This document shows, piece by piece, positions 1 to 64,000 of a DNA stretch of 64,000 bases. Every line of letters starts with the position of its first letter. Within the stretch, counting starts at the first letter, position 1. The translations under genes were made by a program, and so were the position numbers. The stretch spans positions 164,539 through 228,538 of the forward strand of contig JAVJTC010000009.1 in NCBI GenBank assembly GCA_040219085.1, given 5' to 3'. The notes below the pieces were generated by a model. It had not been told where the DNA came from. It did no database searches and was given only the letters and a program-made list of their open reading frames with translations. This stretch comes from Acidimicrobiales bacterium (GTDB taxonomy: Bacteria > Actinomycetota > Acidimicrobiia > Acidimicrobiales > JAVJTC01).

Positions 1-514
1 CTTTGCCTGCACCGGGGACATCCCGACGGCCATCGTCCTCGTCCTCGGCAAGGCGTTGACGGGCTCCGCGCTCTACTGCGAGCTCTACCAGGCCGATCTC
101 AAGGGAAACTGGATCATGGTCGCCAACGGCGGCGAGGGGGACTTCGCCAGCCGCGAACCACGAACCGGCGTCACGCACCTTCCAGAGGACCACTACGCCG
201 GCGAGCACGGTGCCGGTGTCGCCTCCGTCTTCGAACTCGCCCGGGGGCCGGCGACCCTCACCAGCCTCTCCCCCGCCCCCACCCCCGGCGGGTGGGTCCT
301 CGTCGCCGCCGAGGGCGAGGTTCTCGACTCCCGCCACCCGACGATGGAGGGCCCCAACGGGATGTTCCGATTTGCATCCGGACCGGTGGAGGATGCCTAC
401 ACGCGCTGGTGTGAGGCCGGCGCGACGCACCATGCGGCCGTTCTTCCCGGCCATCGACGACCCGAACTCGAGACGGTCACCCGCCTACTCGGCATCGAGC
501 TCCGCACGGCCTGA
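1..514 (+). CDS. C-terminal part of a fucose/arabinose-isomerase-like sugar isomerase (5' end outside the window)
   Basis: Frame 2 is open from the window edge. The translation FACTGDIPTAIVLVLGKALTGSALYCELY... aligns by eye with the paralog at 550..1983 (WTCTGDVLTAIAMFVARSLGGAALYHEIE). Both end in FRFASxP...W..AG..HH...PGH. The family name is from memory of this C-terminal pattern. Confidence 0.6.
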   Translation, partial: FACTGDIPTAIVLVLGKALTGSALYCELYQADLKGNWIMVANGGEGDFASREPRTGVTHLPEDHYAGEHGAGVASVFELARGPATLTSLSPAPTPGGWVLVAAEGEVLDSRHPTMEGPNGMFRFASGPVEDAYTRWCEAGATHHAAVLPGHRRPELETVTRLLGIELRTA

Positions 515-549
515 CGGCGGGTCGCGGCCGTAGCGGCGCCAGGCACCCC

Positions 550-1983
550 TCAGACCTCGACGAAGCCGATCCCCAGATGCCCGGCGGTCGCGGCGACGGC
601 ACGTGCGAGGTGGCCCGGAGCGGCGGCGCTGTGGTGGTTGACGCCGGCCGAGGCCCACCGGCGCCACGCGTCGGTGGCCGGCGCCGACGCGAAGCGGAAG
701 AGTCCCCCGACGGTCGGGCTCCGGGGCAGCTCGCGGCCGGTGATCTCGCCCTCCGCCACCACGAGTCGTAGGCCACCGGGGTCATCGGGGGCGACGACGA
801 ACCCGACCAGTGACGCCGGCCCCGTGGGCAGTTCGAATCGGACGCACACGCCGGTCCGGGGGTCACGCGAGTACCAGGCATTGGGGCCGAGCGAGGGAGT
901 CACCCCGGCGGGACACCAGCCGAGATCGTGCTCACCGGAGTTCGCCAGCGCGACCTCGTCGGTCTCGAAATCGATCGCCTCGATCTCGTGGTACAGGGCG
1001 GCGCCGCCGAGCGATCGGGCGACGAACATCGCGATCGCGGTGAGGACATCACCGGTGCAGGTCCACGGGATGCCTCTCGACGTCTCCGAGCCGAGGCCGA
1101 AACACGGGGTGATACCTGGTTCGTCGCCGAAGCGGATCTCGGGCACGTGACAGTTCATCGCCCCGAGTGCGATGTGTTCATCGTCGTCGAGCGAGGACAT
1201 CGCTGCGGCGAGGCGGACCGACCGCTCGAGGCCGTCGTCGTCGCCCTCCTCGACACGGAAGCCGGTTCGGACCGCGGCGAGACGTTCCTGCGTCTCGACG
1301 TCGGTCACGGCCTCGTAGCGGCGGCGGATCTCCACCGGGGCGACGGACACGACGGTCAATCCGAGTGACGCCTCGAGATCCGCATCCGGTGCGTCCACGC
1401 AGTCGTAGCCGGCCATCGGAGATCCGACCCGGGCCAGTCGCGCCCGGGCGAGGCGGGTCGCGGTGGCCGCCCCGGCGAGGAATTCGGCGACGGCGCCCGC
1501 TCCGGCCGGGTCCGACAGCGACGAGACATGGAGATCGTGGTGGCGGCCACGACGACGCAGGACGCTCGTCAGCATCGGCGTCCCGACCGTCGATCCGAGG
1601 CTCGTGATCGACCCTGCGTCGAAGTCGTCGTCGACGGTCTCGGCGTTCTGTACCGCCCACACGACCACAGGGACGTCGACACGGTCGAGGAGTTCGGTCG
1701 AGTGGGTCGGCGGAACGGCCATCGACACGGCCACGAGAATGGCCTCGGGGTCCACCCCGACAACCTCATCCGCCGCCGCCGAGGCCTCGTCGGGGCCTGC
1801 CACCATCCCGCTCCAGACGACGTCGACACCCACAGCACCGACGCGATCGACGACCCGCTCGAGCAGCCGTTCGCGTTCGGCCCGGAACTCGGGACCGACG
1901 CTGGCCTCCCAGAAGTCCCAGTACGGGAGGACGACCGCGACTCGGGCGTTGACGGGCCGGGCGGGACTCGCGCTGCCCCTCAC
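550..1983 (-). CDS. Fucose/arabinose-isomerase-like protein, paralog of the partial gene at 1..514
   Basis: Long ORF 550..2046. Its C-terminal half aligns with ORF 56..514. The N-terminal 20 aa of the track ORF are Arg-rich, so the GTG at 1983 (VRGSASPARPVNARVAVVLPYWDFWE) is chosen, but the start is uncertain. Confidence 0.6.
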   Translation of the reverse strand: MRGSASPARPVNARVAVVLPYWDFWEASVGPEFRAERERLLERVVDRVGAVGVDVVWSGMVAGPDEASAAADEVVGVDPEAILVAVSMAVPPTHSTELLDRVDVPVVVWAVQNAETVDDDFDAGSITSLGSTVGTPMLTSVLRRRGRHHDLHVSSLSDPAGAGAVAEFLAGAATATRLARARLARVGSPMAGYDCVDAPDADLEASLGLTVVSVAPVEIRRRYEAVTDVETQERLAAVRTGFRVEEGDDDGLERSVRLAAAMSSLDDDEHIALGAMNCHVPEIRFGDEPGITPCFGLGSETSRGIPWTCTGDVLTAIAMFVARSLGGAALYHEIEAIDFETDEVALANSGEHDLGWCPAGVTPSLGPNAWYSRDPRTGVCVRFELPTGPASLVGFVVAPDDPGGLRLVVAEGEITGRELPRSPTVGGLFRFASAPATDAWRRWASAGVNHHSAAAPGHLARAVAATAGHLGIGFVEV

Positions 1984-2049
1984 CGGGGAACGCCGGTAGG
2001 TCCGGGCCGCCGACCGGCATTTCGGCCGTTGCATGCCGATCGGCAATGG

Positions 2050-3273
2050 CTATGCACGTTCGACCACCAGGCGATCGAGGTGCCGATGAAACCAGTCGAC
2101 CCTGAGGGACGGGGCTGTGTCCTCGGGCACCCGGACACGCGGCATTCGGTCGAGCAGCTCGCGGGTTGCGATCACGACCTCCGCCCGGGCGAGTCGGTAC
2201 CCGATGCAGAAGTGCTTGCCCAGACCGAACCCGAGGTGATGCGCCCGGCCACCCGTTCGTCCACCGGCACGGCGCTCACCCTCGAGGTTCAGGTCGGAAC
2301 GGGCGAGATCGAAGAGACGTGGGTCTTCGAAGACCGTCTCGTCGTTGTTGGCCGACATCAGTCCGACACGGACGATCTCGCCTTCACGGATCAGTTGGCC
2401 ATGCCACTCGACGTCCGTGGTCACCTCACGATCCTCGTACACAACCACGCCGTCGCGCCGCATGAACTCGGTGAACGCAGCATCGAGCCGGGACGGATCG
2501 TCACGCAGCGACTCCCAGACCGGCGGATGCTGGAGCAGAACCCACCAGAAGTTGGCGATGGCCCTGTCCGTCGTCTCGCCACCGGCGACGAGCAGGAGGC
2601 TGATGAACGACGCAATCTCCTGTCTCGACAGCCGTTCGCCGTCTTCAGTCCTTCCATGAGCGATTGCACTGATGAGGTCCTTCTCGCGAACGGCTTCCCG
2701 CTCGGTGATGAGCTCGTCGATGCGCTGGGAGAACTCGGTGTGAGCGGCGACACCCTTCGAGAGCGCCGGCTCCTCCCCCGCCAGGGCCTCGACGACCACG
2801 GATGCCAGGTCGCCGAGGTAGGGATGAAGTTCCTCTTCCAGCCCCAGGATCGTAGCGATGACCTTGACCGGGAGCGGCCAGGTGACATTGGCGACGAGAT
2901 CCACCGAGCCCTCGCGTGGGAGACCGTCGAAAAGGCCTCCGACCACTTCCTCGATCAGTGGAACGTAGTTCTCGTCCAGTTGGCGCCCCATGAGCGCCGG
3001 CGCAATGATCTTGCGACGCACGTCGTGGTCCTCGCCGTCCATCTGGACCATCGTCGGCCCGATCACCTGCGTGAACATGCGCTCGTACGGTCTCGTGGAG
3101 TAGGTCTCGTGGTCCTGCAGCACCGCAGCCACATCGTCGTAGCGTGTCAGTAACCAGCACTCGGCCACGGTGTCACGGAAGAGCGGCTGTTCGTGTCGCA
3201 GGCGCTCCCACGGTGGGAACGGATCCGCGTTGAAGCTCTCGGAGTACAAGTCCTCGGGCGTTACCTTCGACAT
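2050..3273 (-). CDS. Cytochrome P450
   Basis: Heme-thiolate motif FGLGKHFCIGYRLA, I-helix LLLVAGGETTDRA and ExxR (EFMRRD). 407 aa. Confidence 0.93.
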   Translation of the reverse strand: MSKVTPEDLYSESFNADPFPPWERLRHEQPLFRDTVAECWLLTRYDDVAAVLQDHETYSTRPYERMFTQVIGPTMVQMDGEDHDVRRKIIAPALMGRQLDENYVPLIEEVVGGLFDGLPREGSVDLVANVTWPLPVKVIATILGLEEELHPYLGDLASVVVEALAGEEPALSKGVAAHTEFSQRIDELITEREAVREKDLISAIAHGRTEDGERLSRQEIASFISLLLVAGGETTDRAIANFWWVLLQHPPVWESLRDDPSRLDAAFTEFMRRDGVVVYEDREVTTDVEWHGQLIREGEIVRVGLMSANNDETVFEDPRLFDLARSDLNLEGERRAGGRTGGRAHHLGFGLGKHFCIGYRLARAEVVIATRELLDRMPRVRVPEDTAPSLRVDWFHRHLDRLVVERA

Positions 3274-3402
3274 ACCGACACCAACCTGGAATCGTTCCCA
3301 GCACTATGCGATCACGGTAGGTGTCACGTCCTTTCCTGTCAACGCGAATGGATCTGGCTGTGCGAGCGCTTGCGCTTCGCGCTGACCAGCGGCATTCTGG
3401 TT

Positions 3403-3414
3403 GGAAACGTTTCC
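3403..3414. promoter_or_regulatory. Perfect 12-bp palindrome GGAAACGTTTCC, a member of the recurring LacI-type box family
   Basis: Read directly. It lies in the divergent region between the P450 (start 3273) and the gene at 3425, 11 nt before the GTG at 3425 and next to GGAGG at 3416..3420. It has the central CG and AAnCGnTT core typical of LacI/GalR operators. Confidence 0.6.
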
Positions 3415-3424
3415 TGGAGGATAA

Positions 3425-4555
3425 GTGAACACATCGAACGCAGAGACGACGATCGAATTCTCCGAGGTCCTCGGGCGAAGGGTCCGCCTCGGCTCATGGG
3501 AAGACCAGAAGATCTCGACATACCGCAAGATCGCCGAGGCCATCGAGAACGGCGACTGGGACTTCGCCGCGGACCTCGCCGACTACTTCACCGACGAGGC
3601 GCAGGTCTGCTTCAGCCTCTACCGGCAGTGGATCAACGATCTGCGGGGCTTCCTGCGCGACAGCGGAACACCGGCCGACGAGGTGGCTGCGATCGATGCG
3701 GACGTGCAGTCCAAGCTGACCCTCCCCGACGGACGGGCGTGGAACGCCCACCGTCACTGGGACGACTACAGGGCCCGCCAGCGCGACCTCCTCGCAGCGA
3801 TCTACCGCCAGCAGCGCGACGAGGGCCTCGAGGCGCTCGCGACGATGAAGGAGACGTGGCGCCAGACCCACGACCGCGACGTCGACCACACCTACGGGCT
3901 CATGTCGGCCATCCAGGAGCACTACGGGGGTCAGGGGATCGCGGACATGTACCAGCGGGTTCTCATTCCGCTGTTCGCGTGGCGCTACGGAAAGTTCGAC
4001 ATCGATCAGCACCCGTGGGACGAGGGCCTCGAGACGTTGATGCTCGTGGCGTGCGAGGCCATGCGGGGCCATCTGGTCGGACCGGAACGCACCGGCGACT
4101 TCGAACTGATCGAGGAGGACGACCGCTTCGTGGTGCGCTTCGACCCGTGTGGATCCGGCGGCCGCACCATCCGTGGCGACTGGATCGAGAACACGCCCGC
4201 CCGCATGGAGGCGCCCTACAACTGGGGGGTCTCCAAGGAGGAGGCCTCCTGGAACCACTACACGAAGGGCGTGTGCCTGTACTGCGCGCACTGCATCGTG
4301 TTGATGGAGGAGATCCCGATCGACCGTTTCGGCTACCCGGTGCGGGTCATCGACCCGCCCGTGTACCCCGACACCGACAGGGACCCCGCCGTGCGACAGA
4401 AGTGCCAGTGGACGATGTACAAGGATCCCACGACGGTGCCCGAGGAGGTCTACGTACGGGTCGGTCGGACCAAGCCCGACAAGTTCGGTTCGTCGAACTT
4501 CGACGCGGGGGATCTACCCGACGCCGGCGCCCTGGGCCTGCCCGGCACCGGCTGA
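3425..4555 (+). CDS. Hypothetical Cys-rich protein (DPCGSGG ... CLYCAHC), possible metal or Fe-S binding
   Basis: 376-aa ORF with a balanced, non-artefactual composition (W/Y/K/E rich). GGAGG sits 5-9 nt upstream. It has a CxxCxxC triad (GVCLYCAHC) plus an upstream DPCGSGG. I do not recognise a family. Confidence 0.75.
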   Translation: MNTSNAETTIEFSEVLGRRVRLGSWEDQKISTYRKIAEAIENGDWDFAADLADYFTDEAQVCFSLYRQWINDLRGFLRDSGTPADEVAAIDADVQSKLTLPDGRAWNAHRHWDDYRARQRDLLAAIYRQQRDEGLEALATMKETWRQTHDRDVDHTYGLMSAIQEHYGGQGIADMYQRVLIPLFAWRYGKFDIDQHPWDEGLETLMLVACEAMRGHLVGPERTGDFELIEEDDRFVVRFDPCGSGGRTIRGDWIENTPARMEAPYNWGVSKEEASWNHYTKGVCLYCAHCIVLMEEIPIDRFGYPVRVIDPPVYPDTDRDPAVRQKCQWTMYKDPTTVPEEVYVRVGRTKPDKFGSSNFDAGDLPDAGALGLPGTG

Positions 4556-4562
4556 GGTCACG

Positions 4563-5582
4563 ATGAGAGCCGCAGTACTCAACCGCTATGGGGCACCGCT
4601 GGAGTTCGTGGAGCGGGACCCCGTCGAACCGGGGCCGGGTCAGGTCGTCGTCGACGTGGTCGCATGTGGCGTCTGCGGCAGCGACACCTTCCTGCAGAAG
4701 GGCGGGTTCGACTCCACCATGCCCATCGTCCCGGGGCACGAAGCAGCGGGAACGATCGCGCGGGTCGGTCCCGACGTCGAGAACCTCGCTACCGGGGACC
4801 CGGTCGCGATCTACTACATCGAGCACTGCGGGACATGTGAGATGTGTGAGATGGGACGGGTGAACATGTGCCTGTCCGTGCGTCGGATGGGCGTCGAGTT
4901 CGATGGAGCATTCGCCACCGAGGTCCTCATCCCGGCGCGCAACGCCATTCCGGTCCAACCCGGTGACGATCTCGCTGCCGTGGCCGTTCTGACCGACGCG
5001 GTCGCCACGCCGTACCACGCGCTGGTGAGGGTCGGTCGCGTGGAGGCCGGCGCCACGGTCGTGGTGTTCGGCGTGGGTGGAATCGGCTCCAACGCCGTGC
5101 AGATCGCCGCACACCTCGGATGTCACGTGATCGCGGTGAGTCGCTCCGAGGAGAAGTTGGAGTTGGCCTGGGAACTCGGGGCGAGCGAGACGATCCGCGC
5201 CGACGAGAACGTCGTGGAAGCCGTGCGCTCCGTCTGCGGGCCGCGCGGGCCCGAGTTCGTGGTCCAGACGGTGGGTTCGGCGACGGTCGACGAGCAGGCC
5301 GTGGCGACGGTGGGGATCGGCGGCAAGGTTCTGCTGATCGGTGCCAGCACCGACACCTTCGCCACCCGGTCGGTCGACCTCATCTGGCGCGAGGCGTCCA
5401 TCCACGGGTCGCGGGGGTTCGTGCCCGATGACATCCGCGAGGTACTCGACCTCCATCGTCGGGGCCTGTTGCGCAGCGACCACCTGACCTCGGTACAGAG
5501 GCCACTCGACGAGGCCAACGACGCCCTGGCCGATCTGACGGCGGGCCGGGTGTTGCGGTCCGTCCTGCGTCCGAACGGCTAG
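4563..5582 (+). CDS. Zinc-dependent medium-chain alcohol dehydrogenase
   Basis: Motifs CGVCGSD, GHEAAG, structural-Zn CGTCEMCEMGRVNMC and Rossmann VVFGVGGIGSNAV. It starts 8 nt after the stop of the previous gene. Confidence 0.9.
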   Translation: MRAAVLNRYGAPLEFVERDPVEPGPGQVVVDVVACGVCGSDTFLQKGGFDSTMPIVPGHEAAGTIARVGPDVENLATGDPVAIYYIEHCGTCEMCEMGRVNMCLSVRRMGVEFDGAFATEVLIPARNAIPVQPGDDLAAVAVLTDAVATPYHALVRVGRVEAGATVVVFGVGGIGSNAVQIAAHLGCHVIAVSRSEEKLELAWELGASETIRADENVVEAVRSVCGPRGPEFVVQTVGSATVDEQAVATVGIGGKVLLIGASTDTFATRSVDLIWREASIHGSRGFVPDDIREVLDLHRRGLLRSDHLTSVQRPLDEANDALADLTAGRVLRSVLRPNG

Positions 5583-5630
5583 GAACCCCGCGCGCCGGAC
5601 TGGCGCCCGGCGCGACCACCGCGACTCGGT

Positions 5631-6389
5631 TCAGAGCCAGTCAGGTCGGTGGCGCATTCCCTGGACGGTCCAACCACCGTCGACGACGATCGTCTGGCCG
5701 GTGATGTAGGACGCCTCGTCACCGGCCAGGAAACGTACGACTCGGGCGATCTCATCGACGTCGGCCAGCCGGCGCATCGGGATCTCGTCGGTGATCCACT
5801 CCACGCTCGTCGACCCGTCGTCGAAGCCCTGCTGGACGAGCTTCGTCAGTGTGGATCCGGGCGCCACGGCGTTCACCCGGATCCCCTGCTCGGCGACCTC
5901 GACGGCGAGCTCCCGCGTGAAGGCGCTGATGGCACCCTTGGCCGCGGTGTAGGGGCCGCGTCCCGGCACGCCGACGATCGCAGCTGCTGATGAGATGGAG
6001 ACGATCGCACCCCGCCCCTGGTCTTCCATGAATCCGAGTGCGAGGGCGCTGCAGTTGAACGTTCCTCCGAGATGGACGTCGAGCACCTTCTGCCAGGTTG
6101 CCGGGTCGAAGTCGCGGGTGCGTCCGACCGCCTGCAGGCCGGCGTTGTTGACGAGGATGTCGACGGTGCCCTCGACGGCGCCGATGTCAGCGAACACGGC
6201 GTCCATGGCGCCCCGGTCGGCGACGTCGCCGGACAGGTAGCGCACGCCTTCGCGACCTTCGTCCGGCGCGATCAGGTCGATCGAGACGACGCGGGCGCCC
6301 TGTTCGGACAACGCCCGAACGACGGCGTCCCCGATCCCCCTCGCCCCGCCGGTGACCACGGCGACCCGGTCCGAGAACTCTCCAGCCAT
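5631..6389 (-). CDS. Short-chain dehydrogenase/reductase (SDR)
   Basis: VAVVTGGARGIGDA, NNAG and YTAAKGA motifs. The ATG at 6389 (MAGEFSDRVAVVTGG) is preferred over the track start at 6419. Confidence 0.9.
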   Translation of the reverse strand: MAGEFSDRVAVVTGGARGIGDAVVRALSEQGARVVSIDLIAPDEGREGVRYLSGDVADRGAMDAVFADIGAVEGTVDILVNNAGLQAVGRTRDFDPATWQKVLDVHLGGTFNCSALALGFMEDQGRGAIVSISSAAAIVGVPGRGPYTAAKGAISAFTRELAVEVAEQGIRVNAVAPGSTLTKLVQQGFDDGSTSVEWITDEIPMRRLADVDEIARVVRFLAGDEASYITGQTIVVDGGWTVQGMRHRPDWL

Positions 6390-6446
6390 TTCTGTGCACC
6401 CCCTGCCCTCGCCTCCCACGAACGGAGATCATGGCGAGGGGCTTTC

Positions 6447-6470
6447 GGCAACGATTCCGGCAATGTTACC
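6447..6470. promoter_or_regulatory. Two tandem boxes, GGCAACGATTCC and GGCAATGTTACC (putative LacI-type operator)
   Basis: Located in the divergent region between the SDR (6389) and the LacI-family regulator (6622). The 17-mer CTTTCGGCAACGATTCC is repeated exactly at 16879..16895. Confidence 0.6.
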
Positions 6471-6621
6471 ATCGTGGTGACAACCAGAACGGGAGCTCCG
6501 GGGTCCAACTCCGGGTCGACGGGGCCCGATCGCGTCACGGGTAGGGTCACCTGCCGCCACGTGGCCGAGATTCCGCGCCGGCGACATCACCTGACGCCGC
6601 AGGTCGCCGATCGGAGGGACG

Positions 6622-7659
6622 ATGAGAAGTCGTAGGCGCTCGGGACCGAGTGTGAACATCAAGGACGTCGCGAGTCATCTCGACGTCTCCCCTTCGACGG
6701 TTTCGCGCGTTCTCAACGACCATCCCGACGTCAGCGACGCCATGCGTGATCGGGTCATGGAGGCCGCCCGGGAACTCGGCTATCAGCCCGACTTCCTCGC
6801 CCAGAGCCTGCGCGGAGGTTTCACCCGCACCATCGGCTTCGTCCTGCGCGACCTGTCGAACCCGATCTTCGCCGACATCGTGAAGGGGGCCGAGACGACC
6901 CTGCGTGATGCCGGGCACGCTCTGATCCTGGCCAACTCCGAGGGCGATCCCGATCTCGACGTCCGCAACGTGCGGATTCTCGACCAGCGCCGTGTCGACG
7001 GGATGTTGCTGTCCCTGCAGTCCGAGTCCCGCGAGGACCTGCGCAGGACCGTGGAGGAACTGGAGATCCCCATCGTCCTCATCGATCGCGACATCCCCCA
7101 CGCCGACGCCGGCGCGGTCTTCTGTGACCACCGGTCCGGCGTTCTCGCGGCGACGGACCACCTACTCGAGCTGGGTCACCGCCGCGTCGCGTTCATCAGT
7201 GGCCCCCGCGACATCCGTGCGACCCGTGAGCGCCTGGCCGGCTACCAGGAGGCGTTCCGGAAGCGGGGGCTGGAAGAAGACGATCATCTCGTCCGGCTCG
7301 GGTCCTACGCCCGGGAGTTCGGTCATGCCGAGACACTGGGGCTCATGGCGCAACGTGATCGCCCCACAGCGGTCGTCTCCGCCGGGGTTCAGGGCACGGC
7401 CGGGGTTCTCGCAGCGTGTCGGGAGCTGGGCCTGGCCCTCGGACGCGACTACTCGCTCGTGTCATGCGACGAGATCGACTTCATGAGCTTCGTCGATCCG
7501 CCCATCAGTGTCGTGCGGCGTGACGCGGCCCTCATCGGCCGGATGGCCGGCGAACTCCTTCTGGAGATGGTCGTCGGTGGAGAAGGAGCACGCCAGGTCG
7601 TGCTCCCGACCGACTACGTCCCCCGAGGTTCGTCGGCCAACCCTCCCTCGTCGACCTAG
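6622..7659 (+). CDS. LacI/GalR-family transcriptional regulator
   Basis: N-terminal HTH VNIKDVASHLDVSPSTVSRVLN followed by a periplasmic-binding-protein-like sugar-binding fold. The start could instead be the GTG at 6655. Confidence 0.92.
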   Translation: MRSRRRSGPSVNIKDVASHLDVSPSTVSRVLNDHPDVSDAMRDRVMEAARELGYQPDFLAQSLRGGFTRTIGFVLRDLSNPIFADIVKGAETTLRDAGHALILANSEGDPDLDVRNVRILDQRRVDGMLLSLQSESREDLRRTVEELEIPIVLIDRDIPHADAGAVFCDHRSGVLAATDHLLELGHRRVAFISGPRDIRATRERLAGYQEAFRKRGLEEDDHLVRLGSYAREFGHAETLGLMAQRDRPTAVVSAGVQGTAGVLAACRELGLALGRDYSLVSCDEIDFMSFVDPPISVVRRDAALIGRMAGELLLEMVVGGEGARQVVLPTDYVPRGSSANPPSST

Positions 7660-7700
7660 GGCATCAAACCGCGCTTCTCCTGCGCCGTTCTGTTGGCGTT

Positions 7701-7727
7701 GGTATCGTTACCTGCAACGTTGCCGGA
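7701..7727. promoter_or_regulatory. Two tandem boxes, GGTATCGTTACC and TGCAACGTTGCCGGA
   Basis: Read directly. It lies 17 nt upstream of the lactonase ATG at 7744 and contains the perfect 10-bp palindrome GCAACGTTGC. Confidence 0.6.
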
Positions 7728-7743
7728 GCATGGGGGTGCTCAG

Positions 7744-8622
7744 ATGGACACGACGGTCACCACACTCGCAACAGGGATCGGACATCCGGAGGGTCCCGAC
7801 GTGCTGCCCGACGGTCGGATCGTCATGGTCGAGACCTATACCGGGAAGATCCTGGTCTGGGGCGAGGACACCGGTGTCGAGGACTACGTGATCTGCGACG
7901 GAGGCCCGAACGCGTGCATGCTCGGGTCCGACGGCGCTGTCTACATCACCCAGAACGGCGGGACCGTCGGCGAGTGGAAGGCGGACGTGATGTCTGTTCC
8001 CTCGATTCAACGCGGCTGGCCCGACGGGCGGTGCGAGATCGTCGTCAGCGAGGTCGCCGGTATCCCGCTGCAGGCCCCGAACGATCTCACCTGGGGGCCC
8101 GACGGCCGTCTGTACTTCACCGATCCCCCTGACTACACGCCCGAAGACCGCGGGATCGGTCGTGTCTTCGCGGTCGCGCCCGACGGGGAGGGTGAGCTTC
8201 TCGAGGAAATCCCGGAGGCGTATCCGAACGGCATCACAGCGGAGCCGGACGGTTCGATCATCTGGGTCGAGTCCTATGAGAGTGGTGTCTACCGGAAGCG
8301 ACCGGGCGAGCCATCCGAACTGCTGTGCCGTCTGCCCGAAGGGCACGTTCCCGACGGCCTGAAGATCGACGTGAACGGCAACCTCTGGGTGACGACCTTC
8401 ATGGGAGCCGTCATCGATGTGCTTGCACCCGATGGCACGCTGCTGAAGCAGGTCGCGTGCGGGGGAGTCCCGCTCAACTGCGTTTTCAAGGGAACCGACC
8501 TCTACATCACGGACTTCGGTGACATAGACCACATCCCGCCCGGAGCCTTCATGGGCGGCCGCCTCACGCGCATCGACGCCGGCGTCGAAGGCAGGCCACT
8601 GTTCCGGGGCGCACTCGCGTGA
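7744..8622 (+). CDS. SMP-30/gluconolactonase/LRE-like lactonase (beta-propeller)
   Basis: Repeated propeller-blade motifs: PEGPDVLPDGRIVMVE, PNDLTWGPDGRLYFTD, PNGITAEPDGS and PDGLKIDVNGNLWV. The ATG at 7744 is chosen. Confidence 0.85.
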   Translation: MDTTVTTLATGIGHPEGPDVLPDGRIVMVETYTGKILVWGEDTGVEDYVICDGGPNACMLGSDGAVYITQNGGTVGEWKADVMSVPSIQRGWPDGRCEIVVSEVAGIPLQAPNDLTWGPDGRLYFTDPPDYTPEDRGIGRVFAVAPDGEGELLEEIPEAYPNGITAEPDGSIIWVESYESGVYRKRPGEPSELLCRLPEGHVPDGLKIDVNGNLWVTTFMGAVIDVLAPDGTLLKQVACGGVPLNCVFKGTDLYITDFGDIDHIPPGAFMGGRLTRIDAGVEGRPLFRGALA

Positions 8623-8724
8623 TCGATGTCACCAGCAGGGTTGCGCGGTCGACCACCGGCGCCTCGCGCGGCGAGGGACGGTTTCTGACCGCCGCACGTC
8701 TTCCTTGACTACCAGGTCGTGAAT

Positions 8725-8739
8725 GGTAACGTTGCCGGA
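8725..8739. promoter_or_regulatory. Box GGTAACGTTGCCGGA
   Basis: Read directly. It lies 36 nt upstream of the ABC permease start at 8775 and matches the boxes at 7713, 26295 (rc) and 28724 (rc) at most positions. Confidence 0.6.
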
Positions 8740-8774
8740 ATCAATCCCGAACACCTGAAGAGGTTGAACTGCCG

Positions 8775-9827
8775 GTGACCGACTTCGGCGAAAGCGGGGG
8801 CTCCACTCGCCGGCCGGTGCCGCTCGCTCGCGTCGAGTCGATGCGCCGTCTGGCAAGTCGGCTCCCTGAGGAGATCGGCGTAGCAGTGGCGCTGGTTGCC
8901 CTCACCGCGTTCATCGGCTGGCGGCGGCCGCTCTTCATCAGGTCCGACAACCTCATCAACCTCGCCACCAGTAGCGCGTTCTGGGGCATGCTCGCGTTGG
9001 GGATGGTCTTCCTACTTGCGATACGGGAGATCGACCTTTCGGTTGGCTGGGCATTCAACTTCTCCGCTGTCGTCTGCGCTCAACTGATCGTCTCGGGCCT
9101 GAATCCCTTCGTTGCCGCGCTTGCGTCGATCCTCTTCGGCGCTGTGCTCGGAGCCGCAAACGGGATGCTGTCGGTTCTGATGGGCGTACCTGTCCTCATC
9201 GTGACCCTCGGAACATTCTCGGTGTTCCAGGGCTTGTCGCTCGTCGTCAACGACTCAGCTGCGGTGGTCCCCTCCCCTGAGACGAGGGAGGGTGCGTACT
9301 TCGACCTCGTCCGCTACAAGCTCTTCGGGGAGATCCCGTTCGTGCTCATGGCGCTCGTCACCACCGCGGTGGCACTACAGGTGCTCCTCCATCACACTCG
9401 GTTCGGCTACCGCGTACTGGCGGTGGGCAGCAACCCCGAGGCCGCCATGCTCGCTGGACTACCGATACGTCGGATAACGGTTCTGGTCACTGCGATGGTG
9501 GGTGCTCTTGCAGGGTTCTCCGCTGCGCTGTTCGTCGGCTTCCGCGGCGCAGTCGACCCGAACACGGGAAGTGAGTTTCTCCTCATTGTCGTGGCGGCGA
9601 CGATCATCGGTGGCACACCACTGTCCGGAGGCTCCGGAACCGTCGTCGGCGCACTGCTCGGCGTCCTGATCATCGCTGTTATCAACAGCGGAATCATCTT
9701 TTTGGGCGTCGAAGCGACGTGGAGTGCGTTCGTCACAGGAACGGTAATCCTGGTGGCGGTCGGCATCGACCGGGTCCTTCGAGTACGCCGAGCCCGCTCG
9801 GCCGTCCAGTACCGAGACGGATTCTGA
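8775..9827 (+). CDS. Sugar ABC transporter permease (ribose/CUT2 type)
   Basis: A polytopic hydrophobic protein with the typical RbsC-like C-terminal IIGGTPLSGGSGTVVGALLG. The start is uncertain (GTG 8775 or ATG 8841). Confidence 0.85.
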   Translation: MTDFGESGGSTRRPVPLARVESMRRLASRLPEEIGVAVALVALTAFIGWRRPLFIRSDNLINLATSSAFWGMLALGMVFLLAIREIDLSVGWAFNFSAVVCAQLIVSGLNPFVAALASILFGAVLGAANGMLSVLMGVPVLIVTLGTFSVFQGLSLVVNDSAAVVPSPETREGAYFDLVRYKLFGEIPFVLMALVTTAVALQVLLHHTRFGYRVLAVGSNPEAAMLAGLPIRRITVLVTAMVGALAGFSAALFVGFRGAVDPNTGSEFLLIVVAATIIGGTPLSGGSGTVVGALLGVLIIAVINSGIIFLGVEATWSAFVTGTVILVAVGIDRVLRVRRARSAVQYRDGF

Positions 9828-9887
9828 GGTCAGGCGCTTCAGGAGGAGAGCCGGGACCAGCGCTCGCCAAGAGAAAGTAGAAGGTGC

Positions 9888-11108
9888 ATGACCAACAGAA
9901 ACAGTTCCAAGAGGTGGCGGGGCATAGTCGCGCTGTTCCTCGTCTTCGCAATGTTCGCTGCGGCGTGCGGAGATGACGACGACGACAGTGGGGCCGCAGA
10001 CGGTGCAGACGAACCGTCTGACGGTGCGGGTGACGGGGACGGCGCTGATGAACCGTCTGACGGCGCTGACGACGGAAACGGCGCGGGTGACGGAGACGGC
10101 ACGGACGAACCGTCTGACGATCTCACCATTGCGTTCGTCACCCACGTGATCGGCAATCCGTTCATCCAGCAGATCATCGACGGCGCTGAAGCCGCCGCGA
10201 GCGACCTGGGGGTCAACCTCGAGGTGACCGGGCCTGCGGGCGGCGATGCCGATGCTCAACTGGTCGCGGCGCAGAACCTTGTCGCGGCCGGCGCCGACGG
10301 TCTCGCCATGTCGGTCCCGGGGTCGTCGATCGCGTTCGGCGTCAACGAGATCATCGACGGTGGGACCCCCGTGGTCACCTTCAACCTTCTGGACACCTCG
10401 GTCGAGGCGCCCTACGTCGGGGAGCGGTCAGTGGAATCGGGCCGCATTCTCGGCGGTCTGGTGCTCGAGGAGCTGGGCGGTGCCGAGGCAACTGGCACCG
10501 CGATCATCGGAAACTGTTTCCCGGGCTTTCCAGTCCTCGAGAATCGAGCAGCTGGTGTCGAGGAGGCGCTCCGGGCAGCACCTGGACTCGAGGTGCTCGG
10601 ACCCTTCGACGTGAAGGTCGAAGTCACGGAGAACTACGCGGCGTGGGAGGCGCTACTGGCAGCGAATCCCGACGCGAAGGCGCTCGTGGGGCTGTGTGCT
10701 CCCGATGTCGCGAGTCTCGGCCAGCTCAAGGCCGCCAACCCGGATTCCGAGTTCATCGGCGCGGGCTACGACCTGACTGCAGAGAACCTCGCAGAGATCG
10801 AAGCAGGTCGAGCGTTCGCGTCCGTTGGGCAGACGCCCTTCATGCAGGGATACCTGCCTGTATTCATGCTCGTCGACAACCTGCGCAATGGGACTCCCCT
10901 CGAGCAGGGGTTCGTCGATGCCGGGACGCAGGTCCTCACGATCGACGGTTCGATCGAGCCTTACGGTCTGCCGTCCCTGTCGTTCAGCGAGGTCCAAGAG
11001 CTGGCAGGCTCACCTGAACAGACGCGGGAGTTCTACCAGACTCTCGTTGACAACGTGATCCCGACTTGGAGCGATCTGATCGAACCGATCGAGAACGAAG
11101 CCCAGTAG
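9888..11108 (+). CDS. Sugar ABC substrate-binding lipoprotein with an acidic low-complexity tether
   Basis: Signal peptide plus lipobox (FAAACGDDDD), a D/G/E/P-rich linker, then a periplasmic-binding-protein fold (IAFVTHVIGNPF). Confidence 0.85.
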   Translation: MTNRNSSKRWRGIVALFLVFAMFAAACGDDDDDSGAADGADEPSDGAGDGDGADEPSDGADDGNGAGDGDGTDEPSDDLTIAFVTHVIGNPFIQQIIDGAEAAASDLGVNLEVTGPAGGDADAQLVAAQNLVAAGADGLAMSVPGSSIAFGVNEIIDGGTPVVTFNLLDTSVEAPYVGERSVESGRILGGLVLEELGGAEATGTAIIGNCFPGFPVLENRAAGVEEALRAAPGLEVLGPFDVKVEVTENYAAWEALLAANPDAKALVGLCAPDVASLGQLKAANPDSEFIGAGYDLTAENLAEIEAGRAFASVGQTPFMQGYLPVFMLVDNLRNGTPLEQGFVDAGTQVLTIDGSIEPYGLPSLSFSEVQELAGSPEQTREFYQTLVDNVIPTWSDLIEPIENEAQ

Positions 11109-11121
11109 AAGTAGAACTGTC

Positions 11122-12675
11122 GTGAACTCCCCGGCTGCGGTCCTGGTCGCTACGGACCTGAAGAAGCGCTATGGCGGCGTGCAGGCCTTGCGCGGCTTGT
11201 CGCTCGAGGTCGTAGCCGGGGAGATTCACGCCATATTGGGTGAGAACGGTGCAGGCAAGTCGACTCTCATGAAGATCCTCGCCGGCGCCGAACGGCTGAC
11301 CTCCGGTTCCATCGCGCTCGATGGCGTGGAGGTCGAGATCAGGGACACCAGGATGGCGGAGTCGGCCGGTATTGGAATCGTCCACCAGGAGCTGAGTCTC
11401 TTTCCGGACCGGTCCGTCCTGGCGAATCTCATGGTGGGTCAGGAGAAGACACGTTTCGGTCTGATCTCGCCAGCGGCGATGCGCGAGAGCGTCAGGGACG
11501 TAGCGGAGGTCTTCGGGCTCACTGATCATCTGCGTGACCGGCTCGCGACTCTTCCACTCGGCAAACAGCAACTGGTCGAGCTCGCTCGTGTTCTCCTGCG
11601 GAATCCGAGAGTCTTGATTCTGGATGAGCCGAACTCAGCATTGAGTGAAGAAGAGACAGCCGTCCTGTTCGGGATCCTGCGGGACCTGCGGGAGCGGGGC
11701 ACAGCGATCCTCTACGTGTCGCATCGCCTCGAAGAGGTGTTCGATCTGTGCGATCGGGTCTCTGTGGTCCGCTCCGGAAAGAACGTACTGACGGCCTCGA
11801 TTGCGGACCTGAGCCTCGGAGAGGTCGTTCTCGCGATGACCGGCTCGGCCCAGGGCCAGAACTTTCCACCTCTACCGCCAGCTCCTCCGGACGGCGCGCC
11901 GCCCGCGCTGACCCTGGCTGGTCTGCGCGTGCGAGAGACGGTGCGCGGAGTCGACCTCGAAGTCCGCCGTTCCGAGATCATCGGCCTCGTCGGACTGGAC
12001 GGTGCCGGTGTGTCGACCCTGCTCGCCACCCTGTTCGGGGTGGTCCGGACGAAGAGCGGGGCGATCGTGATGCACGACGGTGGAAAGGCGCCTCGATCGC
12101 CCGGCGATGCTGTGCGGCGCGGGGTGAGTCTGGTCCCCGCAGACCGCAAGACGCACGGGCTCATGCTCCAGCGATCGATGACCGAGAACATCTTGCATGT
12201 GACTCGCGGCGCCACCTCCTCTACCCCGACCTTCATCAGCCGTCGTCGATCGAACATGGCGGCTGATGCTCGAGCCTCGTCTCTCATGGTCAAGTACGAG
12301 TCCGTTGTTCAGCCCGTGTCCGGGCTCTCGGGGGGGAATCAACAGAAGGTCGTCCTCGCGAAGTGGCTGGAGGCTGAACCCGAGGTCTTCCTCTTGGATG
12401 ATCCGACTCGTGGCGTCGACGTCGGTGGAAAGTATGAGATCCATCAGATCATTGCCAGCCTCGCCGAACAGGGAGGCACTGTTCTCTTCCGCTCGAGCGA
12501 CCTTGCAGAAGTTCTCGGCATGTCGCACCGCGTCGCCGTTTTCCGCCGCGGAGTGGTTGTCGCCACGGTTGCGTCAAAGGACACCTCCAAGCCGGAACTC
12601 CTCGCCATCATGAACGGGGGCGGCCAGGAAGGACTGAACGCGGAGCGACCCGCAGATCAGCAGGGATCTCGATGA
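11122..12675 (+). CDS. Sugar ABC transporter ATP-binding protein (duplicated ATPase domains)
   Basis: Walker A GENGAGKST, the LSGGNQQKV signature in the second half and Walker B ILDEP/LLDDP. 517 aa. Confidence 0.92.
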   Translation: MNSPAAVLVATDLKKRYGGVQALRGLSLEVVAGEIHAILGENGAGKSTLMKILAGAERLTSGSIALDGVEVEIRDTRMAESAGIGIVHQELSLFPDRSVLANLMVGQEKTRFGLISPAAMRESVRDVAEVFGLTDHLRDRLATLPLGKQQLVELARVLLRNPRVLILDEPNSALSEEETAVLFGILRDLRERGTAILYVSHRLEEVFDLCDRVSVVRSGKNVLTASIADLSLGEVVLAMTGSAQGQNFPPLPPAPPDGAPPALTLAGLRVRETVRGVDLEVRRSEIIGLVGLDGAGVSTLLATLFGVVRTKSGAIVMHDGGKAPRSPGDAVRRGVSLVPADRKTHGLMLQRSMTENILHVTRGATSSTPTFISRRRSNMAADARASSLMVKYESVVQPVSGLSGGNQQKVVLAKWLEAEPEVFLLDDPTRGVDVGGKYEIHQIIASLAEQGGTVLFRSSDLAEVLGMSHRVAVFRRGVVVATVASKDTSKPELLAIMNGGGQEGLNAERPADQQGSR

Positions 12676-12843
12676 TGTCGTCGACCGGGAAGGCAACTGC
12701 GTGGTGACCGACGTGCGGCGAGTCGAATGCGGGCGCGTCGTGGAAGCCGACTCAGCAGCCACCGAGGCCCCGTCACAGCGTTGCTCAGCGGTTGTGACCG
12801 CCTGGGCCAGAGAGCCGAACTCAACAATGCAAGGGAGCTGGAA

Positions 12844-13608
12844 GTGATCGATCTGACAGGCAAGCGAGCGATGGTGAGCGGGGCAGCGTCGGGGATCGGA
12901 CGAGCCGCTGCCGTTCGTCTGGCGACGTGCGGAGCCGATGTCGTCGGGATCGACGTCGACGCGACGGGTTTGGAGGACCTCGCCGGTGAACTCAGCGCGA
13001 TGCCCGTGCGCGTTCACACGTCTGTGGTGGACGTTACCGACGAGGAGTCGGTCAGGCTCGCGGTGGACCATGTCCGGTCGGAGTGGGGGGGGCTCGACAT
13101 CGCTGTCATCAACGCAGCGGTCTTCCTCAACGGACAGGATGCGCCGGCTCATCAACTCGAATCCGAGGTCTGGAACAAGACAATCGCCGTGAATCTGAGC
13201 GGCGCCTTCCACCTCGCCAAGCACGCCCTCGCGGTGATGGTGGAGAACGGTTCCGGATCGGTCATCCTCACAGGGTCCCCGACAGGGATGCTCGGGGTCT
13301 CGCCGACCTTCGACGCGTACAGCGCCAGCAAGGGCGGCGTCCACGGCCTGATGCGCGTGCTCGCTGCGGACTACGCGCCACTCGGAATACGAGTGAACTG
13401 CGTCGTTCCCGGGTTCACCGATACGGCATCGACGGCGTTCATAATGAACGATGACGAAGCTCGCGACGCGCTCGTGGCGACCATACCCCTCGGTCGACCG
13501 GGCACTGCCTGGGAGGTGTCCGCAGCTGTGGCGTTCCTTGCATCTGACGAGGCGTCGTATGTGACGGGCTCCTTCTGTCATGTCGACGGAGGAATCACCG
13601 CCGTGTGA
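12844..13608 (+). CDS. SDR oxidoreductase
   Basis: MVSGAASGIGRA and YSASKGG motifs. The GTG at 12844 is preceded by AGGGAG. The track ORF's longer N-terminus is Arg/Ser-rich. Confidence 0.88.
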   Translation: MIDLTGKRAMVSGAASGIGRAAAVRLATCGADVVGIDVDATGLEDLAGELSAMPVRVHTSVVDVTDEESVRLAVDHVRSEWGGLDIAVINAAVFLNGQDAPAHQLESEVWNKTIAVNLSGAFHLAKHALAVMVENGSGSVILTGSPTGMLGVSPTFDAYSASKGGVHGLMRVLAADYAPLGIRVNCVVPGFTDTASTAFIMNDDEARDALVATIPLGRPGTAWEVSAAVAFLASDEASYVTGSFCHVDGGITAV

Positions 13609-13775
13609 CTCCGCGTCGAGAGATGCCCGCGGAGATTGCACAGCGCCTCGGCGTTCCGGCGACGGCTCGGCGAGTTGGCGACCGCTGGACGGAGTGGCCG
13701 CCTCGTTGAAGGGCACTCGACGCACGTTGCGCAATACATGGGTTCCGAGTGCCGGAGCCTTCGAAAGGAGACCCG

Positions 13776-14531
13776 ATGTCCCAAGGTGTTCTTGAAGGAA
13801 AGACAGCCCTCATCACCGGAGGCGGTGGTGGCATCGGCCGGGGAATCGCCGAGGGCTTCGCCCGGGCCGGTGCGGAACTCGTCCTCGTCGGTCGCTCCGA
13901 GGCTGCGGCCAGCGCAGCGGCTGAGATCAGCGCGAGCGGGGCGTCGGCCAGCGCCATCAGCTGCGACGTGGCCGATCGCGCCGACCTCGACGAGATGTTC
14001 ACGGAGACGCTGCACCGCCTCGGCCACCTCGACATCCTCGTCAACTGCCACGGCACAGCCGTCGCCAGCCCCACGATCGACCACGACCTCGAGGCGTGGG
14101 ACCGCACTCTCGAGGTCAATCTCACCTCGGTCTTCACGCTGTGTCGCCTGGCCGGGACCCACATGGTCGAGCGGGGCTCGGGAAAGATCATCAACATCGC
14201 GTCGATGTACTTCTTCTTCGGGGGAGTGAACGTTCCCGCCTACACCGCCAGCAAGGGTGGCGTGGCCCAACTCACCAAGGCCCTCTCCAACGAGTGGGCG
14301 GGGCGCGGAGTGAACGTCAACGCGATCGCGCCGGGGTACATCCGCACCGAACTGAACCGCCACATCTGGGAGGACGAGGTTCGCAGCGCCGAGATCCTGG
14401 GCCGGATCCCGTCAGGTCGATGGGGCGAGCCCGCTGACATGGCTGATCCCGCGGTGTTTCTCGCATCAGATGCCGCCCGCTACGTCCACGGCATCGTCTT
14501 GCCCGTGGACGGCGGATTCATGGCCCGCTGA
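13776..14531 (+). CDS. SDR oxidoreductase (KduD/gluconate-5-dehydrogenase-like)
   Basis: ALITGGGGGIGRG and YTASKGG motifs. AAAGGAG lies 6 nt upstream of the ATG at 13776. Confidence 0.88.
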   Translation: MSQGVLEGKTALITGGGGGIGRGIAEGFARAGAELVLVGRSEAAASAAAEISASGASASAISCDVADRADLDEMFTETLHRLGHLDILVNCHGTAVASPTIDHDLEAWDRTLEVNLTSVFTLCRLAGTHMVERGSGKIINIASMYFFFGGVNVPAYTASKGGVAQLTKALSNEWAGRGVNVNAIAPGYIRTELNRHIWEDEVRSAEILGRIPSGRWGEPADMADPAVFLASDAARYVHGIVLPVDGGFMAR

Positions 14532-14574
14532 GAGTTCGGCGGCGGGCGGCACGGCCGCCACGTCGAGGAGTCGG

Positions 14575-15744
14575 TCACCGCACCGAAACCGTCGCGGGAA
14601 CAGACGCCGGACTGCGGTTGTCACCGCGGGGCTTCCAGCTGATCTCGCCCGGGTCGACGGTCAGCGAGCCGACGCTCGCCACGAGCACCTCGAGCATCAC
14701 GGTGAGCTCGAGTCGGGCCAGATGAGCACCCAGGCAGAGGTGAGGTCCCGCGCCGAACGTCAGGTGCGGGTTCGGGGAACGGTCGAGGCGACATTCGTCG
14801 GGCTGTTCGAAGACCTCGGGGTCCCGATTGGCGGACCCGTACCCCATCGCCACCGCCGCGCCCGCCGGGATCGGGCAGCCCGCCATCTCGACATCACGGG
14901 TCGCGTCACGGGCGAGCAGCTGCACCGGAGCAGCGAGCCGCAGGAACTCCTCCACAGCGACGTCGAAACTCTCGGGTTCCAGGCCGCGCAGTTCGTCGAG
15001 GAGACCCGGCCGGGAACCGACGAGGGCGAGGGTCTGCGCCATGGCACTCGCGGTGGTCTCGTGGCCGGCGATCAGAAGGATCCGACAGAACGAGCGGACA
15101 TCGTCGTGACTGAGTGGCACGCCGTCGATCTCGGAATCCAACAGCATCGTGATGAAGTCCTCCCGGGGTGATGCCGCCCGCTCCGCCACGAGGTCGTCGA
15201 TGTACGCGTAGTACTCCCCGGTGGCCCTCGCGACGACATCACGATCGCCTGTCACGTCGAACATCGCCGTCACCCATGCGACCCAACGGTCACGGTCCTC
15301 GTCGGGCAGGTCCATGAACGCTGCGAGGCTGGCCACCGACATCGGCTGCGCGAAGTCGGTCACGAGGTCGACGCTCCCTTTTGCACACATCTCCTCACAG
15401 AGTGCGGTGGCGTGGCGCCGGAGAACCGGCCTGAGGTCCTCGATCCGACGACGCCGGAAGACGGGACTGACGAGTGCCCGGTAGGCCGTATGGGCCGGCG
15501 GGTCGAGTTCGATCGGCAGATCCGGCTCCGTGCGATCGTGCGTCGAGGGGATCGCCGTGGCGTTCGGGCGGGCCGACGAGAACGTGTGCCAGTCGATCAG
15601 CGCTGCGCGAACGTCACCGTGACGGGTCAGGAGCCAGAAGCCCCCGTAGGCCTCGGACCGCACGACCGGGCCCTCACGGCGTGCCCGCTCATAGAACGGG
15701 TACGGATCGGCGACGAACGCCGGGTCGTGATGATCGAAGCCCAC
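14575..15744 (-). CDS. Cytochrome P450
   Basis: FGAGPHLCLGAHLA heme motif, LLIAGHETTASA I-helix and EEFLRL ExxR. Confidence 0.93.
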   Translation of the reverse strand: MGFDHHDPAFVADPYPFYERARREGPVVRSEAYGGFWLLTRHGDVRAALIDWHTFSSARPNATAIPSTHDRTEPDLPIELDPPAHTAYRALVSPVFRRRRIEDLRPVLRRHATALCEEMCAKGSVDLVTDFAQPMSVASLAAFMDLPDEDRDRWVAWVTAMFDVTGDRDVVARATGEYYAYIDDLVAERAASPREDFITMLLDSEIDGVPLSHDDVRSFCRILLIAGHETTASAMAQTLALVGSRPGLLDELRGLEPESFDVAVEEFLRLAAPVQLLARDATRDVEMAGCPIPAGAAVAMGYGSANRDPEVFEQPDECRLDRSPNPHLTFGAGPHLCLGAHLARLELTVMLEVLVASVGSLTVDPGEISWKPRGDNRSPASVPATVSVR

Positions 15745-15749
15745 TACAC

Positions 15750-16868
15750 CTAGCGGTCCGCGCGATGGTGCTCGATGAAGTCCTGATCGAGTTCCCAGCC
15801 GAAACCGGGACCGTCAGGAAGGATGAACTGGCCGTCCTCGAGAGCCGGGCGATTGGCGAGCATCTCCCAGAAGATCGGGTCACGCTCACGGTCGAAGGCC
15901 TCGACGTAGGTCCCGTGGGGGATCGACGCGAGCAGGTGGGAGGCGACCTGCGCCTCCTCGTGATGGCCCATCTCCACCCCGAAGGAGTACGCCAACGCCG
16001 CAACCCGACGCCACTCGGTCGGCCCGCCGCCCCACGAGGCGTCGTAGTTGGAGACGTCGATCGCCGCGGCCTCCATCAGGCGGCGCATCCCGGCGTGGGT
16101 GAACTCCATCTGACCGGCGGCCGTCGGCACCCCGGCCTTGGCCCTGACGTCGCGGAGTCCCTCGTGGTCGTTGGGCCACAGGCACGGCTCCTCGAACCAC
16201 CGGAGTTGGACGAAGTCCTCGGCGCGGCGGACGAACTCGACGGCCTCGGCGACGGTCCATGCCTGGTTTGCGTCCACCACGAACTCGAACCCCTCGGGCG
16301 CCGAGTCGACGGCGCGTCGCAGGCGGACGATGTCCTCGGCCGGGGTGAGCTTGCCGATCTTGAACTTCATGCCGACCATTCCCTCGTCGACGAAGAAGGC
16401 GACCTCCTTCTCTATCGACGCCGGGTCGGTCGTGTAGTAGCCCCCGATTCCGATCATCGGGAGCCGGTCCCGGTAGCCGCCCCACAGGCGGTAGAGGGGG
16501 ACGCCGACGGCCTTGCCGACGAGGTCCCACAGCGCCGAGTCGATACACGCGATGGCCTGCACCGCGTGCCACCGGTTCCGCAGCTGGTCCTTGAGGATCA
16601 CGCTCATCGCGTCCCAGCACTTCTCGGTCGCCATCGCGTCCATGCCCGTGACGATCGGCGTCAACTCCTCCCGGATGATCTGGAGGATCTCGGCCTGGGG
16701 GAGATCCTCGTCGGCGTTGTAGATCTCACTGACGAGCCCCCCTCGGGTACGGATCCGGGTCAGGATCGTGCACCGGTTGGGCATCTGGTAGTGGCTTCCC
16801 TGGTAGAGGCGGGCCAACTCGACGCGGATCGGGATGACCTCCACCGACTCGACGGTCAGATCGTTCAC
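15750..16868 (-). CDS. Enolase-superfamily enzyme (mandelate racemase/muconate lactonizing family, probable acid-sugar dehydratase)
   Basis: MR/MLE architecture: an N-terminal capping domain, VVDANQAW, WFEEPC and a C-terminal barrel. A GTG start with AAGGAA upstream. Confidence 0.85.
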   Translation of the reverse strand: MNDLTVESVEVIPIRVELARLYQGSHYQMPNRCTILTRIRTRGGLVSEIYNADEDLPQAEILQIIREELTPIVTGMDAMATEKCWDAMSVILKDQLRNRWHAVQAIACIDSALWDLVGKAVGVPLYRLWGGYRDRLPMIGIGGYYTTDPASIEKEVAFFVDEGMVGMKFKIGKLTPAEDIVRLRRAVDSAPEGFEFVVDANQAWTVAEAVEFVRRAEDFVQLRWFEEPCLWPNDHEGLRDVRAKAGVPTAAGQMEFTHAGMRRLMEAAAIDVSNYDASWGGGPTEWRRVAALAYSFGVEMGHHEEAQVASHLLASIPHGTYVEAFDRERDPIFWEMLANRPALEDGQFILPDGPGFGWELDQDFIEHHRADR

Positions 16869-16883
16869 TCATTCATTCCTTTC

Positions 16884-16895
16884 GGCAACGATTCC
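16884..16895. promoter_or_regulatory. Box GGCAACGATTCC (internal operator or promoter candidate)
   Basis: Located 16 nt upstream of the enolase-family GTG at 16868 and downstream of the PrpD-family stop at 16936. It is identical to the 6447 box, including 5 flanking nt. Confidence 0.55.
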
Positions 16896-16935
16896 AGCAC
16901 AGGGCGTTGATGTTTCTCGGGGTTCTCGGAGACGG

Positions 16936-18237
16936 TCACGGCGACGAGACCGTCCCGCCGGCGACGGCGAGGAACTCCGCGACGGGCGCGTCCACGTGTT
17001 CGAGGCCGTCGAAGACCGCGCGGGCACGGGCCTCGTCGGGCCACGCAACCAACTCGACCGAGCGTCTCAGGAGTTCGTCGTCGGTGAGTGGGTCATCGGG
17101 ATGACCCCGGGGTACCTCGCAGGTCACAATCCGCGTGGTGCCATCGATCATGTCGACCGTGACCCGGGCCCCGATCGAGCCGACCGGCGGAGAGGTCGCC
17201 ACGATCTGCACCCGCTCCGCGAGGTCACGGACGTCACCGTCGAGAGGCCACGGGAACTCCTCGATCGCGAGGGCGCCGGTCGCGGTCACCGCGGCGACCG
17301 TCGCGAAGTGCCACTTGGCATGTCGGACGCCGGTAGGAACGCCCCGATGGTCGGCGCCGAGGAAGGCCTCGGGTACCTCGACCCGCATCGATCGCACTTC
17401 GCGGGGGTCCGCGGGAGGCAGTGACAGGAGCGCGTCGACCATCGTGTGGGTGAAGCCGGAAACGGGGTGGCTGCGCACGGTCGTTTCGGCGATGGCGGGC
17501 GAGGCGGGCTCTGCGAGACTCCCGGTGTCGAGTTCGATCCCCGTCGCAGTCGCGAATCCGACGTCTCCGTCCAAGGGGCGCCCGACCGGAGTCGAACCAC
17601 TGAAGCGGGCGGCGACGACACCGGCGACGGCGGCATGGGCCCGATGGGCGACGGCCGTGTCGGACAGCTCGGCGAGCGCCTGACGGGTCCCACCGATGAT
17701 GGACGACGCGGCACGCATGACTCCTTCGAGGTCCGCCGAAGGCCCGTCCGACAGTGCGGCGGCCACAGCGGCCGCCGCGACCGTTCCACACGTGGTGGTG
17801 GCGTGGAAAGACCGCCGATGTCCGGGACCGAGGAGGCGCGACATCCGCACCGCAACCTGGTAGCCCACACAACCTGCATCGAGGACCTCGCCGACGGTCG
17901 CTCCCGCAGCTTCACCGACACCGAACGCGACCGGCCAGACGATCCCGCCCGCGTGCACCACCGCAGACCAGTGCAGATCGTCGCGATCCAGCAGATGGCA
18001 GGTGGCCGCGTTGTATCCGATGGCGTCGAGCAGGGCGCCTTGACGGCCGGTACCGATGAGTCCGATGGCCCCGGGCTCCACGGCGGCCCAACGATCCGGC
18101 GCCCGGGCGGCGCCCGCGACCATGCACGTGAGGGCGTCGAACGCGGCCCGCCGCGCGGGGGCGCGGAGAGACTCACCCGCGAGATCGCGAGCGACAGCGT
18201 CGGCGATCTCGACCGTCGCGTCGACCACGACCGTCAC
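16936..18237 (-). CDS. MmgE/PrpD-family protein
   Basis: 433 aa, with the family-typical pattern around HLLDRDDLHWSAVVHAGGIVWPVAF. Assigned by eye, so function is uncertain. Confidence 0.75.
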   Translation of the reverse strand: MTVVVDATVEIADAVARDLAGESLRAPARRAAFDALTCMVAGAARAPDRWAAVEPGAIGLIGTGRQGALLDAIGYNAATCHLLDRDDLHWSAVVHAGGIVWPVAFGVGEAAGATVGEVLDAGCVGYQVAVRMSRLLGPGHRRSFHATTTCGTVAAAAVAAALSDGPSADLEGVMRAASSIIGGTRQALAELSDTAVAHRAHAAVAGVVAARFSGSTPVGRPLDGDVGFATATGIELDTGSLAEPASPAIAETTVRSHPVSGFTHTMVDALLSLPPADPREVRSMRVEVPEAFLGADHRGVPTGVRHAKWHFATVAAVTATGALAIEEFPWPLDGDVRDLAERVQIVATSPPVGSIGARVTVDMIDGTTRIVTCEVPRGHPDDPLTDDELLRRSVELVAWPDEARARAVFDGLEHVDAPVAEFLAVAGGTVSSP

Positions 18238-18243
18238 AACGAC

Positions 18244-19251
18244 TCAGGCCCAGACATTCGCCAGGATCTCCCCGCGCTCGGGCATCGGTGAGTCGAGTAC
18301 CTCCACGGCGATCTGGTCGATCGCTTCGGAGTACCCGGCCTCGAGTTCCTCGAGAGCTGAGTCGGCGAGGACACCGTCGGAAACGAGGGCGTCGGCGAGC
18401 AGGCGGATCGGGTCACGCTGCTTCCACCTCTCCAACTCACCCTCGGGCCGGTAGAGACCCTGATCGGAGCGGGAATGGCCGGCGTAGCGGTAGGTCTTCA
18501 TCTCGAGGAGCGTCGGGCCGCCTCCCGACCGTGCCCGCTCGAGGGCACGGTCCATGGAATCGATGACGGCACCGACGTCCTGGCCGTCGACCACCTCGCC
18601 CGGGATGGCGTAGGACGCCGCCCGTTCCGCGAGGTCGTCGATCGGGGTGGTCAGGCGCTGGGGCGAGTACTCGCCGTAGAGGTTGTTCTCGATCACGAAC
18701 ACGCAGGGGACCTTCCACACCCCTGCAAGGTTCAGACCCTCGTGGAAGGCGCCGATGTTGGCGGCCCCGTCCCCGAACACGGCGATCCCCACGTCATCGG
18801 TGCCCTGGATCTGTGCTGCCAGTCCGACCCCCACCGCGACGGGGATGCCGCCGCCGATGATGGCGAACGTCGGCAGGAGGCCGACGTCGGGCGAACTGAG
18901 GTGCATGGAACCGCCCACGCCTCCCGTCGTGCCGACGACCCGTCCGGCGATCTCGCCGAGCACCGAACGCGGTGTGGCGCCGAGCGCGAGCGCGTGCCCG
19001 TGGCCGCGATAGGTGCAGGCGACCCCGTCACCGGGACGTGCCGCCACGGCGATGCCGATGGCGACGGCCTCCTGGCCCTGACACGTGTGGGTCGAGCCCG
19101 AGACGTGGCCGTCCCGGAACATCTGCAGTGTCCGTTCCTCGACGGCGCGGATCTCGAGCATCCGCCGCAGCCACTGGAGCCGGTCACGACCTCGCAGCAG
19201 TTCCCTCCGCTCGGCCGGGGTCGCCTCGGCCGTTCCGGTGATCTCGCTCAT
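18244..19251 (-). CDS. TPP-dependent 2-oxoacid/acetoin dehydrogenase E1 alpha subunit
   Basis: TPP motif GDGAANIGAFHEGLNLAGVWKVPCVFVIENNLYG. The ATG at 19251 overlaps the E1 beta stop as ATGA. Confidence 0.9.
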   Translation of the reverse strand: MSEITGTAEATPAERRELLRGRDRLQWLRRMLEIRAVEERTLQMFRDGHVSGSTHTCQGQEAVAIGIAVAARPGDGVACTYRGHGHALALGATPRSVLGEIAGRVVGTTGGVGGSMHLSSPDVGLLPTFAIIGGGIPVAVGVGLAAQIQGTDDVGIAVFGDGAANIGAFHEGLNLAGVWKVPCVFVIENNLYGEYSPQRLTTPIDDLAERAASYAIPGEVVDGQDVGAVIDSMDRALERARSGGGPTLLEMKTYRYAGHSRSDQGLYRPEGELERWKQRDPIRLLADALVSDGVLADSALEELEAGYSEAIDQIAVEVLDSPMPERGEILANVWA

Positions 19252-20252
19252 GCCGTGACCTCCCACCATGCCGGCACCGGTTCACCGGTGGCGACCAACG
19301 AATCGATCTGCGCCCGGACCGCCGCGGCGTCGGGCAGGTACTCCTTCTCGAGGTGGCTCCCGTACGGGACGGGTGCGTCCGGGGCGGTGACCCGCACCGG
19401 TGGTGCGACGAGATCACCGTGGCAGTGGGTGGCGACGTCGGCGACGATGTCGGCCCCCCAGCCGCCGGTCCGCGGCGTCTCCTCGACGACCACGAGACGA
19501 CCGGTCTTTCGCACCGATGCCCGCACGGCCGTGGCGTCCCACGGATACAGCGTCAACAGGTCGATGACCTCAGCGGACCAGTCCGCGCCCTCGACGGCCT
19601 CACGGACGGTCGTCACCGTCGTACCCAACCCGACGACCGTGACGTCCTCGCCGGGCTGAACCATCTCGACGGAGCCGAGCGTCACACCCGTGTCGGCCGG
19701 ATCGAACTGTTCACGCGTGCCGTAGAGAACCCGCGGTTCGAGGACGACGACCGGGTCGTCGTCGCGGATGGCGGCGCGCACCAGGCCGTAGGCCGTGCGC
19801 GGTCCCGATGCAACGGCGACCTTCAACCCCGGCGTGGCAGCCATCCAGGTCTCACACGTCTGGGAGTGCTGGCAGCCGAATCCGGCACCGGCCCCTATCG
19901 AGGCCCGGACCGTGAGCGGAACGTGGAGTGTCCCTCCGGACATGTAGCGCATCTTGGCGGCCGTCGTCACGAGTTGGTCGAGCGCCACGCCGAGGAACTC
20001 GACGAACATGATCTCGACGATCGGGCGGACGCCCCGCATCGCGGCACCGACGCCGGCTCCCATGAATCCCATCTCCGAGATGGGCGTGTCGCGGACGCGG
20101 GTCGCTCCGAAACGCTCCAGCATTCCCTCGGAGGTCTTGAAGACGCCTTCGGCGGCGGCGACGTCCTCTCCCATCAGGATGACCGACTCGTCGGCTTCCA
20201 TCTCGGCGCTCATCGCGGCGGCGATGGCCTGGTTCATTCGTAGACGTTGCAC
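19248..20252 (-). CDS. 2-oxoacid/acetoin dehydrogenase E1 beta subunit (transketolase-like)
   Basis: DTPISEMGFMGAGVGAAMRGVRPIVEIMF pyrimidine-binding region plus a C-terminal transketolase domain. The start is GTG 20252 or ATG 20237. Confidence 0.9.
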   Translation of the reverse strand: MQRLRMNQAIAAAMSAEMEADESVILMGEDVAAAEGVFKTSEGMLERFGATRVRDTPISEMGFMGAGVGAAMRGVRPIVEIMFVEFLGVALDQLVTTAAKMRYMSGGTLHVPLTVRASIGAGAGFGCQHSQTCETWMAATPGLKVAVASGPRTAYGLVRAAIRDDDPVVVLEPRVLYGTREQFDPADTGVTLGSVEMVQPGEDVTVVGLGTTVTTVREAVEGADWSAEVIDLLTLYPWDATAVRASVRKTGRLVVVEETPRTGGWGADIVADVATHCHGDLVAPPVRVTAPDAPVPYGSHLEKEYLPDAAAVRAQIDSLVATGEPVPAWWEVTA

Positions 20253-20297
20253 GTCTGAAGTCCTTTCTCGGCTGCGGATGAAGGGGTCGACGCGGGC

Positions 20298-21098
20298 CTA
20301 GTACATGAGCCAGCCGCCGGTCGCGTTGACGGTGGCGCCGGTGACGTAACGCGCCAGACCCGATGCCAGGTAGAGGACCGCGCCGACCATTTCGTCAGGC
20401 TCACCCATCCGCCCCATCGGGATGGGCGCGATCTGTGCCGCGAGCTGGTCCTCGGTGAGGCCACCGCGCATCATCGCAGTGTCGATCGCTCCGGGGGCGA
20501 TGCTGTTGACGGTGATCCGATCCGGGGCGAGCGTGCGCGCGAGGCCGCGGCTCATCGAGACGATCCCGCCCTTCGACGCGCAGTAGACGACCGACCCGCC
20601 GAAGCCGCCGGTCCACCAGCCCTGCGAGGTGAAGTTGACGATGCTGCCGCCGTTGCCCTGGCTCCGCATCTGGCGGGCGACGGCCCGATTCAGGAAGAAG
20701 GCGGCCTTGAGGTTGGTGTCCAACTGGACGTCCCAGTCCTCTTCGGTGACGTCATCGATCGAGTCCCGGCGACGCAGGACCGCGGCGAGATGGACGAGGG
20801 TGTCGAGACGGCCGAAGCGGTCCACGGCGCTCTGGACGAGCCCGTCGTGGCTACCGAGATCGGCGAGGTCGACCCCGGCTGCGAGATGGTGCGACGGGTC
20901 CCGCAGACCCGCGACCACCTCGTCGCAGCGACTCTGGTCCAGGTCGGCGACGACCACGTGCGCGCCGAGCGCGGCGAAACCCTCGACGACGGCGCTTCCG
21001 ATTCCACCCGTCGCGCCCGTGACGAGGACACCGGTGCCATCGATGCTCGACCTCAGGTCCCAACGCGACGGGGCGCGGACCGTGCCCCCTTCGGTCAT
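20298..21098 (-). CDS. SDR oxidoreductase
   Basis: VLVTGATGGIGSA and YCASKGG motifs. The ATG at 21098 overlaps the upstream stop as ATGA. The 125-aa N-terminal extension in the track ORF is Arg/Gly-rich and lies inside the upstream gene. Confidence 0.88.
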   Translation of the reverse strand: MTEGGTVRAPSRWDLRSSIDGTGVLVTGATGGIGSAVVEGFAALGAHVVVADLDQSRCDEVVAGLRDPSHHLAAGVDLADLGSHDGLVQSAVDRFGRLDTLVHLAAVLRRRDSIDDVTEEDWDVQLDTNLKAAFFLNRAVARQMRSQGNGGSIVNFTSQGWWTGGFGGSVVYCASKGGIVSMSRGLARTLAPDRITVNSIAPGAIDTAMMRGGLTEDQLAAQIAPIPMGRMGEPDEMVGAVLYLASGLARYVTGATVNATGGWLMY

Positions 21099-22234
21099 CC
21101 GAGGACCTTCTCGCTGCGGTAGCGGTCCACGACCTCCTCGCGGATCGAGATTCCCAGCCCGGGTGCGTCCACGGGCGGGTACACCCATCCGTCGCGATGG
21201 GCGAAGGGGACCTCGACCAACTCGTGCTGCATCGGGTTCTCGAGTGGCTTGAACTCGAAGAGCTTGCACGCGCTGCTGGAGAAGGAAATGGCCAGACTCG
21301 CCGCGCTGCAGATCGCCGAGGACCAGGCGTGCGCGTTCGCCTGCCGCCGGTAGACCTCGACCCGCTCGGTGACCTTCTTGAATCCGGTGATGCCCTCGGC
21401 CTTGCCGGGGTCCACGCCGACCACGTCGCAGGTACCCGTGGCGAGGACGGCCTCGAATCCGTCGAGCGTCCACTCACGCTCCCCGTAGGCGATCAGCGTC
21501 TTCGTCTTCGCCCGGAGGGTGGCGTATCCCTCGGGATCCCAGGCACCGAGCGGTTCCTCGATCCAGTCGATGTCGTACTCGTCGAAGGCCTGGACGCGCT
21601 TGACCGCGGTCGCCACGTCCCACTTGACTCGCACACCCAGGTCGATCATCAGCATCTTGTCGGGGCCGATGGTCTCGCGCATCGTCTTGACGTACTCGAC
21701 ATCGCGGTCATGGTCGAAGCCGAGGTTGGCGTCGCCACGCTTACCGAAGCCCACCTTCATCCCCTGAAGGCCGGTCGACAGCCACTCGGTCGCCTCCTCG
21801 GCCATGGCCGGGATGGACGCATGGTGGGCGTGCGACGAGGCGATGGCCGGAAGGCGTTCGTGGACGGGGCCGCCGAGCAGTTCACACACGCTCACACCGA
21901 GGGCCTGACCCTTGAGATCCCACAACGCCATGTCGATGGCGGCGATCGCATAGGAGGCGATTCCGCCGCGGTACCCGTACCACCACGACCGCTCCTTGAG
22001 TGACCGCCAGATCTCGTCGTTGCGGACGGGATCCTTGCCGACGACGTCCTCTGCCATGCCTTCGATGATCGCCTTGGTGGCGAAGTTGGCCTCGGTGAAC
22101 TGGGTGATGGACTCGCCCCACCCGACGGCCCCGTCATCGGTCGTGATCTTCGCCAGACAGAGGTGTCGTAGAGCGTTGAAGTCGTTCGGCTCCGGATAGG
22201 AGACCGGGATGGCCTCGACCTTGGCGATTCTCAC
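21095..22234 (-). CDS. Enolase-superfamily enzyme (MR/MLE family, probable acid-sugar dehydratase or cycloisomerase)
   Basis: MRIAKVEAIPVSYP... capping domain, MIDLGVRVKWD and WIEEPL motifs. Confidence 0.85.
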   Translation of the reverse strand: MRIAKVEAIPVSYPEPNDFNALRHLCLAKITTDDGAVGWGESITQFTEANFATKAIIEGMAEDVVGKDPVRNDEIWRSLKERSWWYGYRGGIASYAIAAIDMALWDLKGQALGVSVCELLGGPVHERLPAIASSHAHHASIPAMAEEATEWLSTGLQGMKVGFGKRGDANLGFDHDRDVEYVKTMRETIGPDKMLMIDLGVRVKWDVATAVKRVQAFDEYDIDWIEEPLGAWDPEGYATLRAKTKTLIAYGEREWTLDGFEAVLATGTCDVVGVDPGKAEGITGFKKVTERVEVYRRQANAHAWSSAICSAASLAISFSSSACKLFEFKPLENPMQHELVEVPFAHRDGWVYPPVDAPGLGISIREEVVDRYRSEKVLG

Positions 22235-22281
22235 TGTCGGATCCTCCGTTGTCGATATGGCTGGTCGTTGTGTCGATGTGG

Positions 22282-23784
22282 CTACTCGTACTGGTGTTCG
22301 CGACCGGCGAGTTCCACCGCCAGGTCCTTCACGTCGGCGAAGTCGCTGACCGCTATGGCCGGCGAGACATGGCCCTTGGATACGACGTGGACGACGTCGG
22401 CCGCCTCGAAGACCTCTACGTCCTCCGTGCAGAACATGGCGACGGCGTTGCCCTGCGCGGCGTACTCGTGGAGCTGCGCGTAGATCTCACCCTTGCTGGC
22501 GATGTCGACCCCGCGTGTCGGTTCCTCGAGGACGAGGAGGCGAGGCTTGGTCATCATCGCCGAGCCGATGGCGACCTTCTGCTGGTTGCCACCGCTGAGG
22601 TCGCCGATGGGTTGACGCACGCTCGCCGCCTTGACCAGCAGTTCTGTCCGGCCGGTCTCCGCGAGGCGGCGCGCCGCCCTGCGGTTCAGGAAGCCGAGTG
22701 GGCCGGCTAGCTGGTCGCCGAGACGCACCACCAGGTTCTCACCGACGCTGAGATTGCCGAACAGGGAATCCTGGCGGTTGGCTGCGACGAAGGCGGCGTT
22801 GGCGAGGCCGCCCCGCTCATCGGTGTCACCGACGGCCACGTCTCCGCGGGCGGGCGCGATCCCGGCGAGGGACTGCACGAGGGCGCGACCACCCGAACCC
22901 TCGACACCCACGAAGGCCGTGACCTGACCGGCCGGCAGAACGACCTCGACACCGTCGACCGGGGAACCCTTCACGGACCAGTCCCGCAGGTGCAGGACGA
23001 TGTCTTCGCTCGAGACCCGTGACGCCGCATCGGAGCGTCGCTGGTCCGTCGAGGACGTGTCCACCCCCACGACGAGTTCCTCGGCGATGCGCTCCTTCGT
23101 CTTGTCAGGCCCCGCCAGGCGGGCCGAGACCTTTCCGTCGACGATCACGATCACCCGGTCGGCGTTGTCAGCGAGCTCCGAGAGACGGTGCGAGACGAGC
23201 ATGACGACGTGGCCGTTGTCAGCCAGCAGCCGTACCCGCCGGAACAACTCGTCGGACTCCTCCTCGGTCAGCGCCGAGTTGGGTTCGTCGAAGAGGACGA
23301 CCCTGGCGTCGTGGATGAGCGCGCGGGCGATCTCGGTCTTCTGTTGCACCGCGAGCGGCGTCAGCCCCAGCTGGTCGCGTGCGTGTTCGGCTATCTGCAG
23401 ATCCGCTAGTAGATCGAGCTCCACCCGGCCGGGTCGGCGCATGAGGACCTGGGAGTCCTCACGGCCGACGAGCAGGTTCTGGGCGACGGTCAGGTTGGGG
23501 AACAGCTCGGGTTCCTGGTGGACGACGGCGATCGTGCGCGCACCCAGAGCGGGAGTCCAGGGCGCACCGTCGATGAACACCTCACCCTCGTCGGGAACGA
23601 CCTCGCCGGCGAGGATCTTGATGAGCGTGCTCTTGCCGGCACCGTTGGGTCCCGCGATGCCGAGGACCTCCCCGGGCGACGCGGCCAGGTCGAGCCCGCC
23701 CAGAGCGACCGTCTCGCCATAGGTCTTGCGCAGACCCGAGACGCGGATTCCGGTCCGGGTCGACACGTCGGCTTCGGTGGCCAC
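22282..23784 (-). CDS. Sugar ABC transporter ATP-binding protein (duplicated ATPase)
   Basis: Walker A GPNGAGKST, signature LSGGNQQKV and Walker B VLFDEP/LVLEEP. Confidence 0.92.
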   Translation of the reverse strand: MATEADVSTRTGIRVSGLRKTYGETVALGGLDLAASPGEVLGIAGPNGAGKSTLIKILAGEVVPDEGEVFIDGAPWTPALGARTIAVVHQEPELFPNLTVAQNLLVGREDSQVLMRRPGRVELDLLADLQIAEHARDQLGLTPLAVQQKTEIARALIHDARVVLFDEPNSALTEEESDELFRRVRLLADNGHVVMLVSHRLSELADNADRVIVIVDGKVSARLAGPDKTKERIAEELVVGVDTSSTDQRRSDAASRVSSEDIVLHLRDWSVKGSPVDGVEVVLPAGQVTAFVGVEGSGGRALVQSLAGIAPARGDVAVGDTDERGGLANAAFVAANRQDSLFGNLSVGENLVVRLGDQLAGPLGFLNRRAARRLAETGRTELLVKAASVRQPIGDLSGGNQQKVAIGSAMMTKPRLLVLEEPTRGVDIASKGEIYAQLHEYAAQGNAVAMFCTEDVEVFEAADVVHVVSKGHVSPAIAVSDFADVKDLAVELAGREHQYE

Positions 23785-23787
23785 CGC

Positions 23788-24936
23788 TCAGGCGAGCCGT
23801 CGGGTGAACTGGTCGAGGGCGACCGCGGCGATGGTCACCGAGCCCAGGACCATCTGCTGGAGGAATGCGCCGGCCGCGATGAGCGCGAGTCCGTTGGAGA
23901 TGACCGCGAGCAACAATGCGCCACTCAGCGTTCCGATCACCGTGCCGCGACCGCCGTTGAGGCTGGCCCCACCGATGATGACGGCCGCGAAGGCCGGGAA
24001 GAGCAGCGAACCGCCCGCATCGGGCTGGATGGAGCCGATGAAAGCGAAGTCCAGCATGGAGGCCAACGCCGCGGTCAGCCCGACGATGACGAACGCCAGG
24101 ATCTTGTACCGCTTCACCGGCAGCTTCGCGTAGCGGGCCGCCTCTTCGTTGCCGCCGATGGCCTTGAGGCGGAAGCCGAAGACCGAGAACGAGATGATGA
24201 AGCCGAACAGGAGTGCCGCCCCGACCATCCACAGGACCTGCATGGGGATGTCCCAGGGGAGGTCCTGGTTGGACAGACCTCGGAAGAAGCTGTTCTCCCC
24301 GGAGGGAATGTCCTTGCCCGATGGCGGATTGGCCGGTGAGTACCGCTGCGAGTCGCTCACGTACAAGGTGAAACCGAAAACGAGGATGCTCGAGCCGAGT
24401 GTGGCGATGAACGACGGGATCCCCGCGTAGGCGACGAGTATCCCGTTGAACAGGCCCACCACGATGGCGATGAGAAAGCCGAAGCCGATGGCGGCATAGA
24501 CCGGCCAACCCCACTCGATCCACGACACCGCCATCACCATCGCCGACAGGCCGTACAGGTTGGCGAACGAGAGGTCTATCTCTCCGACGACGAGGACGAC
24601 CGTCAGGCCGACGCCGACGATGGCCAGCGTCGACATGAACCGCAGCATTCCCAGCAGGTTGGCCAGGATGAAAAACCGGCCGTCGGATTCCCAGGCGAAC
24701 ACGCCCATGAGGATCGCGACGGCGATCAGCAGACCGGCGACCCGTGCCACCCCGAGCGCGGCCTCCGCGAGGCGCTGCCGGAAGGTCCGGTCCCGGGCGA
24801 TCTCCGCCCGGGACCCGACCTCGGAGGGGGACTCCGTTCCGTCCCCGTTCACAGGGGCGGACATGGCTTGGTCGTCACCGGCGGGGCGACTCTGCGCCCC
24901 ACCGGTCGTTCGACCACCGGTGACATCAGACTCCAT
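23788..24936 (-). CDS. Sugar ABC transporter permease
   Basis: A polytopic membrane protein with IIGGASLNGGRGTVIGTLSG. The ATG at 24936 (MESDV...) is chosen because the longer track ORF overlaps the upstream SBP gene with Arg-rich sequence. Confidence 0.85.
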   Translation of the reverse strand: MESDVTGGRTTGGAQSRPAGDDQAMSAPVNGDGTESPSEVGSRAEIARDRTFRQRLAEAALGVARVAGLLIAVAILMGVFAWESDGRFFILANLLGMLRFMSTLAIVGVGLTVVLVVGEIDLSFANLYGLSAMVMAVSWIEWGWPVYAAIGFGFLIAIVVGLFNGILVAYAGIPSFIATLGSSILVFGFTLYVSDSQRYSPANPPSGKDIPSGENSFFRGLSNQDLPWDIPMQVLWMVGAALLFGFIISFSVFGFRLKAIGGNEEAARYAKLPVKRYKILAFVIVGLTAALASMLDFAFIGSIQPDAGGSLLFPAFAAVIIGGASLNGGRGTVIGTLSGALLLAVISNGLALIAAGAFLQQMVLGSVTIAAVALDQFTRRLA

Positions 24937-24950
24937 CGTCCGCCCGTCGC

Positions 24951-26210
24951 TCAGGAAACGCCGAGCTGCTCGAGCGAGGCCCGGGCCTCGTCGACGTTGG
25001 CCGCGGTGACCGGGCCGAGCTGCTGGGTGTTGGGCGGAACCTGGCCGGTGGCGAGGAAGACCGCGCAGGCGGGGGCACCGAAGCCGGCCTGCTCCGTCCA
25101 GCGCTGATCGAACGCTGCGACCTGGTCGCCGGCTTCGATGGCGTCGAGCTGACCGACCGACACGTTCCAACCCATCGTGAAGATCTCACCGGAGTTGTCC
25201 GAGTCCTGGATGGCCCGGGCTGCGTGCTCGGCGCCGATGTCGACGTTCAAGATGAAGTCGAGGTCCGGCTGCCCGTTGATCAGTGCCTGGTAGGCATCGA
25301 AGGTCTGGGCCGGATCGAACGTGACGTTCAGCGCGTTGTCCGCGGTGTTGAGGAAGGTCGCGTCGGGCATCGCCTCGGTGATGCCGTCCTCGAAGCCCTG
25401 CATCCGACCCTGGGCCCAGAAGGCACTCGGGTCGCCACCGGAGACGGTGAAGGTGTCCAACTCGTTGCCGGTCTCGTCCATCCAGTCCAGCAGGACCTGG
25501 GCGGCCTGGCGGCCTTCTTCGAGCGGAATCTGGGTGAAGTTGGTCAACTCGTTGCCGTTGGAGGTGACACCCACCGTGAACACCGGGATGCCCTCGGACA
25601 TCGCCCGGTTGGTGATGTCGGTGAAGGCGTTGGAGTCGGGCGGTTCGATGGTCAGACAGTCGATCTGGTTGGTGTTGAGCAGCGCCTCGATCTGGGAGAT
25701 CTGCTGCGGGATGTCGAGGTCGACCGCCGGAGCGATCGCCTGCGGGTTCATCGGCAGGATCGACTGCGCGGCTGGGATCGTCGCCTCGTAGCCGATGCGG
25801 TACTGCTCCGAGAACAGTGCGATCACGGTCGACTGGTACGAGAACACGTAGTTGATCTCGTCGCCGTTGGCGATCTTCTCGGCGATCCGGTCGTTCAACT
25901 CGAAGGTCGAACCGTCGGCCAGCGTCAGCGTGCCCGGTGCACCGTCGACCGGCTCGGCCTGGTCCACGGCATCTGCGACCTGTGAGTACCCGGCATCCCG
26001 CAACATGGCAGACGCCGCGGCGAGGTCCGGAGCGGCCCCACCGTCATCGGAGGAGCCGTCATCGGAGGAGCCGTCATCGGACGAACCACCGTCGTCGGAC
26101 GATGTCGAGCCGTCGTCGCCGGCCGACGTGTCGTCGTCGTCGCCGCACGCGGCTGCGACCATCGCCAGAGCAAGCAGGATCGCCAAAAGGCGCATCACGC
26201 GAAGTTTCAT
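24951..26210 (-). CDS. Sugar ABC substrate-binding lipoprotein with a Ser/Asp/Gly tether
   Basis: Signal peptide plus lipobox (VAAACGDDDD), an SDDG repeat linker and a periplasmic-binding fold. GGGGGAGA lies upstream of the ATG. Confidence 0.85.
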   Translation of the reverse strand: MKLRVMRLLAILLALAMVAAACGDDDDTSAGDDGSTSSDDGGSSDDGSSDDGSSDDGGAAPDLAAASAMLRDAGYSQVADAVDQAEPVDGAPGTLTLADGSTFELNDRIAEKIANGDEINYVFSYQSTVIALFSEQYRIGYEATIPAAQSILPMNPQAIAPAVDLDIPQQISQIEALLNTNQIDCLTIEPPDSNAFTDITNRAMSEGIPVFTVGVTSNGNELTNFTQIPLEEGRQAAQVLLDWMDETGNELDTFTVSGGDPSAFWAQGRMQGFEDGITEAMPDATFLNTADNALNVTFDPAQTFDAYQALINGQPDLDFILNVDIGAEHAARAIQDSDNSGEIFTMGWNVSVGQLDAIEAGDQVAAFDQRWTEQAGFGAPACAVFLATGQVPPNTQQLGPVTAANVDEARASLEQLGVS

Positions 26211-26270
26211 GAGTCTCCCCCGTCATCAATAATTCCGACGCCCAGACCATACGGGCCCCGCTCTGCAGTT

Positions 26271-26306
26271 GTCAACGGTTCCGGCAATGATTCCGGAACC
26301 GTTACC
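26271..26306. promoter_or_regulatory. Three tandem boxes, GTCAACGGTTCC, GGCAATGATTCC and GGAACCGTTACC. The outer arms form an 11-bp inverted repeat (AACGGTTCCGG-N8-CCGGAACCGTT).
   Basis: Read directly. It lies 61-96 nt upstream of the SBP ATG at 26210. Confidence 0.65.
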
Positions 26307-26337
26307 AACCGATCTCTCCGCAAGCTCCGCTCGGGAC

Positions 26338-26826
26338 TCAGCCCGCGTCCTGTGCGACCTCGGGTCGCGGCTGGAACAGCTCGATCGTGATCCCGTCGGG
26401 CTCGCGCAGATAGCAGGCTTTCGCACCCCGGTTCGGTCCTGCGCTGACCTCGACGGGTCCAGGGCTGACCGCCGTCGCCCCCGCTTCCATCGCCCGGTCC
26501 CACACGGCGTCGATGTCGCCCACGCGCAGACACAGGTGGACGTTGCCGGGATTGGCTGTCGACATGTCGTTCGGCTCCTTGTCGGCCACGCGGTAGTCGA
26601 GGATCTCGAGCCATGTCCCCCCGGGAAGCTCGATCATCGCGGCGTCGAGGTGCACGCCGGGGTAGCCGGTGACATCGCCGAGGTAGGGGCCGTCGAGCAC
26701 CTTCTCCCAGGCGGGCTCGACCCCGGCGAAGCGGCGCCAGAACTCGACCGTGCGGCTGACGTCGCGTACCGACATCCCGATGTGTTGCACCACGCCGATG
26801 TCGGCGACAACCTGATCGTTCACCAT
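26338..26826 (-). CDS. VOC-family (glyoxalase/dioxygenase fold) protein
   Basis: VQHIGMSVRDVSRTVEFW and HLCLRVGDID beta-alpha-beta-beta-beta modules. Confidence 0.85.
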   Translation of the reverse strand: MVNDQVVADIGVVQHIGMSVRDVSRTVEFWRRFAGVEPAWEKVLDGPYLGDVTGYPGVHLDAAMIELPGGTWLEILDYRVADKEPNDMSTANPGNVHLCLRVGDIDAVWDRAMEAGATAVSPGPVEVSAGPNRGAKACYLREPDGITIELFQPRPEVAQDAG

Positions 26827-27557
26827 GTGACGAGACCTCCCGTGTAGTTGATCGCCTGTCCGGTCATGTAGCCGGCCTCTTCTGAGAGCAGGAACCGGAT
26901 GAGTCCGGCGAGCTCAGCCGGCGAAGCCGCGCGCTTGAGCGGGACCGAACCGTCCCGGGCCGCGCTCAGCTCCTCGACGGTGAGGCCCCGCAACTCCGAG
27001 ACACGTTCGAGCACGGCGTCTTGCATCGGGGTGTCGATGATCCCGGGACACACTGCGTTGACCCTCACCGGGATCGACGCCAGGTCGTAGGCGAACGATC
27101 TCGTCAAGGACAGCACTGCCGTCTTGGATGCCGCGTAGAGCCCGGCCTCGGTGGTCGTGGCGAGCTTGGCCGACGAGGAGGAGAGGTTCACGATCGACCC
27201 GCCGGGCGGCATCGTCGGCCCGATCCCCTGACAGAGGAAGAAGACGGCCTCGACGTTGACCGTGAAGATGTCCCGGAAGTCGTCGACGTCGATGTCGGCG
27301 AGCCGCTTGAGCCGGATTATCCCGGCGCTGTTGACCAGGTACCGCGCGCCCTCGGCGGCCCGGATGACCTCGTCGCGGGACTCCGGGTCCGCGAGGTCAC
27401 AGACGAGTGCCGTCGCTCCCCTCTCGACGAGATCGGACATGCCGGCCTCGTCACGGTCGACGACGAGAACGTCGAGACCCTCGTCGATCAGCCGCGCAGC
27501 GATGCCCGCGCCGATGCCACTGGCCGCGCCGGTGACGACAGCTGTTCCCGGTGTCAT
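26820..27557 (-). CDS. SDR oxidoreductase
   Basis: AVVTGAASGIGAG and YAASKTA motifs. Confidence 0.88.
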   Translation of the reverse strand: MTPGTAVVTGAASGIGAGIAARLIDEGLDVLVVDRDEAGMSDLVERGATALVCDLADPESRDEVIRAAEGARYLVNSAGIIRLKRLADIDVDDFRDIFTVNVEAVFFLCQGIGPTMPPGGSIVNLSSSSAKLATTTEAGLYAASKTAVLSLTRSFAYDLASIPVRVNAVCPGIIDTPMQDAVLERVSELRGLTVEELSAARDGSVPLKRAASPAELAGLIRFLLSEEAGYMTGQAINYTGGLVTW

Positions 27558-27603
27558 GTCTCCCCCTCGATGGTCGGATTCCCCATGGTCACTGCGCGCA
27601 CTC

Positions 27604-28722
27604 TCATTGCCCGAACTCGGCGCGGATGGCCGCTCCGTGTTGGTCGAGAGCCGGCACCGGCATCATCGTCTCCCAGTCCGCATTCACAGCGGGTGCCGGT
27701 AGTTCGAACGAGCCGAGTTCGTGGGGCACCGTGACCCGCCGCAGCTGGGGATGGGCCGACAACCCGGCCACGTCGTTCACGACGCCGAATGCGATCCGCG
27801 ACGCCGCGAGCCGACTGCGGATCTCAGCGCTGTCCAGCCGGGCGAATCCCTCTGCGACGACAGCGTCCGTCTCGCCACGGTTGGCGACACGGTCCTCGTT
27901 GGTCGCGAACCGCTCATCGTCACCGAGTTCCGGTCGCTCGAGGAGGTCGGTGCACAGGACCCGCCACTCGCGGTCCGACTGCACCGAGATCAAGATGGTG
28001 TCGCCGTCGGCGGTGTCGAAGCCCCCGTACGGGGCGATCGAGGGATGTGCCAGACCCACCCGCTCGGGGGCGCGACCCAGGTAGTCGTGGTGCAGCAGGG
28101 GAACCGTCATCCATTCGGCCATGGTGGCGAACAGGGAGGTCTCGAGGTGGGCTCCCGTCCCGTCGCGGGCCTGGCGCAGGAGGGCCTGGCTCACGGCCAG
28201 CGCGGCAGCCTGACCGGTGGCGATGTCGGCCAGCGATACTCCCACCCGCCCGTAGGGGCCGGGCGCACCCGACACGGCGACCACGCCGCTCTCGGCCTGC
28301 ACGAGCAGGTCGTACGCCTTCATCGCGGCGTAGGGCCCCTCGGTGCCGTAGCCGGATATCTCACAGACCACCAGACGCGGATCACGCTCACGGAGTCGGT
28401 CGGCACCGAAGCCGAGTCGCCCTGCGGCGCCGACGGCGAGGTTCTGGATGAACACGTCGGCGCGGGCGACGATTCCGTCGAGGAGGTCCCGGTCGGCGTC
28501 GTCCTTCAGGTCGAGCGCGATGGACTCCTTGCCCCGGTTGAGCCACGCGAAGTAGCTCGACAGTCCGTTCGCAGCCACGTCGTACCCGCGGGCGAAGTCA
28601 CCCTCGGGTCGTTCGACCTTGATCACGCGGGCCCCGGCGTCGGCCAACAGGCGGGAGGCGAACGGCGCCGCGACGGCCTGTTCGAGAGCGACGGCGAGGA
28701 GTCCGTCGAGCGGGGCGAGCAT
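27604..28722 (-). CDS. Family III (CaiB/BaiF-type) CoA-transferase
   Basis: N-terminus LDGLLAVALEQAVAAPFASRLLADAGARVIKVERPEGDFAR is typical of CaiB/BaiF. The ATG at 28722 is chosen because the track's extra 15 aa would cover the conserved box. Confidence 0.88.
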   Translation of the reverse strand: MLAPLDGLLAVALEQAVAAPFASRLLADAGARVIKVERPEGDFARGYDVAANGLSSYFAWLNRGKESIALDLKDDADRDLLDGIVARADVFIQNLAVGAAGRLGFGADRLRERDPRLVVCEISGYGTEGPYAAMKAYDLLVQAESGVVAVSGAPGPYGRVGVSLADIATGQAAALAVSQALLRQARDGTGAHLETSLFATMAEWMTVPLLHHDYLGRAPERVGLAHPSIAPYGGFDTADGDTILISVQSDREWRVLCTDLLERPELGDDERFATNEDRVANRGETDAVVAEGFARLDSAEIRSRLAASRIAFGVVNDVAGLSAHPQLRRVTVPHELGSFELPAPAVNADWETMMPVPALDQHGAAIRAEFGQ

Positions 28723-28723
28723 G

Positions 28724-28738
28724 TCCGGAAACGTTACC
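28724..28738. promoter_or_regulatory. Box TCCGGAAACGTTACC (reverse complement GGTAACGTTTCCGGA)
   Basis: Read directly. It sits immediately upstream (2 nt) of the CaiB-like ATG at 28722. Confidence 0.55.
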
Positions 28739-28791
28739 GACAGGTTCCGCGAGGGGCAAGGTCGCATGTGCGGAACACGCCCATGGGCGTC

Positions 28792-29754
28792 TCAGCCCCC
28801 GGTCACCTCGTTGTCCCAGCTCGCCTCGATGGCGAGGATCAGGTTCCCGATGGCGTCGTTCACGGGTGTGGGGATGTCGTGGCGGCGGCCCCGGGCTGAC
28901 ACCTCGCCACACAGCGAGTCGATCTCGGTGCGGCGCCGCTCCTTGACGTCGACGGCCATCGACGCCCAGTGGTCACCGACCGCCCGATAGGTGCTCATGG
29001 CGTGGTCCGACACCTCTCCGAAGTCGAGGTCCACGCCCTCGGCGGCCGCCACAGCGAGGATCTCCGACAGCATCGCCCGCCAGGTGCTCATCGCCCGGGG
29101 GCTGGCGACCATGTCCCCGACAGAGATCTGTGACAGGGCCGTGAGAGCGCCCGCCGTTCCCGCCATGGCGAGCTTGGTCCACAGGACCTTGTCGCCGTCG
29201 CGCAGCACCTCGGCCCTCATGCCTGCGTCGGTGAAGACCGCGGCAACCGCCTCGGCCTCCGGGGAGACCTTCGTCGCCCCGTGCGGCGGCCCGAACTGGG
29301 TGAGTGAGGTCTGGGCGGTCACGGTCCCCGAGACCGAGACCACACCGGGCTCCAGATACGTAGCCCCGACAGTCGTCGTGCCGGGCATCACACGGTCCGC
29401 TCCGACCACCTCGGCCATTCGGGACTCGTTGCCCAGGCCGTTCTGCGCGGACACGACCCACGTCTCGGGGCCGACGGCATGGGCCACCGCGCGCACGGCG
29501 TCGGTCGTCGCCCACGTCTTCGTCATGACCAGCACGAGGTCGCAGACACCCAACTCGGTCGGATCCGCGGTCGCCTTCGAGAAGACCGCGGTCTCGGTGG
29601 ACCCGTCGCCGTGACGGATGGTCAGACCGCCTGCGCTGACAGCATCCATGTGGTCGGCGCGAACGTCGTACAACGCAACGTCGTGGCCGGCGCGGGCGAG
29701 CAGCCCGCCCATCGCCGATCCCATCGCACCGGCCCCGGCGACGACGACCCTCAC
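28792..29754 (-). CDS. 2-dehydropantoate 2-reductase (ApbA/PanE)-family oxidoreductase
   Basis: VRVVVAGAGAMGSAMGGLLARAGHDV Rossmann N-terminus. The GTG at 29754 is chosen because the track's 106-aa extension is Arg-rich. Confidence 0.82.
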   Translation of the reverse strand: MRVVVAGAGAMGSAMGGLLARAGHDVALYDVRADHMDAVSAGGLTIRHGDGSTETAVFSKATADPTELGVCDLVLVMTKTWATTDAVRAVAHAVGPETWVVSAQNGLGNESRMAEVVGADRVMPGTTTVGATYLEPGVVSVSGTVTAQTSLTQFGPPHGATKVSPEAEAVAAVFTDAGMRAEVLRDGDKVLWTKLAMAGTAGALTALSQISVGDMVASPRAMSTWRAMLSEILAVAAAEGVDLDFGEVSDHAMSTYRAVGDHWASMAVDVKERRRTEIDSLCGEVSARGRRHDIPTPVNDAIGNLILAIEASWDNEVTGG

Positions 29755-29807
29755 GTCGGTGATCCGGTCCCGGGTGCCTGGCGTCGATCGGTGTCCATGG
29801 CAGCTCC

Positions 29808-30248
29808 TCAGCGACCGAGAAATCGAGTCGGTCGCACGAACACAGCCGTACGCCGTTCCTCGAGCATCACACGGTCGTAGGCCTCCCAGTCGTCGTGGGT
29901 TCCCCCGGCCCCCCGGAACACCTCCCGCAGCACGTGCGACAACGAGGCTGCTTCGACATCGGCGAGGGGATCGTCGGGCCCGAACAGCTCGGTGGTTCCC
30001 TCGACGCCGATCCACTCCCACCCGGCAGTCCACGTCACCGCCACGAAGCCGTGCTCCCGTAGGCGCCGGCACTTGTAGGAGCCCCCGCGCACGACGAAGC
30101 CGACGACCGGTTCGCCCGAACCGGGATGGTCCACCACCCCTGCGTTGACGAGCGACGCCTGCGGGGTCCCGTCCGCTCGGACGAGCGAGACCACGGCGAG
30201 GCCGTGGTTGCGCCCGACGAAGGATGTGACGTCGGTCAGGTCCGCCAT
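29808..30248 (-). CDS. PPOX-class (pyridoxamine-5'-phosphate-oxidase fold) probable F420-dependent enzyme
   Basis: 146 aa. The pattern VGRNHGLAVVSLVRADGTPQASLV...VVRGGSYKCRRLRE is typical of actinobacterial PPOX/F420 split-barrel proteins. Confidence 0.75.
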   Translation of the reverse strand: MADLTDVTSFVGRNHGLAVVSLVRADGTPQASLVNAGVVDHPGSGEPVVGFVVRGGSYKCRRLREHGFVAVTWTAGWEWIGVEGTTELFGPDDPLADVEAASLSHVLREVFRGAGGTHDDWEAYDRVMLEERRTAVFVRPTRFLGR

Positions 30249-30270
30249 CGGGTTCTCCGTTGCGTCGGGG

Positions 30271-31902
30271 TCAGCGTTCCACGACGTACCCGTGGGCCTC
30301 GCGGTCCCACGTGTCGTCGGTCACCCCATCTTCGCGGAGACGGAACTTCTGCACCCGCTCGGAGGCGTTCTTCGGCAGGCCGTCCATCCAGCGGATGAAC
30401 CGCGGCACGGCGAAGTGGGCCATACGGGGCGAGCACCAGTCCAGCAGGTCGACTTCTGAAACGGTGTGGCCCTCTTTCACGACGACGCACACCATCACCT
30501 CCTCCTCGGAGAGCTCCGACGAGACGCCGATGACGGCGGACTCGGCGACCGCCTCGTGGGTGTTCACGATCGACTCGACCTCGTAGGACGAGATGTTCTC
30601 CCCCCGCCGCCGGACGCAGTCCTTCATCCGGTCGATGAAGGTGAGGTAGCCGTCCTCGTCGAAGCGGCCGCGGTCGCCGGTGTGGAACCACAGGTTCCGC
30701 CACGACTCCACGGTCTTGTCGGGCATCTCGTAGTAGCCCGAGAAGGCCACGAACGGCTTCTTGGGACGTACCACGATCTCGCCGGCCTCACCGGCAGGCA
30801 GGGGCCGGTCCTTCTCGTCGACGACCCGGACGTGGTACGTCGGCGACTCCCGGCCGGCCCGTCCGACCTTGCGCTCCCACACGGGGTTCTGGATGGTGTT
30901 GGCAACCTCGGTGGACCCATAGATCTCGGTGAAGCGCAGGTCGAAACGCTCCTCGAACGGTTCCCACAGCTCCGCGGGGGTCGGAGCCCCGAACCCGTAC
31001 CGCACCGGGTTGTCGGCGTCGTCGGCGCGCTCGGGCTGCTTCCACAGGATGGTCAACAGCGCGCCCATGTAGTTGAAGGCCGTCACGCCGCGTTCGCGGC
31101 ACATGTCCCAGAACGTCGACGCCGAGAACCGCTGATCCATCACCGCCGACGCGTCAGCGGCCATCGCCGCGAGAACCGTCGTGTAGCGGGCGTTGATGTG
31201 GAACAGCGGGAACGCCGAATAGAGGTGGTCGGCGCTGTCGTAGCCCATCAGCCACGCGGTGTGGCGAGCGAGGCTCAGGTTCGCCTCGTGGGACAGCATC
31301 GCGCCCTTCGAGGGGCCGGTGGTCCCCGACGTGTACATGATCACGGCGGTGTCGCTCAGCGCGAGGTCCGGCTCGGGGTACGTGCCCTCGCCGTAGAGCG
31401 AGGGCAACTCGTGCAGGGTCACGTGGTCGGGGAGGACCGGCGTGCCCTCGTCGCCCTCACGGTGCACGACCACGTGGCGCAGCTCGGGAAGATCGGGCGC
31501 GAGCTGTGCGACCCGATCGAGGAACTCCTCGTCCACGACGACCGCCGCCGAACGCGACTGGCGCAACAGGTACGAGAGAGTGTCACCGCGGTTTGCGTTG
31601 TTGATCGGCACCTCGACGACGCCCGCCGTGGTCAGCCCGAACCAGAGGTCGACCGACGGGATCGAGTTCTTCATCATCGACGCCACGTGGTCACCGGCGA
31701 CCAACCCGAGCTCACCGGTGAACCCCGACGCGACCCGGGCCGCATCAGTCGCCAGCTGTGCGTAGGTGCGTCGCTCTCCCATGATCTCGAGCGCGACCTT
31801 GTCGCCGTTGCGGTCCGCCTTCTGCCGGACCCACGGCCCGATGACGCGGGCCTCGTCGTCGGGTACCACCCAGACGTCCCTGCCGCCCGAGGGCGTGTTC
31901 AC
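30271..31902 (-). CDS. AMP-dependent acyl-CoA ligase (CaiC/FadD-like), copy 2 of a tandem pair
   Basis: MYTSGTTGPSKG, YGSTE, WFHTGDRG and the A10 lysine in SERVQKFRLRE. The start overlaps the upstream ligase stop by 4 bp. Confidence 0.92.
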   Translation of the reverse strand: MNTPSGGRDVWVVPDDEARVIGPWVRQKADRNGDKVALEIMGERRTYAQLATDAARVASGFTGELGLVAGDHVASMMKNSIPSVDLWFGLTTAGVVEVPINNANRGDTLSYLLRQSRSAAVVVDEEFLDRVAQLAPDLPELRHVVVHREGDEGTPVLPDHVTLHELPSLYGEGTYPEPDLALSDTAVIMYTSGTTGPSKGAMLSHEANLSLARHTAWLMGYDSADHLYSAFPLFHINARYTTVLAAMAADASAVMDQRFSASTFWDMCRERGVTAFNYMGALLTILWKQPERADDADNPVRYGFGAPTPAELWEPFEERFDLRFTEIYGSTEVANTIQNPVWERKVGRAGRESPTYHVRVVDEKDRPLPAGEAGEIVVRPKKPFVAFSGYYEMPDKTVESWRNLWFHTGDRGRFDEDGYLTFIDRMKDCVRRRGENISSYEVESIVNTHEAVAESAVIGVSSELSEEEVMVCVVVKEGHTVSEVDLLDWCSPRMAHFAVPRFIRWMDGLPKNASERVQKFRLREDGVTDDTWDREAHGYVVER

Positions 31903-33488
31903 CGGCGCACCTCGTAGCCGACCGACTCCCGGTCCCAGGTGTCGTCGGTGAGGCCCTCCTCACGGAGCTTGTATTTCTCGATGCGCTGGGAGGGCGTGCG
32001 TGGCATGGCGTCGACGAACCGGACGTAGCGTGGGACGGCGAAGTGGGCCATCCGATCCTGACAGTGGTCGAGCAGCTCCACGGGGTCCAACTCGGCGTCC
32101 TCGTTCAGCTGGATGACGACGAGGACCTCCTCTTCCGTGAGCTCGGAGGGAACGCCGACGACGGCGGCATCGAGAACCGCCGGATGATCCGCGATCACCT
32201 TCTCGACCTCCCACGAAGAGATGTTCTCGCCGCGGCGGCGGATGGCGTCCTTCATCCGGTCGACGAAGGTGAAGTAGCCGTCGGTGTCCATCACGCCACG
32301 GTCGCCGGTGTGGAACCACAGGTTCCGGAACGCCTTCACCGTCGCCTCGGGGTTGCGGTAGTACTCGGTGAACATGACGTACGGTTCCTTCGGCCGCACG
32401 ACGATCTCGCCCTCGGTGCCCGGCGGGACCTCGTTGTCCATCTCGTCGAAGATCTTCACGTCGTAGTAGGGGACGGCGAACCCGCACGACCCCAGCTTGA
32501 AGTTCTCGACGGTGTTCATGGTGGCCGTACCGGTCTCGGTTGACCCGTAGACCTCGACGATCTTCACGTCGAAGCGCTTCTCGAACGCCTCGTGGATCTC
32601 CACTGGTGACGGCGCGCCGTAGGCCCGCCGCACGGGGTTGTCGGCGTCGTCGTCGCGTTCAGGCTGTTTGAACAGCATCATCAACAGGGCGCCCATGTAG
32701 TTGATCGCCGTGACGCCCTCCGCCCGGCAGAAGTCCCAGAAGCGACTGGCCGAGAAGCGGTCGTGCATGACGCAGTCGCTGTCGTCGAGGACGAGCCCCG
32801 GCAGGATCGTGTTGTACCGGGCGTTGACGTGGAACAGCGGGAAGACGGTGAAGAGTCGCTCGCCGGCGCCGTAGCCCATGAGGTCGATCACGTTCGTGCA
32901 GAGTCGGAAGTTGGCCTTGTGGCTGAGCACCGCGCCCTTGGAGGGACCCGTCGTGCCCGACGTGAACAGAATGACCGACGGGTCCTCGGTGGCGACTGCC
33001 ACGCCGGGGTCGGTGGTCGCGGCGGATGCGACGAATCCGGCGAAGTCGTGGGTCGTCACCCCGGCGACCGACTGGACCGCGCCGTCGCCCACCACGACGA
33101 CATGATCGAGCGTCTCGAGCCGGGCCGCGACGGCGGCGACGCGGTCCACCCACTGTCGGGCCACGACAATCGCCCGGCACTCGGCCTGATTCAACAGGTA
33201 TGCGAAGAGGTCGCCCTTGTAGGCGACGTTGATCGGCACCTCGACGACGCCGAGGCGGCACAGCCCGGTCCACGTCACCAGGTACTCGGGCCCGTTCGGC
33301 AACATCACGGCGACCTTGTCGCCCTTGCCGATGCCGAGCGACACCAACGCGTTCGCAATCCTGTTCCCGCCGTCACTCAGCTCACCGAAGGTCAGTTCGG
33401 TCTCCTCGAACCGGACGAACCGGCGGTCGCCGTCGTTCTCGGCCCGGTGCGCGACGACCGCTCCGAAAGTCTCGATCCCGTCGTACAT
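31899..33488 (-). CDS. AMP-dependent acyl-CoA ligase (CaiC/FadD-like), copy 1 of a tandem pair
   Basis: LFTSGTTGPSKG, YGSTE, WFHTGDRG and PSQRIEKYKLRE motifs. Confidence 0.92.
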   Translation of the reverse strand: MYDGIETFGAVVAHRAENDGDRRFVRFEETELTFGELSDGGNRIANALVSLGIGKGDKVAVMLPNGPEYLVTWTGLCRLGVVEVPINVAYKGDLFAYLLNQAECRAIVVARQWVDRVAAVAARLETLDHVVVVGDGAVQSVAGVTTHDFAGFVASAATTDPGVAVATEDPSVILFTSGTTGPSKGAVLSHKANFRLCTNVIDLMGYGAGERLFTVFPLFHVNARYNTILPGLVLDDSDCVMHDRFSASRFWDFCRAEGVTAINYMGALLMMLFKQPERDDDADNPVRRAYGAPSPVEIHEAFEKRFDVKIVEVYGSTETGTATMNTVENFKLGSCGFAVPYYDVKIFDEMDNEVPPGTEGEIVVRPKEPYVMFTEYYRNPEATVKAFRNLWFHTGDRGVMDTDGYFTFVDRMKDAIRRRGENISSWEVEKVIADHPAVLDAAVVGVPSELTEEEVLVVIQLNEDAELDPVELLDHCQDRMAHFAVPRYVRFVDAMPRTPSQRIEKYKLREEGLTDDTWDRESVGYEVRR

Positions 33489-33509
33489 GTCGTCCGCGGG
33501 CCCCGGGCG

Positions 33510-34580
33510 CTACTTCAGCGCGATCGGGTTGATCGGCGAGCCGACGGCACCGGGAATCACGAGTGGTTGCGAGGCGAGCATGAACTCGTAACGACCATCG
33601 GCGGCGCAGTCCTCGGCCAGTTCGTCGAGAACCCAGAACTCGCCGAGGGTCAGGCCGAGGTCGATGAGACAGGAGTGGTGCACCGGCAGGATGCGGCTCT
33701 GCTCCTCCTTCGGCTGCAGCACCTCCACGGCGATGGTGTCGGAGGCGGCCGCCGAGATCTCGTTGTCGTGGAGCCAGCCGACGCTGGACTCCGCCAGTCC
33801 CGGTGACGCGTAGAAGTACTCCATCTTCGCGGCCTCCCCCTCGATACCCCACCACTTGCCGAGGTACCCGGTGCGCAACAGGACGATGTCACCCGAATGG
33901 ATCTCACAGCCCTGGGCCTCCACGCACGCCTCGAGCTCGGGGCGGCCGATCTCGGCCATGTCCGGGAGGCAGTCCACCCCCTGGGCCCGGGCGAGGTCCA
34001 ACAGGACGCAGCGGCCGACGAAGGCCTTGCGCATGTGTTCCATCCCGAGGTTCCGGGCTCCCGCGGCGGCGGTCACGTCGCCCGCCCAGTAGCCGTTGTA
34101 CATGGAGTCCTCGGCGCAGAAGTGACCGAATCCGTCCCACTGCGTGGACCCCTGCAACGGCATCTGCAACATGTCGTCGTTCCACTGGTAGCCGGACACC
34201 TCGGCCTGGGCGGGGGAGCCGACGATCGCGTCGGATCCGGCCATGATGAACCAGTGCAGCGGAGCAGGCCGGGTGGGGAACCTGGGGCCCGACGCGTCGA
34301 TGTCGAGTGCGAGCGAGAACATCTTGCCCTCGGTCACGAGCCTGGCTGCGGCGACGATCTGTTCGGGTCCGACGAGGTTCTGGGTGCCGATCTGGTCGTC
34401 GTCGCCCCAGCGACCCCAGTTGTTCGGCTCGTGCGGCTCATAGCCGCCCCGGACCTTTCCGTTCTCGTCGACGGTGTAGCTCGGCGGCGTCCAGCCTGCT
34501 GCGTAGTCCCCCGGTTCGGTCCGTCCCATGTTGACTCCCCTGTGTTCAGCGTTCGGTGGGCGAGAGTAGCGCCCCGACAA
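33510..34580 (-). CDS. Putative cyclase-family (kynurenine-formamidase-like) hydrolase
   Basis: 356 aa, with a GSTQWDGFGHF region resembling the cyclase-family metal motif. The start may be the ATG at 34529. Confidence 0.65.
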   Translation of the reverse strand: MSGRYSRPPNAEHRGVNMGRTEPGDYAAGWTPPSYTVDENGKVRGGYEPHEPNNWGRWGDDDQIGTQNLVGPEQIVAAARLVTEGKMFSLALDIDASGPRFPTRPAPLHWFIMAGSDAIVGSPAQAEVSGYQWNDDMLQMPLQGSTQWDGFGHFCAEDSMYNGYWAGDVTAAAGARNLGMEHMRKAFVGRCVLLDLARAQGVDCLPDMAEIGRPELEACVEAQGCEIHSGDIVLLRTGYLGKWWGIEGEAAKMEYFYASPGLAESSVGWLHDNEISAAASDTIAVEVLQPKEEQSRILPVHHSCLIDLGLTLGEFWVLDELAEDCAADGRYEFMLASQPLVIPGAVGSPINPIALK

Positions 34581-34601
34581 GACCCGGGCAGCACCGGGGC
34601 C

Positions 34602-35150
34602 TTACCGGGGATCGGGGGTTCTCCCGGACACGACATCGGCTCCGATCTGAGCCTCGGCGGGTTCGGTTCCGGGCCACCGGACGCGCAGCCGATCCGCGAA
34701 TCCCGTCGCCATCTCGGACAGTTTCAACACGTACAGCACCCGCATCCGCCGCTCCTGGAAGCGCCAGCGGCCGTCCACGCGGCGGTAGTCGTCGTGGTAG
34801 CGCAGCGCCACCCGGACACTGTCGCCGTCGATCGTCAGCTCCGCGTGGGCACACACGAGACCAGTGGCGGTGTCATCACCGGTGATGGTGACCTCGTGGG
34901 AATGCGGGTAGTGGTACGTGGCGCCGTATGCGTCGGTCCGTGACCGGACGTGGTCGATGATCGCCTCGGTCCCCTTCGCCCGCCCGGCCGTGAAGTCGAT
35001 GAACGCGTCGGGCGTGTACTGGTCGGCGAGACACTCCCAGTCACGGTCGTCGATGGCCCGGCCGTAGCGGCCGACGAGGGCCCTGATCTCGTCACGATCC
35101 TCCAACCGACGGACCTGCGCTCGCATCTCGGACAGCTCTCGTGACGTCAC
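34602..35150 (-). CDS. SnoaL-like/NTF2-fold protein
   Basis: N-terminus LEDRDEIRALVGRYGRAIDDRDWECLADQYTPDAFIDF is typical of SnoaL_4-type proteins. Confidence 0.8.
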   Translation of the reverse strand: MTSRELSEMRAQVRRLEDRDEIRALVGRYGRAIDDRDWECLADQYTPDAFIDFTAGRAKGTEAIIDHVRSRTDAYGATYHYPHSHEVTITGDDTATGLVCAHAELTIDGDSVRVALRYHDDYRRVDGRWRFQERRMRVLYVLKLSEMATGFADRLRVRWPGTEPAEAQIGADVVSGRTPDPR

Positions 35151-35224
35151 GGAGGCGACCCTAGCCCCATGACCGGCGCCGCTTCCTCACATGCGCGACA
35201 CGCCCACCCAACTACAGTCGCCGC

Positions 35225-36472
35225 GTGAGCGCAGCCAGAGGGGGAGGCCGCGTGACCGACGGCGGTACGCGCTCGGACACGCCACGACGGGAGCTCTCTG
35301 TCGTTCTCGTGGTGGCCGTCGCAACCGTGGCGATCGGAGCCGGCTCGATCCTCGGATTCCTAGCCGGGTTCGTGGGTACGGCCATCCGCGACGACCTCGG
35401 CCTCGACCGCTGGCACATCGGCCTACTCGTGAGCGTCCACTTCGGCTGCACCGGCCTCGGGTCGATCACCGCCGGGCGCATCACGGATGCCGTCGGCGCG
35501 CGGTTGTCCGTGGTGATCGACCTGGCGCTCGTGATGACCGTCGGGGTTCTCGCTGCAGTGATCGGGACCTACTGGATGCTCATCGTCGCAGCTGTCGTCG
35601 CCGGGTTCGGCTACGCCCTGGCCAACACGGGCACCAACGTCGCCGTCGCCCGGGTGGTCAGCGTGGAGCGCCGCACGGTGGCACTGTCGATCAAGACCGG
35701 TGGGATCCCCGCGATGACCGGGATCAGCGCGGCGGTCGGTCCGTGGGCGGCCGACGCCTTCAGCTGGCAGGCCATCACCGCCGCGCTGTGCATCGGCGCC
35801 GGTGCCGTCGGCGTGGCCTGCTTCTTCGTCCTCCCCGACGACCGGCCGATGAAGGGAGTGACCATCCACCGTCGACTCCCCCGCGGCTTCGGCTGGTTCC
35901 CGGTGGCCTCGTTCCTTCTCATCGCCGGATCACAGCCGATGTACTCGTGGTCCGTGCCCTACCTCGAGGAGGAGTTCTCGACATCGGCACGCACCGCCGG
36001 GCTGATCGTCGCGATGTCGTCGTTCATCGGTGTCGGCGTCATGGTGCTCAACGGGATCCGCTCGGACAGAGTCGGCCCCGGACGTCGCATCGCAGTCGTC
36101 ATCACGCTCTGCGGGATCGTCGGGGCGGCGAACCTGCTCGCAGTCCTCGGCATCGGCGTCGGCATCGGCCTCGCGATCGTCGCGATCGTCGCCGGCATCG
36201 CGTTCCAGTTGGCTGCCATCGGCACGATGCACGCGGCTGTCGTGGACCGGGCCGGGCCCGCCGTCGCGCGCGCGACCGGCGTGACGATGACCGGCTACTA
36301 CCTGGGAGCCCTCGCGTCCCCGGTTGCGTTCGGGGCGTTCGTGGACTGGACCGGCAGCTACACCTGGCCGTGGTTCCTGCTGATGATCGTGATGGTGTTC
36401 GCCGGGACCGCCTTCGTCTTCGCCGGTCGGGTGGAGCCAGTGACGGGCGGAGATCTGAGGACCAGTCGGTGA
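35225..36472 (+). CDS. MFS transporter
   Basis: About 12 hydrophobic helices and an MFS-like loop GRITDAVGAR. It lies in a different frame from the spurious 909-aa track ORF. Confidence 0.85.
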   Translation: MSAARGGGRVTDGGTRSDTPRRELSVVLVVAVATVAIGAGSILGFLAGFVGTAIRDDLGLDRWHIGLLVSVHFGCTGLGSITAGRITDAVGARLSVVIDLALVMTVGVLAAVIGTYWMLIVAAVVAGFGYALANTGTNVAVARVVSVERRTVALSIKTGGIPAMTGISAAVGPWAADAFSWQAITAALCIGAGAVGVACFFVLPDDRPMKGVTIHRRLPRGFGWFPVASFLLIAGSQPMYSWSVPYLEEEFSTSARTAGLIVAMSSFIGVGVMVLNGIRSDRVGPGRRIAVVITLCGIVGAANLLAVLGIGVGIGLAIVAIVAGIAFQLAAIGTMHAAVVDRAGPAVARATGVTMTGYYLGALASPVAFGAFVDWTGSYTWPWFLLMIVMVFAGTAFVFAGRVEPVTGGDLRTSR

Positions 36473-37920
36473 GCACCCATGACGTCGTCGTCGTCGGCTA
36501 CGGCGCAGCCGGCGTCGCTGCGGCGATCACCGCCGCCGACGCGGGCGCCGACGTCGTGGTGGTCGAGCGCAACCCGGCGGACCGGCACACCCCGAGCACC
36601 CGGATGTCGGGCGGGATGATCATGGTCGGTACGGACGCCGCTGCGCTGACCGACTACCTGGACGCCTGCGCGGACGGGATGATCCCGAGGGAGTGCTCGG
36701 CGCGCTGGGCGATGTACGCGTCCGAACTCGACGACTGGCTGCGGACACGTGTCGGCGGTCTCGACCTCACGCCGTCAGGCGGGGCGGAACACCCCCGGAT
36801 ACCCGGCGCCGACGCCGTAGTGACCCTCCAACCGGGGGGCGTGGCGGAACGCCTCGCCGCGGACTCTCCCGCCGGGCCGATGCTGTGGAGTCGACTCGAC
36901 GCCGCCGTGCGGCGCAGGGACGTGCCGGTCCTCCATGATCGACGGGCGCTGCGGCTCACGACCGACGGGCACCGGGTGACCGGTGTCACGGTCGACGGCC
37001 CCGACGGCTCGGAGACATACGAGGCCACCCGCGGTGTGGTGCTCGCCTGTGGGGGCTTCGAGTTCGACGAGGAGATGAAGCGGGACCACCTGCGGGTCCA
37101 TCCCGCCTATTTCTACGGCAATCCGACGAGCACGGGCGACGGCGTGCGGATGGCACAGTCCGTCGGCGCGGGGCTGTGGCACATGAACCAGATGATCGGT
37201 CGGGCGATCGGACACTTCACGCTCGACGACGGCACCGAGCTCAACCTCATCATCGGTATCGGACCTCCGGGCTACGTGATCTGTGACCGCGACGGGAACC
37301 GGTTCATCGACGAGAACGCGCAGGCGCTGCTGCGCCACGACGTCTACTTCGACCTTCTCACCTACGACCCGGTCCGCAACCGCCACCCGCGGGTCCCGTG
37401 CTGGTGGTTCTTCGACGAGCGGCGCCGCCGGGCCGGACCACTGACCTTTGCGAACTTCGGCGCGGTCGCCGTCGGGCTCTACGACTGGAGCGGCGACAAC
37501 TCGGTCGAGATCGAGCGGGGCTGGATCGCCGCGGGCTCGACGATCGCCGAGGCGGCGGCCGCCGCCGGCATGGACGCCCCGGCGCAGGCAGCGGCAACCG
37601 TCGCCGGATACAACCGTCTGTGTGAGACCGGCGGGCCGGATCCCTTCGGGCGACCCCCCGAGACGATGATCCCGCTCGACGAGCCTCCCTTCTACTGCAT
37701 GCCATTGTGGCCGGGTGGATCCAACACCACCGGCGGGCCCCGGCGCGACGCCGACTGTCGGATTCTCGACGCCTTCGGCGAACCCATCGCCGGCCTCTAC
37801 GGCGCGGGCGAACTCGGCCAGCCGACGGGAATGATCTACCCAGCCGACGGGTGCAATCTCTCCGAGGCCTTCTGTTCGGGACGGATGGCGGCGGAACACG
37901 CTCTCGGGCTCGGGCCCTGA
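36469..37920 (+). CDS. FAD-dependent oxidoreductase (fumarate-reductase/KstD-like flavoprotein)
   Basis: HDVVVVGYGAAGVAAAITAADAGADVVVVER dinucleotide motif and C-terminal GLYGAGE. The GTG at 36469 overlaps the MFS stop as GTGA. Confidence 0.88.
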   Translation: MSTHDVVVVGYGAAGVAAAITAADAGADVVVVERNPADRHTPSTRMSGGMIMVGTDAAALTDYLDACADGMIPRECSARWAMYASELDDWLRTRVGGLDLTPSGGAEHPRIPGADAVVTLQPGGVAERLAADSPAGPMLWSRLDAAVRRRDVPVLHDRRALRLTTDGHRVTGVTVDGPDGSETYEATRGVVLACGGFEFDEEMKRDHLRVHPAYFYGNPTSTGDGVRMAQSVGAGLWHMNQMIGRAIGHFTLDDGTELNLIIGIGPPGYVICDRDGNRFIDENAQALLRHDVYFDLLTYDPVRNRHPRVPCWWFFDERRRRAGPLTFANFGAVAVGLYDWSGDNSVEIERGWIAAGSTIAEAAAAAGMDAPAQAAATVAGYNRLCETGGPDPFGRPPETMIPLDEPPFYCMPLWPGGSNTTGGPRRDADCRILDAFGEPIAGLYGAGELGQPTGMIYPADGCNLSEAFCSGRMAAEHALGLGP

Positions 37921-37988
37921 GGCGTCCCGGGCCGACTCAAGACGGACCCCCCACCGGCCGATTCTGTCGGTGCAGGGAGGTCACACAG

Positions 37989-39032
37989 ATGGGCAGCACG
38001 CTTCAGGCACAGGCGGCGGTCGCCGGACCGCCGGACCGACGCGTCCCGTCGGTTCCCGGCGCGTCCGACCGGGCAGCCACCGGAGCCGACCCCGATTTCC
38101 TGGTGCGCCCTGCCCTCGCGCGGCTGGCGTTGTTCGTCTACGTCACGGCGACCCTCCTGTTCACCCTCACCCAGGGTCTCGTTCTTCAGCGCCAGGCGGT
38201 CGTCCCGTGGATGATGGGACTACTCGTCGTCGGGTCTCTCGCCCGGGGCCGGTCCGAGATGCGGGCGCTGCTGCGTGACTGGGGCCTGCTGCTCGGATTC
38301 ATGCTGGTCTATGTGTTCTCCCAGGGTGTCGCCGACTCGTTGGGGATGCCGCTGCAGGGGGCCGTGCTCGTCGACATCGACCGCGTCGTGGGCTTCGGCG
38401 AGGTACCGACGGCCTGGCTCCAGGCCCGCCTCGACGCAACCGGGGAGCCGGCGTGGTGGGAGGTACCGATCGCGGTCGTGTACGTCAGCCACTTCTTCGT
38501 CGTCTTCGTCGTCGCCGCCGTCCTGTGGCTCCGGAACCGGAAGCGCTTCAGGCAGTGGCTCGTGCGCCTCGTCACGCTGTCGATGGCGGGAGTCGTGACA
38601 TACATCGCGTTCCCTGCGATGCCGCCCTGGTACGCGAATGACGAAGGCCTGGTGACCGGTGTGGACCGGATCACCTCGCAGGGGTGGAGCTACCTGGGCC
38701 TCGGCTTCGCCCAGGACGTCTTCCAGTGGGGCCATGCGACGCTCAATCCGGTCGCTGCGGTCCCGTCGATGCACGCGGCCTACGCGTTCCTCGTCTTCGT
38801 GTTCTTCGCTCCGGGCCGGCACCGCCTGGTCCAGGCAGCCCTGTTCGTCTACGCGGCGATGATGGGCTTCACACTCGTCTACACCGGCGAGCACTGGGTG
38901 TTCGACGTTCTGGTCGGTTGGCTCTACGTCGCTGCCACCGTCGTCTTCTGGGATCGTCGGGAACGACGCCTCGCCCCCGACACCACCGCGGGAGCGGAAC
39001 CGGATCGGGAGCGCGCCGCCGCGGTTCGGTAG
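37989..39032 (+). CDS. PAP2-superfamily membrane protein (inositolphosphotransferase/PAP2_C-like)
   Basis: Multi-pass membrane protein with VPSMHAAYAF and GEHWVFDVLVGW motifs. The ATG at 37989 is chosen. Confidence 0.75.
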   Translation: MGSTLQAQAAVAGPPDRRVPSVPGASDRAATGADPDFLVRPALARLALFVYVTATLLFTLTQGLVLQRQAVVPWMMGLLVVGSLARGRSEMRALLRDWGLLLGFMLVYVFSQGVADSLGMPLQGAVLVDIDRVVGFGEVPTAWLQARLDATGEPAWWEVPIAVVYVSHFFVVFVVAAVLWLRNRKRFRQWLVRLVTLSMAGVVTYIAFPAMPPWYANDEGLVTGVDRITSQGWSYLGLGFAQDVFQWGHATLNPVAAVPSMHAAYAFLVFVFFAPGRHRLVQAALFVYAAMMGFTLVYTGEHWVFDVLVGWLYVAATVVFWDRRERRLAPDTTAGAEPDRERAAAVR

Positions 39033-39042
39033 CTTCGGAGAC

Positions 39043-39933
39043 GTGCGTATCGTCTCGCTGCTGCCGTCCACCACCGAGATCCTGTTCGCGCTCGGTCGCG
39101 GCGACGACGTCGTCGGGGTCACCTTCGAGTGCAACGAACCCGCCGAGGCCCTCACCCGCCGGATCGTGTCTACGAGCGCCCTTCCCGAGGGGCTCACGCC
39201 CGGCGAGATCGACCGGATCGTCACGGAGCGGATGAACGCCGGCGAAGACCTCTACCGCCTGGACGCGGGGGCACTCGCGGATCTCGACCCGGACGTGGTC
39301 GTCACCCAGGACCTGTGCGCCGTCTGCGCGGTCGACGTGTCGGAGGTCGATGACGCGCTCGCCCATCTCGGGTGCTCGGCGGAAGTCGTCACGATCGACC
39401 CGCACCGTCTCGATGACGTGCTGGAGTCCATCCACACCCTCGGGCGGCTCACCGGGGCCGCGGACCGCGCGATCGAACTCGTGGACGGCCTGCGTGAGCG
39501 CCTCGACACACTCCGCTCGCGGGTAGCCGGACTGGAGCGGCCGCCGGTCCTCGTCGTGGAATGGACCGACCCGGCGCTCTCCCCCGGGCACTGGCTTCCG
39601 GACCTCGTCGAGGCGGCCGGCGGCGAATGCCTGCTCGGTGATCCCGGGGCGAAGTCCCGTCGGGTCGGCTGGGACGAGATCGCCGGCCTCTCACCCGCCG
39701 CGGTCGTCATGGCGCCGTGTGGCTACGACCTCACCGGGGCCACGGCCCTCGCCGAGGCCGCGCTCGCCACCGGCCACTGGCCAGCGGGCGTACCGATGTG
39801 GGCCGTCGACGCGGACGCGAGCTTCGTTCGACCCGGGCCGCGTCTCATCGACGGGGCGGAGACGCTCGCCGCAATCCTTCACCCCGACCTGGGCCCACCG
39901 GACCCGACCCTCGCACACCTGGTCCGGCCCTGA
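39043..39933 (+). CDS. BtuF/FhuD-like (class III periplasmic-binding fold) cobalamin- or iron-complex-binding protein without a signal peptide
   Basis: VRIVSLLPSTTEILFALGRGDDVVGVTFECNEP is a typical BtuF-like N-terminus. No hydrophobic leader is present. Confidence 0.75.
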   Translation: MRIVSLLPSTTEILFALGRGDDVVGVTFECNEPAEALTRRIVSTSALPEGLTPGEIDRIVTERMNAGEDLYRLDAGALADLDPDVVVTQDLCAVCAVDVSEVDDALAHLGCSAEVVTIDPHRLDDVLESIHTLGRLTGAADRAIELVDGLRERLDTLRSRVAGLERPPVLVVEWTDPALSPGHWLPDLVEAAGGECLLGDPGAKSRRVGWDEIAGLSPAAVVMAPCGYDLTGATALAEAALATGHWPAGVPMWAVDADASFVRPGPRLIDGAETLAAILHPDLGPPDPTLAHLVRP

Positions 39934-39944
39934 GGCCACGGCCC

Positions 39945-41657
39945 GTGTCGGCTGCTTCTCCCCCACCCACCGGCCGGACCCTGCAACGCCGCCTTCCCGG
40001 TCTGTACCGGCTCCTCCACTACGACAGGGACTGGCTGCGCTTCGACCTCCTCGGCGGGCTGACGGTCGGCGCCATGCTCATCCCTCAGTCCATGGCGTAC
40101 GCCGAGCTCGCCGACCTTCCTCCTGAGGTCGGTTTCTACGCCGTCCTGGGCGCACTCGTCGTCTACGCGCTGCTCGGCAGCTCCCGCCATCTCGGCGTCG
40201 GCCCGGAGCCCGGCACGGCGATCCTGGCGGCGACGGGAATCGCTCCTCTGGCCGAAGGAGATCCGCAGCGGTACCTCACACTGATGGCGGCGCTCGCGCT
40301 GCTCGTCGGTGGCATCTGTCTGGTCGCCGCGCTCCTACGGCTCGGCTTCCTCGCCGACCTGCTGTCTCGTCCCGTCCTCATCGGGTACATCACCGGTGTC
40401 GGCATCACTCTGCTCAGCAGTCAGCTCGGCAAGGTCACCGGCGTGGGGATCGAGGGCGACAACGCGTTCACCCGCTTCGCGGACCTGGTGTCAGGACTCG
40501 ACCAGCTCGACCCGGCGACTTTCGCCATGGGTGCATCCTCGCTCGTGGCCATCCTCACCTTGCGGGCGATCCGACCGACGATTCCCGGTGCCCTCGTCGC
40601 CGTGGTCGCGGCCACGGCGGCGGCGATCGTCTTCGGGCTCGACGACCACGGCGTCAGCGTCGTCGGCGAGATCCCTTCGGGCCTCCCACCCCTGGGCCTT
40701 CCCGACGTCGCCGGCGCGGACCTGGTCGACCTGATTCCGATAGCCCTCGGCGTCGCCCTGGTCGGCTACTCGGACAACGTCCTCACCGCCCGCTCGATCG
40801 GAGCCGAGCTCGGCTACCGGATCGACGCGAACCAGGAACTGGTGGCTCTCGGCATGGGGAATCTCTCGAGCGGCCTGTCAGGCGGATTCCCGATCTCGTC
40901 GAGTGCCAGCCGGAGCATCGTCCCGGCCTCTCTCGGGACGAGGTCTCAGCTCGTCTCGATCGTCGCCGCCGGCTTCGTCCTGACGACGCTGCTCGTGCTG
41001 CGGCCCGTTCTGGCCGACTTTCCCGAAGCCGCTCTCGGGGCCGTGATCATCTCGGCCGCTATCGCCATCATCGACATCCGCGGCCTGCGCGAGCTGTGGT
41101 CTCTGGACCGTGCCGAGTTCGGCCTCGCGCTGCTGACGGTCCTCGGCGTGGTCGGCTTCGACGTCCTGCGCGGCGTACTCGTCGCCGTCGGCCTTTCCGC
41201 CGTCGTGGCGCTGGGGCGAATGGCCCGGCCACGCGACGCTGTGCTCGGTGGCGCACCCGAACTCGACGGCTGGGTGGCGATGGAGGAGTTCCCCTCGGCA
41301 CGTCCCCGACCGGGGCTGCTCGTCTACCGCTTCGACGCTCCCCTCTTCTTCGCCAACGCCGAGTGGTTCCGGGGACGGGTCGAACAGGCGCTACTCACCA
41401 ACCCGGGCGCCGAACGCTGGGTCATCTTCGACCTCGAAGGCGTCGGGTCGATCGACACGACCGCTCTCGAGATCCTGGACCAGCTCGTGGAGGAACTGCT
41501 CGCCGCCGGGGTGGTCGTCGTCGGCATCGCCCGTGCGAACTCACGGGCCCGGGCCGCGCTGGAGAACTCACGCCTACTCCAACCCGGCGGGCCCCTGCGC
41601 GAGTTCCCCACGATCAACAGCGCAGTCTCGGCGTTCTCCGACGAAGACGAACCATGA
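39945..41657 (+). CDS. SulP-family anion permease with a C-terminal STAS domain
   Basis: LRFDLLGGLTVGAMLIPQSMAYAELA signature, about 11 TM segments and a STAS tail (LVYRFDAPLFFANAEWF). The GTG at 39945 is chosen. Confidence 0.88.
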   Translation: MSAASPPPTGRTLQRRLPGLYRLLHYDRDWLRFDLLGGLTVGAMLIPQSMAYAELADLPPEVGFYAVLGALVVYALLGSSRHLGVGPEPGTAILAATGIAPLAEGDPQRYLTLMAALALLVGGICLVAALLRLGFLADLLSRPVLIGYITGVGITLLSSQLGKVTGVGIEGDNAFTRFADLVSGLDQLDPATFAMGASSLVAILTLRAIRPTIPGALVAVVAATAAAIVFGLDDHGVSVVGEIPSGLPPLGLPDVAGADLVDLIPIALGVALVGYSDNVLTARSIGAELGYRIDANQELVALGMGNLSSGLSGGFPISSSASRSIVPASLGTRSQLVSIVAAGFVLTTLLVLRPVLADFPEAALGAVIISAAIAIIDIRGLRELWSLDRAEFGLALLTVLGVVGFDVLRGVLVAVGLSAVVALGRMARPRDAVLGGAPELDGWVAMEEFPSARPRPGLLVYRFDAPLFFANAEWFRGRVEQALLTNPGAERWVIFDLEGVGSIDTTALEILDQLVEELLAAGVVVVGIARANSRARAALENSRLLQPGGPLREFPTINSAVSAFSDEDEP

Positions 41658-41677
41658 GCGCCCGGATCCGTCAAGGG

Positions 41678-43465
41678 TCAGCCGCGCCGGGCCCTGTCCT
41701 CGTTGGGGCCGACACTGTCGGGACACAGCGTCATTGCGCTGCTGGCGATGGCGATGTGGGAGAAGGCCTGCGGGAAGTTGCCGAGCTGTCGCCCGGCGAC
41801 CGGGTCGTACTCCTCGGCCAGGAGACCGACGTCGTTGCGTAAGCCCAGCAGTCGTTCGTACAGCACCGTTGCCTCGTCGCGGCGTCCCATGACGGCGAGG
41901 CACTCCACCAGCCAGAACGAACACAGCAGAAAAGCACCTTCTTCGCCACCGACACCGTCAGCCCCGTCATCGGGCGAATAGCGCAGCACGAACCCGTCGA
42001 CGGTGAGCTCGCGCTGCACGGCCTCGACCGTCGCGACGACCCTCGGATCGTCCGGCGGCAGGAACCCCACGAGCGGGATCACCAGTGTCGACGCATCGAG
42101 GTAGCCACCCCCGTAGGTACGCGTGAACACCCCCCGGTCGTCGAGCGCGTTGGCACACACGTCGTCGTGCACCTCAGCGCGCAGTCGGCGCCACTTCGCC
42201 ACGTCCCCGTCCAGGCCATGGACTTCGACGGCCTTCACCGCCCGATCGAAGGCGACCCACACCATCACCTTGGAATGGGTGAACTGTTCCCGTCCGCCCC
42301 GGACCTCCCAGATACCGTCGTCGGGCTCGGTCCAGTTCCCCTCGAGCCAGTTCAACATCGCCTCCTGCACCCGCCATGCGTTCTCATCGGCGTCGACCCC
42401 GTGGAGGCGGGCCTGGTCCAGAGCGTCCATGAGCTCGCCGAACACGTCGAGTTGGAGCTGACCCGCCGCCGCGTTGCCCACCCTCACCGGCCGGGACCCG
42501 CAGAAGCCGTCCAGCCAGTCGAGTTCCGCCTCGGGCAGCCGACGTTCACCGGCGAGTCCGTACATGATCTGCAACCTTCCGGGCTCGCCTGCCACCGCGC
42601 GCAGGAGCCAGTCGCGCCACGAACGGGCGTCGTCGATGAAACCACCCTTCACGAGCGCCAACAGCGTGAGCGTCGCGTCCCGCAGCCAGCAGTAGCGGTA
42701 GTCCCAGTTGCGGGAACCGCCGATCCATTCGGGCAACGAGGTCGTCGCCGCAGCAACGAATGAACCCGTCGGGGCATGCGAGAGACCTCGCAGAACCGTC
42801 AACGACTGATGGACATCGTCGCGATACGCGCCCTCATAGCTCAGCTGTGAAGACCAGCCCCTCCACCACGCCTGCGTGCGCGCGAGGGCTTCATCGACGT
42901 CGACGGCGGGTGGGATGGCGAGGTGCGACTCGTACCAGGCCAGATCGAAGGACACGCTGTCCCCCGCGACGACACTGAACTCGCCGATGGTCGCGAATCC
43001 CTCCCCGTGCGTCGCGACGGGCGCGCGCATGACGAGTGCCTCGGGCCCGGCCACCGCGAGCAAAGCGCCATCGGAACGCGTGACCCACGGGACGATGCTC
43101 CCGTAGTCGAAGCGCACCCTCATCTCACTCCGCATCGGGACCGCCCCGCTCCGGCCCTCGACACGCCGCACCAGGCGGTGAACGTCACCGTCGGGCACAA
43201 GTGCGTCGACAACCGCGACCACGCCCTCGGGGGTCGAGTGGACCGTCTCGAGGACGAGCGAACCCGCCAGGTAGGTCCGCTCCACGCGGGACTCACCCGC
43301 CGGGCGAAGTGACCAGTGGCCGTTGTCCTCGGTCCCGAGCAGCGCTGCGAAACACGCTGCGGAGTCGAAGCGGGGCCAGCACAGCCAGTCGATCGAACCG
43401 GCCGATGAGACGAGCGCCGCCGACCGCGAGTCGCTCAGCAGGGCGTAGTCCTCGATACGTCGCAC
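41678..43465 (-). CDS. Glycoside hydrolase family 15 (glucoamylase/trehalase-like)
   Basis: N-terminus IEDYALLSDSRSAALVSSAGSIDWLCWPRFDS is characteristic of GH15. 595 aa. Confidence 0.88.
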   Translation of the reverse strand: MRRIEDYALLSDSRSAALVSSAGSIDWLCWPRFDSAACFAALLGTEDNGHWSLRPAGESRVERTYLAGSLVLETVHSTPEGVVAVVDALVPDGDVHRLVRRVEGRSGAVPMRSEMRVRFDYGSIVPWVTRSDGALLAVAGPEALVMRAPVATHGEGFATIGEFSVVAGDSVSFDLAWYESHLAIPPAVDVDEALARTQAWWRGWSSQLSYEGAYRDDVHQSLTVLRGLSHAPTGSFVAAATTSLPEWIGGSRNWDYRYCWLRDATLTLLALVKGGFIDDARSWRDWLLRAVAGEPGRLQIMYGLAGERRLPEAELDWLDGFCGSRPVRVGNAAAGQLQLDVFGELMDALDQARLHGVDADENAWRVQEAMLNWLEGNWTEPDDGIWEVRGGREQFTHSKVMVWVAFDRAVKAVEVHGLDGDVAKWRRLRAEVHDDVCANALDDRGVFTRTYGGGYLDASTLVIPLVGFLPPDDPRVVATVEAVQRELTVDGFVLRYSPDDGADGVGGEEGAFLLCSFWLVECLAVMGRRDEATVLYERLLGLRNDVGLLAEEYDPVAGRQLGNFPQAFSHIAIASSAMTLCPDSVGPNEDRARRG

Positions 43466-43504
43466 GGACCCAGTCTGGTCGATACCGCCGCGCCGACGGC
43501 GGGC

Positions 43505-44365
43505 TCAGCCGATCCGCACGGCCGAGAGCGGATTGTTGATGCTGCAGGCGAATCCCTGAGCCGCGACGTACCCGGAGATGGATCCCACAGCGTTTCCCGG
43601 CGTGTCGAACACGAGGGTGATGGTCAGCGCGACGACGTCGACGTCGGGCGAGGAGAAGTTCAGGGCACCCGTGTAGGTGGCCTGGCTGACCGACACGGAC
43701 TGGCGGTTGAAGACGGCGGTCTCGGCCTGGCCGCCACCCGAGACGGTGAGGCTCGCCCCACCCGAAGCGACCGCCACGTTCACCGAGACCGGTTCGCTGA
43801 CCGGGATGTCGAACGTGGTGATGCCACAGTTCGCGACGGACGTGCCGTTGCGGATCTCCCATGTGCCCGAAGCCGGAACGACCTCGCTCGGTGTCGGCGT
43901 CGCCGTCGGGGTCGCAGAGGGAGTCGGTGCGGAGGTCGGCGTCGGTGTGGCCGTCGGCGTCGCGCTGGGAGTCGGGGTCGCAGAGGGTGTCGCCGTTGGT
44001 GTCGGCGTCGGGGACCCGGCGACCGGTGTCGTCGGTGTCGGTGTCGGTGTCGCCGAAGGCGTCTCGGTCGGAGACGGCGTCGGCGTCGCGGAAGGCGTCG
44101 AGGTCGGAGACGGCGTGGAGCTGGGCGATGGCGTGGCCGCCGGTGTGGGCGAGTCGTCGGAATCCCCGTCAGACGATGCGGAACCGTCGTCCGAGTCGGA
44201 CCCTGTCGCTGTGTCACCACTGTCCGTGCCGGCTGTGTCGCCCGCGTCCGCCGTGGGGGACGCCGATGCGGTCTCGGGGTCCGACGACCCTCCGCCACCA
44301 CAGCCGGCGGCCACGAGCAGGAGGACTGTGACGACCGAGACGATCAAGCGGGGACGGATATCCAT
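43505..44365 (-). CDS. Secreted lipoprotein of unknown function with a long Pro/Thr/Ser/Ala-rich linker
   Basis: Signal peptide plus lipobox ([10 protein letters not shown]), a [10 protein letters not shown]-type linker of about 130 aa and a C-terminal domain of about 120 aa containing 2 Cys. Confidence 0.75.
43890..44150. repeat. Cryptic short tandem repeats (GGTGTCGGCGTCG-like) encoding the Pro/Thr linker
   Basis: Read directly. The repeats are in-frame and degenerate. Confidence 0.6.
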
Positions 44366-44404
44366 CCGCGAACCGTAACGCCCGACGGCGCACGGCGGAG
44401 GTAC

Positions 44405-45898
44405 CTACAGGTCGTGGACGACGGCGAGACGCTGCGATCCGCTCGGCAGCCCGGGCGTTCCCCCCGCGATGGCGTCGGCATCGACCGCGCCGATGTCGCC
44501 GGTGGCGAGCGCCCGCCCCGCGATGCGCCCCGTCGTCAGCGCGGATGTGATCTTGGTCCCGCCGAGGCCGATCACCGGGGACAGTCCCCCGATGCAGTCG
44601 CCGACGGCGAAGAGCCCCGGTACCGGTCGACCGAAGACGTCGATGACCTGACAGTCCCCGCTGACGCGGAAACCGCCGGCGGGGAAGTTGATGCCCTGCA
44701 CCATCCGCGAGGCGTGGAACGGTGCCCGGATGATCGGACGCCGACCGGCGGGAAAGACGACGCGCCCGAAGTCGGCGTCGCCCGCCGAGTCGGAGGCGAG
44801 CATCGCGTTCCACCTCTCGACGGTCGTTGTCAGGGCCGTCGCCGGGACACCCAACTCGGCGGCGAGATCACCCAGGCTCGGCGCGGTGAGGACCTCGTCG
44901 GGCATCTGGTCGACGAGCGCCCGCTTGGCGACGTAGGTCTCGTCGTCGAACACGTACCAGGCGAGTCTCCCGGGCTGATCGGCGAGCGCCTCGACCCGGT
45001 CGTCGTAGGGCCCCGCCTCGTCGTGAAATCGGACGCCGTCGCTGTTGACCGCGATCGAGTCCTCCACCAGGGCGGAGCCGACCATCACGAGTGGGGGGAT
45101 CATCGTCATGTTGACGAGGTCGCCGCCGACGGCCTGGCCCATCACGTGACCGTCGCCACGGTCGGTACCCACACCGAGGTAGGGCGAGTCCGCGAGGTGC
45201 GCCGGTTGGTAACGCGCCCGGATCGCGGCGTTCGCCTGGTAGCCGCCGGCCGCGAGGATCACGCCGGATCGTGCGGCCACGGCGAACGGTTCGCCCAGCT
45301 CTTCGTCACCGGCATCGCCGGTCACCCCGTGCCGGGGGCGTACCACGACACCACCCACCCGACCGTCGGCGACGATCAGTTCCTGGGCCCGCACATGCGT
45401 GTGGACGGTCACGCCTGCCGCCTCGAGCGCCGGGGTGAAACACGTCGTGAACTGGTTGACGTCCACCGAACCCATCATCCGGTCCACCGAGTGCTGTTTC
45501 GGGCGGGGGATGAACCGGTCGAACTCGAATCCCAGCTCGGCGAGGAAGTCGAACGTGGCGGCCGACCCCTGTGCGTAGCGCCGGGCGAGGTCGGCATCGA
45601 AGATGATCCCGTAGCGGTGGGACTGGCGCTCGATCTCCGCGGTCATGTCGGCCAGATACGCCTCGGGCGAGTCCTCGATGCCCTCGGCGGCCTGCTTCGC
45701 GGACCGGGCGAACGCGAGGTATCCCGTCGAACGGGCGGCGTTGCCCCCCACGCGGTCGGTCGCCTCGAGGACCACCACCTCGGCACCCTCGCGCGCTGCG
45801 GTCAGTGCCGCGGCACAACCTCCCGGTCCCCCACCGACGACGACGATGTCGGTGGTCGTGGTGACCTCCACCTCGGCGGTGTCGCCGTGGGTGGTCAC
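44405..45898 (-). CDS. FAD-dependent oxidoreductase (fumarate-reductase/KstD-like), paralog of 36469..37920
   Basis: DIVVVGGGPGGCAAALTAAREGAEVVVLE and C-terminal GLFAVGDC. The GTG at 45898 overlaps the upstream VOC stop as GTGA. Confidence 0.88.
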   Translation of the reverse strand: MTTHGDTAEVEVTTTTDIVVVGGGPGGCAAALTAAREGAEVVVLEATDRVGGNAARSTGYLAFARSAKQAAEGIEDSPEAYLADMTAEIERQSHRYGIIFDADLARRYAQGSAATFDFLAELGFEFDRFIPRPKQHSVDRMMGSVDVNQFTTCFTPALEAAGVTVHTHVRAQELIVADGRVGGVVVRPRHGVTGDAGDEELGEPFAVAARSGVILAAGGYQANAAIRARYQPAHLADSPYLGVGTDRGDGHVMGQAVGGDLVNMTMIPPLVMVGSALVEDSIAVNSDGVRFHDEAGPYDDRVEALADQPGRLAWYVFDDETYVAKRALVDQMPDEVLTAPSLGDLAAELGVPATALTTTVERWNAMLASDSAGDADFGRVVFPAGRRPIIRAPFHASRMVQGINFPAGGFRVSGDCQVIDVFGRPVPGLFAVGDCIGGLSPVIGLGGTKITSALTTGRIAGRALATGDIGAVDADAIAGGTPGLPSGSQRLAVVHDL

Positions 45899-46428
45899 TG
45901 CAGCGACGTCTCCTCGAGTGCCGACGGGAAGTCGCCGCCTGCGATCCAGTTGTCGAATGCCGGTCGTCGATCCGCCGAGACGAGCTCGATCCGTAGACCG
46001 AGGGCGCCGATCACGTGGTACGTGAAGCCGAAGGGCTCGCAGCTCTCGTGGTCGTAGGTTGCGAGCCAGGGGTACCCGGCATCGCTGAGCCGGGCCGAAT
46101 CGGAGATGAGGTCCTCGCTCCAGAACCCGAGGTGGTGCACCCCGTTCGCCGAGGCAGGGTCCCAGATGGTGCCCGGCGAGGCCGCGATGATCTCCCAGTG
46201 GGGTGGACCGTTCACCGAGTAGGTCACCCGCATGTCGGTCTTCACGACGCCGTTGGGTTGGCGGACGTCGAAGTCGCGCACGACCGTCGACGCCCACTCG
46301 AGCCCCGCCGTCGCCGAGAGCTCGGCGAGCGTGGCGTCGAAGTCGGTCGTCACGATCCCCCAGTGGTAGAACCCCTCGAGCGGCACGAGGCCCTCGAGGG
46401 CGGACATGGTCTGTGAGTCAGGCGCCAT
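45895..46428 (-). CDS. VOC-family protein
   Basis: FYHWGIVTTDFDATLAEL and VHHLGFWSEDL modules. Confidence 0.8.
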   Translation of the reverse strand: MAPDSQTMSALEGLVPLEGFYHWGIVTTDFDATLAELSATAGLEWASTVVRDFDVRQPNGVVKTDMRVTYSVNGPPHWEIIAASPGTIWDPASANGVHHLGFWSEDLISDSARLSDAGYPWLATYDHESCEPFGFTYHVIGALGLRIELVSADRRPAFDNWIAGGDFPSALEETSLQ

Positions 46429-47122
46429 TGGCGACCCACCCCCCGTCTACGTAGATGGTCTCGCCGGTCACGTAGGACGCGGCGTCGGATAGTAGGAACT
46501 CGGCGACCCGGCCGATCTCGGCCGGCTCACCGACGCGACCGAGCGGGACGCGGCTCTGAAGCCAGGCGACCTGGGCCGGATCCACGAGACGCTCCTCGGT
46601 CATCGGCGTGCGGATCGGTCCGGGCCCGATGGCGTTCGCCCGCACACCGAGGGGGGCACCCTCGAGCGCTGCGGCCTTGGTCAGCGCGGCGACGGCCCCC
46701 TTGGACGCGACGTAGTGGGCCTGGCCGGCGACCGCGATCGTCGCGTTGACCGAGGCGATCGTGACGATCGCTCCGGGGTCACCGGTCGTGTGGCGTCGCA
46801 GGTACTCACGGATCGCGAGCCAGGTCCCGACGACGTTGACATCGAGATGGCGACGGAAGTCAGCGGCCGAGGTGTCGACGATGTCGCCACGCGTCCGGAT
46901 CCCGGCACAGGTCACGAGACCGCGCAACGGTCCCACATCGTCGAGCGCCCGCTCCCATGCGACGTCGTCGGCGACGTCGAGAGCGATCCCTCCGGGCGGC
47001 GGATCGAGATCGACCGGGACGGGCTCCCAGCCTTCGGCGGCGAGGACCTCACAGGTTGCGGCCCCGATGCCGGAACCGCCCCCGGTGACGAGTACACGGG
47101 CCCCGGCGAACGGGGCCGTCAC
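46418..47122 (-). CDS. SDR oxidoreductase
   Basis: VLVTGGGSGIGAA and YVASKGA motifs. Confidence 0.88.
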   Translation of the reverse strand: MTAPFAGARVLVTGGGSGIGAATCEVLAAEGWEPVPVDLDPPPGGIALDVADDVAWERALDDVGPLRGLVTCAGIRTRGDIVDTSAADFRRHLDVNVVGTWLAIREYLRRHTTGDPGAIVTIASVNATIAVAGQAHYVASKGAVAALTKAAALEGAPLGVRANAIGPGPIRTPMTEERLVDPAQVAWLQSRVPLGRVGEPAEIGRVAEFLLSDAASYVTGETIYVDGGWVANGA

Positions 47123-47898
47123 TAGTCGAGAACCTCGGGCTCGTCGCGCAGGAGGCGGCGCAGCGCTCCGCCCCAGAAGTAGCGGACCGTCATGTTCTTG
47201 TTGTTGATGGCGTCCTTGAGCTTGCCCCGCTGCTCAGGGGGCACAGGGACCGCCTTCTGTCCCGACGCCATGGCGTCATAGTTGAGGCGACACATCCGCT
47301 CGAAAGTGACGGCGCGGTAGCACGCGAGCTCGAGTTGGTCGGCGAGGATCAACACGCCGTGGTTGGCGAGAATGACCGCTGTCGCCCCGTCGATGGCGTC
47401 GGAGAGGTACTGGCCGTCCTTGGCGTTGTCGACGCCGCCGGTGTATTCGTCGAAGAGGCGCACGTCACCGTCGAACATGCACGCCTGCTGGTCGGTGACG
47501 TCGGGCGCCACCTTCATGGTGGCGAGCAGCGTCCCGTAGTACGGGTGGTTGTGGATCACGACCTTCGCGTCCGGCTGGTTGCGGTGGATCTCGGTGTGGA
47601 TCGCCACCGCCGGCGTGACCTCCCAGCGGCCCTCGATCACCTCACCGTCGGCGTCGATGGTCAAGATGTCCGACGCCTGCACCTCGTACCACCACTTGCC
47701 GTACGGCGTGCACCACATGGATCCGTCATCGCGGTCGTCACGGACGACGGTGATGTGGCCGGCGACATCGAGCGCGTAGCCCGTCTTGGCCAACATCCGG
47801 GCGGTGGCGGCGATCTTCTGTGGCATCGTCAGCTCGGGCACGTCGGGCATCACCCGCGGGAACCCGCTCCCCGACAACGCCTCGTCGAGCTTCCCCAT
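47122..47898 (-). CDS. Class II aldolase/adducin-family protein
   Basis: AGHITVV..., AIHTEIH and VIHNHPYYG (Zn-binding His cluster) motifs. Confidence 0.85.
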   Translation of the reverse strand: MGKLDEALSGSGFPRVMPDVPELTMPQKIAATARMLAKTGYALDVAGHITVVRDDRDDGSMWCTPYGKWWYEVQASDILTIDADGEVIEGRWEVTPAVAIHTEIHRNQPDAKVVIHNHPYYGTLLATMKVAPDVTDQQACMFDGDVRLFDEYTGGVDNAKDGQYLSDAIDGATAVILANHGVLILADQLELACYRAVTFERMCRLNYDAMASGQKAVPVPPEQRGKLKDAINNKNMTVRYFWGGALRRLLRDEPEVLD

Positions 47899-47930
47899 GA
47901 CTTTCTCCCTGAATTCGTGAGCGTGGGTAC

Positions 47931-48641
47931 CTAGTGTCCCAGATACGACCGGACGAGGTCGTGGGACTTCTTGAGTTCCGCCGACGGACCGGAGATGTCG
48001 TTGCGGCCCACCTTCAGCACATAGGTGCGGTCGGAGATCTCGAGAACGCCGGCGTTCTGCTCGACGAGAAGGAAGGTGTTGCCCTCGTCGCGCATCTCGA
48101 GCACGAGCTCGAAGAGCTGGTCCACCAGGTTCGGTGCGAGTCCGAAGGAGAGCTCGTCGATCATCAACAACTTGGGTCGGGTGATGATGGCGCGCGCGAG
48201 GGCGAGCATCTGCTGCTGCCCGCCGGAAAGCGACGACGCCGCGTCGCCGATCTTCTCGGCGAGAGCCGGCAACAGGTCCATCAGCCGTTCGCGGTCCTTG
48301 CGGATGGCGGCGGAACCGTCATGTCGGAGACCGAGACCGAGGTCGAGGTTCTCTCGGACCGAGAGGTTCTGAAAGATGCCCCGGCCCTCGGGCAGATGCC
48401 CGAGTCCCCTCGTCGCACGCTTCTCGATGGACATCCCTCCGAGATCCTGTCCATCGAGGCGCGCTGTGCCGGACCAGGTTGGAAGAACACCCGAGACGGT
48501 ACGCAGGAACGTCGTCTTGCCGGCACCGTTCGCTCCGAGGACCGAGACGATCTCGCCCTCCTCGACCTTCAGCGAGATGCCGTGGAGCACCTCGAGTTGG
48601 CCGTAGCCACTGACCAGTTCGTCCACCTCGAGCAGCGCCAT
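47931..48641 (-). CDS. Branched-chain-amino-acid-type ABC transporter ATP-binding protein (LivF-like)
   Basis: GANGAGKTT, LSGGQQQMLA and LMIDELS motifs. Confidence 0.9.
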   Translation of the reverse strand: MALLEVDELVSGYGQLEVLHGISLKVEEGEIVSVLGANGAGKTTFLRTVSGVLPTWSGTARLDGQDLGGMSIEKRATRGLGHLPEGRGIFQNLSVRENLDLGLGLRHDGSAAIRKDRERLMDLLPALAEKIGDAASSLSGGQQQMLALARAIITRPKLLMIDELSFGLAPNLVDQLFELVLEMRDEGNTFLLVEQNAGVLEISDRTYVLKVGRNDISGPSAELKKSHDLVRSYLGH

Positions 48642-49456
48642 CAGTGGTCCCCTCCGTCGTCAGCGAGTAGGTCGACCATCTCGCTGTTGTCGAAACCGGG
48701 GCCGAGATAGGCCTCGATGACCGTCGGGTCCGACGTGACCTCCTCGGGCGTCCCCTGGGAGATGATCCGACCGAAGTGCAGCACAGAGATGATCGGGCAC
48801 AGCGTGGTGACGAGTTCGAGGTCGTGTTCGATGATCACGAGGCAGAGGTCGTCGTCGGTGACGGACTGCGTGATGCCCTTCAACAGGATCGTGACGTCAT
48901 CGGCACCGAGGCCGGCAGCCGGCTCATCCAGAAGGACCACGCTCGGCTTGCCCAGAAGCGCCCGGGCGACCTCGATGATCTTCTGGTTCCCGAGCGAGAG
49001 GTTCCCGGCGAGTTCGTGCGCGTCGTCGGCCAGTCCGAACCGTTCGAGAAGATCCATGCACTCGCGTCGGGCCTCGGTCTCCTCACGGCGCGCTGCGGGC
49101 AGCTTGATCAACTCTGCGAAGTGACCCCAGCGGAACCGATGGTGGTAGCCGAGGAGAGCATTCTCGATCACTGTGGCGTCGAGGATCAGCTTCGGTGCCT
49201 GGAAGGTCCGCCCGATGCCGCGGGCGACCCGGGCGGTCTGCGAGAGACCGTTGATCGACTTGCCTTCGAGGCGGACCTCACCCTGGCTCGGGTTCACGAA
49301 GCCGGAGATGACATTGAAGATGGTCGTCTTGCCTGCACCGTTCGGGCCGATGAGTCCGTTGAAGCCCGGGCCGAACTCGAGGTTCACGCCTTCGAGGACG
49401 CGGTTGCCGCCGAAGGCGACGTGCATGTCGGTGAGGGACAGCGATGAAGTGGTCAC
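48641..49456 (-). CDS. Branched-chain-amino-acid-type ABC transporter ATP-binding protein (LivG-like)
   Basis: GPNGAGKTT, LSLGNQKIIEVA and VLLDEPAAG motifs. Confidence 0.9.
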   Translation of the reverse strand: MTTSSLSLTDMHVAFGGNRVLEGVNLEFGPGFNGLIGPNGAGKTTIFNVISGFVNPSQGEVRLEGKSINGLSQTARVARGIGRTFQAPKLILDATVIENALLGYHHRFRWGHFAELIKLPAARREETEARRECMDLLERFGLADDAHELAGNLSLGNQKIIEVARALLGKPSVVLLDEPAAGLGADDVTILLKGITQSVTDDDLCLVIIEHDLELVTTLCPIISVLHFGRIISQGTPEEVTSDPTVIEAYLGPGFDNSEMVDLLADDGGDH

Positions 49457-50532
49457 AGCAATGCCCTCATTCGCTTGCGCAGATCCTGGATGTAGCGACT
49501 CTCACGGAGCCTGCTCGGCAGGGATGCGAAGCCCCCCGGGAGCATCAGAACCGCGAGCATCAGCGCGATGCCGAACATGAGAATGCGCAACTCCTCGACG
49601 TCCTGGAGCTTCTCGCGGATGTAGACGAAGAAGAAAGCGCCGATCAATGGTCCCCAAAGCCGGGAGACTCCGCCGATGATCAGGATCACCAGGAGGAACA
49701 CGAGGAGACGCGTCTTGAACGTGCCCGGGTTGATGAAGGTGGCGTTCTGCGCGAACAACGCGCCGCCCATCGAGGCGGTGAAGGCCGACAGCCCGAACGC
49801 GATCAGCTTGTAGCGCGTCGACGAAATGCCGATCGGCCCTGTCGCGATCTCGATGTCACGGACCGACTTGAGCGTCCGACCCAGCCGGCCGCGGCTCAGG
49901 ATCACGAAGCAGATGTAGGTGAACACCAGAGCCCCGTAGCTCATCCAGAAGACGGTCCGGGTGTTCGTCCCACCGCCGAGCCGGAACAGCTCGAGCGTCT
50001 TGCCCGTGCCGCCCCCGGTGTCCAGCCAGCCGGCCACCTCGTCGTCGAGCTCGATGAGCTTCACGATCAGCTCGCCGAACGCCAGGGTGGCGATGGCGAG
50101 GAAGAAGCCCTTCAGCCTTGCCGCCGGGAAGGCGAAGATGACACCGATGATCGCCGCGACGGCCGCGATGATGAAGAACGCCGCGAAGAACGGCACACCG
50201 TCCTCGAACAGCACCCCCGTGCCGTAGCCCCCGAGGGCGAACAGACCGGCGATGGCGAGGCCGAGTTGGCCCGAGTAGCCGACCAGGAGATTGAAGCCCA
50301 TGGCCGCGACCGTGTAGGCGAAGACGAAGGCGAGGTTTCCCTTGCCGAAGTCCGTGTCGTGGGGGAAGACCTGGGTCCAGTCGAGCAGCGGGTAGACGGC
50401 ACTGAGCCCCAGGAAGATGAACAGTGCAAGGGTCGCGCTGGGCTCGGCCCACCGCTTCAACCCGGACGGCCGCGGCTTGTAGAGCGGTCGTCCCCCGGCA
50501 CCGGACGATGAACTGGATTCGACGGCGGTCAC
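49453..50532 (-). CDS. Liv-type ABC permease (LivM-like)
   Basis: Polytopic protein. The GTG at 50532 is preceded by GGGAGG and lies 1 nt after the LivH-like stop. Confidence 0.85.
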   Translation of the reverse strand: MTAVESSSSSGAGGRPLYKPRPSGLKRWAEPSATLALFIFLGLSAVYPLLDWTQVFPHDTDFGKGNLAFVFAYTVAAMGFNLLVGYSGQLGLAIAGLFALGGYGTGVLFEDGVPFFAAFFIIAAVAAIIGVIFAFPAARLKGFFLAIATLAFGELIVKLIELDDEVAGWLDTGGGTGKTLELFRLGGGTNTRTVFWMSYGALVFTYICFVILSRGRLGRTLKSVRDIEIATGPIGISSTRYKLIAFGLSAFTASMGGALFAQNATFINPGTFKTRLLVFLLVILIIGGVSRLWGPLIGAFFFVYIREKLQDVEELRILMFGIALMLAVLMLPGGFASLPSRLRESRYIQDLRKRMRALL

Positions 50533-50533
50533 T

Positions 50534-51622
50534 TCACACCTCCCGAAGCTTGGCCTGGGTGGTGAACCCACCGGGCTTGATCAACAGGACGAGTACCACC
50601 GCCAGCAATGCGACCGTCGGCTGCACACTCGTGTCGATCTGAGCGCCGGCGACCGCTTCACCGACCCCGATGACGAGACCACCGATGAAGGTGCCTGGTA
50701 GCGACACGAAGCCGCCGAGCACCGCGGCGATGAAGCCCTTCAGGATCAGGCCCTCGGCTGAACCGAGCTGCAGGATCGTCGAGGAGGTGTGCAGGGTCAT
50801 CGCGATTCCTGCGATGAGACCACCGAGCGCCCACGCCGACACCGACACCCAGCCGGCGTTTATGCCGAGCATCCGCGCCGTGGTGCCGTCCTCGGCGATG
50901 GCACGCATGCGCGTACCCCACTTCGTGCGGAAGAACCCGCCGACGCCGAATGCGATCACGAGACCGGCGGCGATGGTGATGATCTGGTCCCAGCCCACCC
51001 GGGTGTCGCCGATGAGGACGTTGTCGCCGGACCAGGGTGCCCGGAAACCGCGGGGCGTGGCCCCCCAGATCAACTCGATCGCGGCCTGGAGGACGAAGTT
51101 GAGCCCGATGGTCAACAAGAGCAGGGGGAAGTGGTCGACCCGGGCCAGCGGCTTGACCCACTTGCGCAGGGCGAAGAAAACCCCAACCGTCGTTATCAGC
51201 CCGAACAGGATGGCTATCGCTATGTGGAAGCCCTCGTCAGCGACGGGGAACCAGTCGAAGAATGAGGGGAGACCCTCGTTCTCCACGAAGGTGATGCTCT
51301 GCCACAACATGAACGCCGCACCGGCGATCGCGAGCGGGACGTTGGACAGTCCGGTGAGCGGACGGATGAGCAGATACTGGATGAGGGCGCCGAACAACGC
51401 CCCGAAGATGATCCCGACGAGAACGGCCCAACCGAAGGGCCATCCCTCGCCGCCCTTGGACGGCTCCTCCCACAGGTACCAGGTGAGGTAGGCCGCGACG
51501 AGCCCCATCTCACCCATGGCGAAGTTGGGTACGTCCGTCGACTTCATGATCACGACGATCGCCAGCCCCAACAGGCTGTATCCACTACCCGCCTCGAGTC
51601 CCGCGACGATTTCCTGAAACAC
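50534..51622 (-). CDS. Liv-type ABC permease (LivH-like)
   Basis: Polytopic protein, with FAMGEMGLVAAY typical of LivH-like permeases. Confidence 0.85.
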   Translation of the reverse strand: MFQEIVAGLEAGSGYSLLGLAIVVIMKSTDVPNFAMGEMGLVAAYLTWYLWEEPSKGGEGWPFGWAVLVGIIFGALFGALIQYLLIRPLTGLSNVPLAIAGAAFMLWQSITFVENEGLPSFFDWFPVADEGFHIAIAILFGLITTVGVFFALRKWVKPLARVDHFPLLLLTIGLNFVLQAAIELIWGATPRGFRAPWSGDNVLIGDTRVGWDQIITIAAGLVIAFGVGGFFRTKWGTRMRAIAEDGTTARMLGINAGWVSVSAWALGGLIAGIAMTLHTSSTILQLGSAEGLILKGFIAAVLGGFVSLPGTFIGGLVIGVGEAVAGAQIDTSVQPTVALLAVVLVLLIKPGGFTTQAKLREV

Positions 51623-51651
51623 CGCTCCCCCTCCTGAGCCAGACGGTCATC

Positions 51652-51685
51652 GGTGGGGCGGGGGTCCGAGGACCCCCGCCCCACC
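51652..51685 (-). terminator. Perfect 16-bp GC-rich stem-loop between the SBP gene and the first permease gene (attenuator, partial terminator or mRNA stabiliser)
   Basis: GGTGGGGCGGGGGTCC-GA-GGACCCCCGCCCCACC, read directly. No U-tract follows on the transcribed (minus) strand. Confidence 0.6.
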
Positions 51686-51702
51686 GCTAGGAACTCAGGT
51701 GA

Positions 51703-53154
51703 TCAGCCCTCGTTGGGCGGCGTCGACGGTCGGATCTGAACCCACGACTCGGTCTCGGCGTCGTACTCGGCAATCGCTGCGCCCGAGGCGCACGAGTGAC
51801 CGCCGGGCAGCGGGCCGCAGGCGACGAGCGGGATGGCCCCGTACTCGAGCGGGTCGTCCTGGAGGGACTCGGCGGTGGCGTGGAAGTTCTCGTAGGTGTA
51901 GTTGCCGTCGAGACGATCAACGACCTCGAGGAACGCCCGGGTGTAGTAGTAGGTCTGCAGGCTGAAGTTGTTCTGCGCGGAGGCCGCACCCTCACCGTCG
52001 TAGGCCTCGGCGAGTGCACGCCAGGCGTTGACCGGCTCGGAATCGGTGGTGGGCAGCGACTGCTGCAGCGTGCCCAGGAAGCCGTCGGCCGCCTCGGGGG
52101 TGGCTGCGCCGACGGTGTTGGGACCGCCGGTGCCGCCGCCGCCGTTGTCGGCGCACATCAGACCCTCGTACCCGGCCTCGTTGAGCTGATCCAGCATCAG
52201 GGCGTTCTGGGCGTTGTCGACGCCGGTGATGATGCCGCCGGGCTCTGCGTCGAGCACCGACAGGACTGCCGGGGCGACGTTGGTCGAGAGGACCTCGACG
52301 GACTCCTGAGCGACGATCTCCATGCCGTTGATCGGCGCCTGGGTCTCGATCGCAGCAACGGCCTCTTCACCGAGCTCGTTGTCCTGCCCGATGGACGCCA
52401 CGCGGGTCACGCCCTGCTCGGCGAAGTAGTCGATGCAGACCCGGAGCTGTTCGGTACGGGTCGGACCGAGCAGGTAGACCTCCTGGATGTCGGAGTCAGC
52501 CGGAGAAACCGGGCCCCACATGATCACGCCGGAGCTCCGCAGGAACTCGTAGGTGCCGGGGATGGCCTGTGAACCGGCCGGGGAGGTCAGCGCCCAGACC
52601 TCTTCCTGGTCGATGAGGCGTCGCACGTTGGATACGAGCGTCTCCACCTCGAAACGGTCATCGAGGAACTCGAACTCGAACATGCAGCCGTCGATGCCGC
52701 CGTTGGCGTTCACCTCGGCGAGAGCGATCTCGATGCCGGCCCGGAGGCCCTCACCGGCGACCGCTGCGACACCCGTGAACGGCAGGGTGGTGCCGAGCTG
52801 GATCGTGCCGGCTTCCTTGTCGATGCCGCGCATGTCGCCTTCGGTGTTCTCACCGCAGGTCATCGGGGCGGAGCCGTCGTCACCACCGTCATCGGCGGCG
52901 GCACCGTCATCACCACCGTCATCGGCGGCGGCACCGTCATCACCACCATCGTCGGCGGCGGCACCGTCGTCGGCGGCGGCACCGTCATCACCGCCGTCAT
53001 CGGCGGCGGCACCGTCATCACCGCCGTCATCGGCGGCGGCACCGTCATCACCCGACGCGGTGTCGTCGTCGTCCCCGCACGCGGCCGCAATCATTGCGAA
53101 CGCAAGGAACAGAGCAAGTACGAGGCGCAACTTGCGCATGGATTTCCCCCTCAT
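51703..53154 (-). CDS. Liv-type (branched-chain amino acid/amide/organic acid) ABC substrate-binding lipoprotein with a repetitive acidic tether
   Basis: Signal peptide plus lipobox (IAAACGDDDD), (GDDGAAADDG)n repeats and a type I PBP fold (IQLGTTLPFTGVAAVAG). Confidence 0.85.
   Translation of the reverse strand: MRGKSMRKLRLVLALFLAFAMIAAACGDDDDTASGDDGAAADDGGDDGAAADDGGDDGAAADDGAAADDGGDDGAAADDGGDDGAAADDGGDDGSAPMTCGENTEGDMRGIDKEAGTIQLGTTLPFTGVAAVAGEGLRAGIEIALAEVNANGGIDGCMFEFEFLDDRFEVETLVSNVRRLIDQEEVWALTSPAGSQAIPGTYEFLRSSGVIMWGPVSPADSDIQEVYLLGPTRTEQLRVCIDYFAEQGVTRVASIGQDNELGEEAVAAIETQAPINGMEIVAQESVEVLSTNVAPAVLSVLDAEPGGIITGVDNAQNALMLDQLNEAGYEGLMCADNGGGGTGGPNTVGAATPEAADGFLGTLQQSLPTTDSEPVNAWRALAEAYDGEGAASAQNNFSLQTYYYTRAFLEVVDRLDGNYTYENFHATAESLQDDPLEYGAIPLVACGPLPGGHSCASGAAIAEYDAETESWVQIRPSTPPNEG
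52881..53048. repeat. 30-bp in-frame tandem repeat (about 5 copies plus one 18-bp partial copy) encoding GDDGAAADDG units
   Basis: The unit CACCACCGTCATCGGCGGCGGCACCGTCAT occurs at 52881, 52911, 52941 (variant), 52989 and 53019 (CACCGCC variant). Confidence 0.85.
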
Positions 53155-53306
53155 TGGTCGGTCGCGCGAACCCCCGGTCCGCGCATCGCGATCGCCGACC
53201 GTACCCCACCGACCCGGCGACCGCCAAACACCCGTTTGATTCCGCTCTTGACTTCGCCACCGCGATCCGCACCGACCTCGCGCGGCGCCTCGTCCGACGG
53301 ATCGGG

Positions 53307-55520
53307 TCAGATGGCGACGGTCGGACCGTAGAGCGCTTCGAGCCCCCGCAGCGCTGCTCGCTGGCGGGCCAGGACCTGCACGATCGCCGCCCTCACCGCG
53401 GCCCGATGTTCGGCGAAACTCCCGTCGACCTCGACGGTCCGCACCCGATCGTCGAGGGGCCCGGCCGGCACGCCGGCGCTGTCGAGCAGCCCGACGAGAC
53501 CCACGTCGTAGTCCTCCCCGAGGCGCTCCGCCGCGGACTCGAGCAACGGCCCGGCTATCCGCACCATCCGGTCGCTGCGGCGGTCCTCGAGGTGCCCGGC
53601 GACCTCCGCCCTCAGGAACTCGGCGACACCGCGCATGGTCTCGGCCGGCAGCGGTCGCGGCTCGAGACCCGTGATCTCAGGAGGCGTCACCGCCCCGGAC
53701 TCGACCTCGACAGCGGAGACGTCGAGACCCCAGGCGGCCCGCACGGCCCGGCACGTGCTCGCCGTGGTGAGCGCCTGGCCGAGTCCGGCGACGTTAGGGT
53801 TGGGGCTGCGGCCCTCGACGAACGCGCGGACACCGCCGAGGTTCATGGTGGAACGTGAGACGTGCGCGAGGACCTCGTACCAGGCCAGCAGGTCCCTGTC
53901 GACGGGAACGCCGGACTCCGCCTCGTAGGCGGCGACCACGCGCTCCGGGTCGAGAATCCCCAGACACGACCAGACAGCGCCACCGAGGTCGTCGAGGCGG
54001 TGACCCCACCGTGTCAGCTCCCAGTCCAGCAGTGCGGTGATCCGCCCGTCGGCGACGAGGAAGTTGTGCGGACCGGGATCACCCCACTGCAGCACGGGCT
54101 CGTCGGCGACGACCGGGACGTTGGTCTCCAACCAGCCGAGCAGCGCGGTGATGACGACGTTGGGGCCCGGTGGCTCCGTGGTGTAGCGCTCGATCGCCGC
54201 GGCGAGCTCGGCCCGGGTCGCCTCCGCGGTGTCCGCCGGGCGGGGCGGCCCTCCGTCCACATGGCCCGGCGCCGTGGCGTGCAGTCGGGCGAGCAGCCGC
54301 CCGAAGTCGTCGGCCACGGCGGCGTTGGTGTCGGGGTCGCCGAGACCGAGCGGCCTGCCGTCGAGACGGTCCATCACGAAGTACGCCCGTTCGAGTTCAC
54401 CGCCGGCCCCGTCGAACCAGTGCACGGTCGGCACCGGGAGGTCCGTGGCGGCGAGCGCCTTCAGGACCGCGAACTCCGCCGCCCGGTCGGTCCATTCGAG
54501 CGTTCCACCGACGGCGGTGCGCCGCAGCACGAACTCACGCCCGTCGGTGAGCGTGACGAACCACGTCTCCTGCCCGTTGCCGACGGGACCCCGCCGGGCA
54601 CCTTCGACGGTTGCATCGTCACCGAGGTTGGCGCGGAACACCGGCGTGAGGACCTCAGGGGTGAGCCCGCCGTCGCCGGGGGTCTTCGCGGCCGGGGCTG
54701 CAGGCCGCGGCTCCGCGGCGAGCAGGTGGTCGAGCGCCGCGGCCCGCCCGGCACGGACCTCGAGGTTGCGCATGCCGTGGGGATCGACGAGACGGTCGAG
54801 AACCTCGAGGACCTCATCGGGGGGATCGTCGAGGACCGGTGCGGTGGACGCATCCACGACCGCGAAGCCGGTTGCGGCGACGACCTCGTCGGGGTCCACA
54901 CCCGCCCGCAGCCCCGCGACGACGACAGTGCCGTCCTCGCGCCATTCCAGCTCGGCGAGTTCGGTGACGAGGGCGACGAGACCTTCGCCCGAGGTCGCCA
55001 CCGGGGCGCGGTCTCGCCGGGTGCGCCCGGCTGCGGTGACGTAATCGACGGCCTCCACCAGGAAACGCGTCGAGTGACCGATGCGGTAGCCCACGAGCCG
55101 CCCGACGAGCGACGCGGTGTCCGCCAGGGCGAGCGGGCCGGGAAGGACGATGTCGGCTGCGTCGGGGCGGACGATGCGCGAGGCGTTGATGTCGCCGCTG
55201 CGGTCGACCTGCGCGGGCGAGACGAACTGGAGGGTCACCCCGCCGCGTTGGATCAGGTCCAGGATCTCGGACTGGCCGAGAACGCCGTCGGCGAGGCGTG
55301 CCGCCACACCTCCGTCGGCGAGGCTCGTCGCGAGGTCATGGGTGTCGGGCCGCACGATCGTGCCGAACAGGACGGTCATGTCCGGGTGGAGCACCTCGCG
55401 GGCGACGAGTGCCGCCGCCGCAGCCACCGGGGTGCCGACCCCGACGACCACCACGTCGTCGGCACGGCAGCGTTGTGCAAGCGACCAGATCACCCTCTCG
55501 GCGGGACCGACGGTGCTCAT
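53307..55520 (-). CDS. Three-module fusion: a family-I CoA-transferase subunit-B-like domain, an APH/choline-kinase-fold phosphotransferase domain and a C-terminal helical module
   Basis: 737 aa from the ATG at 55520 (ATGA overlap with the A-subunit stop).
- aa 1-265 are GctB/IpdB-like (DDVVVVGVGTPVAAAAALVAREVL...).
- aa 270-290 form a Pro/Ala linker.
- aa 290-600 are APH-like (LQWGDPGPHNFLV, LLDWELTRWGHRLDDLG).
- aa 620-737 form a helical tail.
The 123-aa N-terminal extension in the track ORF is Arg-rich and overlaps the A-subunit gene. Confidence 0.8.
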   Translation of the reverse strand: MSTVGPAERVIWSLAQRCRADDVVVVGVGTPVAAAAALVAREVLHPDMTVLFGTIVRPDTHDLATSLADGGVAARLADGVLGQSEILDLIQRGGVTLQFVSPAQVDRSGDINASRIVRPDAADIVLPGPLALADTASLVGRLVGYRIGHSTRFLVEAVDYVTAAGRTRRDRAPVATSGEGLVALVTELAELEWREDGTVVVAGLRAGVDPDEVVAATGFAVVDASTAPVLDDPPDEVLEVLDRLVDPHGMRNLEVRAGRAAALDHLLAAEPRPAAPAAKTPGDGGLTPEVLTPVFRANLGDDATVEGARRGPVGNGQETWFVTLTDGREFVLRRTAVGGTLEWTDRAAEFAVLKALAATDLPVPTVHWFDGAGGELERAYFVMDRLDGRPLGLGDPDTNAAVADDFGRLLARLHATAPGHVDGGPPRPADTAEATRAELAAAIERYTTEPPGPNVVITALLGWLETNVPVVADEPVLQWGDPGPHNFLVADGRITALLDWELTRWGHRLDDLGGAVWSCLGILDPERVVAAYEAESGVPVDRDLLAWYEVLAHVSRSTMNLGGVRAFVEGRSPNPNVAGLGQALTTASTCRAVRAAWGLDVSAVEVESGAVTPPEITGLEPRPLPAETMRGVAEFLRAEVAGHLEDRRSDRMVRIAGPLLESAAERLGEDYDVGLVGLLDSAGVPAGPLDDRVRTVEVDGSFAEHRAAVRAAIVQVLARQRAALRGLEALYGPTVAI

Positions 55521-56329
55521 GCATCCACCCCTGCCACGAGTGCGGCGAGGCCCGTCGCACCGCCGCCCGGGTCGGCGAGGTATGCGCTGATCCCGGCCAG
55601 GTCGGCGCCGTAGCAGCCCGGCACCTCGGTGGGCCGGGCGCCGCCGGGGGCCAGGACCACCGCGTCGACGTCGTGGGCGAACAGCAGCGGCCGCCCACCG
55701 GCGCGCACGCGGGCCTCGGAGCTGTCGACGATCTCCTCGACGGAGACGACGACGGTTCCCGACGCCCGGGCGAGCACGGCATCGGCGTCGTGGAGGAAGT
55801 CGTCGTCCGCGCCGACCACCAGACCGTCGGCGGTCGCGGCCCGTGCGTGCAGGAGCGTCACGTCCGGGCGGATCGCGGGGACCGCCCATACGGCCTCACC
55901 TGTGTAGGGGCAGGCGACGGTCTCGATCCCGAGGTCGGCGCTCACATCGGAGCCGGCCGCTCCCCGGCTGGGCCAGAACGGGAGGCCCGCTCCGGCGGCG
56001 CGCAGGCCGCCGACGATGTGGGTCTCGCTGACGAAGCGCGCCGTCACCGACCCGCCGGACACGGACGCCTGCCACGCGGGGGCGAAGCCGAGTTGTTCGA
56101 ATCCGACGTAGCCGGTGGTGGCCGAGCGCACGCAGCCCGCCGCGACGAGGTACTCGACGTCGACCGAGCCGAGGAACGCGACGAGGTCGAGGTCGCTGCG
56201 TCCTGCCTCCGCCAGCGCCGCGACGAGCGCCATGGGCTTGCGCCGCAGCAGGATCCCCCCGATACCGACGGACGCGCCGTCCGCCACCAGCGCCGCCGCC
56301 TCACCGAGTGGCACGACCTTGTCAGCCAT
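55517..56329 (-). CDS. Family-I CoA-transferase subunit-A-like protein (GctA/IpdA-like)
   Basis: MADKVVPLGEAAALVADGASVGIGGILLRRKPMALV... is a typical A-subunit N-terminus. 270 aa. Confidence 0.82.
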   Translation of the reverse strand: MADKVVPLGEAAALVADGASVGIGGILLRRKPMALVAALAEAGRSDLDLVAFLGSVDVEYLVAAGCVRSATTGYVGFEQLGFAPAWQASVSGGSVTARFVSETHIVGGLRAAGAGLPFWPSRGAAGSDVSADLGIETVACPYTGEAVWAVPAIRPDVTLLHARAATADGLVVGADDDFLHDADAVLARASGTVVVSVEEIVDSSEARVRAGGRPLLFAHDVDAVVLAPGGARPTEVPGCYGADLAGISAYLADPGGGATGLAALVAGVDA

Positions 56330-56753
56330 CGGCGTCGTCGGCCTTGCGCTTCGCGTACATGCCGGTCCGGAGCAGTTCGAGTTCCCGGTCGAGGTTCCCG
56401 CGGAGGAGGTCGTCGAGCATCGCCTTCACCTCGGGGCGGCGGGCGACATCGGTCCCCTGGAGCGCGGCGACGGCCACGAGATGCCCGCGGCGGGCGACCG
56501 CTATCTCCTCGCCGGACGCCGAGGGGTTCACCTCGTCCACGGCGGCGCCGGCGGCCGTCAGGACCTCACGGGCCGCGGCGATGTCGGCCAGCATCGGCTC
56601 GCGCCGCCACTCGACGCGCGTGGCCAGGTTGTTGACGAGCTCGACCGCGGCCATCACCTGGGACTTCGCGTAAGGGTCCGCCACGTGGGGGGCCACGTCC
56701 TCTGAGAGCGAACGGGCGATGCCCTCGAAGATCCGGTCGAGTGAGTTCTGCAC
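56322..56753 (-). CDS. Small helical protein of unknown function, similar to the C-terminal tail of the fusion protein
   Basis: 143 aa from the GTG at 56753, with GAGGA 5-9 nt upstream. GIARSLSEDVAPHVADPYAKSQVMAAVELVNNLA aligns by eye with GVAEFLRAEVAGHLEDRRSDRMVRIAGPLLESAA of the fusion tail. Confidence 0.65.
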   Translation of the reverse strand: MQNSLDRIFEGIARSLSEDVAPHVADPYAKSQVMAAVELVNNLATRVEWRREPMLADIAAAREVLTAAGAAVDEVNPSASGEEIAVARRGHLVAVAALQGTDVARRPEVKAMLDDLLRGNLDRELELLRTGMYAKRKADDADG

Positions 56754-56763
56754 GTTGGTCCTC

Positions 56764-57807
56764 TCAGATCCCGAGTTCTGTGGCCAGGGTGCGCAGCACA
56801 TAGTTCACCTGGTGCCCCATCGCGGCGAGGCGCAGGTCGTCGAACGTCCCGTCCTCGTAGACCGCGGCCGCCCGCAGGTGCGGTACGGCGGCCTGGATGT
56901 GGTTGGCGACGGTCCACCAGTCGAAGACCGCGGGGTCCACGGCGTGACCACTGTGCTTCTCGTAGGTGGCGAGGAAGTCATCCCGCTCGAGCATGTGCGA
57001 GAAGAGGGGCGACCGACCACGGAACAGCGGCAGCCCCGCGTAGGCGAGGTCGGCGACCGGGTCCCCGATGCGGCTGAGTTCCCAGTCGAACACGGCGACC
57101 ACCCGCCCGTCGCGCACCATGAAGTTCCCGATCCGGTAGTCGCCGTGGACGAGGGTGACCCGGCCCGACAGCGTCATCGACTCACGGCACCAGGCGAACG
57201 CCTCACGCACCAGCGGGACCTCCACGAGCGCGCTCGCCACGTACATCTCCTCGAGGTCGTCCAAGAAGGCGGCGGTCGCTGCCGCGCAGTCGACACCGAG
57301 GTCACCTCCGGGGGCGAGGAACCCGAGGTCGGCCGTGACGGGGTCGATCGCGTGGATGCGTGCGAGGACCGCAACGAAGTCCTCCCCGAGCGCGCGCCGC
57401 GCCTCGGGGGTGGGGAACCACTGCGGATCCTTCCCGCTCCACTGGGCGGGCACACCACCCTCGACGCGTTCCATCACGTAGAAGGGCATGCCCAGGATCG
57501 ACGTGTCCGTCTCGAGGGCGACGAGGCCGGCCATGGGCACGTCGGAATGGTCGACCACCGCCCGGTGCAGGCGGTACTGACCCTCGATGTCGTAGGGCGC
57601 GAGCAGACCGTCCTCCGGTTCTCGCCGCACCGCGTAGCCGGCTGTCCCGCCCGGCCAGGTGACCGTCATCGTCCACGTCTGCCACGACCACCCCTCGGCG
57701 TGGCGGCGCACGTCGGTGAGTTCCACCGCCTCGGTGGCAGCGCCGTGCAGCGACGCGAACCACTGCGTGAGCGCCGCGACGACCTCGTTGTTGGACGGGA
57801 CGCTCAC
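56764..57807 (-). CDS. APH/choline-kinase-fold phosphotransferase-family protein
   Basis: Canonical LVHGDYRIGNFMV (HxDxxxxN) and FDWELSRIGDPVADLAY motifs. The GTG start overlaps the upstream stop as GTGA. Confidence 0.88.
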   Translation of the reverse strand: MSVPSNNEVVAALTQWFASLHGAATEAVELTDVRRHAEGWSWQTWTMTVTWPGGTAGYAVRREPEDGLLAPYDIEGQYRLHRAVVDHSDVPMAGLVALETDTSILGMPFYVMERVEGGVPAQWSGKDPQWFPTPEARRALGEDFVAVLARIHAIDPVTADLGFLAPGGDLGVDCAAATAAFLDDLEEMYVASALVEVPLVREAFAWCRESMTLSGRVTLVHGDYRIGNFMVRDGRVVAVFDWELSRIGDPVADLAYAGLPLFRGRSPLFSHMLERDDFLATYEKHSGHAVDPAVFDWWTVANHIQAAVPHLRAAAVYEDGTFDDLRLAAMGHQVNYVLRTLATELGI

Positions 57808-58811
57808 TGGCGACCCATGCGGTCGGCGATACCGGGGCCCTCGGCGTACTTGCCCACCTCGAGCAGGCCGTTGCCCGACTCACCGGATGTCTCGTCGGTG
57901 AAGCGACAGAAGATCACGCAGTCCTGATACACCATCGTCCGGTCGCCGCTGCGGGCGTTGAGGTAGAGCTTCGCCAGCGCATCGGACAGGTGCGCGGTGA
58001 TGACGTGGGTGTCCCCGGCGACGGTCGTCACCGTGTAACGCGCGTCACGCTCGAAGGAACCGAAGGGCTCCTCGGGGTCGTCGAGCCAGTAGGGGTCGTC
58101 CGCGACCACGTGGGAGACGGGTTCGTTTCCGGCGGCGCTGGAGACAAACCCACCGAACTTCTCGTCGGGGTAGAAGGCCTCGAGCATCGCCGAGCCCTGG
58201 ACGTAGCGGTCGGCGAAGTTGGCGCACAGCCAGTGGTGCCTACGGAAGCAGAAGTCGTTGCGCCAGCCCCATGAGTGGTCGCGCATCCCCAGTCCGCTGA
58301 TGGCGATGGTCTCACCCGCCCGTGCCCCCTTGCGAGGCGTGATCGTGCCCTCGAAGGCGAGCGACTGCTCGTAGTGGTTGAAGGGGAAGACCGACAGGCC
58401 GATGGGTCCCAGCGGCGAGGTGCCCGGCGGCTTCGGGCCGTCGGCGAAGTCGAACGGCTCGAATCGCCCGGTGAAGACGAGGTCCATGGCACCGTCTTCG
58501 CCCTCGTGGCGCAGGCTGAAGCGCTTCTTCGGTTCGAGCACCTCGAAGGTGGTGGAACCGTCGGTGACGGGGCGCATGTCGTCGAGCGTCGCACCGATCG
58601 GGTGGCGGTTCACCGAGCGGATCCGCACATCGGGGCCCTGGGCCTTCGCCGTGAAGATGCCCTCGCCGTCGGCGGGTCGCATCGAGAAGTGGAACATCAC
58701 AGCGACGGACTCGTCGAGGTCCAGACCCTCGATCACCCAGTTCTCCTTCCAGATCAGGTCGGAGACCGCGGGGACGGAATGGGGGTAGTCGGCGTCGGGG
58801 GCTACGGGCAT
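57804..58811 (-). CDS. Uncharacterised protein, RDHSWG-motif family (paralog A)
   Basis: 335 aa with ordinary composition. The motif GLGMRDHSWGWRNDF is shared with WHACRDHSWGLRSTM in the divergent gene at 58898..60022. Confidence 0.75.
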   Translation of the reverse strand: MPVAPDADYPHSVPAVSDLIWKENWVIEGLDLDESVAVMFHFSMRPADGEGIFTAKAQGPDVRIRSVNRHPIGATLDDMRPVTDGSTTFEVLEPKKRFSLRHEGEDGAMDLVFTGRFEPFDFADGPKPPGTSPLGPIGLSVFPFNHYEQSLAFEGTITPRKGARAGETIAISGLGMRDHSWGWRNDFCFRRHHWLCANFADRYVQGSAMLEAFYPDEKFGGFVSSAAGNEPVSHVVADDPYWLDDPEEPFGSFERDARYTVTTVAGDTHVITAHLSDALAKLYLNARSGDRTMVYQDCVIFCRFTDETSGESGNGLLEVGKYAEGPGIADRMGRQ

Positions 58812-58897
58812 CTCGGGGACTCCTGGGTGGTCCGGTGGCCTCGGCGTTTGCTAGTACACAACCACACGTCCGCCGTTCCGGGCGAAAAGGAGATTCG

Positions 58898-60022
58898 GTG
58901 CGACTGAACCGCTGGGACGACCTCCCCTTCCACCAGACCGCCGAGCCTCTCGGCCAGCCTCAGACATCTGACACCCATTTCAACGACGGTTACTACTTCT
59001 CGTTCTACAAGCCCGGGATCCACGTCTTCATGGGTCTGCGGCTGTCGCCGAATACGAACGTGATGGACGGATACGCCGGAATGGTGATCCATTCCCGGGG
59101 CGAGCAGCGCAACCAGCGGCTCAGCCGGGCCCTGCGTCCCCACTTCGACGTCCTGGAGCTCGGGCCCCTGTCGGTGGAGATCCTCGAGCCGATGCGGCGC
59201 CAGCGGATCGCGCTGACCAACTCCGACATCGGGCTGAACTTCGACGTGACGATCGTCGCGACCGGCGACCCTCACGTGGAGCACGGCCACCGTCAGTACC
59301 GGTACGGCAAGCTCCTCAACGACCTCATCCGCTACACCCAGACCGGACGTGCGTCGGGGCTGATGCGCATCGACGACGACCAGATCCTCGTCGACGGGTG
59401 GCACGCCTGCCGCGATCACAGCTGGGGTCTGCGTTCGACGATGGGCCCGTACATCCCGATCAAGGGGATCCCGGGGACCGACGACGCCGAGCCCGATCGG
59501 CGCGCCATCCGCATCTGGATCCCATTCGAGGTGGACGGCATGTCCGGGTTCTTCCACACCCACGAGGACGCGGCCGGCAGGACCCTCGACTTCGAGGGGC
59601 GCATCGACCCGGCGAAGGGTGACCCGATCCTGCTCGCTTCCTGCGAGCACGAGTTCGAGTACCACCCGGGCACGCGTCGGCTCAAGGGGGGCACGTTCAC
59701 CCTGATCGACCACGACGGGAACCGGCGCACGTTCACGTTCACGTCGGTGTGCTATCCCGCTCACCCCCAGGGGTTCGGCTACACCCGGGGTTGGAACGAC
59801 GGCGGCGGGCTCGGCGTATGGCGGGGCGAGGCGTACACCGAGCACGAACGCTTCAAGGTGGACGACAACCTCCACAAGGCCGCTCCCGAGCGCATCCCTG
59901 CCGATCGTCGCCTCGGCGGCACCGAGTTCGTGTGCGACCTGACCGGCCCCGGCGGCGAGAAGGGCATGGCCCACGTCGAGCACATGATCTACGGCGCCTA
60001 TGAGCCTTCCGGCTTCGAGTGA
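58898..60022 (+). CDS. Uncharacterised protein, RDHSWG-motif family (paralog B)
   Basis: 374 aa from the GTG at 58898, preceded by AAAGGAG. It shares the RDHSWG motif and an overall beta-rich character with paralog A. Confidence 0.75.
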   Translation: MRLNRWDDLPFHQTAEPLGQPQTSDTHFNDGYYFSFYKPGIHVFMGLRLSPNTNVMDGYAGMVIHSRGEQRNQRLSRALRPHFDVLELGPLSVEILEPMRRQRIALTNSDIGLNFDVTIVATGDPHVEHGHRQYRYGKLLNDLIRYTQTGRASGLMRIDDDQILVDGWHACRDHSWGLRSTMGPYIPIKGIPGTDDAEPDRRAIRIWIPFEVDGMSGFFHTHEDAAGRTLDFEGRIDPAKGDPILLASCEHEFEYHPGTRRLKGGTFTLIDHDGNRRTFTFTSVCYPAHPQGFGYTRGWNDGGGLGVWRGEAYTEHERFKVDDNLHKAAPERIPADRRLGGTEFVCDLTGPGGEKGMAHVEHMIYGAYEPSGFE

Positions 60023-60609
60023 GGGATGACGACCCCATGAGCGGCGACGCACCGATCATCCGCTACGACCACCTCGGCCTGGCCGTGCGCTCCATCGAAA
60101 AGGGCCTGGTGCTGTACCGCGACACCTTCGGCGGCGTGTTCGTCGCCGGCGGCGACGACATGCGTCTCGGGATGCGCACGGTCCAGCTGAAGTTGCCCGG
60201 CGACCTCAAGATCGAACTCCTCCAGCCGCTCGACGAGAACTCGCACATGGCGGCGTTCCTCGAACGTCACGGTGAGGGGTTCCACCACGCCACGGTCTTC
60301 GTCCCCGACGTCGAAGTCATGATCGAGAAGCTGACCGCCAACGGTTTCGAACTCGTCGACACGGACCTCTCGGCGGCGACGTGGCGGGAGACGTTCGTGC
60401 GCCCGAAGTCCGGGTTCGGGTGCCTGCTCCAGATCGTCGATTCCACCCTCGACTGGCTCAGCCCGCACCCGACGTGCACCCTCGAAGGGGTCCTCGCCGG
60501 CCAGTGGCGGTGGTGGGGGAACAGGACGTGGCACATCGACGACCTTCCCGACGACTACGACGAAACCCGCTCTGACGTGTACATGCCCAAGACGCCTCGG
60601 ACGGGGTGA
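60019..60609 (+). CDS. VOC-family protein resembling methylmalonyl-CoA epimerase, with a C-terminal extension of about 60 aa
   Basis: YDHLGLAVRSIEKGLVLYRDTFGG ... KIELLQPLDENSHMAAFLERHGEGFHHATVFVPDVE matches the MCE pattern by eye. The start is GTG 60019 (GTGA overlap) or ATG 60037. Confidence 0.75.
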   Translation: MRDDDPMSGDAPIIRYDHLGLAVRSIEKGLVLYRDTFGGVFVAGGDDMRLGMRTVQLKLPGDLKIELLQPLDENSHMAAFLERHGEGFHHATVFVPDVEVMIEKLTANGFELVDTDLSAATWRETFVRPKSGFGCLLQIVDSTLDWLSPHPTCTLEGVLAGQWRWWGNRTWHIDDLPDDYDETRSDVYMPKTPRTG

Positions 60610-60612
60610 ACG

Positions 60613-62217
60613 ATGACCGCGCCTGACAACGCCAGCCTCTACGACGGGGACTGGATCCTCTCGTCGGTTCTCGCCGACCGCGCGAACCGCCTCGGCGACC
60701 GGGTCTTCATCCACACCACCGACGCGACCATCACCTACGGGGGACTCGCTGAGCGCGCCGGACGTTTCGCTGCGGGCCTCGCAGCGCTCGGGGTCAGGCG
60801 CGGAGACCGCGTCGCGACGATGCTCGAACCCACTCCGGAGTACCTGACCACCTGGTTCGGCATCTCGTGGGCCGGTGCCGTCGACGTCCCCATCAACACC
60901 GAGTTCAAGGGGAGCTTCCTCGCCCACGTCCTGCGCGAGTCCGGTGCCGAGGTGCTCGTGATCGACGCCCGTTGGCTGGACCGCCTCGAGGTGTTCGACA
61001 TCGACACGTTGCGCGACGTCGTCGTCGTGGGCGAACCGCTCGACCCACCGGGACGTCTGAGGGGGCACCCGTTCGCGCAGGTTTCGGCGTCGGATCCGAT
61101 GTCGTCGCCGGTCTCACGGACCGAACGTGACCTCGTCTACATCATGTACACCTCGGGGACCACCGGCCCGTCCAAGGGCGTGATGCTCCCCAACCGCACC
61201 GCGCTGTTCAACGCCCGGTCGTGGATCGACATCCTCGAGCTCACCGACCGCGACGTCGCCTACTCGATGTTCCCCATCTTCCATGTGACGGCCCGATCCG
61301 CTGTCATCACGTCGACGATGTGGGCCGGCGGAAGCGTCGCCCTCCGCAACGGCTTCTCGCTGTCGGGTTTCTGGGACGACATCCGTTCCGCCGGCGCCAC
61401 CTGGTTCGGCTACATGGGCGCCATCATCCACCTGCTCCACGCGGCGGACCCCCGCCCCGACGACGCCGACAATCCGTGCCGCATCGCCTTCGGCGCCGCG
61501 GCCCCTCCGGGGATCATCGACTCCTTCGAGCAGAGATTCGCGATGGAGCTGATCGAGACGTACGGGTCGACCGAGCTCGGTCCGGCATCGGCGCCCACTC
61601 CGGGGACCTCCAAGCGGGGAACCATGGGCCGTGTCCTGCCGCAGTACGAGATCCAGATCCAGGACCCCGCCACCGGCGAGCCGGTGCCCGCGGGTGTCGA
61701 CGGCGAGATCTGCGCCCGTCCGCGCGAGCGGGGCGCACTGTTCGCCGGCTACTGGGAACGTCTGGACGCAACGGTGGACGCGTTCCGGGACCTGTGGTTC
61801 CACACCGGCGACCGCGGCCACCTCGACCACGAGGGCTACCTCGTGTTCGTGGACCGGCTGAAGGACTCGATGCGCCGCCGGGGCGAGAACATCTCCTCGT
61901 TCGAGGTGGAGCGTGCCGTCCAGGAACACCCGTCGGTTCTGGAGGCCGCGGCCTACGCGGTGCCGTCCGAGCTGACCGAGGACGAGGTGATGATCTCGGT
62001 CGTCGCCAAGCCGGACGCCGCCATCGACCCGACCGAGCTCTTCGAGTTCTGCGTTGCGCGGATCCCCCGTTTCGCGGTGCCGACGTACCTGCGCCTCACC
62101 GACGACCTGCCGAAGACCCCGAGCCAGCGCATCCAGAAGTTCAAGCTCCGGGAGCTCGGCGTGACCGACGACACGTTCGACCGACGCGAGCTGGGCGTCG
62201 AGGTACCGCGGTCGTGA
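60613..62217 (+). CDS. AMP-dependent acyl-CoA ligase (CaiC/FadD-like), paralog of the pair at 30271..33488
   Basis: MYTSGTTGPSKG, YGSTE, WFHTGDRG and PSQRIQKFKLRE motifs. It shares the P(E/R)(R/P)DDADNP(V/C)R motif with the two other ligases. Confidence 0.92.
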   Translation: MTAPDNASLYDGDWILSSVLADRANRLGDRVFIHTTDATITYGGLAERAGRFAAGLAALGVRRGDRVATMLEPTPEYLTTWFGISWAGAVDVPINTEFKGSFLAHVLRESGAEVLVIDARWLDRLEVFDIDTLRDVVVVGEPLDPPGRLRGHPFAQVSASDPMSSPVSRTERDLVYIMYTSGTTGPSKGVMLPNRTALFNARSWIDILELTDRDVAYSMFPIFHVTARSAVITSTMWAGGSVALRNGFSLSGFWDDIRSAGATWFGYMGAIIHLLHAADPRPDDADNPCRIAFGAAAPPGIIDSFEQRFAMELIETYGSTELGPASAPTPGTSKRGTMGRVLPQYEIQIQDPATGEPVPAGVDGEICARPRERGALFAGYWERLDATVDAFRDLWFHTGDRGHLDHEGYLVFVDRLKDSMRRRGENISSFEVERAVQEHPSVLEAAAYAVPSELTEDEVMISVVAKPDAAIDPTELFEFCVARIPRFAVPTYLRLTDDLPKTPSQRIQKFKLRELGVTDDTFDRRELGVEVPRS

Positions 62218-62294
62218 CAGACTGAGCTTCCGGGCCCAACACGCGGTTCCGGTTTCGAGGTTCCCCGCTGTTCCTGACCCCCGAGGAGCACCCG

Positions 62295-63566
62295 ATGACC
62301 GCCACCGGGCCGACCGATGGTTCCTTGCGGCGTGAGCTGACCCTGCGCGACGCGGTCGTGCTCGGTCTCGGGTCGATGATCGGCGCCGGGATCTTCGCCG
62401 CCTTCGGTCCGGCGGCGGAGGCCGCGGGGTCCTGGATGCTGCTGAGTCTCGTGATCGCCGGGTTCGTGGCGTTCTGCAACGCCACCTCGTCGGCGTCGTT
62501 GGCGGCTCTGTACCCCGAGAGCGGGGGCACCTACGTTTACGGCCGCCAGCGCCTCGGTGACCTGTGGGGGTATCTCGCAGGCTGGGCGTTCGTCGTCGGC
62601 AAGACGGCGAGCTGCGCGGCGATGGCGCTGACGTTCGGCACCTACGTTGCGCCCGATCACGCCCGCTGGCCCGCCGTCGCCGTCGCGGTCCTACTGACCG
62701 TCGTCAACCTGGCCGGAGTCCGCAAGACCGCCCAGTTGACGATGGCGATCGTTGCGGTGGTCGGTTCCGTGCTCGCGCTCGTCGTGGTCGCCGGCCTCGG
62801 TGGGGGCACCGCCGATGCGGACCGCATCACCGACACGGGGCTGGACTGGGGCGTGGTCGAGGGTGCGGGGATCCTGTTCTTCGCGTTCGCCGGCTACGCC
62901 CGGATCGCCACCCTCGGCGAGGAGGTCCATGACCCGGCCAGGACGATCCCCAGGGCGATCATCGGCGCTCTTCTGGCAGCGCTCGCGATCTACGCGGTCG
63001 TCGCCGTGACGGCGCTGCTCGCGGTGGGGTGGGAGGTCCTCGCGCGTTCGGATGCCCCCCTCGCCGCAGTGGCCGACGCGGGCGACCTCGACGCTCTCAC
63101 ACCGATCGTGCGCATCGGCGGCGGTGTCGCCGCGGCCGGTGTGCTCCTGTCGCTGCTGGCCGGTGTCACCCGGACGTCGTTCGCCATGGCACGCAACCGG
63201 CACCTCCCCACCCGGCTCGCGTCGGTCAGCGACCGCACCGGCATCCCGGACCTGGCACAGGCGCTCGTCGGGGTCGCGGTCGCCGTCGTGGTCGCCCTAG
63301 TGGACCTGCGTGAGGCCATCGGCTTCAGTTCATTCGGGGTGCTGCTCTACTACGCGCTCGCCAACGCGTCGGCGGTGACGCTCGGGCCTGGTGAACGGCG
63401 TTTCCCGTGGTGGTTGTCGGTGGCGGGCGTCGGCGGGTGCCTGCTGCTCGCGTTCTCCCTTCCGACGGCGTCGGTTGTCATCGGCTCATCCGTCGTCGGC
63501 GCGGGTGCGGTCGTGTGGTTCGTGACGACGCGCATCGTCGAACCGGTCCCTGTGCGAAGAGACTGA
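62295..63566 (+). CDS. APC-superfamily amino acid/polyamine permease
   Basis: 12-TM pattern, LGSMIGAGIF near the N-terminus and FAFAGYARIATLGEEV. Confidence 0.85.
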   Translation: MTATGPTDGSLRRELTLRDAVVLGLGSMIGAGIFAAFGPAAEAAGSWMLLSLVIAGFVAFCNATSSASLAALYPESGGTYVYGRQRLGDLWGYLAGWAFVVGKTASCAAMALTFGTYVAPDHARWPAVAVAVLLTVVNLAGVRKTAQLTMAIVAVVGSVLALVVVAGLGGGTADADRITDTGLDWGVVEGAGILFFAFAGYARIATLGEEVHDPARTIPRAIIGALLAALAIYAVVAVTALLAVGWEVLARSDAPLAAVADAGDLDALTPIVRIGGGVAAAGVLLSLLAGVTRTSFAMARNRHLPTRLASVSDRTGIPDLAQALVGVAVAVVVALVDLREAIGFSSFGVLLYYALANASAVTLGPGERRFPWWLSVAGVGGCLLLAFSLPTASVVIGSSVVGAGAVVWFVTTRIVEPVPVRRD

Positions 63567-63567
63567 C

Positions 63568-64000
63568 GTGGACACGGTCTGGGTCTTCGGCGACCAACTC
63601 AGCGTCGACATCAAGAGCCTCGCCGGCAGGGATCCGGCGACCACCACGGTCCTGCTCGTCGAGTCCGGGGCGACCATCGGAGATCGCCCCTGGCACCGCC
63701 AGCGCCTGCACGTCGTCCTTGCCGGGATGCGTCGGTTCGCTGGGGAACTCGAGACGGCGGGATTCACCGTGGACCTGCGCCCGGCCCCCACGTTCGCCAC
63801 CGGTCTCCGCGCGCATCGCGAGCGGTTTTCGCCCGACCGGGTGGTCGCGATGGAGCCGATGTCGTGGAGCGGGCAGACGATGCTGGAGCGGCTCGACGTG
63901 GACATCGTCGGCTCGAACCAGTTCCTGTGCCACCGGGACGACTTCGCCGCGTGGGCCGCCGAACGCGACGGACGCCTGCGGATGGAGGACTTCTACCGGT
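63568..64000 (+). CDS. Photolyase/cryptochrome-related protein (COG3046-type), 5' part only
   Basis: Not in the ORF track because no stop occurs before the window end. My own translation from the GTG at 63568 gives VDTVWVFGDQLSVD...RPWHRQRLHVVLAGMRRFAGELETAGF...RLRMEDFYR, which is typical of the deoxyribodipyrimidine-photolyase-related family. Confidence 0.7.
   Translation, partial: MDTVWVFGDQLSVDIKSLAGRDPATTTVLLVESGATIGDRPWHRQRLHVVLAGMRRFAGELETAGFTVDLRPAPTFATGLRAHRERFSPDRVVAMEPMSWSGQTMLERLDVDIVGSNQFLCHRDDFAAWAAERDGRLRMEDFYR

What the first reader, a model, noticed from the sequence alone, without database searches (positions are those of the whole stretch)
53307..55520. Unusual triple fusion: CoA-transferase-B-like domain, APH kinase and helical tail, with non-canonical active-site residues in both enzymatic modules
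**Seen in the sequence.** A single 737-aa reading frame starts at the ATG at 55520, coupled by ATGA to the A-subunit gene. It joins a subunit-B-like domain through a Pro/Ala linker (AEPRPAAPAAKTPGDGG) to an APH-fold domain and a helical tail.

Two active-site oddities are visible by eye:
- The kinase Brenner motif reads LQWGDPGPHNFLV, with Trp where the stand-alone paralog has His (LVHGDYRIGNFMV). The Trp codon is at 54084..54086.
- At aa ~50-60, where family-I B subunits carry the catalytic Glu (SENG/ESG-type motif), the sequence is TVLFGTIVRPD with no Glu.

**Established knowledge.** The actinobacterial IpdAB enzyme of steroid ring degradation has a CoA-transferase fold, lacks the canonical beta-subunit Glu and acts as a ring-opening hydrolase on a CoA thioester.

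**Inference.** The A/B pair here may be a lyase or hydrolase acting on a CoA ester rather than a transferase, and it is physically tethered to a kinase. I am not aware of a described fusion of this kind.
Basis: partly seen in the sequence, partly recalled or inferred. Interest (0 to 1): 0.7.

Follow-up and report, generated by a model that had tools for sequence, protein, structure and literature searches.

The report
CoA-enzyme beta subunit fused to kinase
A real but rare gene fusion joins the beta subunit of a CoA-ester enzyme that has lost its transferase residue to an alcohol kinase of the 25-hydroxysteroid-kinase/ACAD11 type, linking two enzyme families that were not known to work together in one uncharacterised catabolic pathway.

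Summary
The 737-aa frame (53307..55520, minus strand) is real. An identical protein occurs in a second assembly and an 89 % identical, syntenic one in a third. All modules are under purifying selection (dN/dS 0.09-0.22).

It is a two-part fusion, not three. The "helical tail" is the normal C-terminal subdomain of a ~455-aa kinase family.

Among 1.84 billion representative proteins, one other protein matched over its full length (P0002, the 89 % orthologue); the other 149 of the 150 listed hits cover either the B part or the kinase part. In at least three more distant lineages the same genes are separate and adjacent (A-B-kinase); two checked at DNA level have ATGA/GTGA overlaps. The fusion is therefore a merger of coupled neighbours.

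The missing beta Glu is confirmed and holds across the family, as in IpdB and AibB. The alpha subunit keeps an invariant Glu at the position of the E-to-A substitution in PDB 6coj (which I recall as IpdA Glu105).

The Trp (WGD) is not an oddity. It is invariant in the family and present in Rv3168 and in the highly active 25-hydroxysteroid kinase.

The divergent neighbour gene matches 25-phosphosteroid lyase (E 4.5e-23).

Best reading: a non-transferase CoA-ester enzyme tethered to a kinase that activates a hydroxyl group for phosphate elimination. The substrate is unknown.

The parts
53307..55520 (-). Fusion gene, 737 aa plus stop: beta-subunit-like domain, linker, then APH-fold kinase with its C-terminal helical subdomain.
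   Evidence: - Frame has no internal stop.
- An identical protein is in Logan SRR26147846.
- An 89 % identical, syntenic 737-aa orthologue is in SRR29340338.
- Overall dN/dS is 0.16.
54717..55520 (-). Beta-subunit-like domain (aa 1-268) of the glutaconate-CoA-transferase superfamily. It lacks the catalytic Glu.
   Evidence: - PDB phmmer: IpdB 4.5e-8, AibB 7e-8, GctB 1e-5.
- Family profile: IpdB 8e-32.
- About 50 stand-alone homologues of ~271 aa at ~50 % identity.
- dN/dS 0.22.
55362..55364 (-). Codon of Gly53, at the position of the catalytic Glu54 of GctB.
   Evidence: - In the profile alignment GctB Glu54 is an insertion relative to the family.
- Gly53 aligns with IpdB(RHA1) Gly57 and AibB Cys56 (PMC5380842, PMC7756340).
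54657..54716 (-). Pro/Ala-rich linker (aa 269-288) at the site of the former stop/start overlap.
   Evidence: - Only 35 % identical between orthologues that are 89 % identical overall.
- In the unfused relatives L005 and L011 this is where the B stop and the kinase start overlap, as GTGA or ATGA.
53721..54656 (-). APH-fold (protein-kinase-like) small-molecule kinase domain (aa 289-600).
   Evidence: - Pfam PF01636, 1e-32.
- Model pLDDT 93.
- Best structural match is 25-hydroxysteroid kinase 9fsg, E 2.8e-14.
- Family profile matches the ACAD11 kinase domain at 1.3e-29.
- dN/dS 0.09.
54078..54086 (-). WGD of the Brenner motif: Trp479 (54084..54086), Gly480, catalytic Asp481 (54078..54080).
   Evidence: - Sequence read.
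- W, D, N and the downstream D-W-E are invariant in 50 family members.
- The same WGD is present in Rv3168 and in 25-HSK.
53310..53720 (-). Variable loop plus five-helix C-terminal subdomain (aa 601-737), specific to the ~455-aa kinase family.
   Evidence: - Conserved in the family.
- Packs on the kinase (pTM 0.92).
- Modelled alone: pLDDT 87.
- No PDB fold match with E below 1.
- dN/dS 0.14.
55517..56329 (-). Alpha subunit (270 aa), translationally coupled to the fusion gene by ATGA. Invariant Glu102 is encoded at 56024..56026.
   Evidence: - Pfam CoA_trans 8.8e-18.
- PDB: AibA 4.8e-30, IpdA 2.7e-26.
- Glu102 aligns with the Glu that is changed to Ala in 6coj_A.
- Glu102 is invariant in 108 homologues.
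56322..56801 (-). Small conserved protein of unknown function (159 aa as listed; 143 aa in the gene calls of the orthologous loci).
   Evidence: - No Pfam hit.
- Found at the same place in L001, L008, L011, L091 and L092, and next to APH/Rv3169-type genes in L049 and L060.
56764..57807 (-). Second, stand-alone APH-fold kinase (347 aa, HGD motif).
   Evidence: - Pfam APH 7.6e-34.
- PDB: 3dxp 1e-19, 25-HSK 6e-18, Rv3168 3e-17, ACAD11 8.5e-17.
- 25 % identical to the fused kinase.
57804..58811 (-). Distant Rv3169/DUF7065-like protein (335 aa), first gene of the operon. Candidate second phospho-lyase.
   Evidence: - NCBIfam Rv3169_fam 4.5e-6 and Pfam DUF7065 0.0028, both below their curated cut-offs.
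- Shares the RDHSWG motif with the 395-aa paralogue.
- No direct PDB sequence hit.
58835..60022 (+). Rv3169-family protein, homologous to 25-phosphosteroid lyase, transcribed divergently. The true start is probably about 63 nt further downstream.
   Evidence: - NCBIfam Rv3169_fam 7e-73.
- PDB 9fzn/9g2i/9g4c, 25-phosphosteroid lyase, E 4.5e-23.
- In L091 and L092 its homologue lies directly after the unfused kinase+tail gene.
60019..62217 (+). VOC/glyoxalase-fold protein (60019..60609) and acyl-CoA synthetase-type AMP-binding enzyme (60613..62217).
   Evidence: - Pfam.
- Same order in L008.
44405..53154 (-). Rest of the minus-strand gene row:
- Liv-type ABC transporter: binding protein 51703..53154, permeases 49453..51622, ATPases 47931..49456.
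- Class II aldolase: 47122..47898.
- SDR: 46418..47122.
- VOC protein: 45895..46428.
- FAD_binding_2 flavoprotein: 44405..46297.
   Evidence: - Pfam.
- Same order in L008.
- No terminator-like site between 52900 and 59100.

Best explanation
**What it is.** The gene encodes the beta subunit of an IpdAB/AibAB-like alpha/beta enzyme, fused by a flexible linker to an ATP-dependent alcohol kinase. The alpha/beta enzyme has the CoA-transferase fold but works on a bound acyl-CoA (hydration/ring opening, C-C cleavage or decarboxylation) rather than moving CoA between acids. The kinase belongs to the ACAD10/11-LvaA / 25-hydroxysteroid-kinase / Rv3168 clade and carries that family's own C-terminal helical subdomain.

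**How it arose.** The fusion came from two adjacent, translationally coupled genes, B and the kinase, of a conserved A-B-kinase gene row.

**How it probably works (inferred).**
1. The fusion protein pairs with the alpha subunit encoded just upstream. This brings a kinase active site close to each CoA-ester active site.
2. The kinase phosphorylates a hydroxyl group of the pathway intermediate, most likely the acyl-CoA that the A/B enzyme binds or produces.
3. The phosphate is then eliminated to give an alkene. The Rv3169/25-phosphosteroid-lyase-like proteins encoded next door would do this, as 25-HSK/25-PSL and ACAD10/11 do.

**Shown:**
- the fusion is real, rare and under purifying selection;
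- where it came from;
- the beta subunit has no Glu;
- the alpha subunit has an invariant Glu;
- the kinase catalytic residues are intact;
- kinase and lyase homologues are neighbours.

**Inferred:** the substrate class, the order of the steps, and any channelling between the two active sites.
For: **The fusion is real and constrained**
- An identical protein is in a second assembly.
- An 89 % identical, syntenic orthologue is in a third.
- A contig from a seawater metagenome crosses the junction without gaps.
- dN/dS is 0.22 (B domain), 0.09 (kinase) and 0.14 (tail), while the linker is only 35 % identical.

**Origin**
- Unfused A-B-kinase rows are present in L005/L006, L011 and L090; ATGA or GTGA stop/start overlaps were verified at DNA level in L005 and L011.
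- L091 has the same gene set with the kinase placed next to the lyase gene instead.

**Not a transferase**
- The family of 50 B homologues has no Glu at or near the GctB Glu54 site.
- IpdB and AibB are among the top solved hits.
- PMC5380842 and PMC7756340 show that these two enzymes lack the Glu and are not transferases.
- Alpha Glu102 is invariant in 108 sequences and aligns with the E-to-A site of 6coj_A.

**The kinase is active and of the "activate for elimination" type**
- W479, D481, N486 and D499-W-E are invariant.
- The best fold match is 25-HSK with its substrate bound.
- The family profile's best hit is the ACAD11 kinase domain, 1.3e-29.
- 25-HSK has the same WGD motif and a specific activity of 19.5 umol/min/mg (PMC8449060).
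- The ACAD10/11 kinases need the CoA moiety of their substrate (PMC12440821).

**Lyase partner**
- The divergent neighbour matches 25-phosphosteroid lyase, E 4.5e-23.
- Its homologue directly follows the unfused kinase gene in L091 and L092.
Against: - No substrate is identified, and nothing here shows that the kinase acts on a CoA ester. 25-HSK, the best structural match, acts on a free steroid.
- In L092 the kinase and lyase genes occur with no A/B gene within 6 kb. In M. marseillense and Nakamurella the A/B pair occurs without the kinase. The link is therefore frequent but not obligatory.
- Fusion of two genes that overlap by 4 bp needs only a small indel and could be nearly neutral.
- In one relative (L008) the B domain carries a frameshift. 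This is either an assembly error or a sign that the domain can be lost.
- The catalytic role of IpdA Glu105 is recalled from the 2018 PNAS paper, which I could not read here. Only the existence of the E-to-A variant structure was seen.
- No model of the A + fusion complex was made.
Confidence: 0.55

Rival explanations
1. The fusion is an evolutionary accident with no mechanistic meaning. The kinase works only with the Rv3169/25-PSL-like lyase on a free hydrophobic alcohol (steroid- or terpenoid-like), as 25-HSK does. It merely happens to be translated on the same chain as the beta subunit because the two genes overlapped by 4 bp.
For: - The best structural match is 25-HSK bound to a free steroid.
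- The kinase+tail gene sits directly before the lyase gene in L091 and L092, and L092 has no A/B gene nearby.
- The ATGA/GTGA overlaps make fusion a one-step event.
- The fusion is confined to one narrow lineage.
Against: - A-B-kinase adjacency recurs in at least three divergent unfused lineages at 42-54 % identity.
- The fused form is kept under purifying selection in orthologues that differ at 11 % of residues.
- The family profile is as close or closer to the acyl-CoA kinase domain of ACAD11 than to 25-HSK.
- An acyl-CoA synthetase gene is in the cluster.
Confidence: 0.25
2. The CoA-transferase-fold A/B enzyme is itself the partner that uses the phosphorylated intermediate. The kinase phosphorylates a hydroxyl on the bound acyl-CoA, and the A/B active site (alpha Glu102 as base) performs phosphate elimination or a phosphate-driven decarboxylation. 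This would be analogous to the ACAD domain of ACAD10/11 or to mevalonate-diphosphate decarboxylase.
For: - Physical tethering of the kinase to the beta subunit.
- The ACAD10/11 precedent of a kinase fused to the domain that eliminates the phosphate (PMC12440821).
- AibAB shows that this fold can stabilise a thioester enolate for decarboxylation (PMC7756340).
- Alpha Glu102 is invariant.
Against: - Two dedicated lyase-like genes are already in the cluster.
- A/B pairs of the same family exist without any kinase, so they must have a kinase-independent reaction.
- There is no direct evidence.
Confidence: 0.12
3. The A/B pair is still a genuine CoA-transferase that uses another carboxylate as nucleophile, and the kinase is an unrelated passenger.
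For: - Clear homology to family I CoA-transferases, including the QxDxxGxxN motif.
- Other invariant acidic residues exist in the B family: D134, D246, E254.
Against: - The catalytic Glu position is Gly or Ala throughout the family.
- Both characterised relatives without that Glu lack transferase activity (PMC5380842, PMC7756340).
- E254 is also conserved in IpdB.
Confidence: 0.04
4. The fusion is an assembly or frameshift artefact, or the gene is a decaying pseudogene.
For: - The JGI relative L008 has a frameshift inside the B domain at aa 155-170.
- The window's own reads could not be mapped, because no indexed run holds more than 12 % of its 31-mers.
Against: - The same 737-aa frame is recovered in three independent assemblies (window).
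- The B-to-kinase junction is intact even in L008.
- dN/dS is well below 1 in every module.
- All family-invariant residues are kept.
Confidence: 0.02

Closest known systems
IpdAB (COCHEA-CoA hydrolase of steroid ring C/D degradation; Rv3551/Rv3552; PDB 6co6, 6co9, 6coj, 6con)
   Same: - Alpha/beta enzyme with the family I CoA-transferase fold.
- The beta subunit has Gly at the catalytic-Glu position. Gly53 here corresponds to Gly57 of RHA1 IpdB.
- The alpha subunit has a Glu at the site of the E-to-A variant.
- Best profile hit of the B family, 8e-32.
   Different: - The relationship is remote: only E 4.5e-8 in the single-sequence search.
- No steroid ring-degradation neighbours such as ipdC or ipdF were seen among the operon genes scanned.
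- IpdB is never fused to a kinase.
- The Glu that follows the Gly in IpdB (TDGEA) is Thr here.
AibA/AibB (3-methylglutaconyl-CoA decarboxylase of Myxococcus xanthus; PDB 5mzw-5n03)
   Same: - Same fold and no beta-subunit Glu.
- Acts on the bound acyl-CoA without transferring CoA.
- Best PDB hit of the alpha subunit, 4.8e-30.
   Different: - AibB has Cys56 where this protein has Gly53.
- AibA has Gly where this alpha subunit has the invariant Glu102.
- AibB has no kinase.
25-hydroxysteroid kinase / 25-phosphosteroid lyase of Sterolibacterium denitrificans (PDB 9fsg, 9ft5; 9fzn, 9g2i, 9g4c)
   Same: - The kinase is the best structural match (E 2.8e-14) and shares the WGD motif.
- A lyase homologue (E 4.5e-23) is encoded in the same cluster.
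- The logic of ATP-dependent dehydration is phosphorylation followed by phosphate elimination (PMC7411048, PMC8449060).
   Different: - About 20 % identity.
- 25-HSK is a 43-kDa monomer with no helical tail and no CoA-enzyme partner.
- Its gene is not next to the lyase gene (PMC8449060).
- Its substrate is a free steroid.
ACAD10/ACAD11 and LvaA/LvaC (4-hydroxyacyl-CoA kinase plus phosphate-eliminating ACAD)
   Same: - Best profile hit of the kinase family, 1.3e-29.
- The kinase is fused to, or encoded beside, the CoA-ester enzyme that handles the same intermediate.
- The substrate is a hydroxyacyl-CoA (PMC12440821, PMC11342911).
   Different: - The fusion partner here is a CoA-transferase-fold beta subunit placed N-terminal to the kinase, not an ACAD placed C-terminal.
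- HGD in ACAD11 versus WGD here.
- The tail does not resemble the ACAD N-terminal domain.
Mycobacterium tuberculosis Rv3168 (PDB 3ats, 3att) with its neighbour Rv3169
   Same: - APH fold with the WGD motif.
- The kinase + Rv3169-family gene pair is repeated here and in about 30 of 80 fetched loci.
   Different: - Rv3168 is about 350 aa with no tail and no A/B partner.
- It has been discussed as a possible aminoglycoside kinase. Its real substrate is unknown.

Membership tests
Family I CoA-transferase, beta subunit (GctB/AtoA/ScoB type) | Sequence/fold homology, including the QxDxxGxxN region. | tested here: met
   - GctB 1poi_B: 1.2e-5 for the single sequence, 1.3e-26 for the family profile.
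- SPAQVDRSGDIN is present.
Family I CoA-transferase, beta subunit (GctB/AtoA/ScoB type) | Catalytic Glu that forms the enzyme-CoA thioester (Glu54 in GctB). | tested here: not met
   - Gly53 is at that position.
- GctB Glu54 is an insertion relative to the family profile.
- There is no Glu in aa 42-84.
Family I CoA-transferase, beta subunit (GctB/AtoA/ScoB type) | Adjacent alpha-subunit gene. | tested here: met
   55517..56329 is PF01144 (8.8e-18) and overlaps the fusion gene by ATGA.
IpdAB-type CoA-ester hydrolase | Beta subunit lacks the catalytic Glu (Gly57 in RHA1 IpdB). | tested here: met
   Gly53 aligns with IpdB Gly57 (RHA1) and Gly51 (Mtb) (PMC5380842).
IpdAB-type CoA-ester hydrolase | Conserved alpha-subunit Glu (Glu105 in IpdA; role as base recalled from memory). 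| tested here: met
   - Glu102 aligns with the residue changed E-to-A in 6coj_A.
- It is invariant in 108 homologues.
IpdAB-type CoA-ester hydrolase | Steroid ring C/D (HIP) catabolic gene context (ipdC, ipdF, echA20, fadA6, KstR2). | tested here: not met
   None of these was seen among the genes scanned from 23.8 to 63.6 kb.
IpdAB-type CoA-ester hydrolase | Hydrolytic ring opening of a cyclic beta-oxo-enoyl-CoA. | not testable with these tools
   Needs an enzyme assay.
AibAB-type glutaconyl-CoA decarboxylase | Cys56 (beta) with Glu72 (beta) as proton relay. | tested here: not met
   - Gly53 aligns with Cys56.
- The Glu72 position was not examined.
- The Cys is not essential in AibAB (PMC7756340).
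APH / protein-kinase-like small-molecule kinase | Catalytic loop (H)xDxxxxN and the metal-binding Asp of the DxE/DFG-equivalent motif. | tested here: met
   - WGDPGPHN (D481, N486) and LLDWE (D499).
- All are invariant in 50 sequences.
- His is replaced by Trp across the whole clade.
APH / protein-kinase-like small-molecule kinase | Bilobal kinase fold. | tested here: met
   - Pfam PF01636, 1e-32.
- Model pLDDT 93.
- 233 PDB matches with E at or below 0.001; all 50 listed are small-molecule kinases of this fold (APH, Mph, 25-HSK, Rv3168 and the like).
25-HSK / 25-PSL kinase-lyase tandem (ATP-dependent dehydration) | Kinase of the WGD clade that resembles 25-HSK. | tested here: met
   - Foldseek rank 1, E 2.8e-14, TM 0.65 normalised to the target.
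- Profile match 3.5e-23.
25-HSK / 25-PSL kinase-lyase tandem (ATP-dependent dehydration) | Cognate phospho-lyase of the Rv3169/25-PSL family. | tested here: met
   - 58835..60022 matches 9fzn_A at 4.5e-23.
- Its homologue lies next to the kinase+tail gene in L091 and L092.
25-HSK / 25-PSL kinase-lyase tandem (ATP-dependent dehydration) | Phosphorylation of a tertiary alcohol followed by phosphate elimination to an alkene. | not testable with these tools
   Needs an enzyme assay.
ACAD10/11-LvaA type 4-hydroxyacyl-CoA kinase | Kinase-domain homology. | tested here: met
   ACAD11 8v3v_A: 1.3e-29 with the family profile and 6.6e-4 with the single sequence.
ACAD10/11-LvaA type 4-hydroxyacyl-CoA kinase | Partner ACAD (LvaC-like), fused or adjacent, that eliminates the phosphate. 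| tested here: not met
   - No Acyl-CoA_dh domain in the operon or its flanks.
- The tail has no ACAD-like fold.

The most novel reading that the evidence does not exclude
The fusion marks an undescribed type of ATP-driven acyl-CoA-processing complex. An APH-fold kinase phosphorylates a hydroxyl group (possibly tertiary) on an acyl-CoA held by a CoA-transferase-fold alpha/beta enzyme, and that non-transferase active site itself carries out the phosphate-driven elimination or decarboxylation. This would give the CoA-transferase fold a third catalytic use beyond IpdAB and AibAB, and would be a bacterial analogue of ACAD10/11 built from different parts.
Probability: 0.12. Interest if true: 0.8.

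Novelty: new variant of a known kind. Interest (0 to 1): 0.5.

Why it matters
- **A testable link between two enzyme families.** Rosetta-stone fusions are among the more reliable sequence-only pointers to a functional link. This one ties an IpdAB/AibAB-like CoA-ester enzyme to a kinase of the clade whose characterised members (25-HSK, ACAD10/11, LvaA) all activate a hydroxyl group for elimination. It places both beside homologues of the recently solved 25-phosphosteroid lyase.
- **A wider role for ATP-dependent dehydration.** This chemistry has so far been described only for anaerobic sterol side chains and for 4-hydroxy acids. The cluster suggests it is also used on CoA esters in uncultured high-G+C bacteria.
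- **A concrete hypothesis for Rv3168/Rv3169.** The kinase + Rv3169-family gene pair is widespread, and it includes M. tuberculosis Rv3168/Rv3169. A kinase-lyase dehydration tandem is a testable alternative to the suggested aminoglycoside-resistance role.
- **Limits.** The fusion itself is confined to one narrow lineage, and the substrate is unknown.

Tried and rejected
- **Pfam on the N-terminal 270 aa and on the tail alone:** no hit, even at E up to 10.
- **Read mapping of the window's own assembly:** no indexed run holds more than 12 % of its 31-mers. Contigs from four metagenomes gave only fragmentary coverage at 85-95 % identity. One contig spans the junction. Another skips 116 nt (54609 to 54726), and I could not interpret it.
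- **Combined alignment of the full-length protein with both homologue sets (A3):** MAFFT split the B-like sequences across the whole length. I therefore made no full-length model.
- **Idea that the tail is a remnant of the ACAD N-terminal helical domain:** this was prompted by a non-significant HMMER segment against ACAD11. Foldseek on the tail model found nothing with E below 1 and no ACAD, so I dropped it.
- **The 2018 PNAS paper on the IpdAB structure:** not held under either its DOI or its PMC id. A search for "Glu105" found nothing. The role of that residue is therefore marked as recalled from memory.
- **PDB sequence search with the 335-aa protein:** only chance hits.
- **Promoter and terminator scan of 52900..59100:** nothing found.
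- **Aminoglycoside-resistance reading of the kinase:** rejected. The NCBIfam APH(3') score is 39.8 against a cut-off of 205, and the gene context is catabolic.

Full report
**1. The observation**

The minus strand carries a stop-free frame of 737 codons from the ATG at 55520 to the stop at 53307..53309.
- The ATG overlaps the TGA of the upstream gene as ATGA, and a purine-rich stretch precedes it.
- The listed ORF runs on to 55889. That extension is an Arg/Pro-rich off-frame overlap of the A gene, and homologues align from the ATG at 55520 (96-98 % coverage).
- The Trp codon is at 54084..54086 within LQWGDPGPHNFLV.
- Residues 48-60 read MTVLFGTIVRPDT with no Glu.

The description is therefore accurate. 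Two of its readings need correction, as sections 3 and 5 show.

**2. Is the fusion real?**

The window's own reads could not be found: no indexed run holds more than 12 % of its words. Other evidence supports the frame.
- Exactly the same 737-aa protein is encoded on a 32-kb contig of an independent assembly, Logan SRR26147846.
- A protein that is 89 % identical and also 737 aa lies in the same gene order in SRR29340338.
- A third relative (JGI 3300041024, locus L008) keeps the junction between the beta domain and the kinase. It has a frameshift further upstream, at aa 155-170 of the beta domain.
- A seawater-metagenome contig crosses 54556..54781 without gaps.
- Between the window and L001, dN/dS is 0.22 for the beta domain, 0.09 for the kinase and 0.14 for the tail. 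The 20-residue linker is only 35 % identical.

The fused protein is therefore expressed and constrained in all its parts, and the linker behaves as a flexible tether.

**3. How common is it, and where did it come from?**

A full HMMER scan of 1.84 billion representative proteins found one protein that matches over residues 1-737. That protein is the 89 % orthologue. Each of the other 149 listed hits covers either residues 1-270 or residues 285-735.

The word-indexed search of 5.8 billion clusters agrees. It found about 55 proteins of roughly 455 aa that match the kinase plus tail.

So the tail is not a third fused module. It is part of a stand-alone kinase family: it is conserved across that family, and it packs against the kinase in a confident model (mean pLDDT 93, pTM 0.92 for 454 residues).

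The beta domain has about 50 stand-alone homologues of roughly 271 aa at about 50 % identity.

In the closest unfused relatives the genes are adjacent, in the order A, B, kinase+tail:
- L005/L006;
- L011, which keeps the whole seven-gene neighbourhood at 32-60 % identity;
- L090.

The B stop and the kinase start overlap as GTGA in L005 and as ATGA in L011. A small indel at such an overlap is enough to fuse the frames, and the variable linker lies exactly there.

L091 has the same gene set arranged differently. Its kinase+tail gene is followed directly by the Rv3169-like gene and a VOC gene, and is transcribed divergently from a row that ends in A and B. L092 has the kinase and lyase genes but no A/B within 6 kb. 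M. marseillense and Nakamurella have A-B pairs without the kinase. The association is therefore recurrent but not obligatory.

**4. The CoA-transferase-like pair**

Pfam does not recognise the beta domain, but PDB searches do.

| Query | IpdB (Mtb) | IpdB (RHA1) | GctB | AibB |
|---|---|---|---|---|
| Single sequence | 4.5e-8 | 7e-7 | 1e-5 | 7e-8 |
| Profile of 50 homologues | 8e-32 | 2e-29 | 1e-26 | 6e-25 |

In the profile alignment the catalytic Glu54 of GctB (VeSG) is an insertion relative to the family. Gly53 of the query aligns with three residues:
- Gly57 of RHA1 IpdB, which PMC5380842 names as the counterpart of GctB Glu54;
- Gly51 of Mtb IpdB;
- Cys56 of AibB, which PMC7756340 names as the counterpart of the Gct Glu.

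The homologues from fetched loci read LVAASV, LVASSV, IASSAV or LFGTAV at this site. None has an acidic residue. Both characterised relatives without the Glu are not transferases:
- IpdAB opens a ring hydrolytically and showed no CoA transfer (PMC5380842);
- AibAB decarboxylates 3-methylglutaconyl-CoA (PMC7756340).

The alpha subunit (55517..56329) matches AibA at 4.8e-30 and IpdA at 2.7e-26. PDB chain 6coj_A differs from 6co6_A by Glu to Ala in REMDEGM. I recall this residue as Glu105, the proposed catalytic base, but I could not read the paper. The query's Glu102 (FVSETH) aligns with it, whereas AibA has Gly there. Glu102 is invariant in 108 alpha-subunit homologues.

In its active-site pattern the pair resembles IpdAB more than AibAB. 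It is nonetheless a separate clade, and none of the genes scanned around it is of the steroid ring-degradation type.

**5. The kinase**

Trp479, Asp481, Asn486 and Asp499-Trp-Glu are invariant in 50 family members. The catalytic loop and the metal-binding Asp are therefore intact.

The Trp is a hallmark of the clade, not a lesion. The same WGD is present in M. tuberculosis Rv3168 (VLLWGDARVGN) and in PDB 9fsg (VICWGDARPGN). Foldseek identifies 9fsg as 25-hydroxysteroid kinase with its substrate bound, and it is the best structural match of the model (E 2.8e-14). Next come 3dxp and Rv3168. 25-HSK is a very active enzyme, at 19.5 umol/min/mg (PMC8449060).

With the family profile, the best PDB hit is the kinase domain of ACAD11 (1.3e-29), ahead of 25-HSK (3.5e-23) and Rv3168 (2.2e-22). 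ACAD10/11 and LvaA phosphorylate the 4-hydroxyl of acyl-CoAs and require the CoA moiety (PMC12440821, PMC11342911).

The tail (aa about 623-737) folds as five helices (pLDDT 87). It has no PDB match with E below 1, and the whole-model matches stop at about 343 aligned columns.

**6. The neighbourhood**

On the minus strand the genes overlap or abut:

| Coordinates | Gene product |
|---|---|
| 57804..58811 | 335-aa distant Rv3169/DUF7065-like protein |
| 56764..57807 | second APH kinase, 347 aa, HGD motif |
| 56322..56801 | conserved small protein of unknown function |
| 55517..56329 | alpha subunit |
| 53307..55520 | the fusion |
| 47931..53154 | Liv-type ABC transporter |
| 47122..47898 | class II aldolase |
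| 46418..47122 | SDR |
| 45895..46428 | VOC protein |
| 44405..46297 | flavoprotein |

No terminator-like site was found between 52900 and 59100.

Transcribed divergently are an Rv3169-family protein (58835..60022, NCBIfam 7e-73), a VOC protein, an acyl-CoA synthetase and an amino-acid permease.

The Rv3169-family protein matches PDB 9fzn/9g2i/9g4c, named 25-phosphosteroid lyase, at E 4.5e-23. In Sterolibacterium, 25-HSK and this lyase together dehydrate a tertiary alcohol at the expense of ATP: phosphorylation, then phosphate elimination to an alkene (PMC7411048, PMC8449060, PMC11061730).

The cluster thus holds two kinases and two lyase-like proteins. The kinase+tail gene lies directly before the lyase homologue in L091 and L092, so these two are probably cognate.

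Among 80 loci fetched with the WGD kinase profile, about 30 have an Rv3169-family gene next to the kinase. These loci come from Caulobacter, Rhodoferax, Binatia and many actinomycetes, and the arrangement matches Rv3168-Rv3169 in M. tuberculosis.

**7. Most likely mechanism**

Every characterised kinase near this one makes a phosphate ester that a partner then eliminates. The partners are 25-PSL, the ACAD domain of ACAD10/11, and LvaC. The stand-alone kinase in this operon also gave a weak hit to the class V lanthipeptide kinase LxmK.

I therefore commit to the following reading.
- The fusion protein is the beta subunit of a non-transferase CoA-ester enzyme.
- It carries a kinase that phosphorylates a hydroxyl group of the same pathway's intermediate, most probably the acyl-CoA that A/B binds or makes.
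- The phosphate is then eliminated by the Rv3169-like lyase.

The acyl-CoA synthetase and the transporter fit a catabolic route for an imported acid.

What is shown is the anatomy, the conservation, the origin of the fusion and the homologies. The substrate class, the order of the steps and any channelling are inferred.

The main rival is that the fusion is a near-neutral accident and that the kinase acts on a free alcohol. A bolder variant is that the A/B site itself uses the phosphate ester.

**8. Comparison with what is known, and novelty**

Each module belongs to a known superfamily, but it is not a member of the characterised families in the strict sense.
- It fails the catalytic-Glu test for CoA-transferases.
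- It lacks the gene context of IpdAB.
- It lacks the Cys of AibB.
- It lacks the ACAD partner of ACAD10/11.
- It is only about 20 % identical to 25-HSK.

The beta-subunit::kinase architecture was not found outside this lineage, and the papers I read do not describe it. I rate it a new variant of known kinds.

It is of moderate interest, mainly as a Rosetta-stone clue. The broader by-product is that APH + Rv3169-family gene pairs, including Rv3168/Rv3169, look like kinase-lyase dehydration tandems.

Noticed in passing
window 58835..60022 (+); loci L014, L023-L025, L029, L032, L034, L036, L039, L041, L043, L044, L046, L047, L050, L052-L054, L059, L064, L066, L067, L070, L073, L080, L085, L089: WGD-type APH kinases of about 340 aa sit next to an Rv3169-family gene (homologous to 25-phosphosteroid lyase) in about 30 of 80 fetched loci from Proteobacteria, Binatia and actinomycetes. 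This mirrors Rv3168-Rv3169 in M. tuberculosis. It suggests that Rv3168 is the kinase of a kinase-lyase dehydration tandem rather than an aminoglycoside-resistance enzyme.
   Followed up: partly
window 56322..56801 (-): A small protein (143-159 aa) with no Pfam family is conserved between the stand-alone kinase and the alpha-subunit gene. It also lies next to APH/Rv3169-type genes in Binataceae and deltaproteobacterial MAGs (L049, L060). Its function is unknown.
   Followed up: partly
L008 8521..9281 (JGI 3300041024): In this relative, 89 % identical, the beta domain is split by a frameshift at aa 155-170, and the gene call starts at aa 174. This is either an assembly indel or real decay of the beta domain.
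   Followed up: partly
window 51703..53154 (-), aa ~30-95 of the product: The Liv-type substrate-binding protein starts with a lipoprotein-like signal followed by a long Asp/Gly/Ala repeat: many copies of GDDGAAADDGGDD.
   Followed up: no
window 26338..35150 (-): A second catabolic gene group lies 20 kb away: family III CoA-transferase, SDR, VOC, two acyl-CoA synthetases, a cyclase and a SnoaL_4 protein. It resembles the genes flanking the unfused kinase+tail gene in L002 (SnoaL_4, AMP-binding, kinase, cyclase, DUF7064).
   Followed up: no
proteins P0058 (544 aa), P0060 (598 aa), P0202 (579 aa): The same beta-like domain also occurs at the C-terminal end of proteins of about 550-600 aa that carry PF01144. 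These are probably alpha::beta single-chain fusions. The beta gene of this family has therefore fused with either neighbour in different lineages.
   Followed up: no
window 54609..54726: One seawater-metagenome contig (run X1) joins 54609 to 54726, skipping 116 nt around the linker. This is not a multiple of three. It may come from a relative with a different junction, and it remains unexplained.
   Followed up: no
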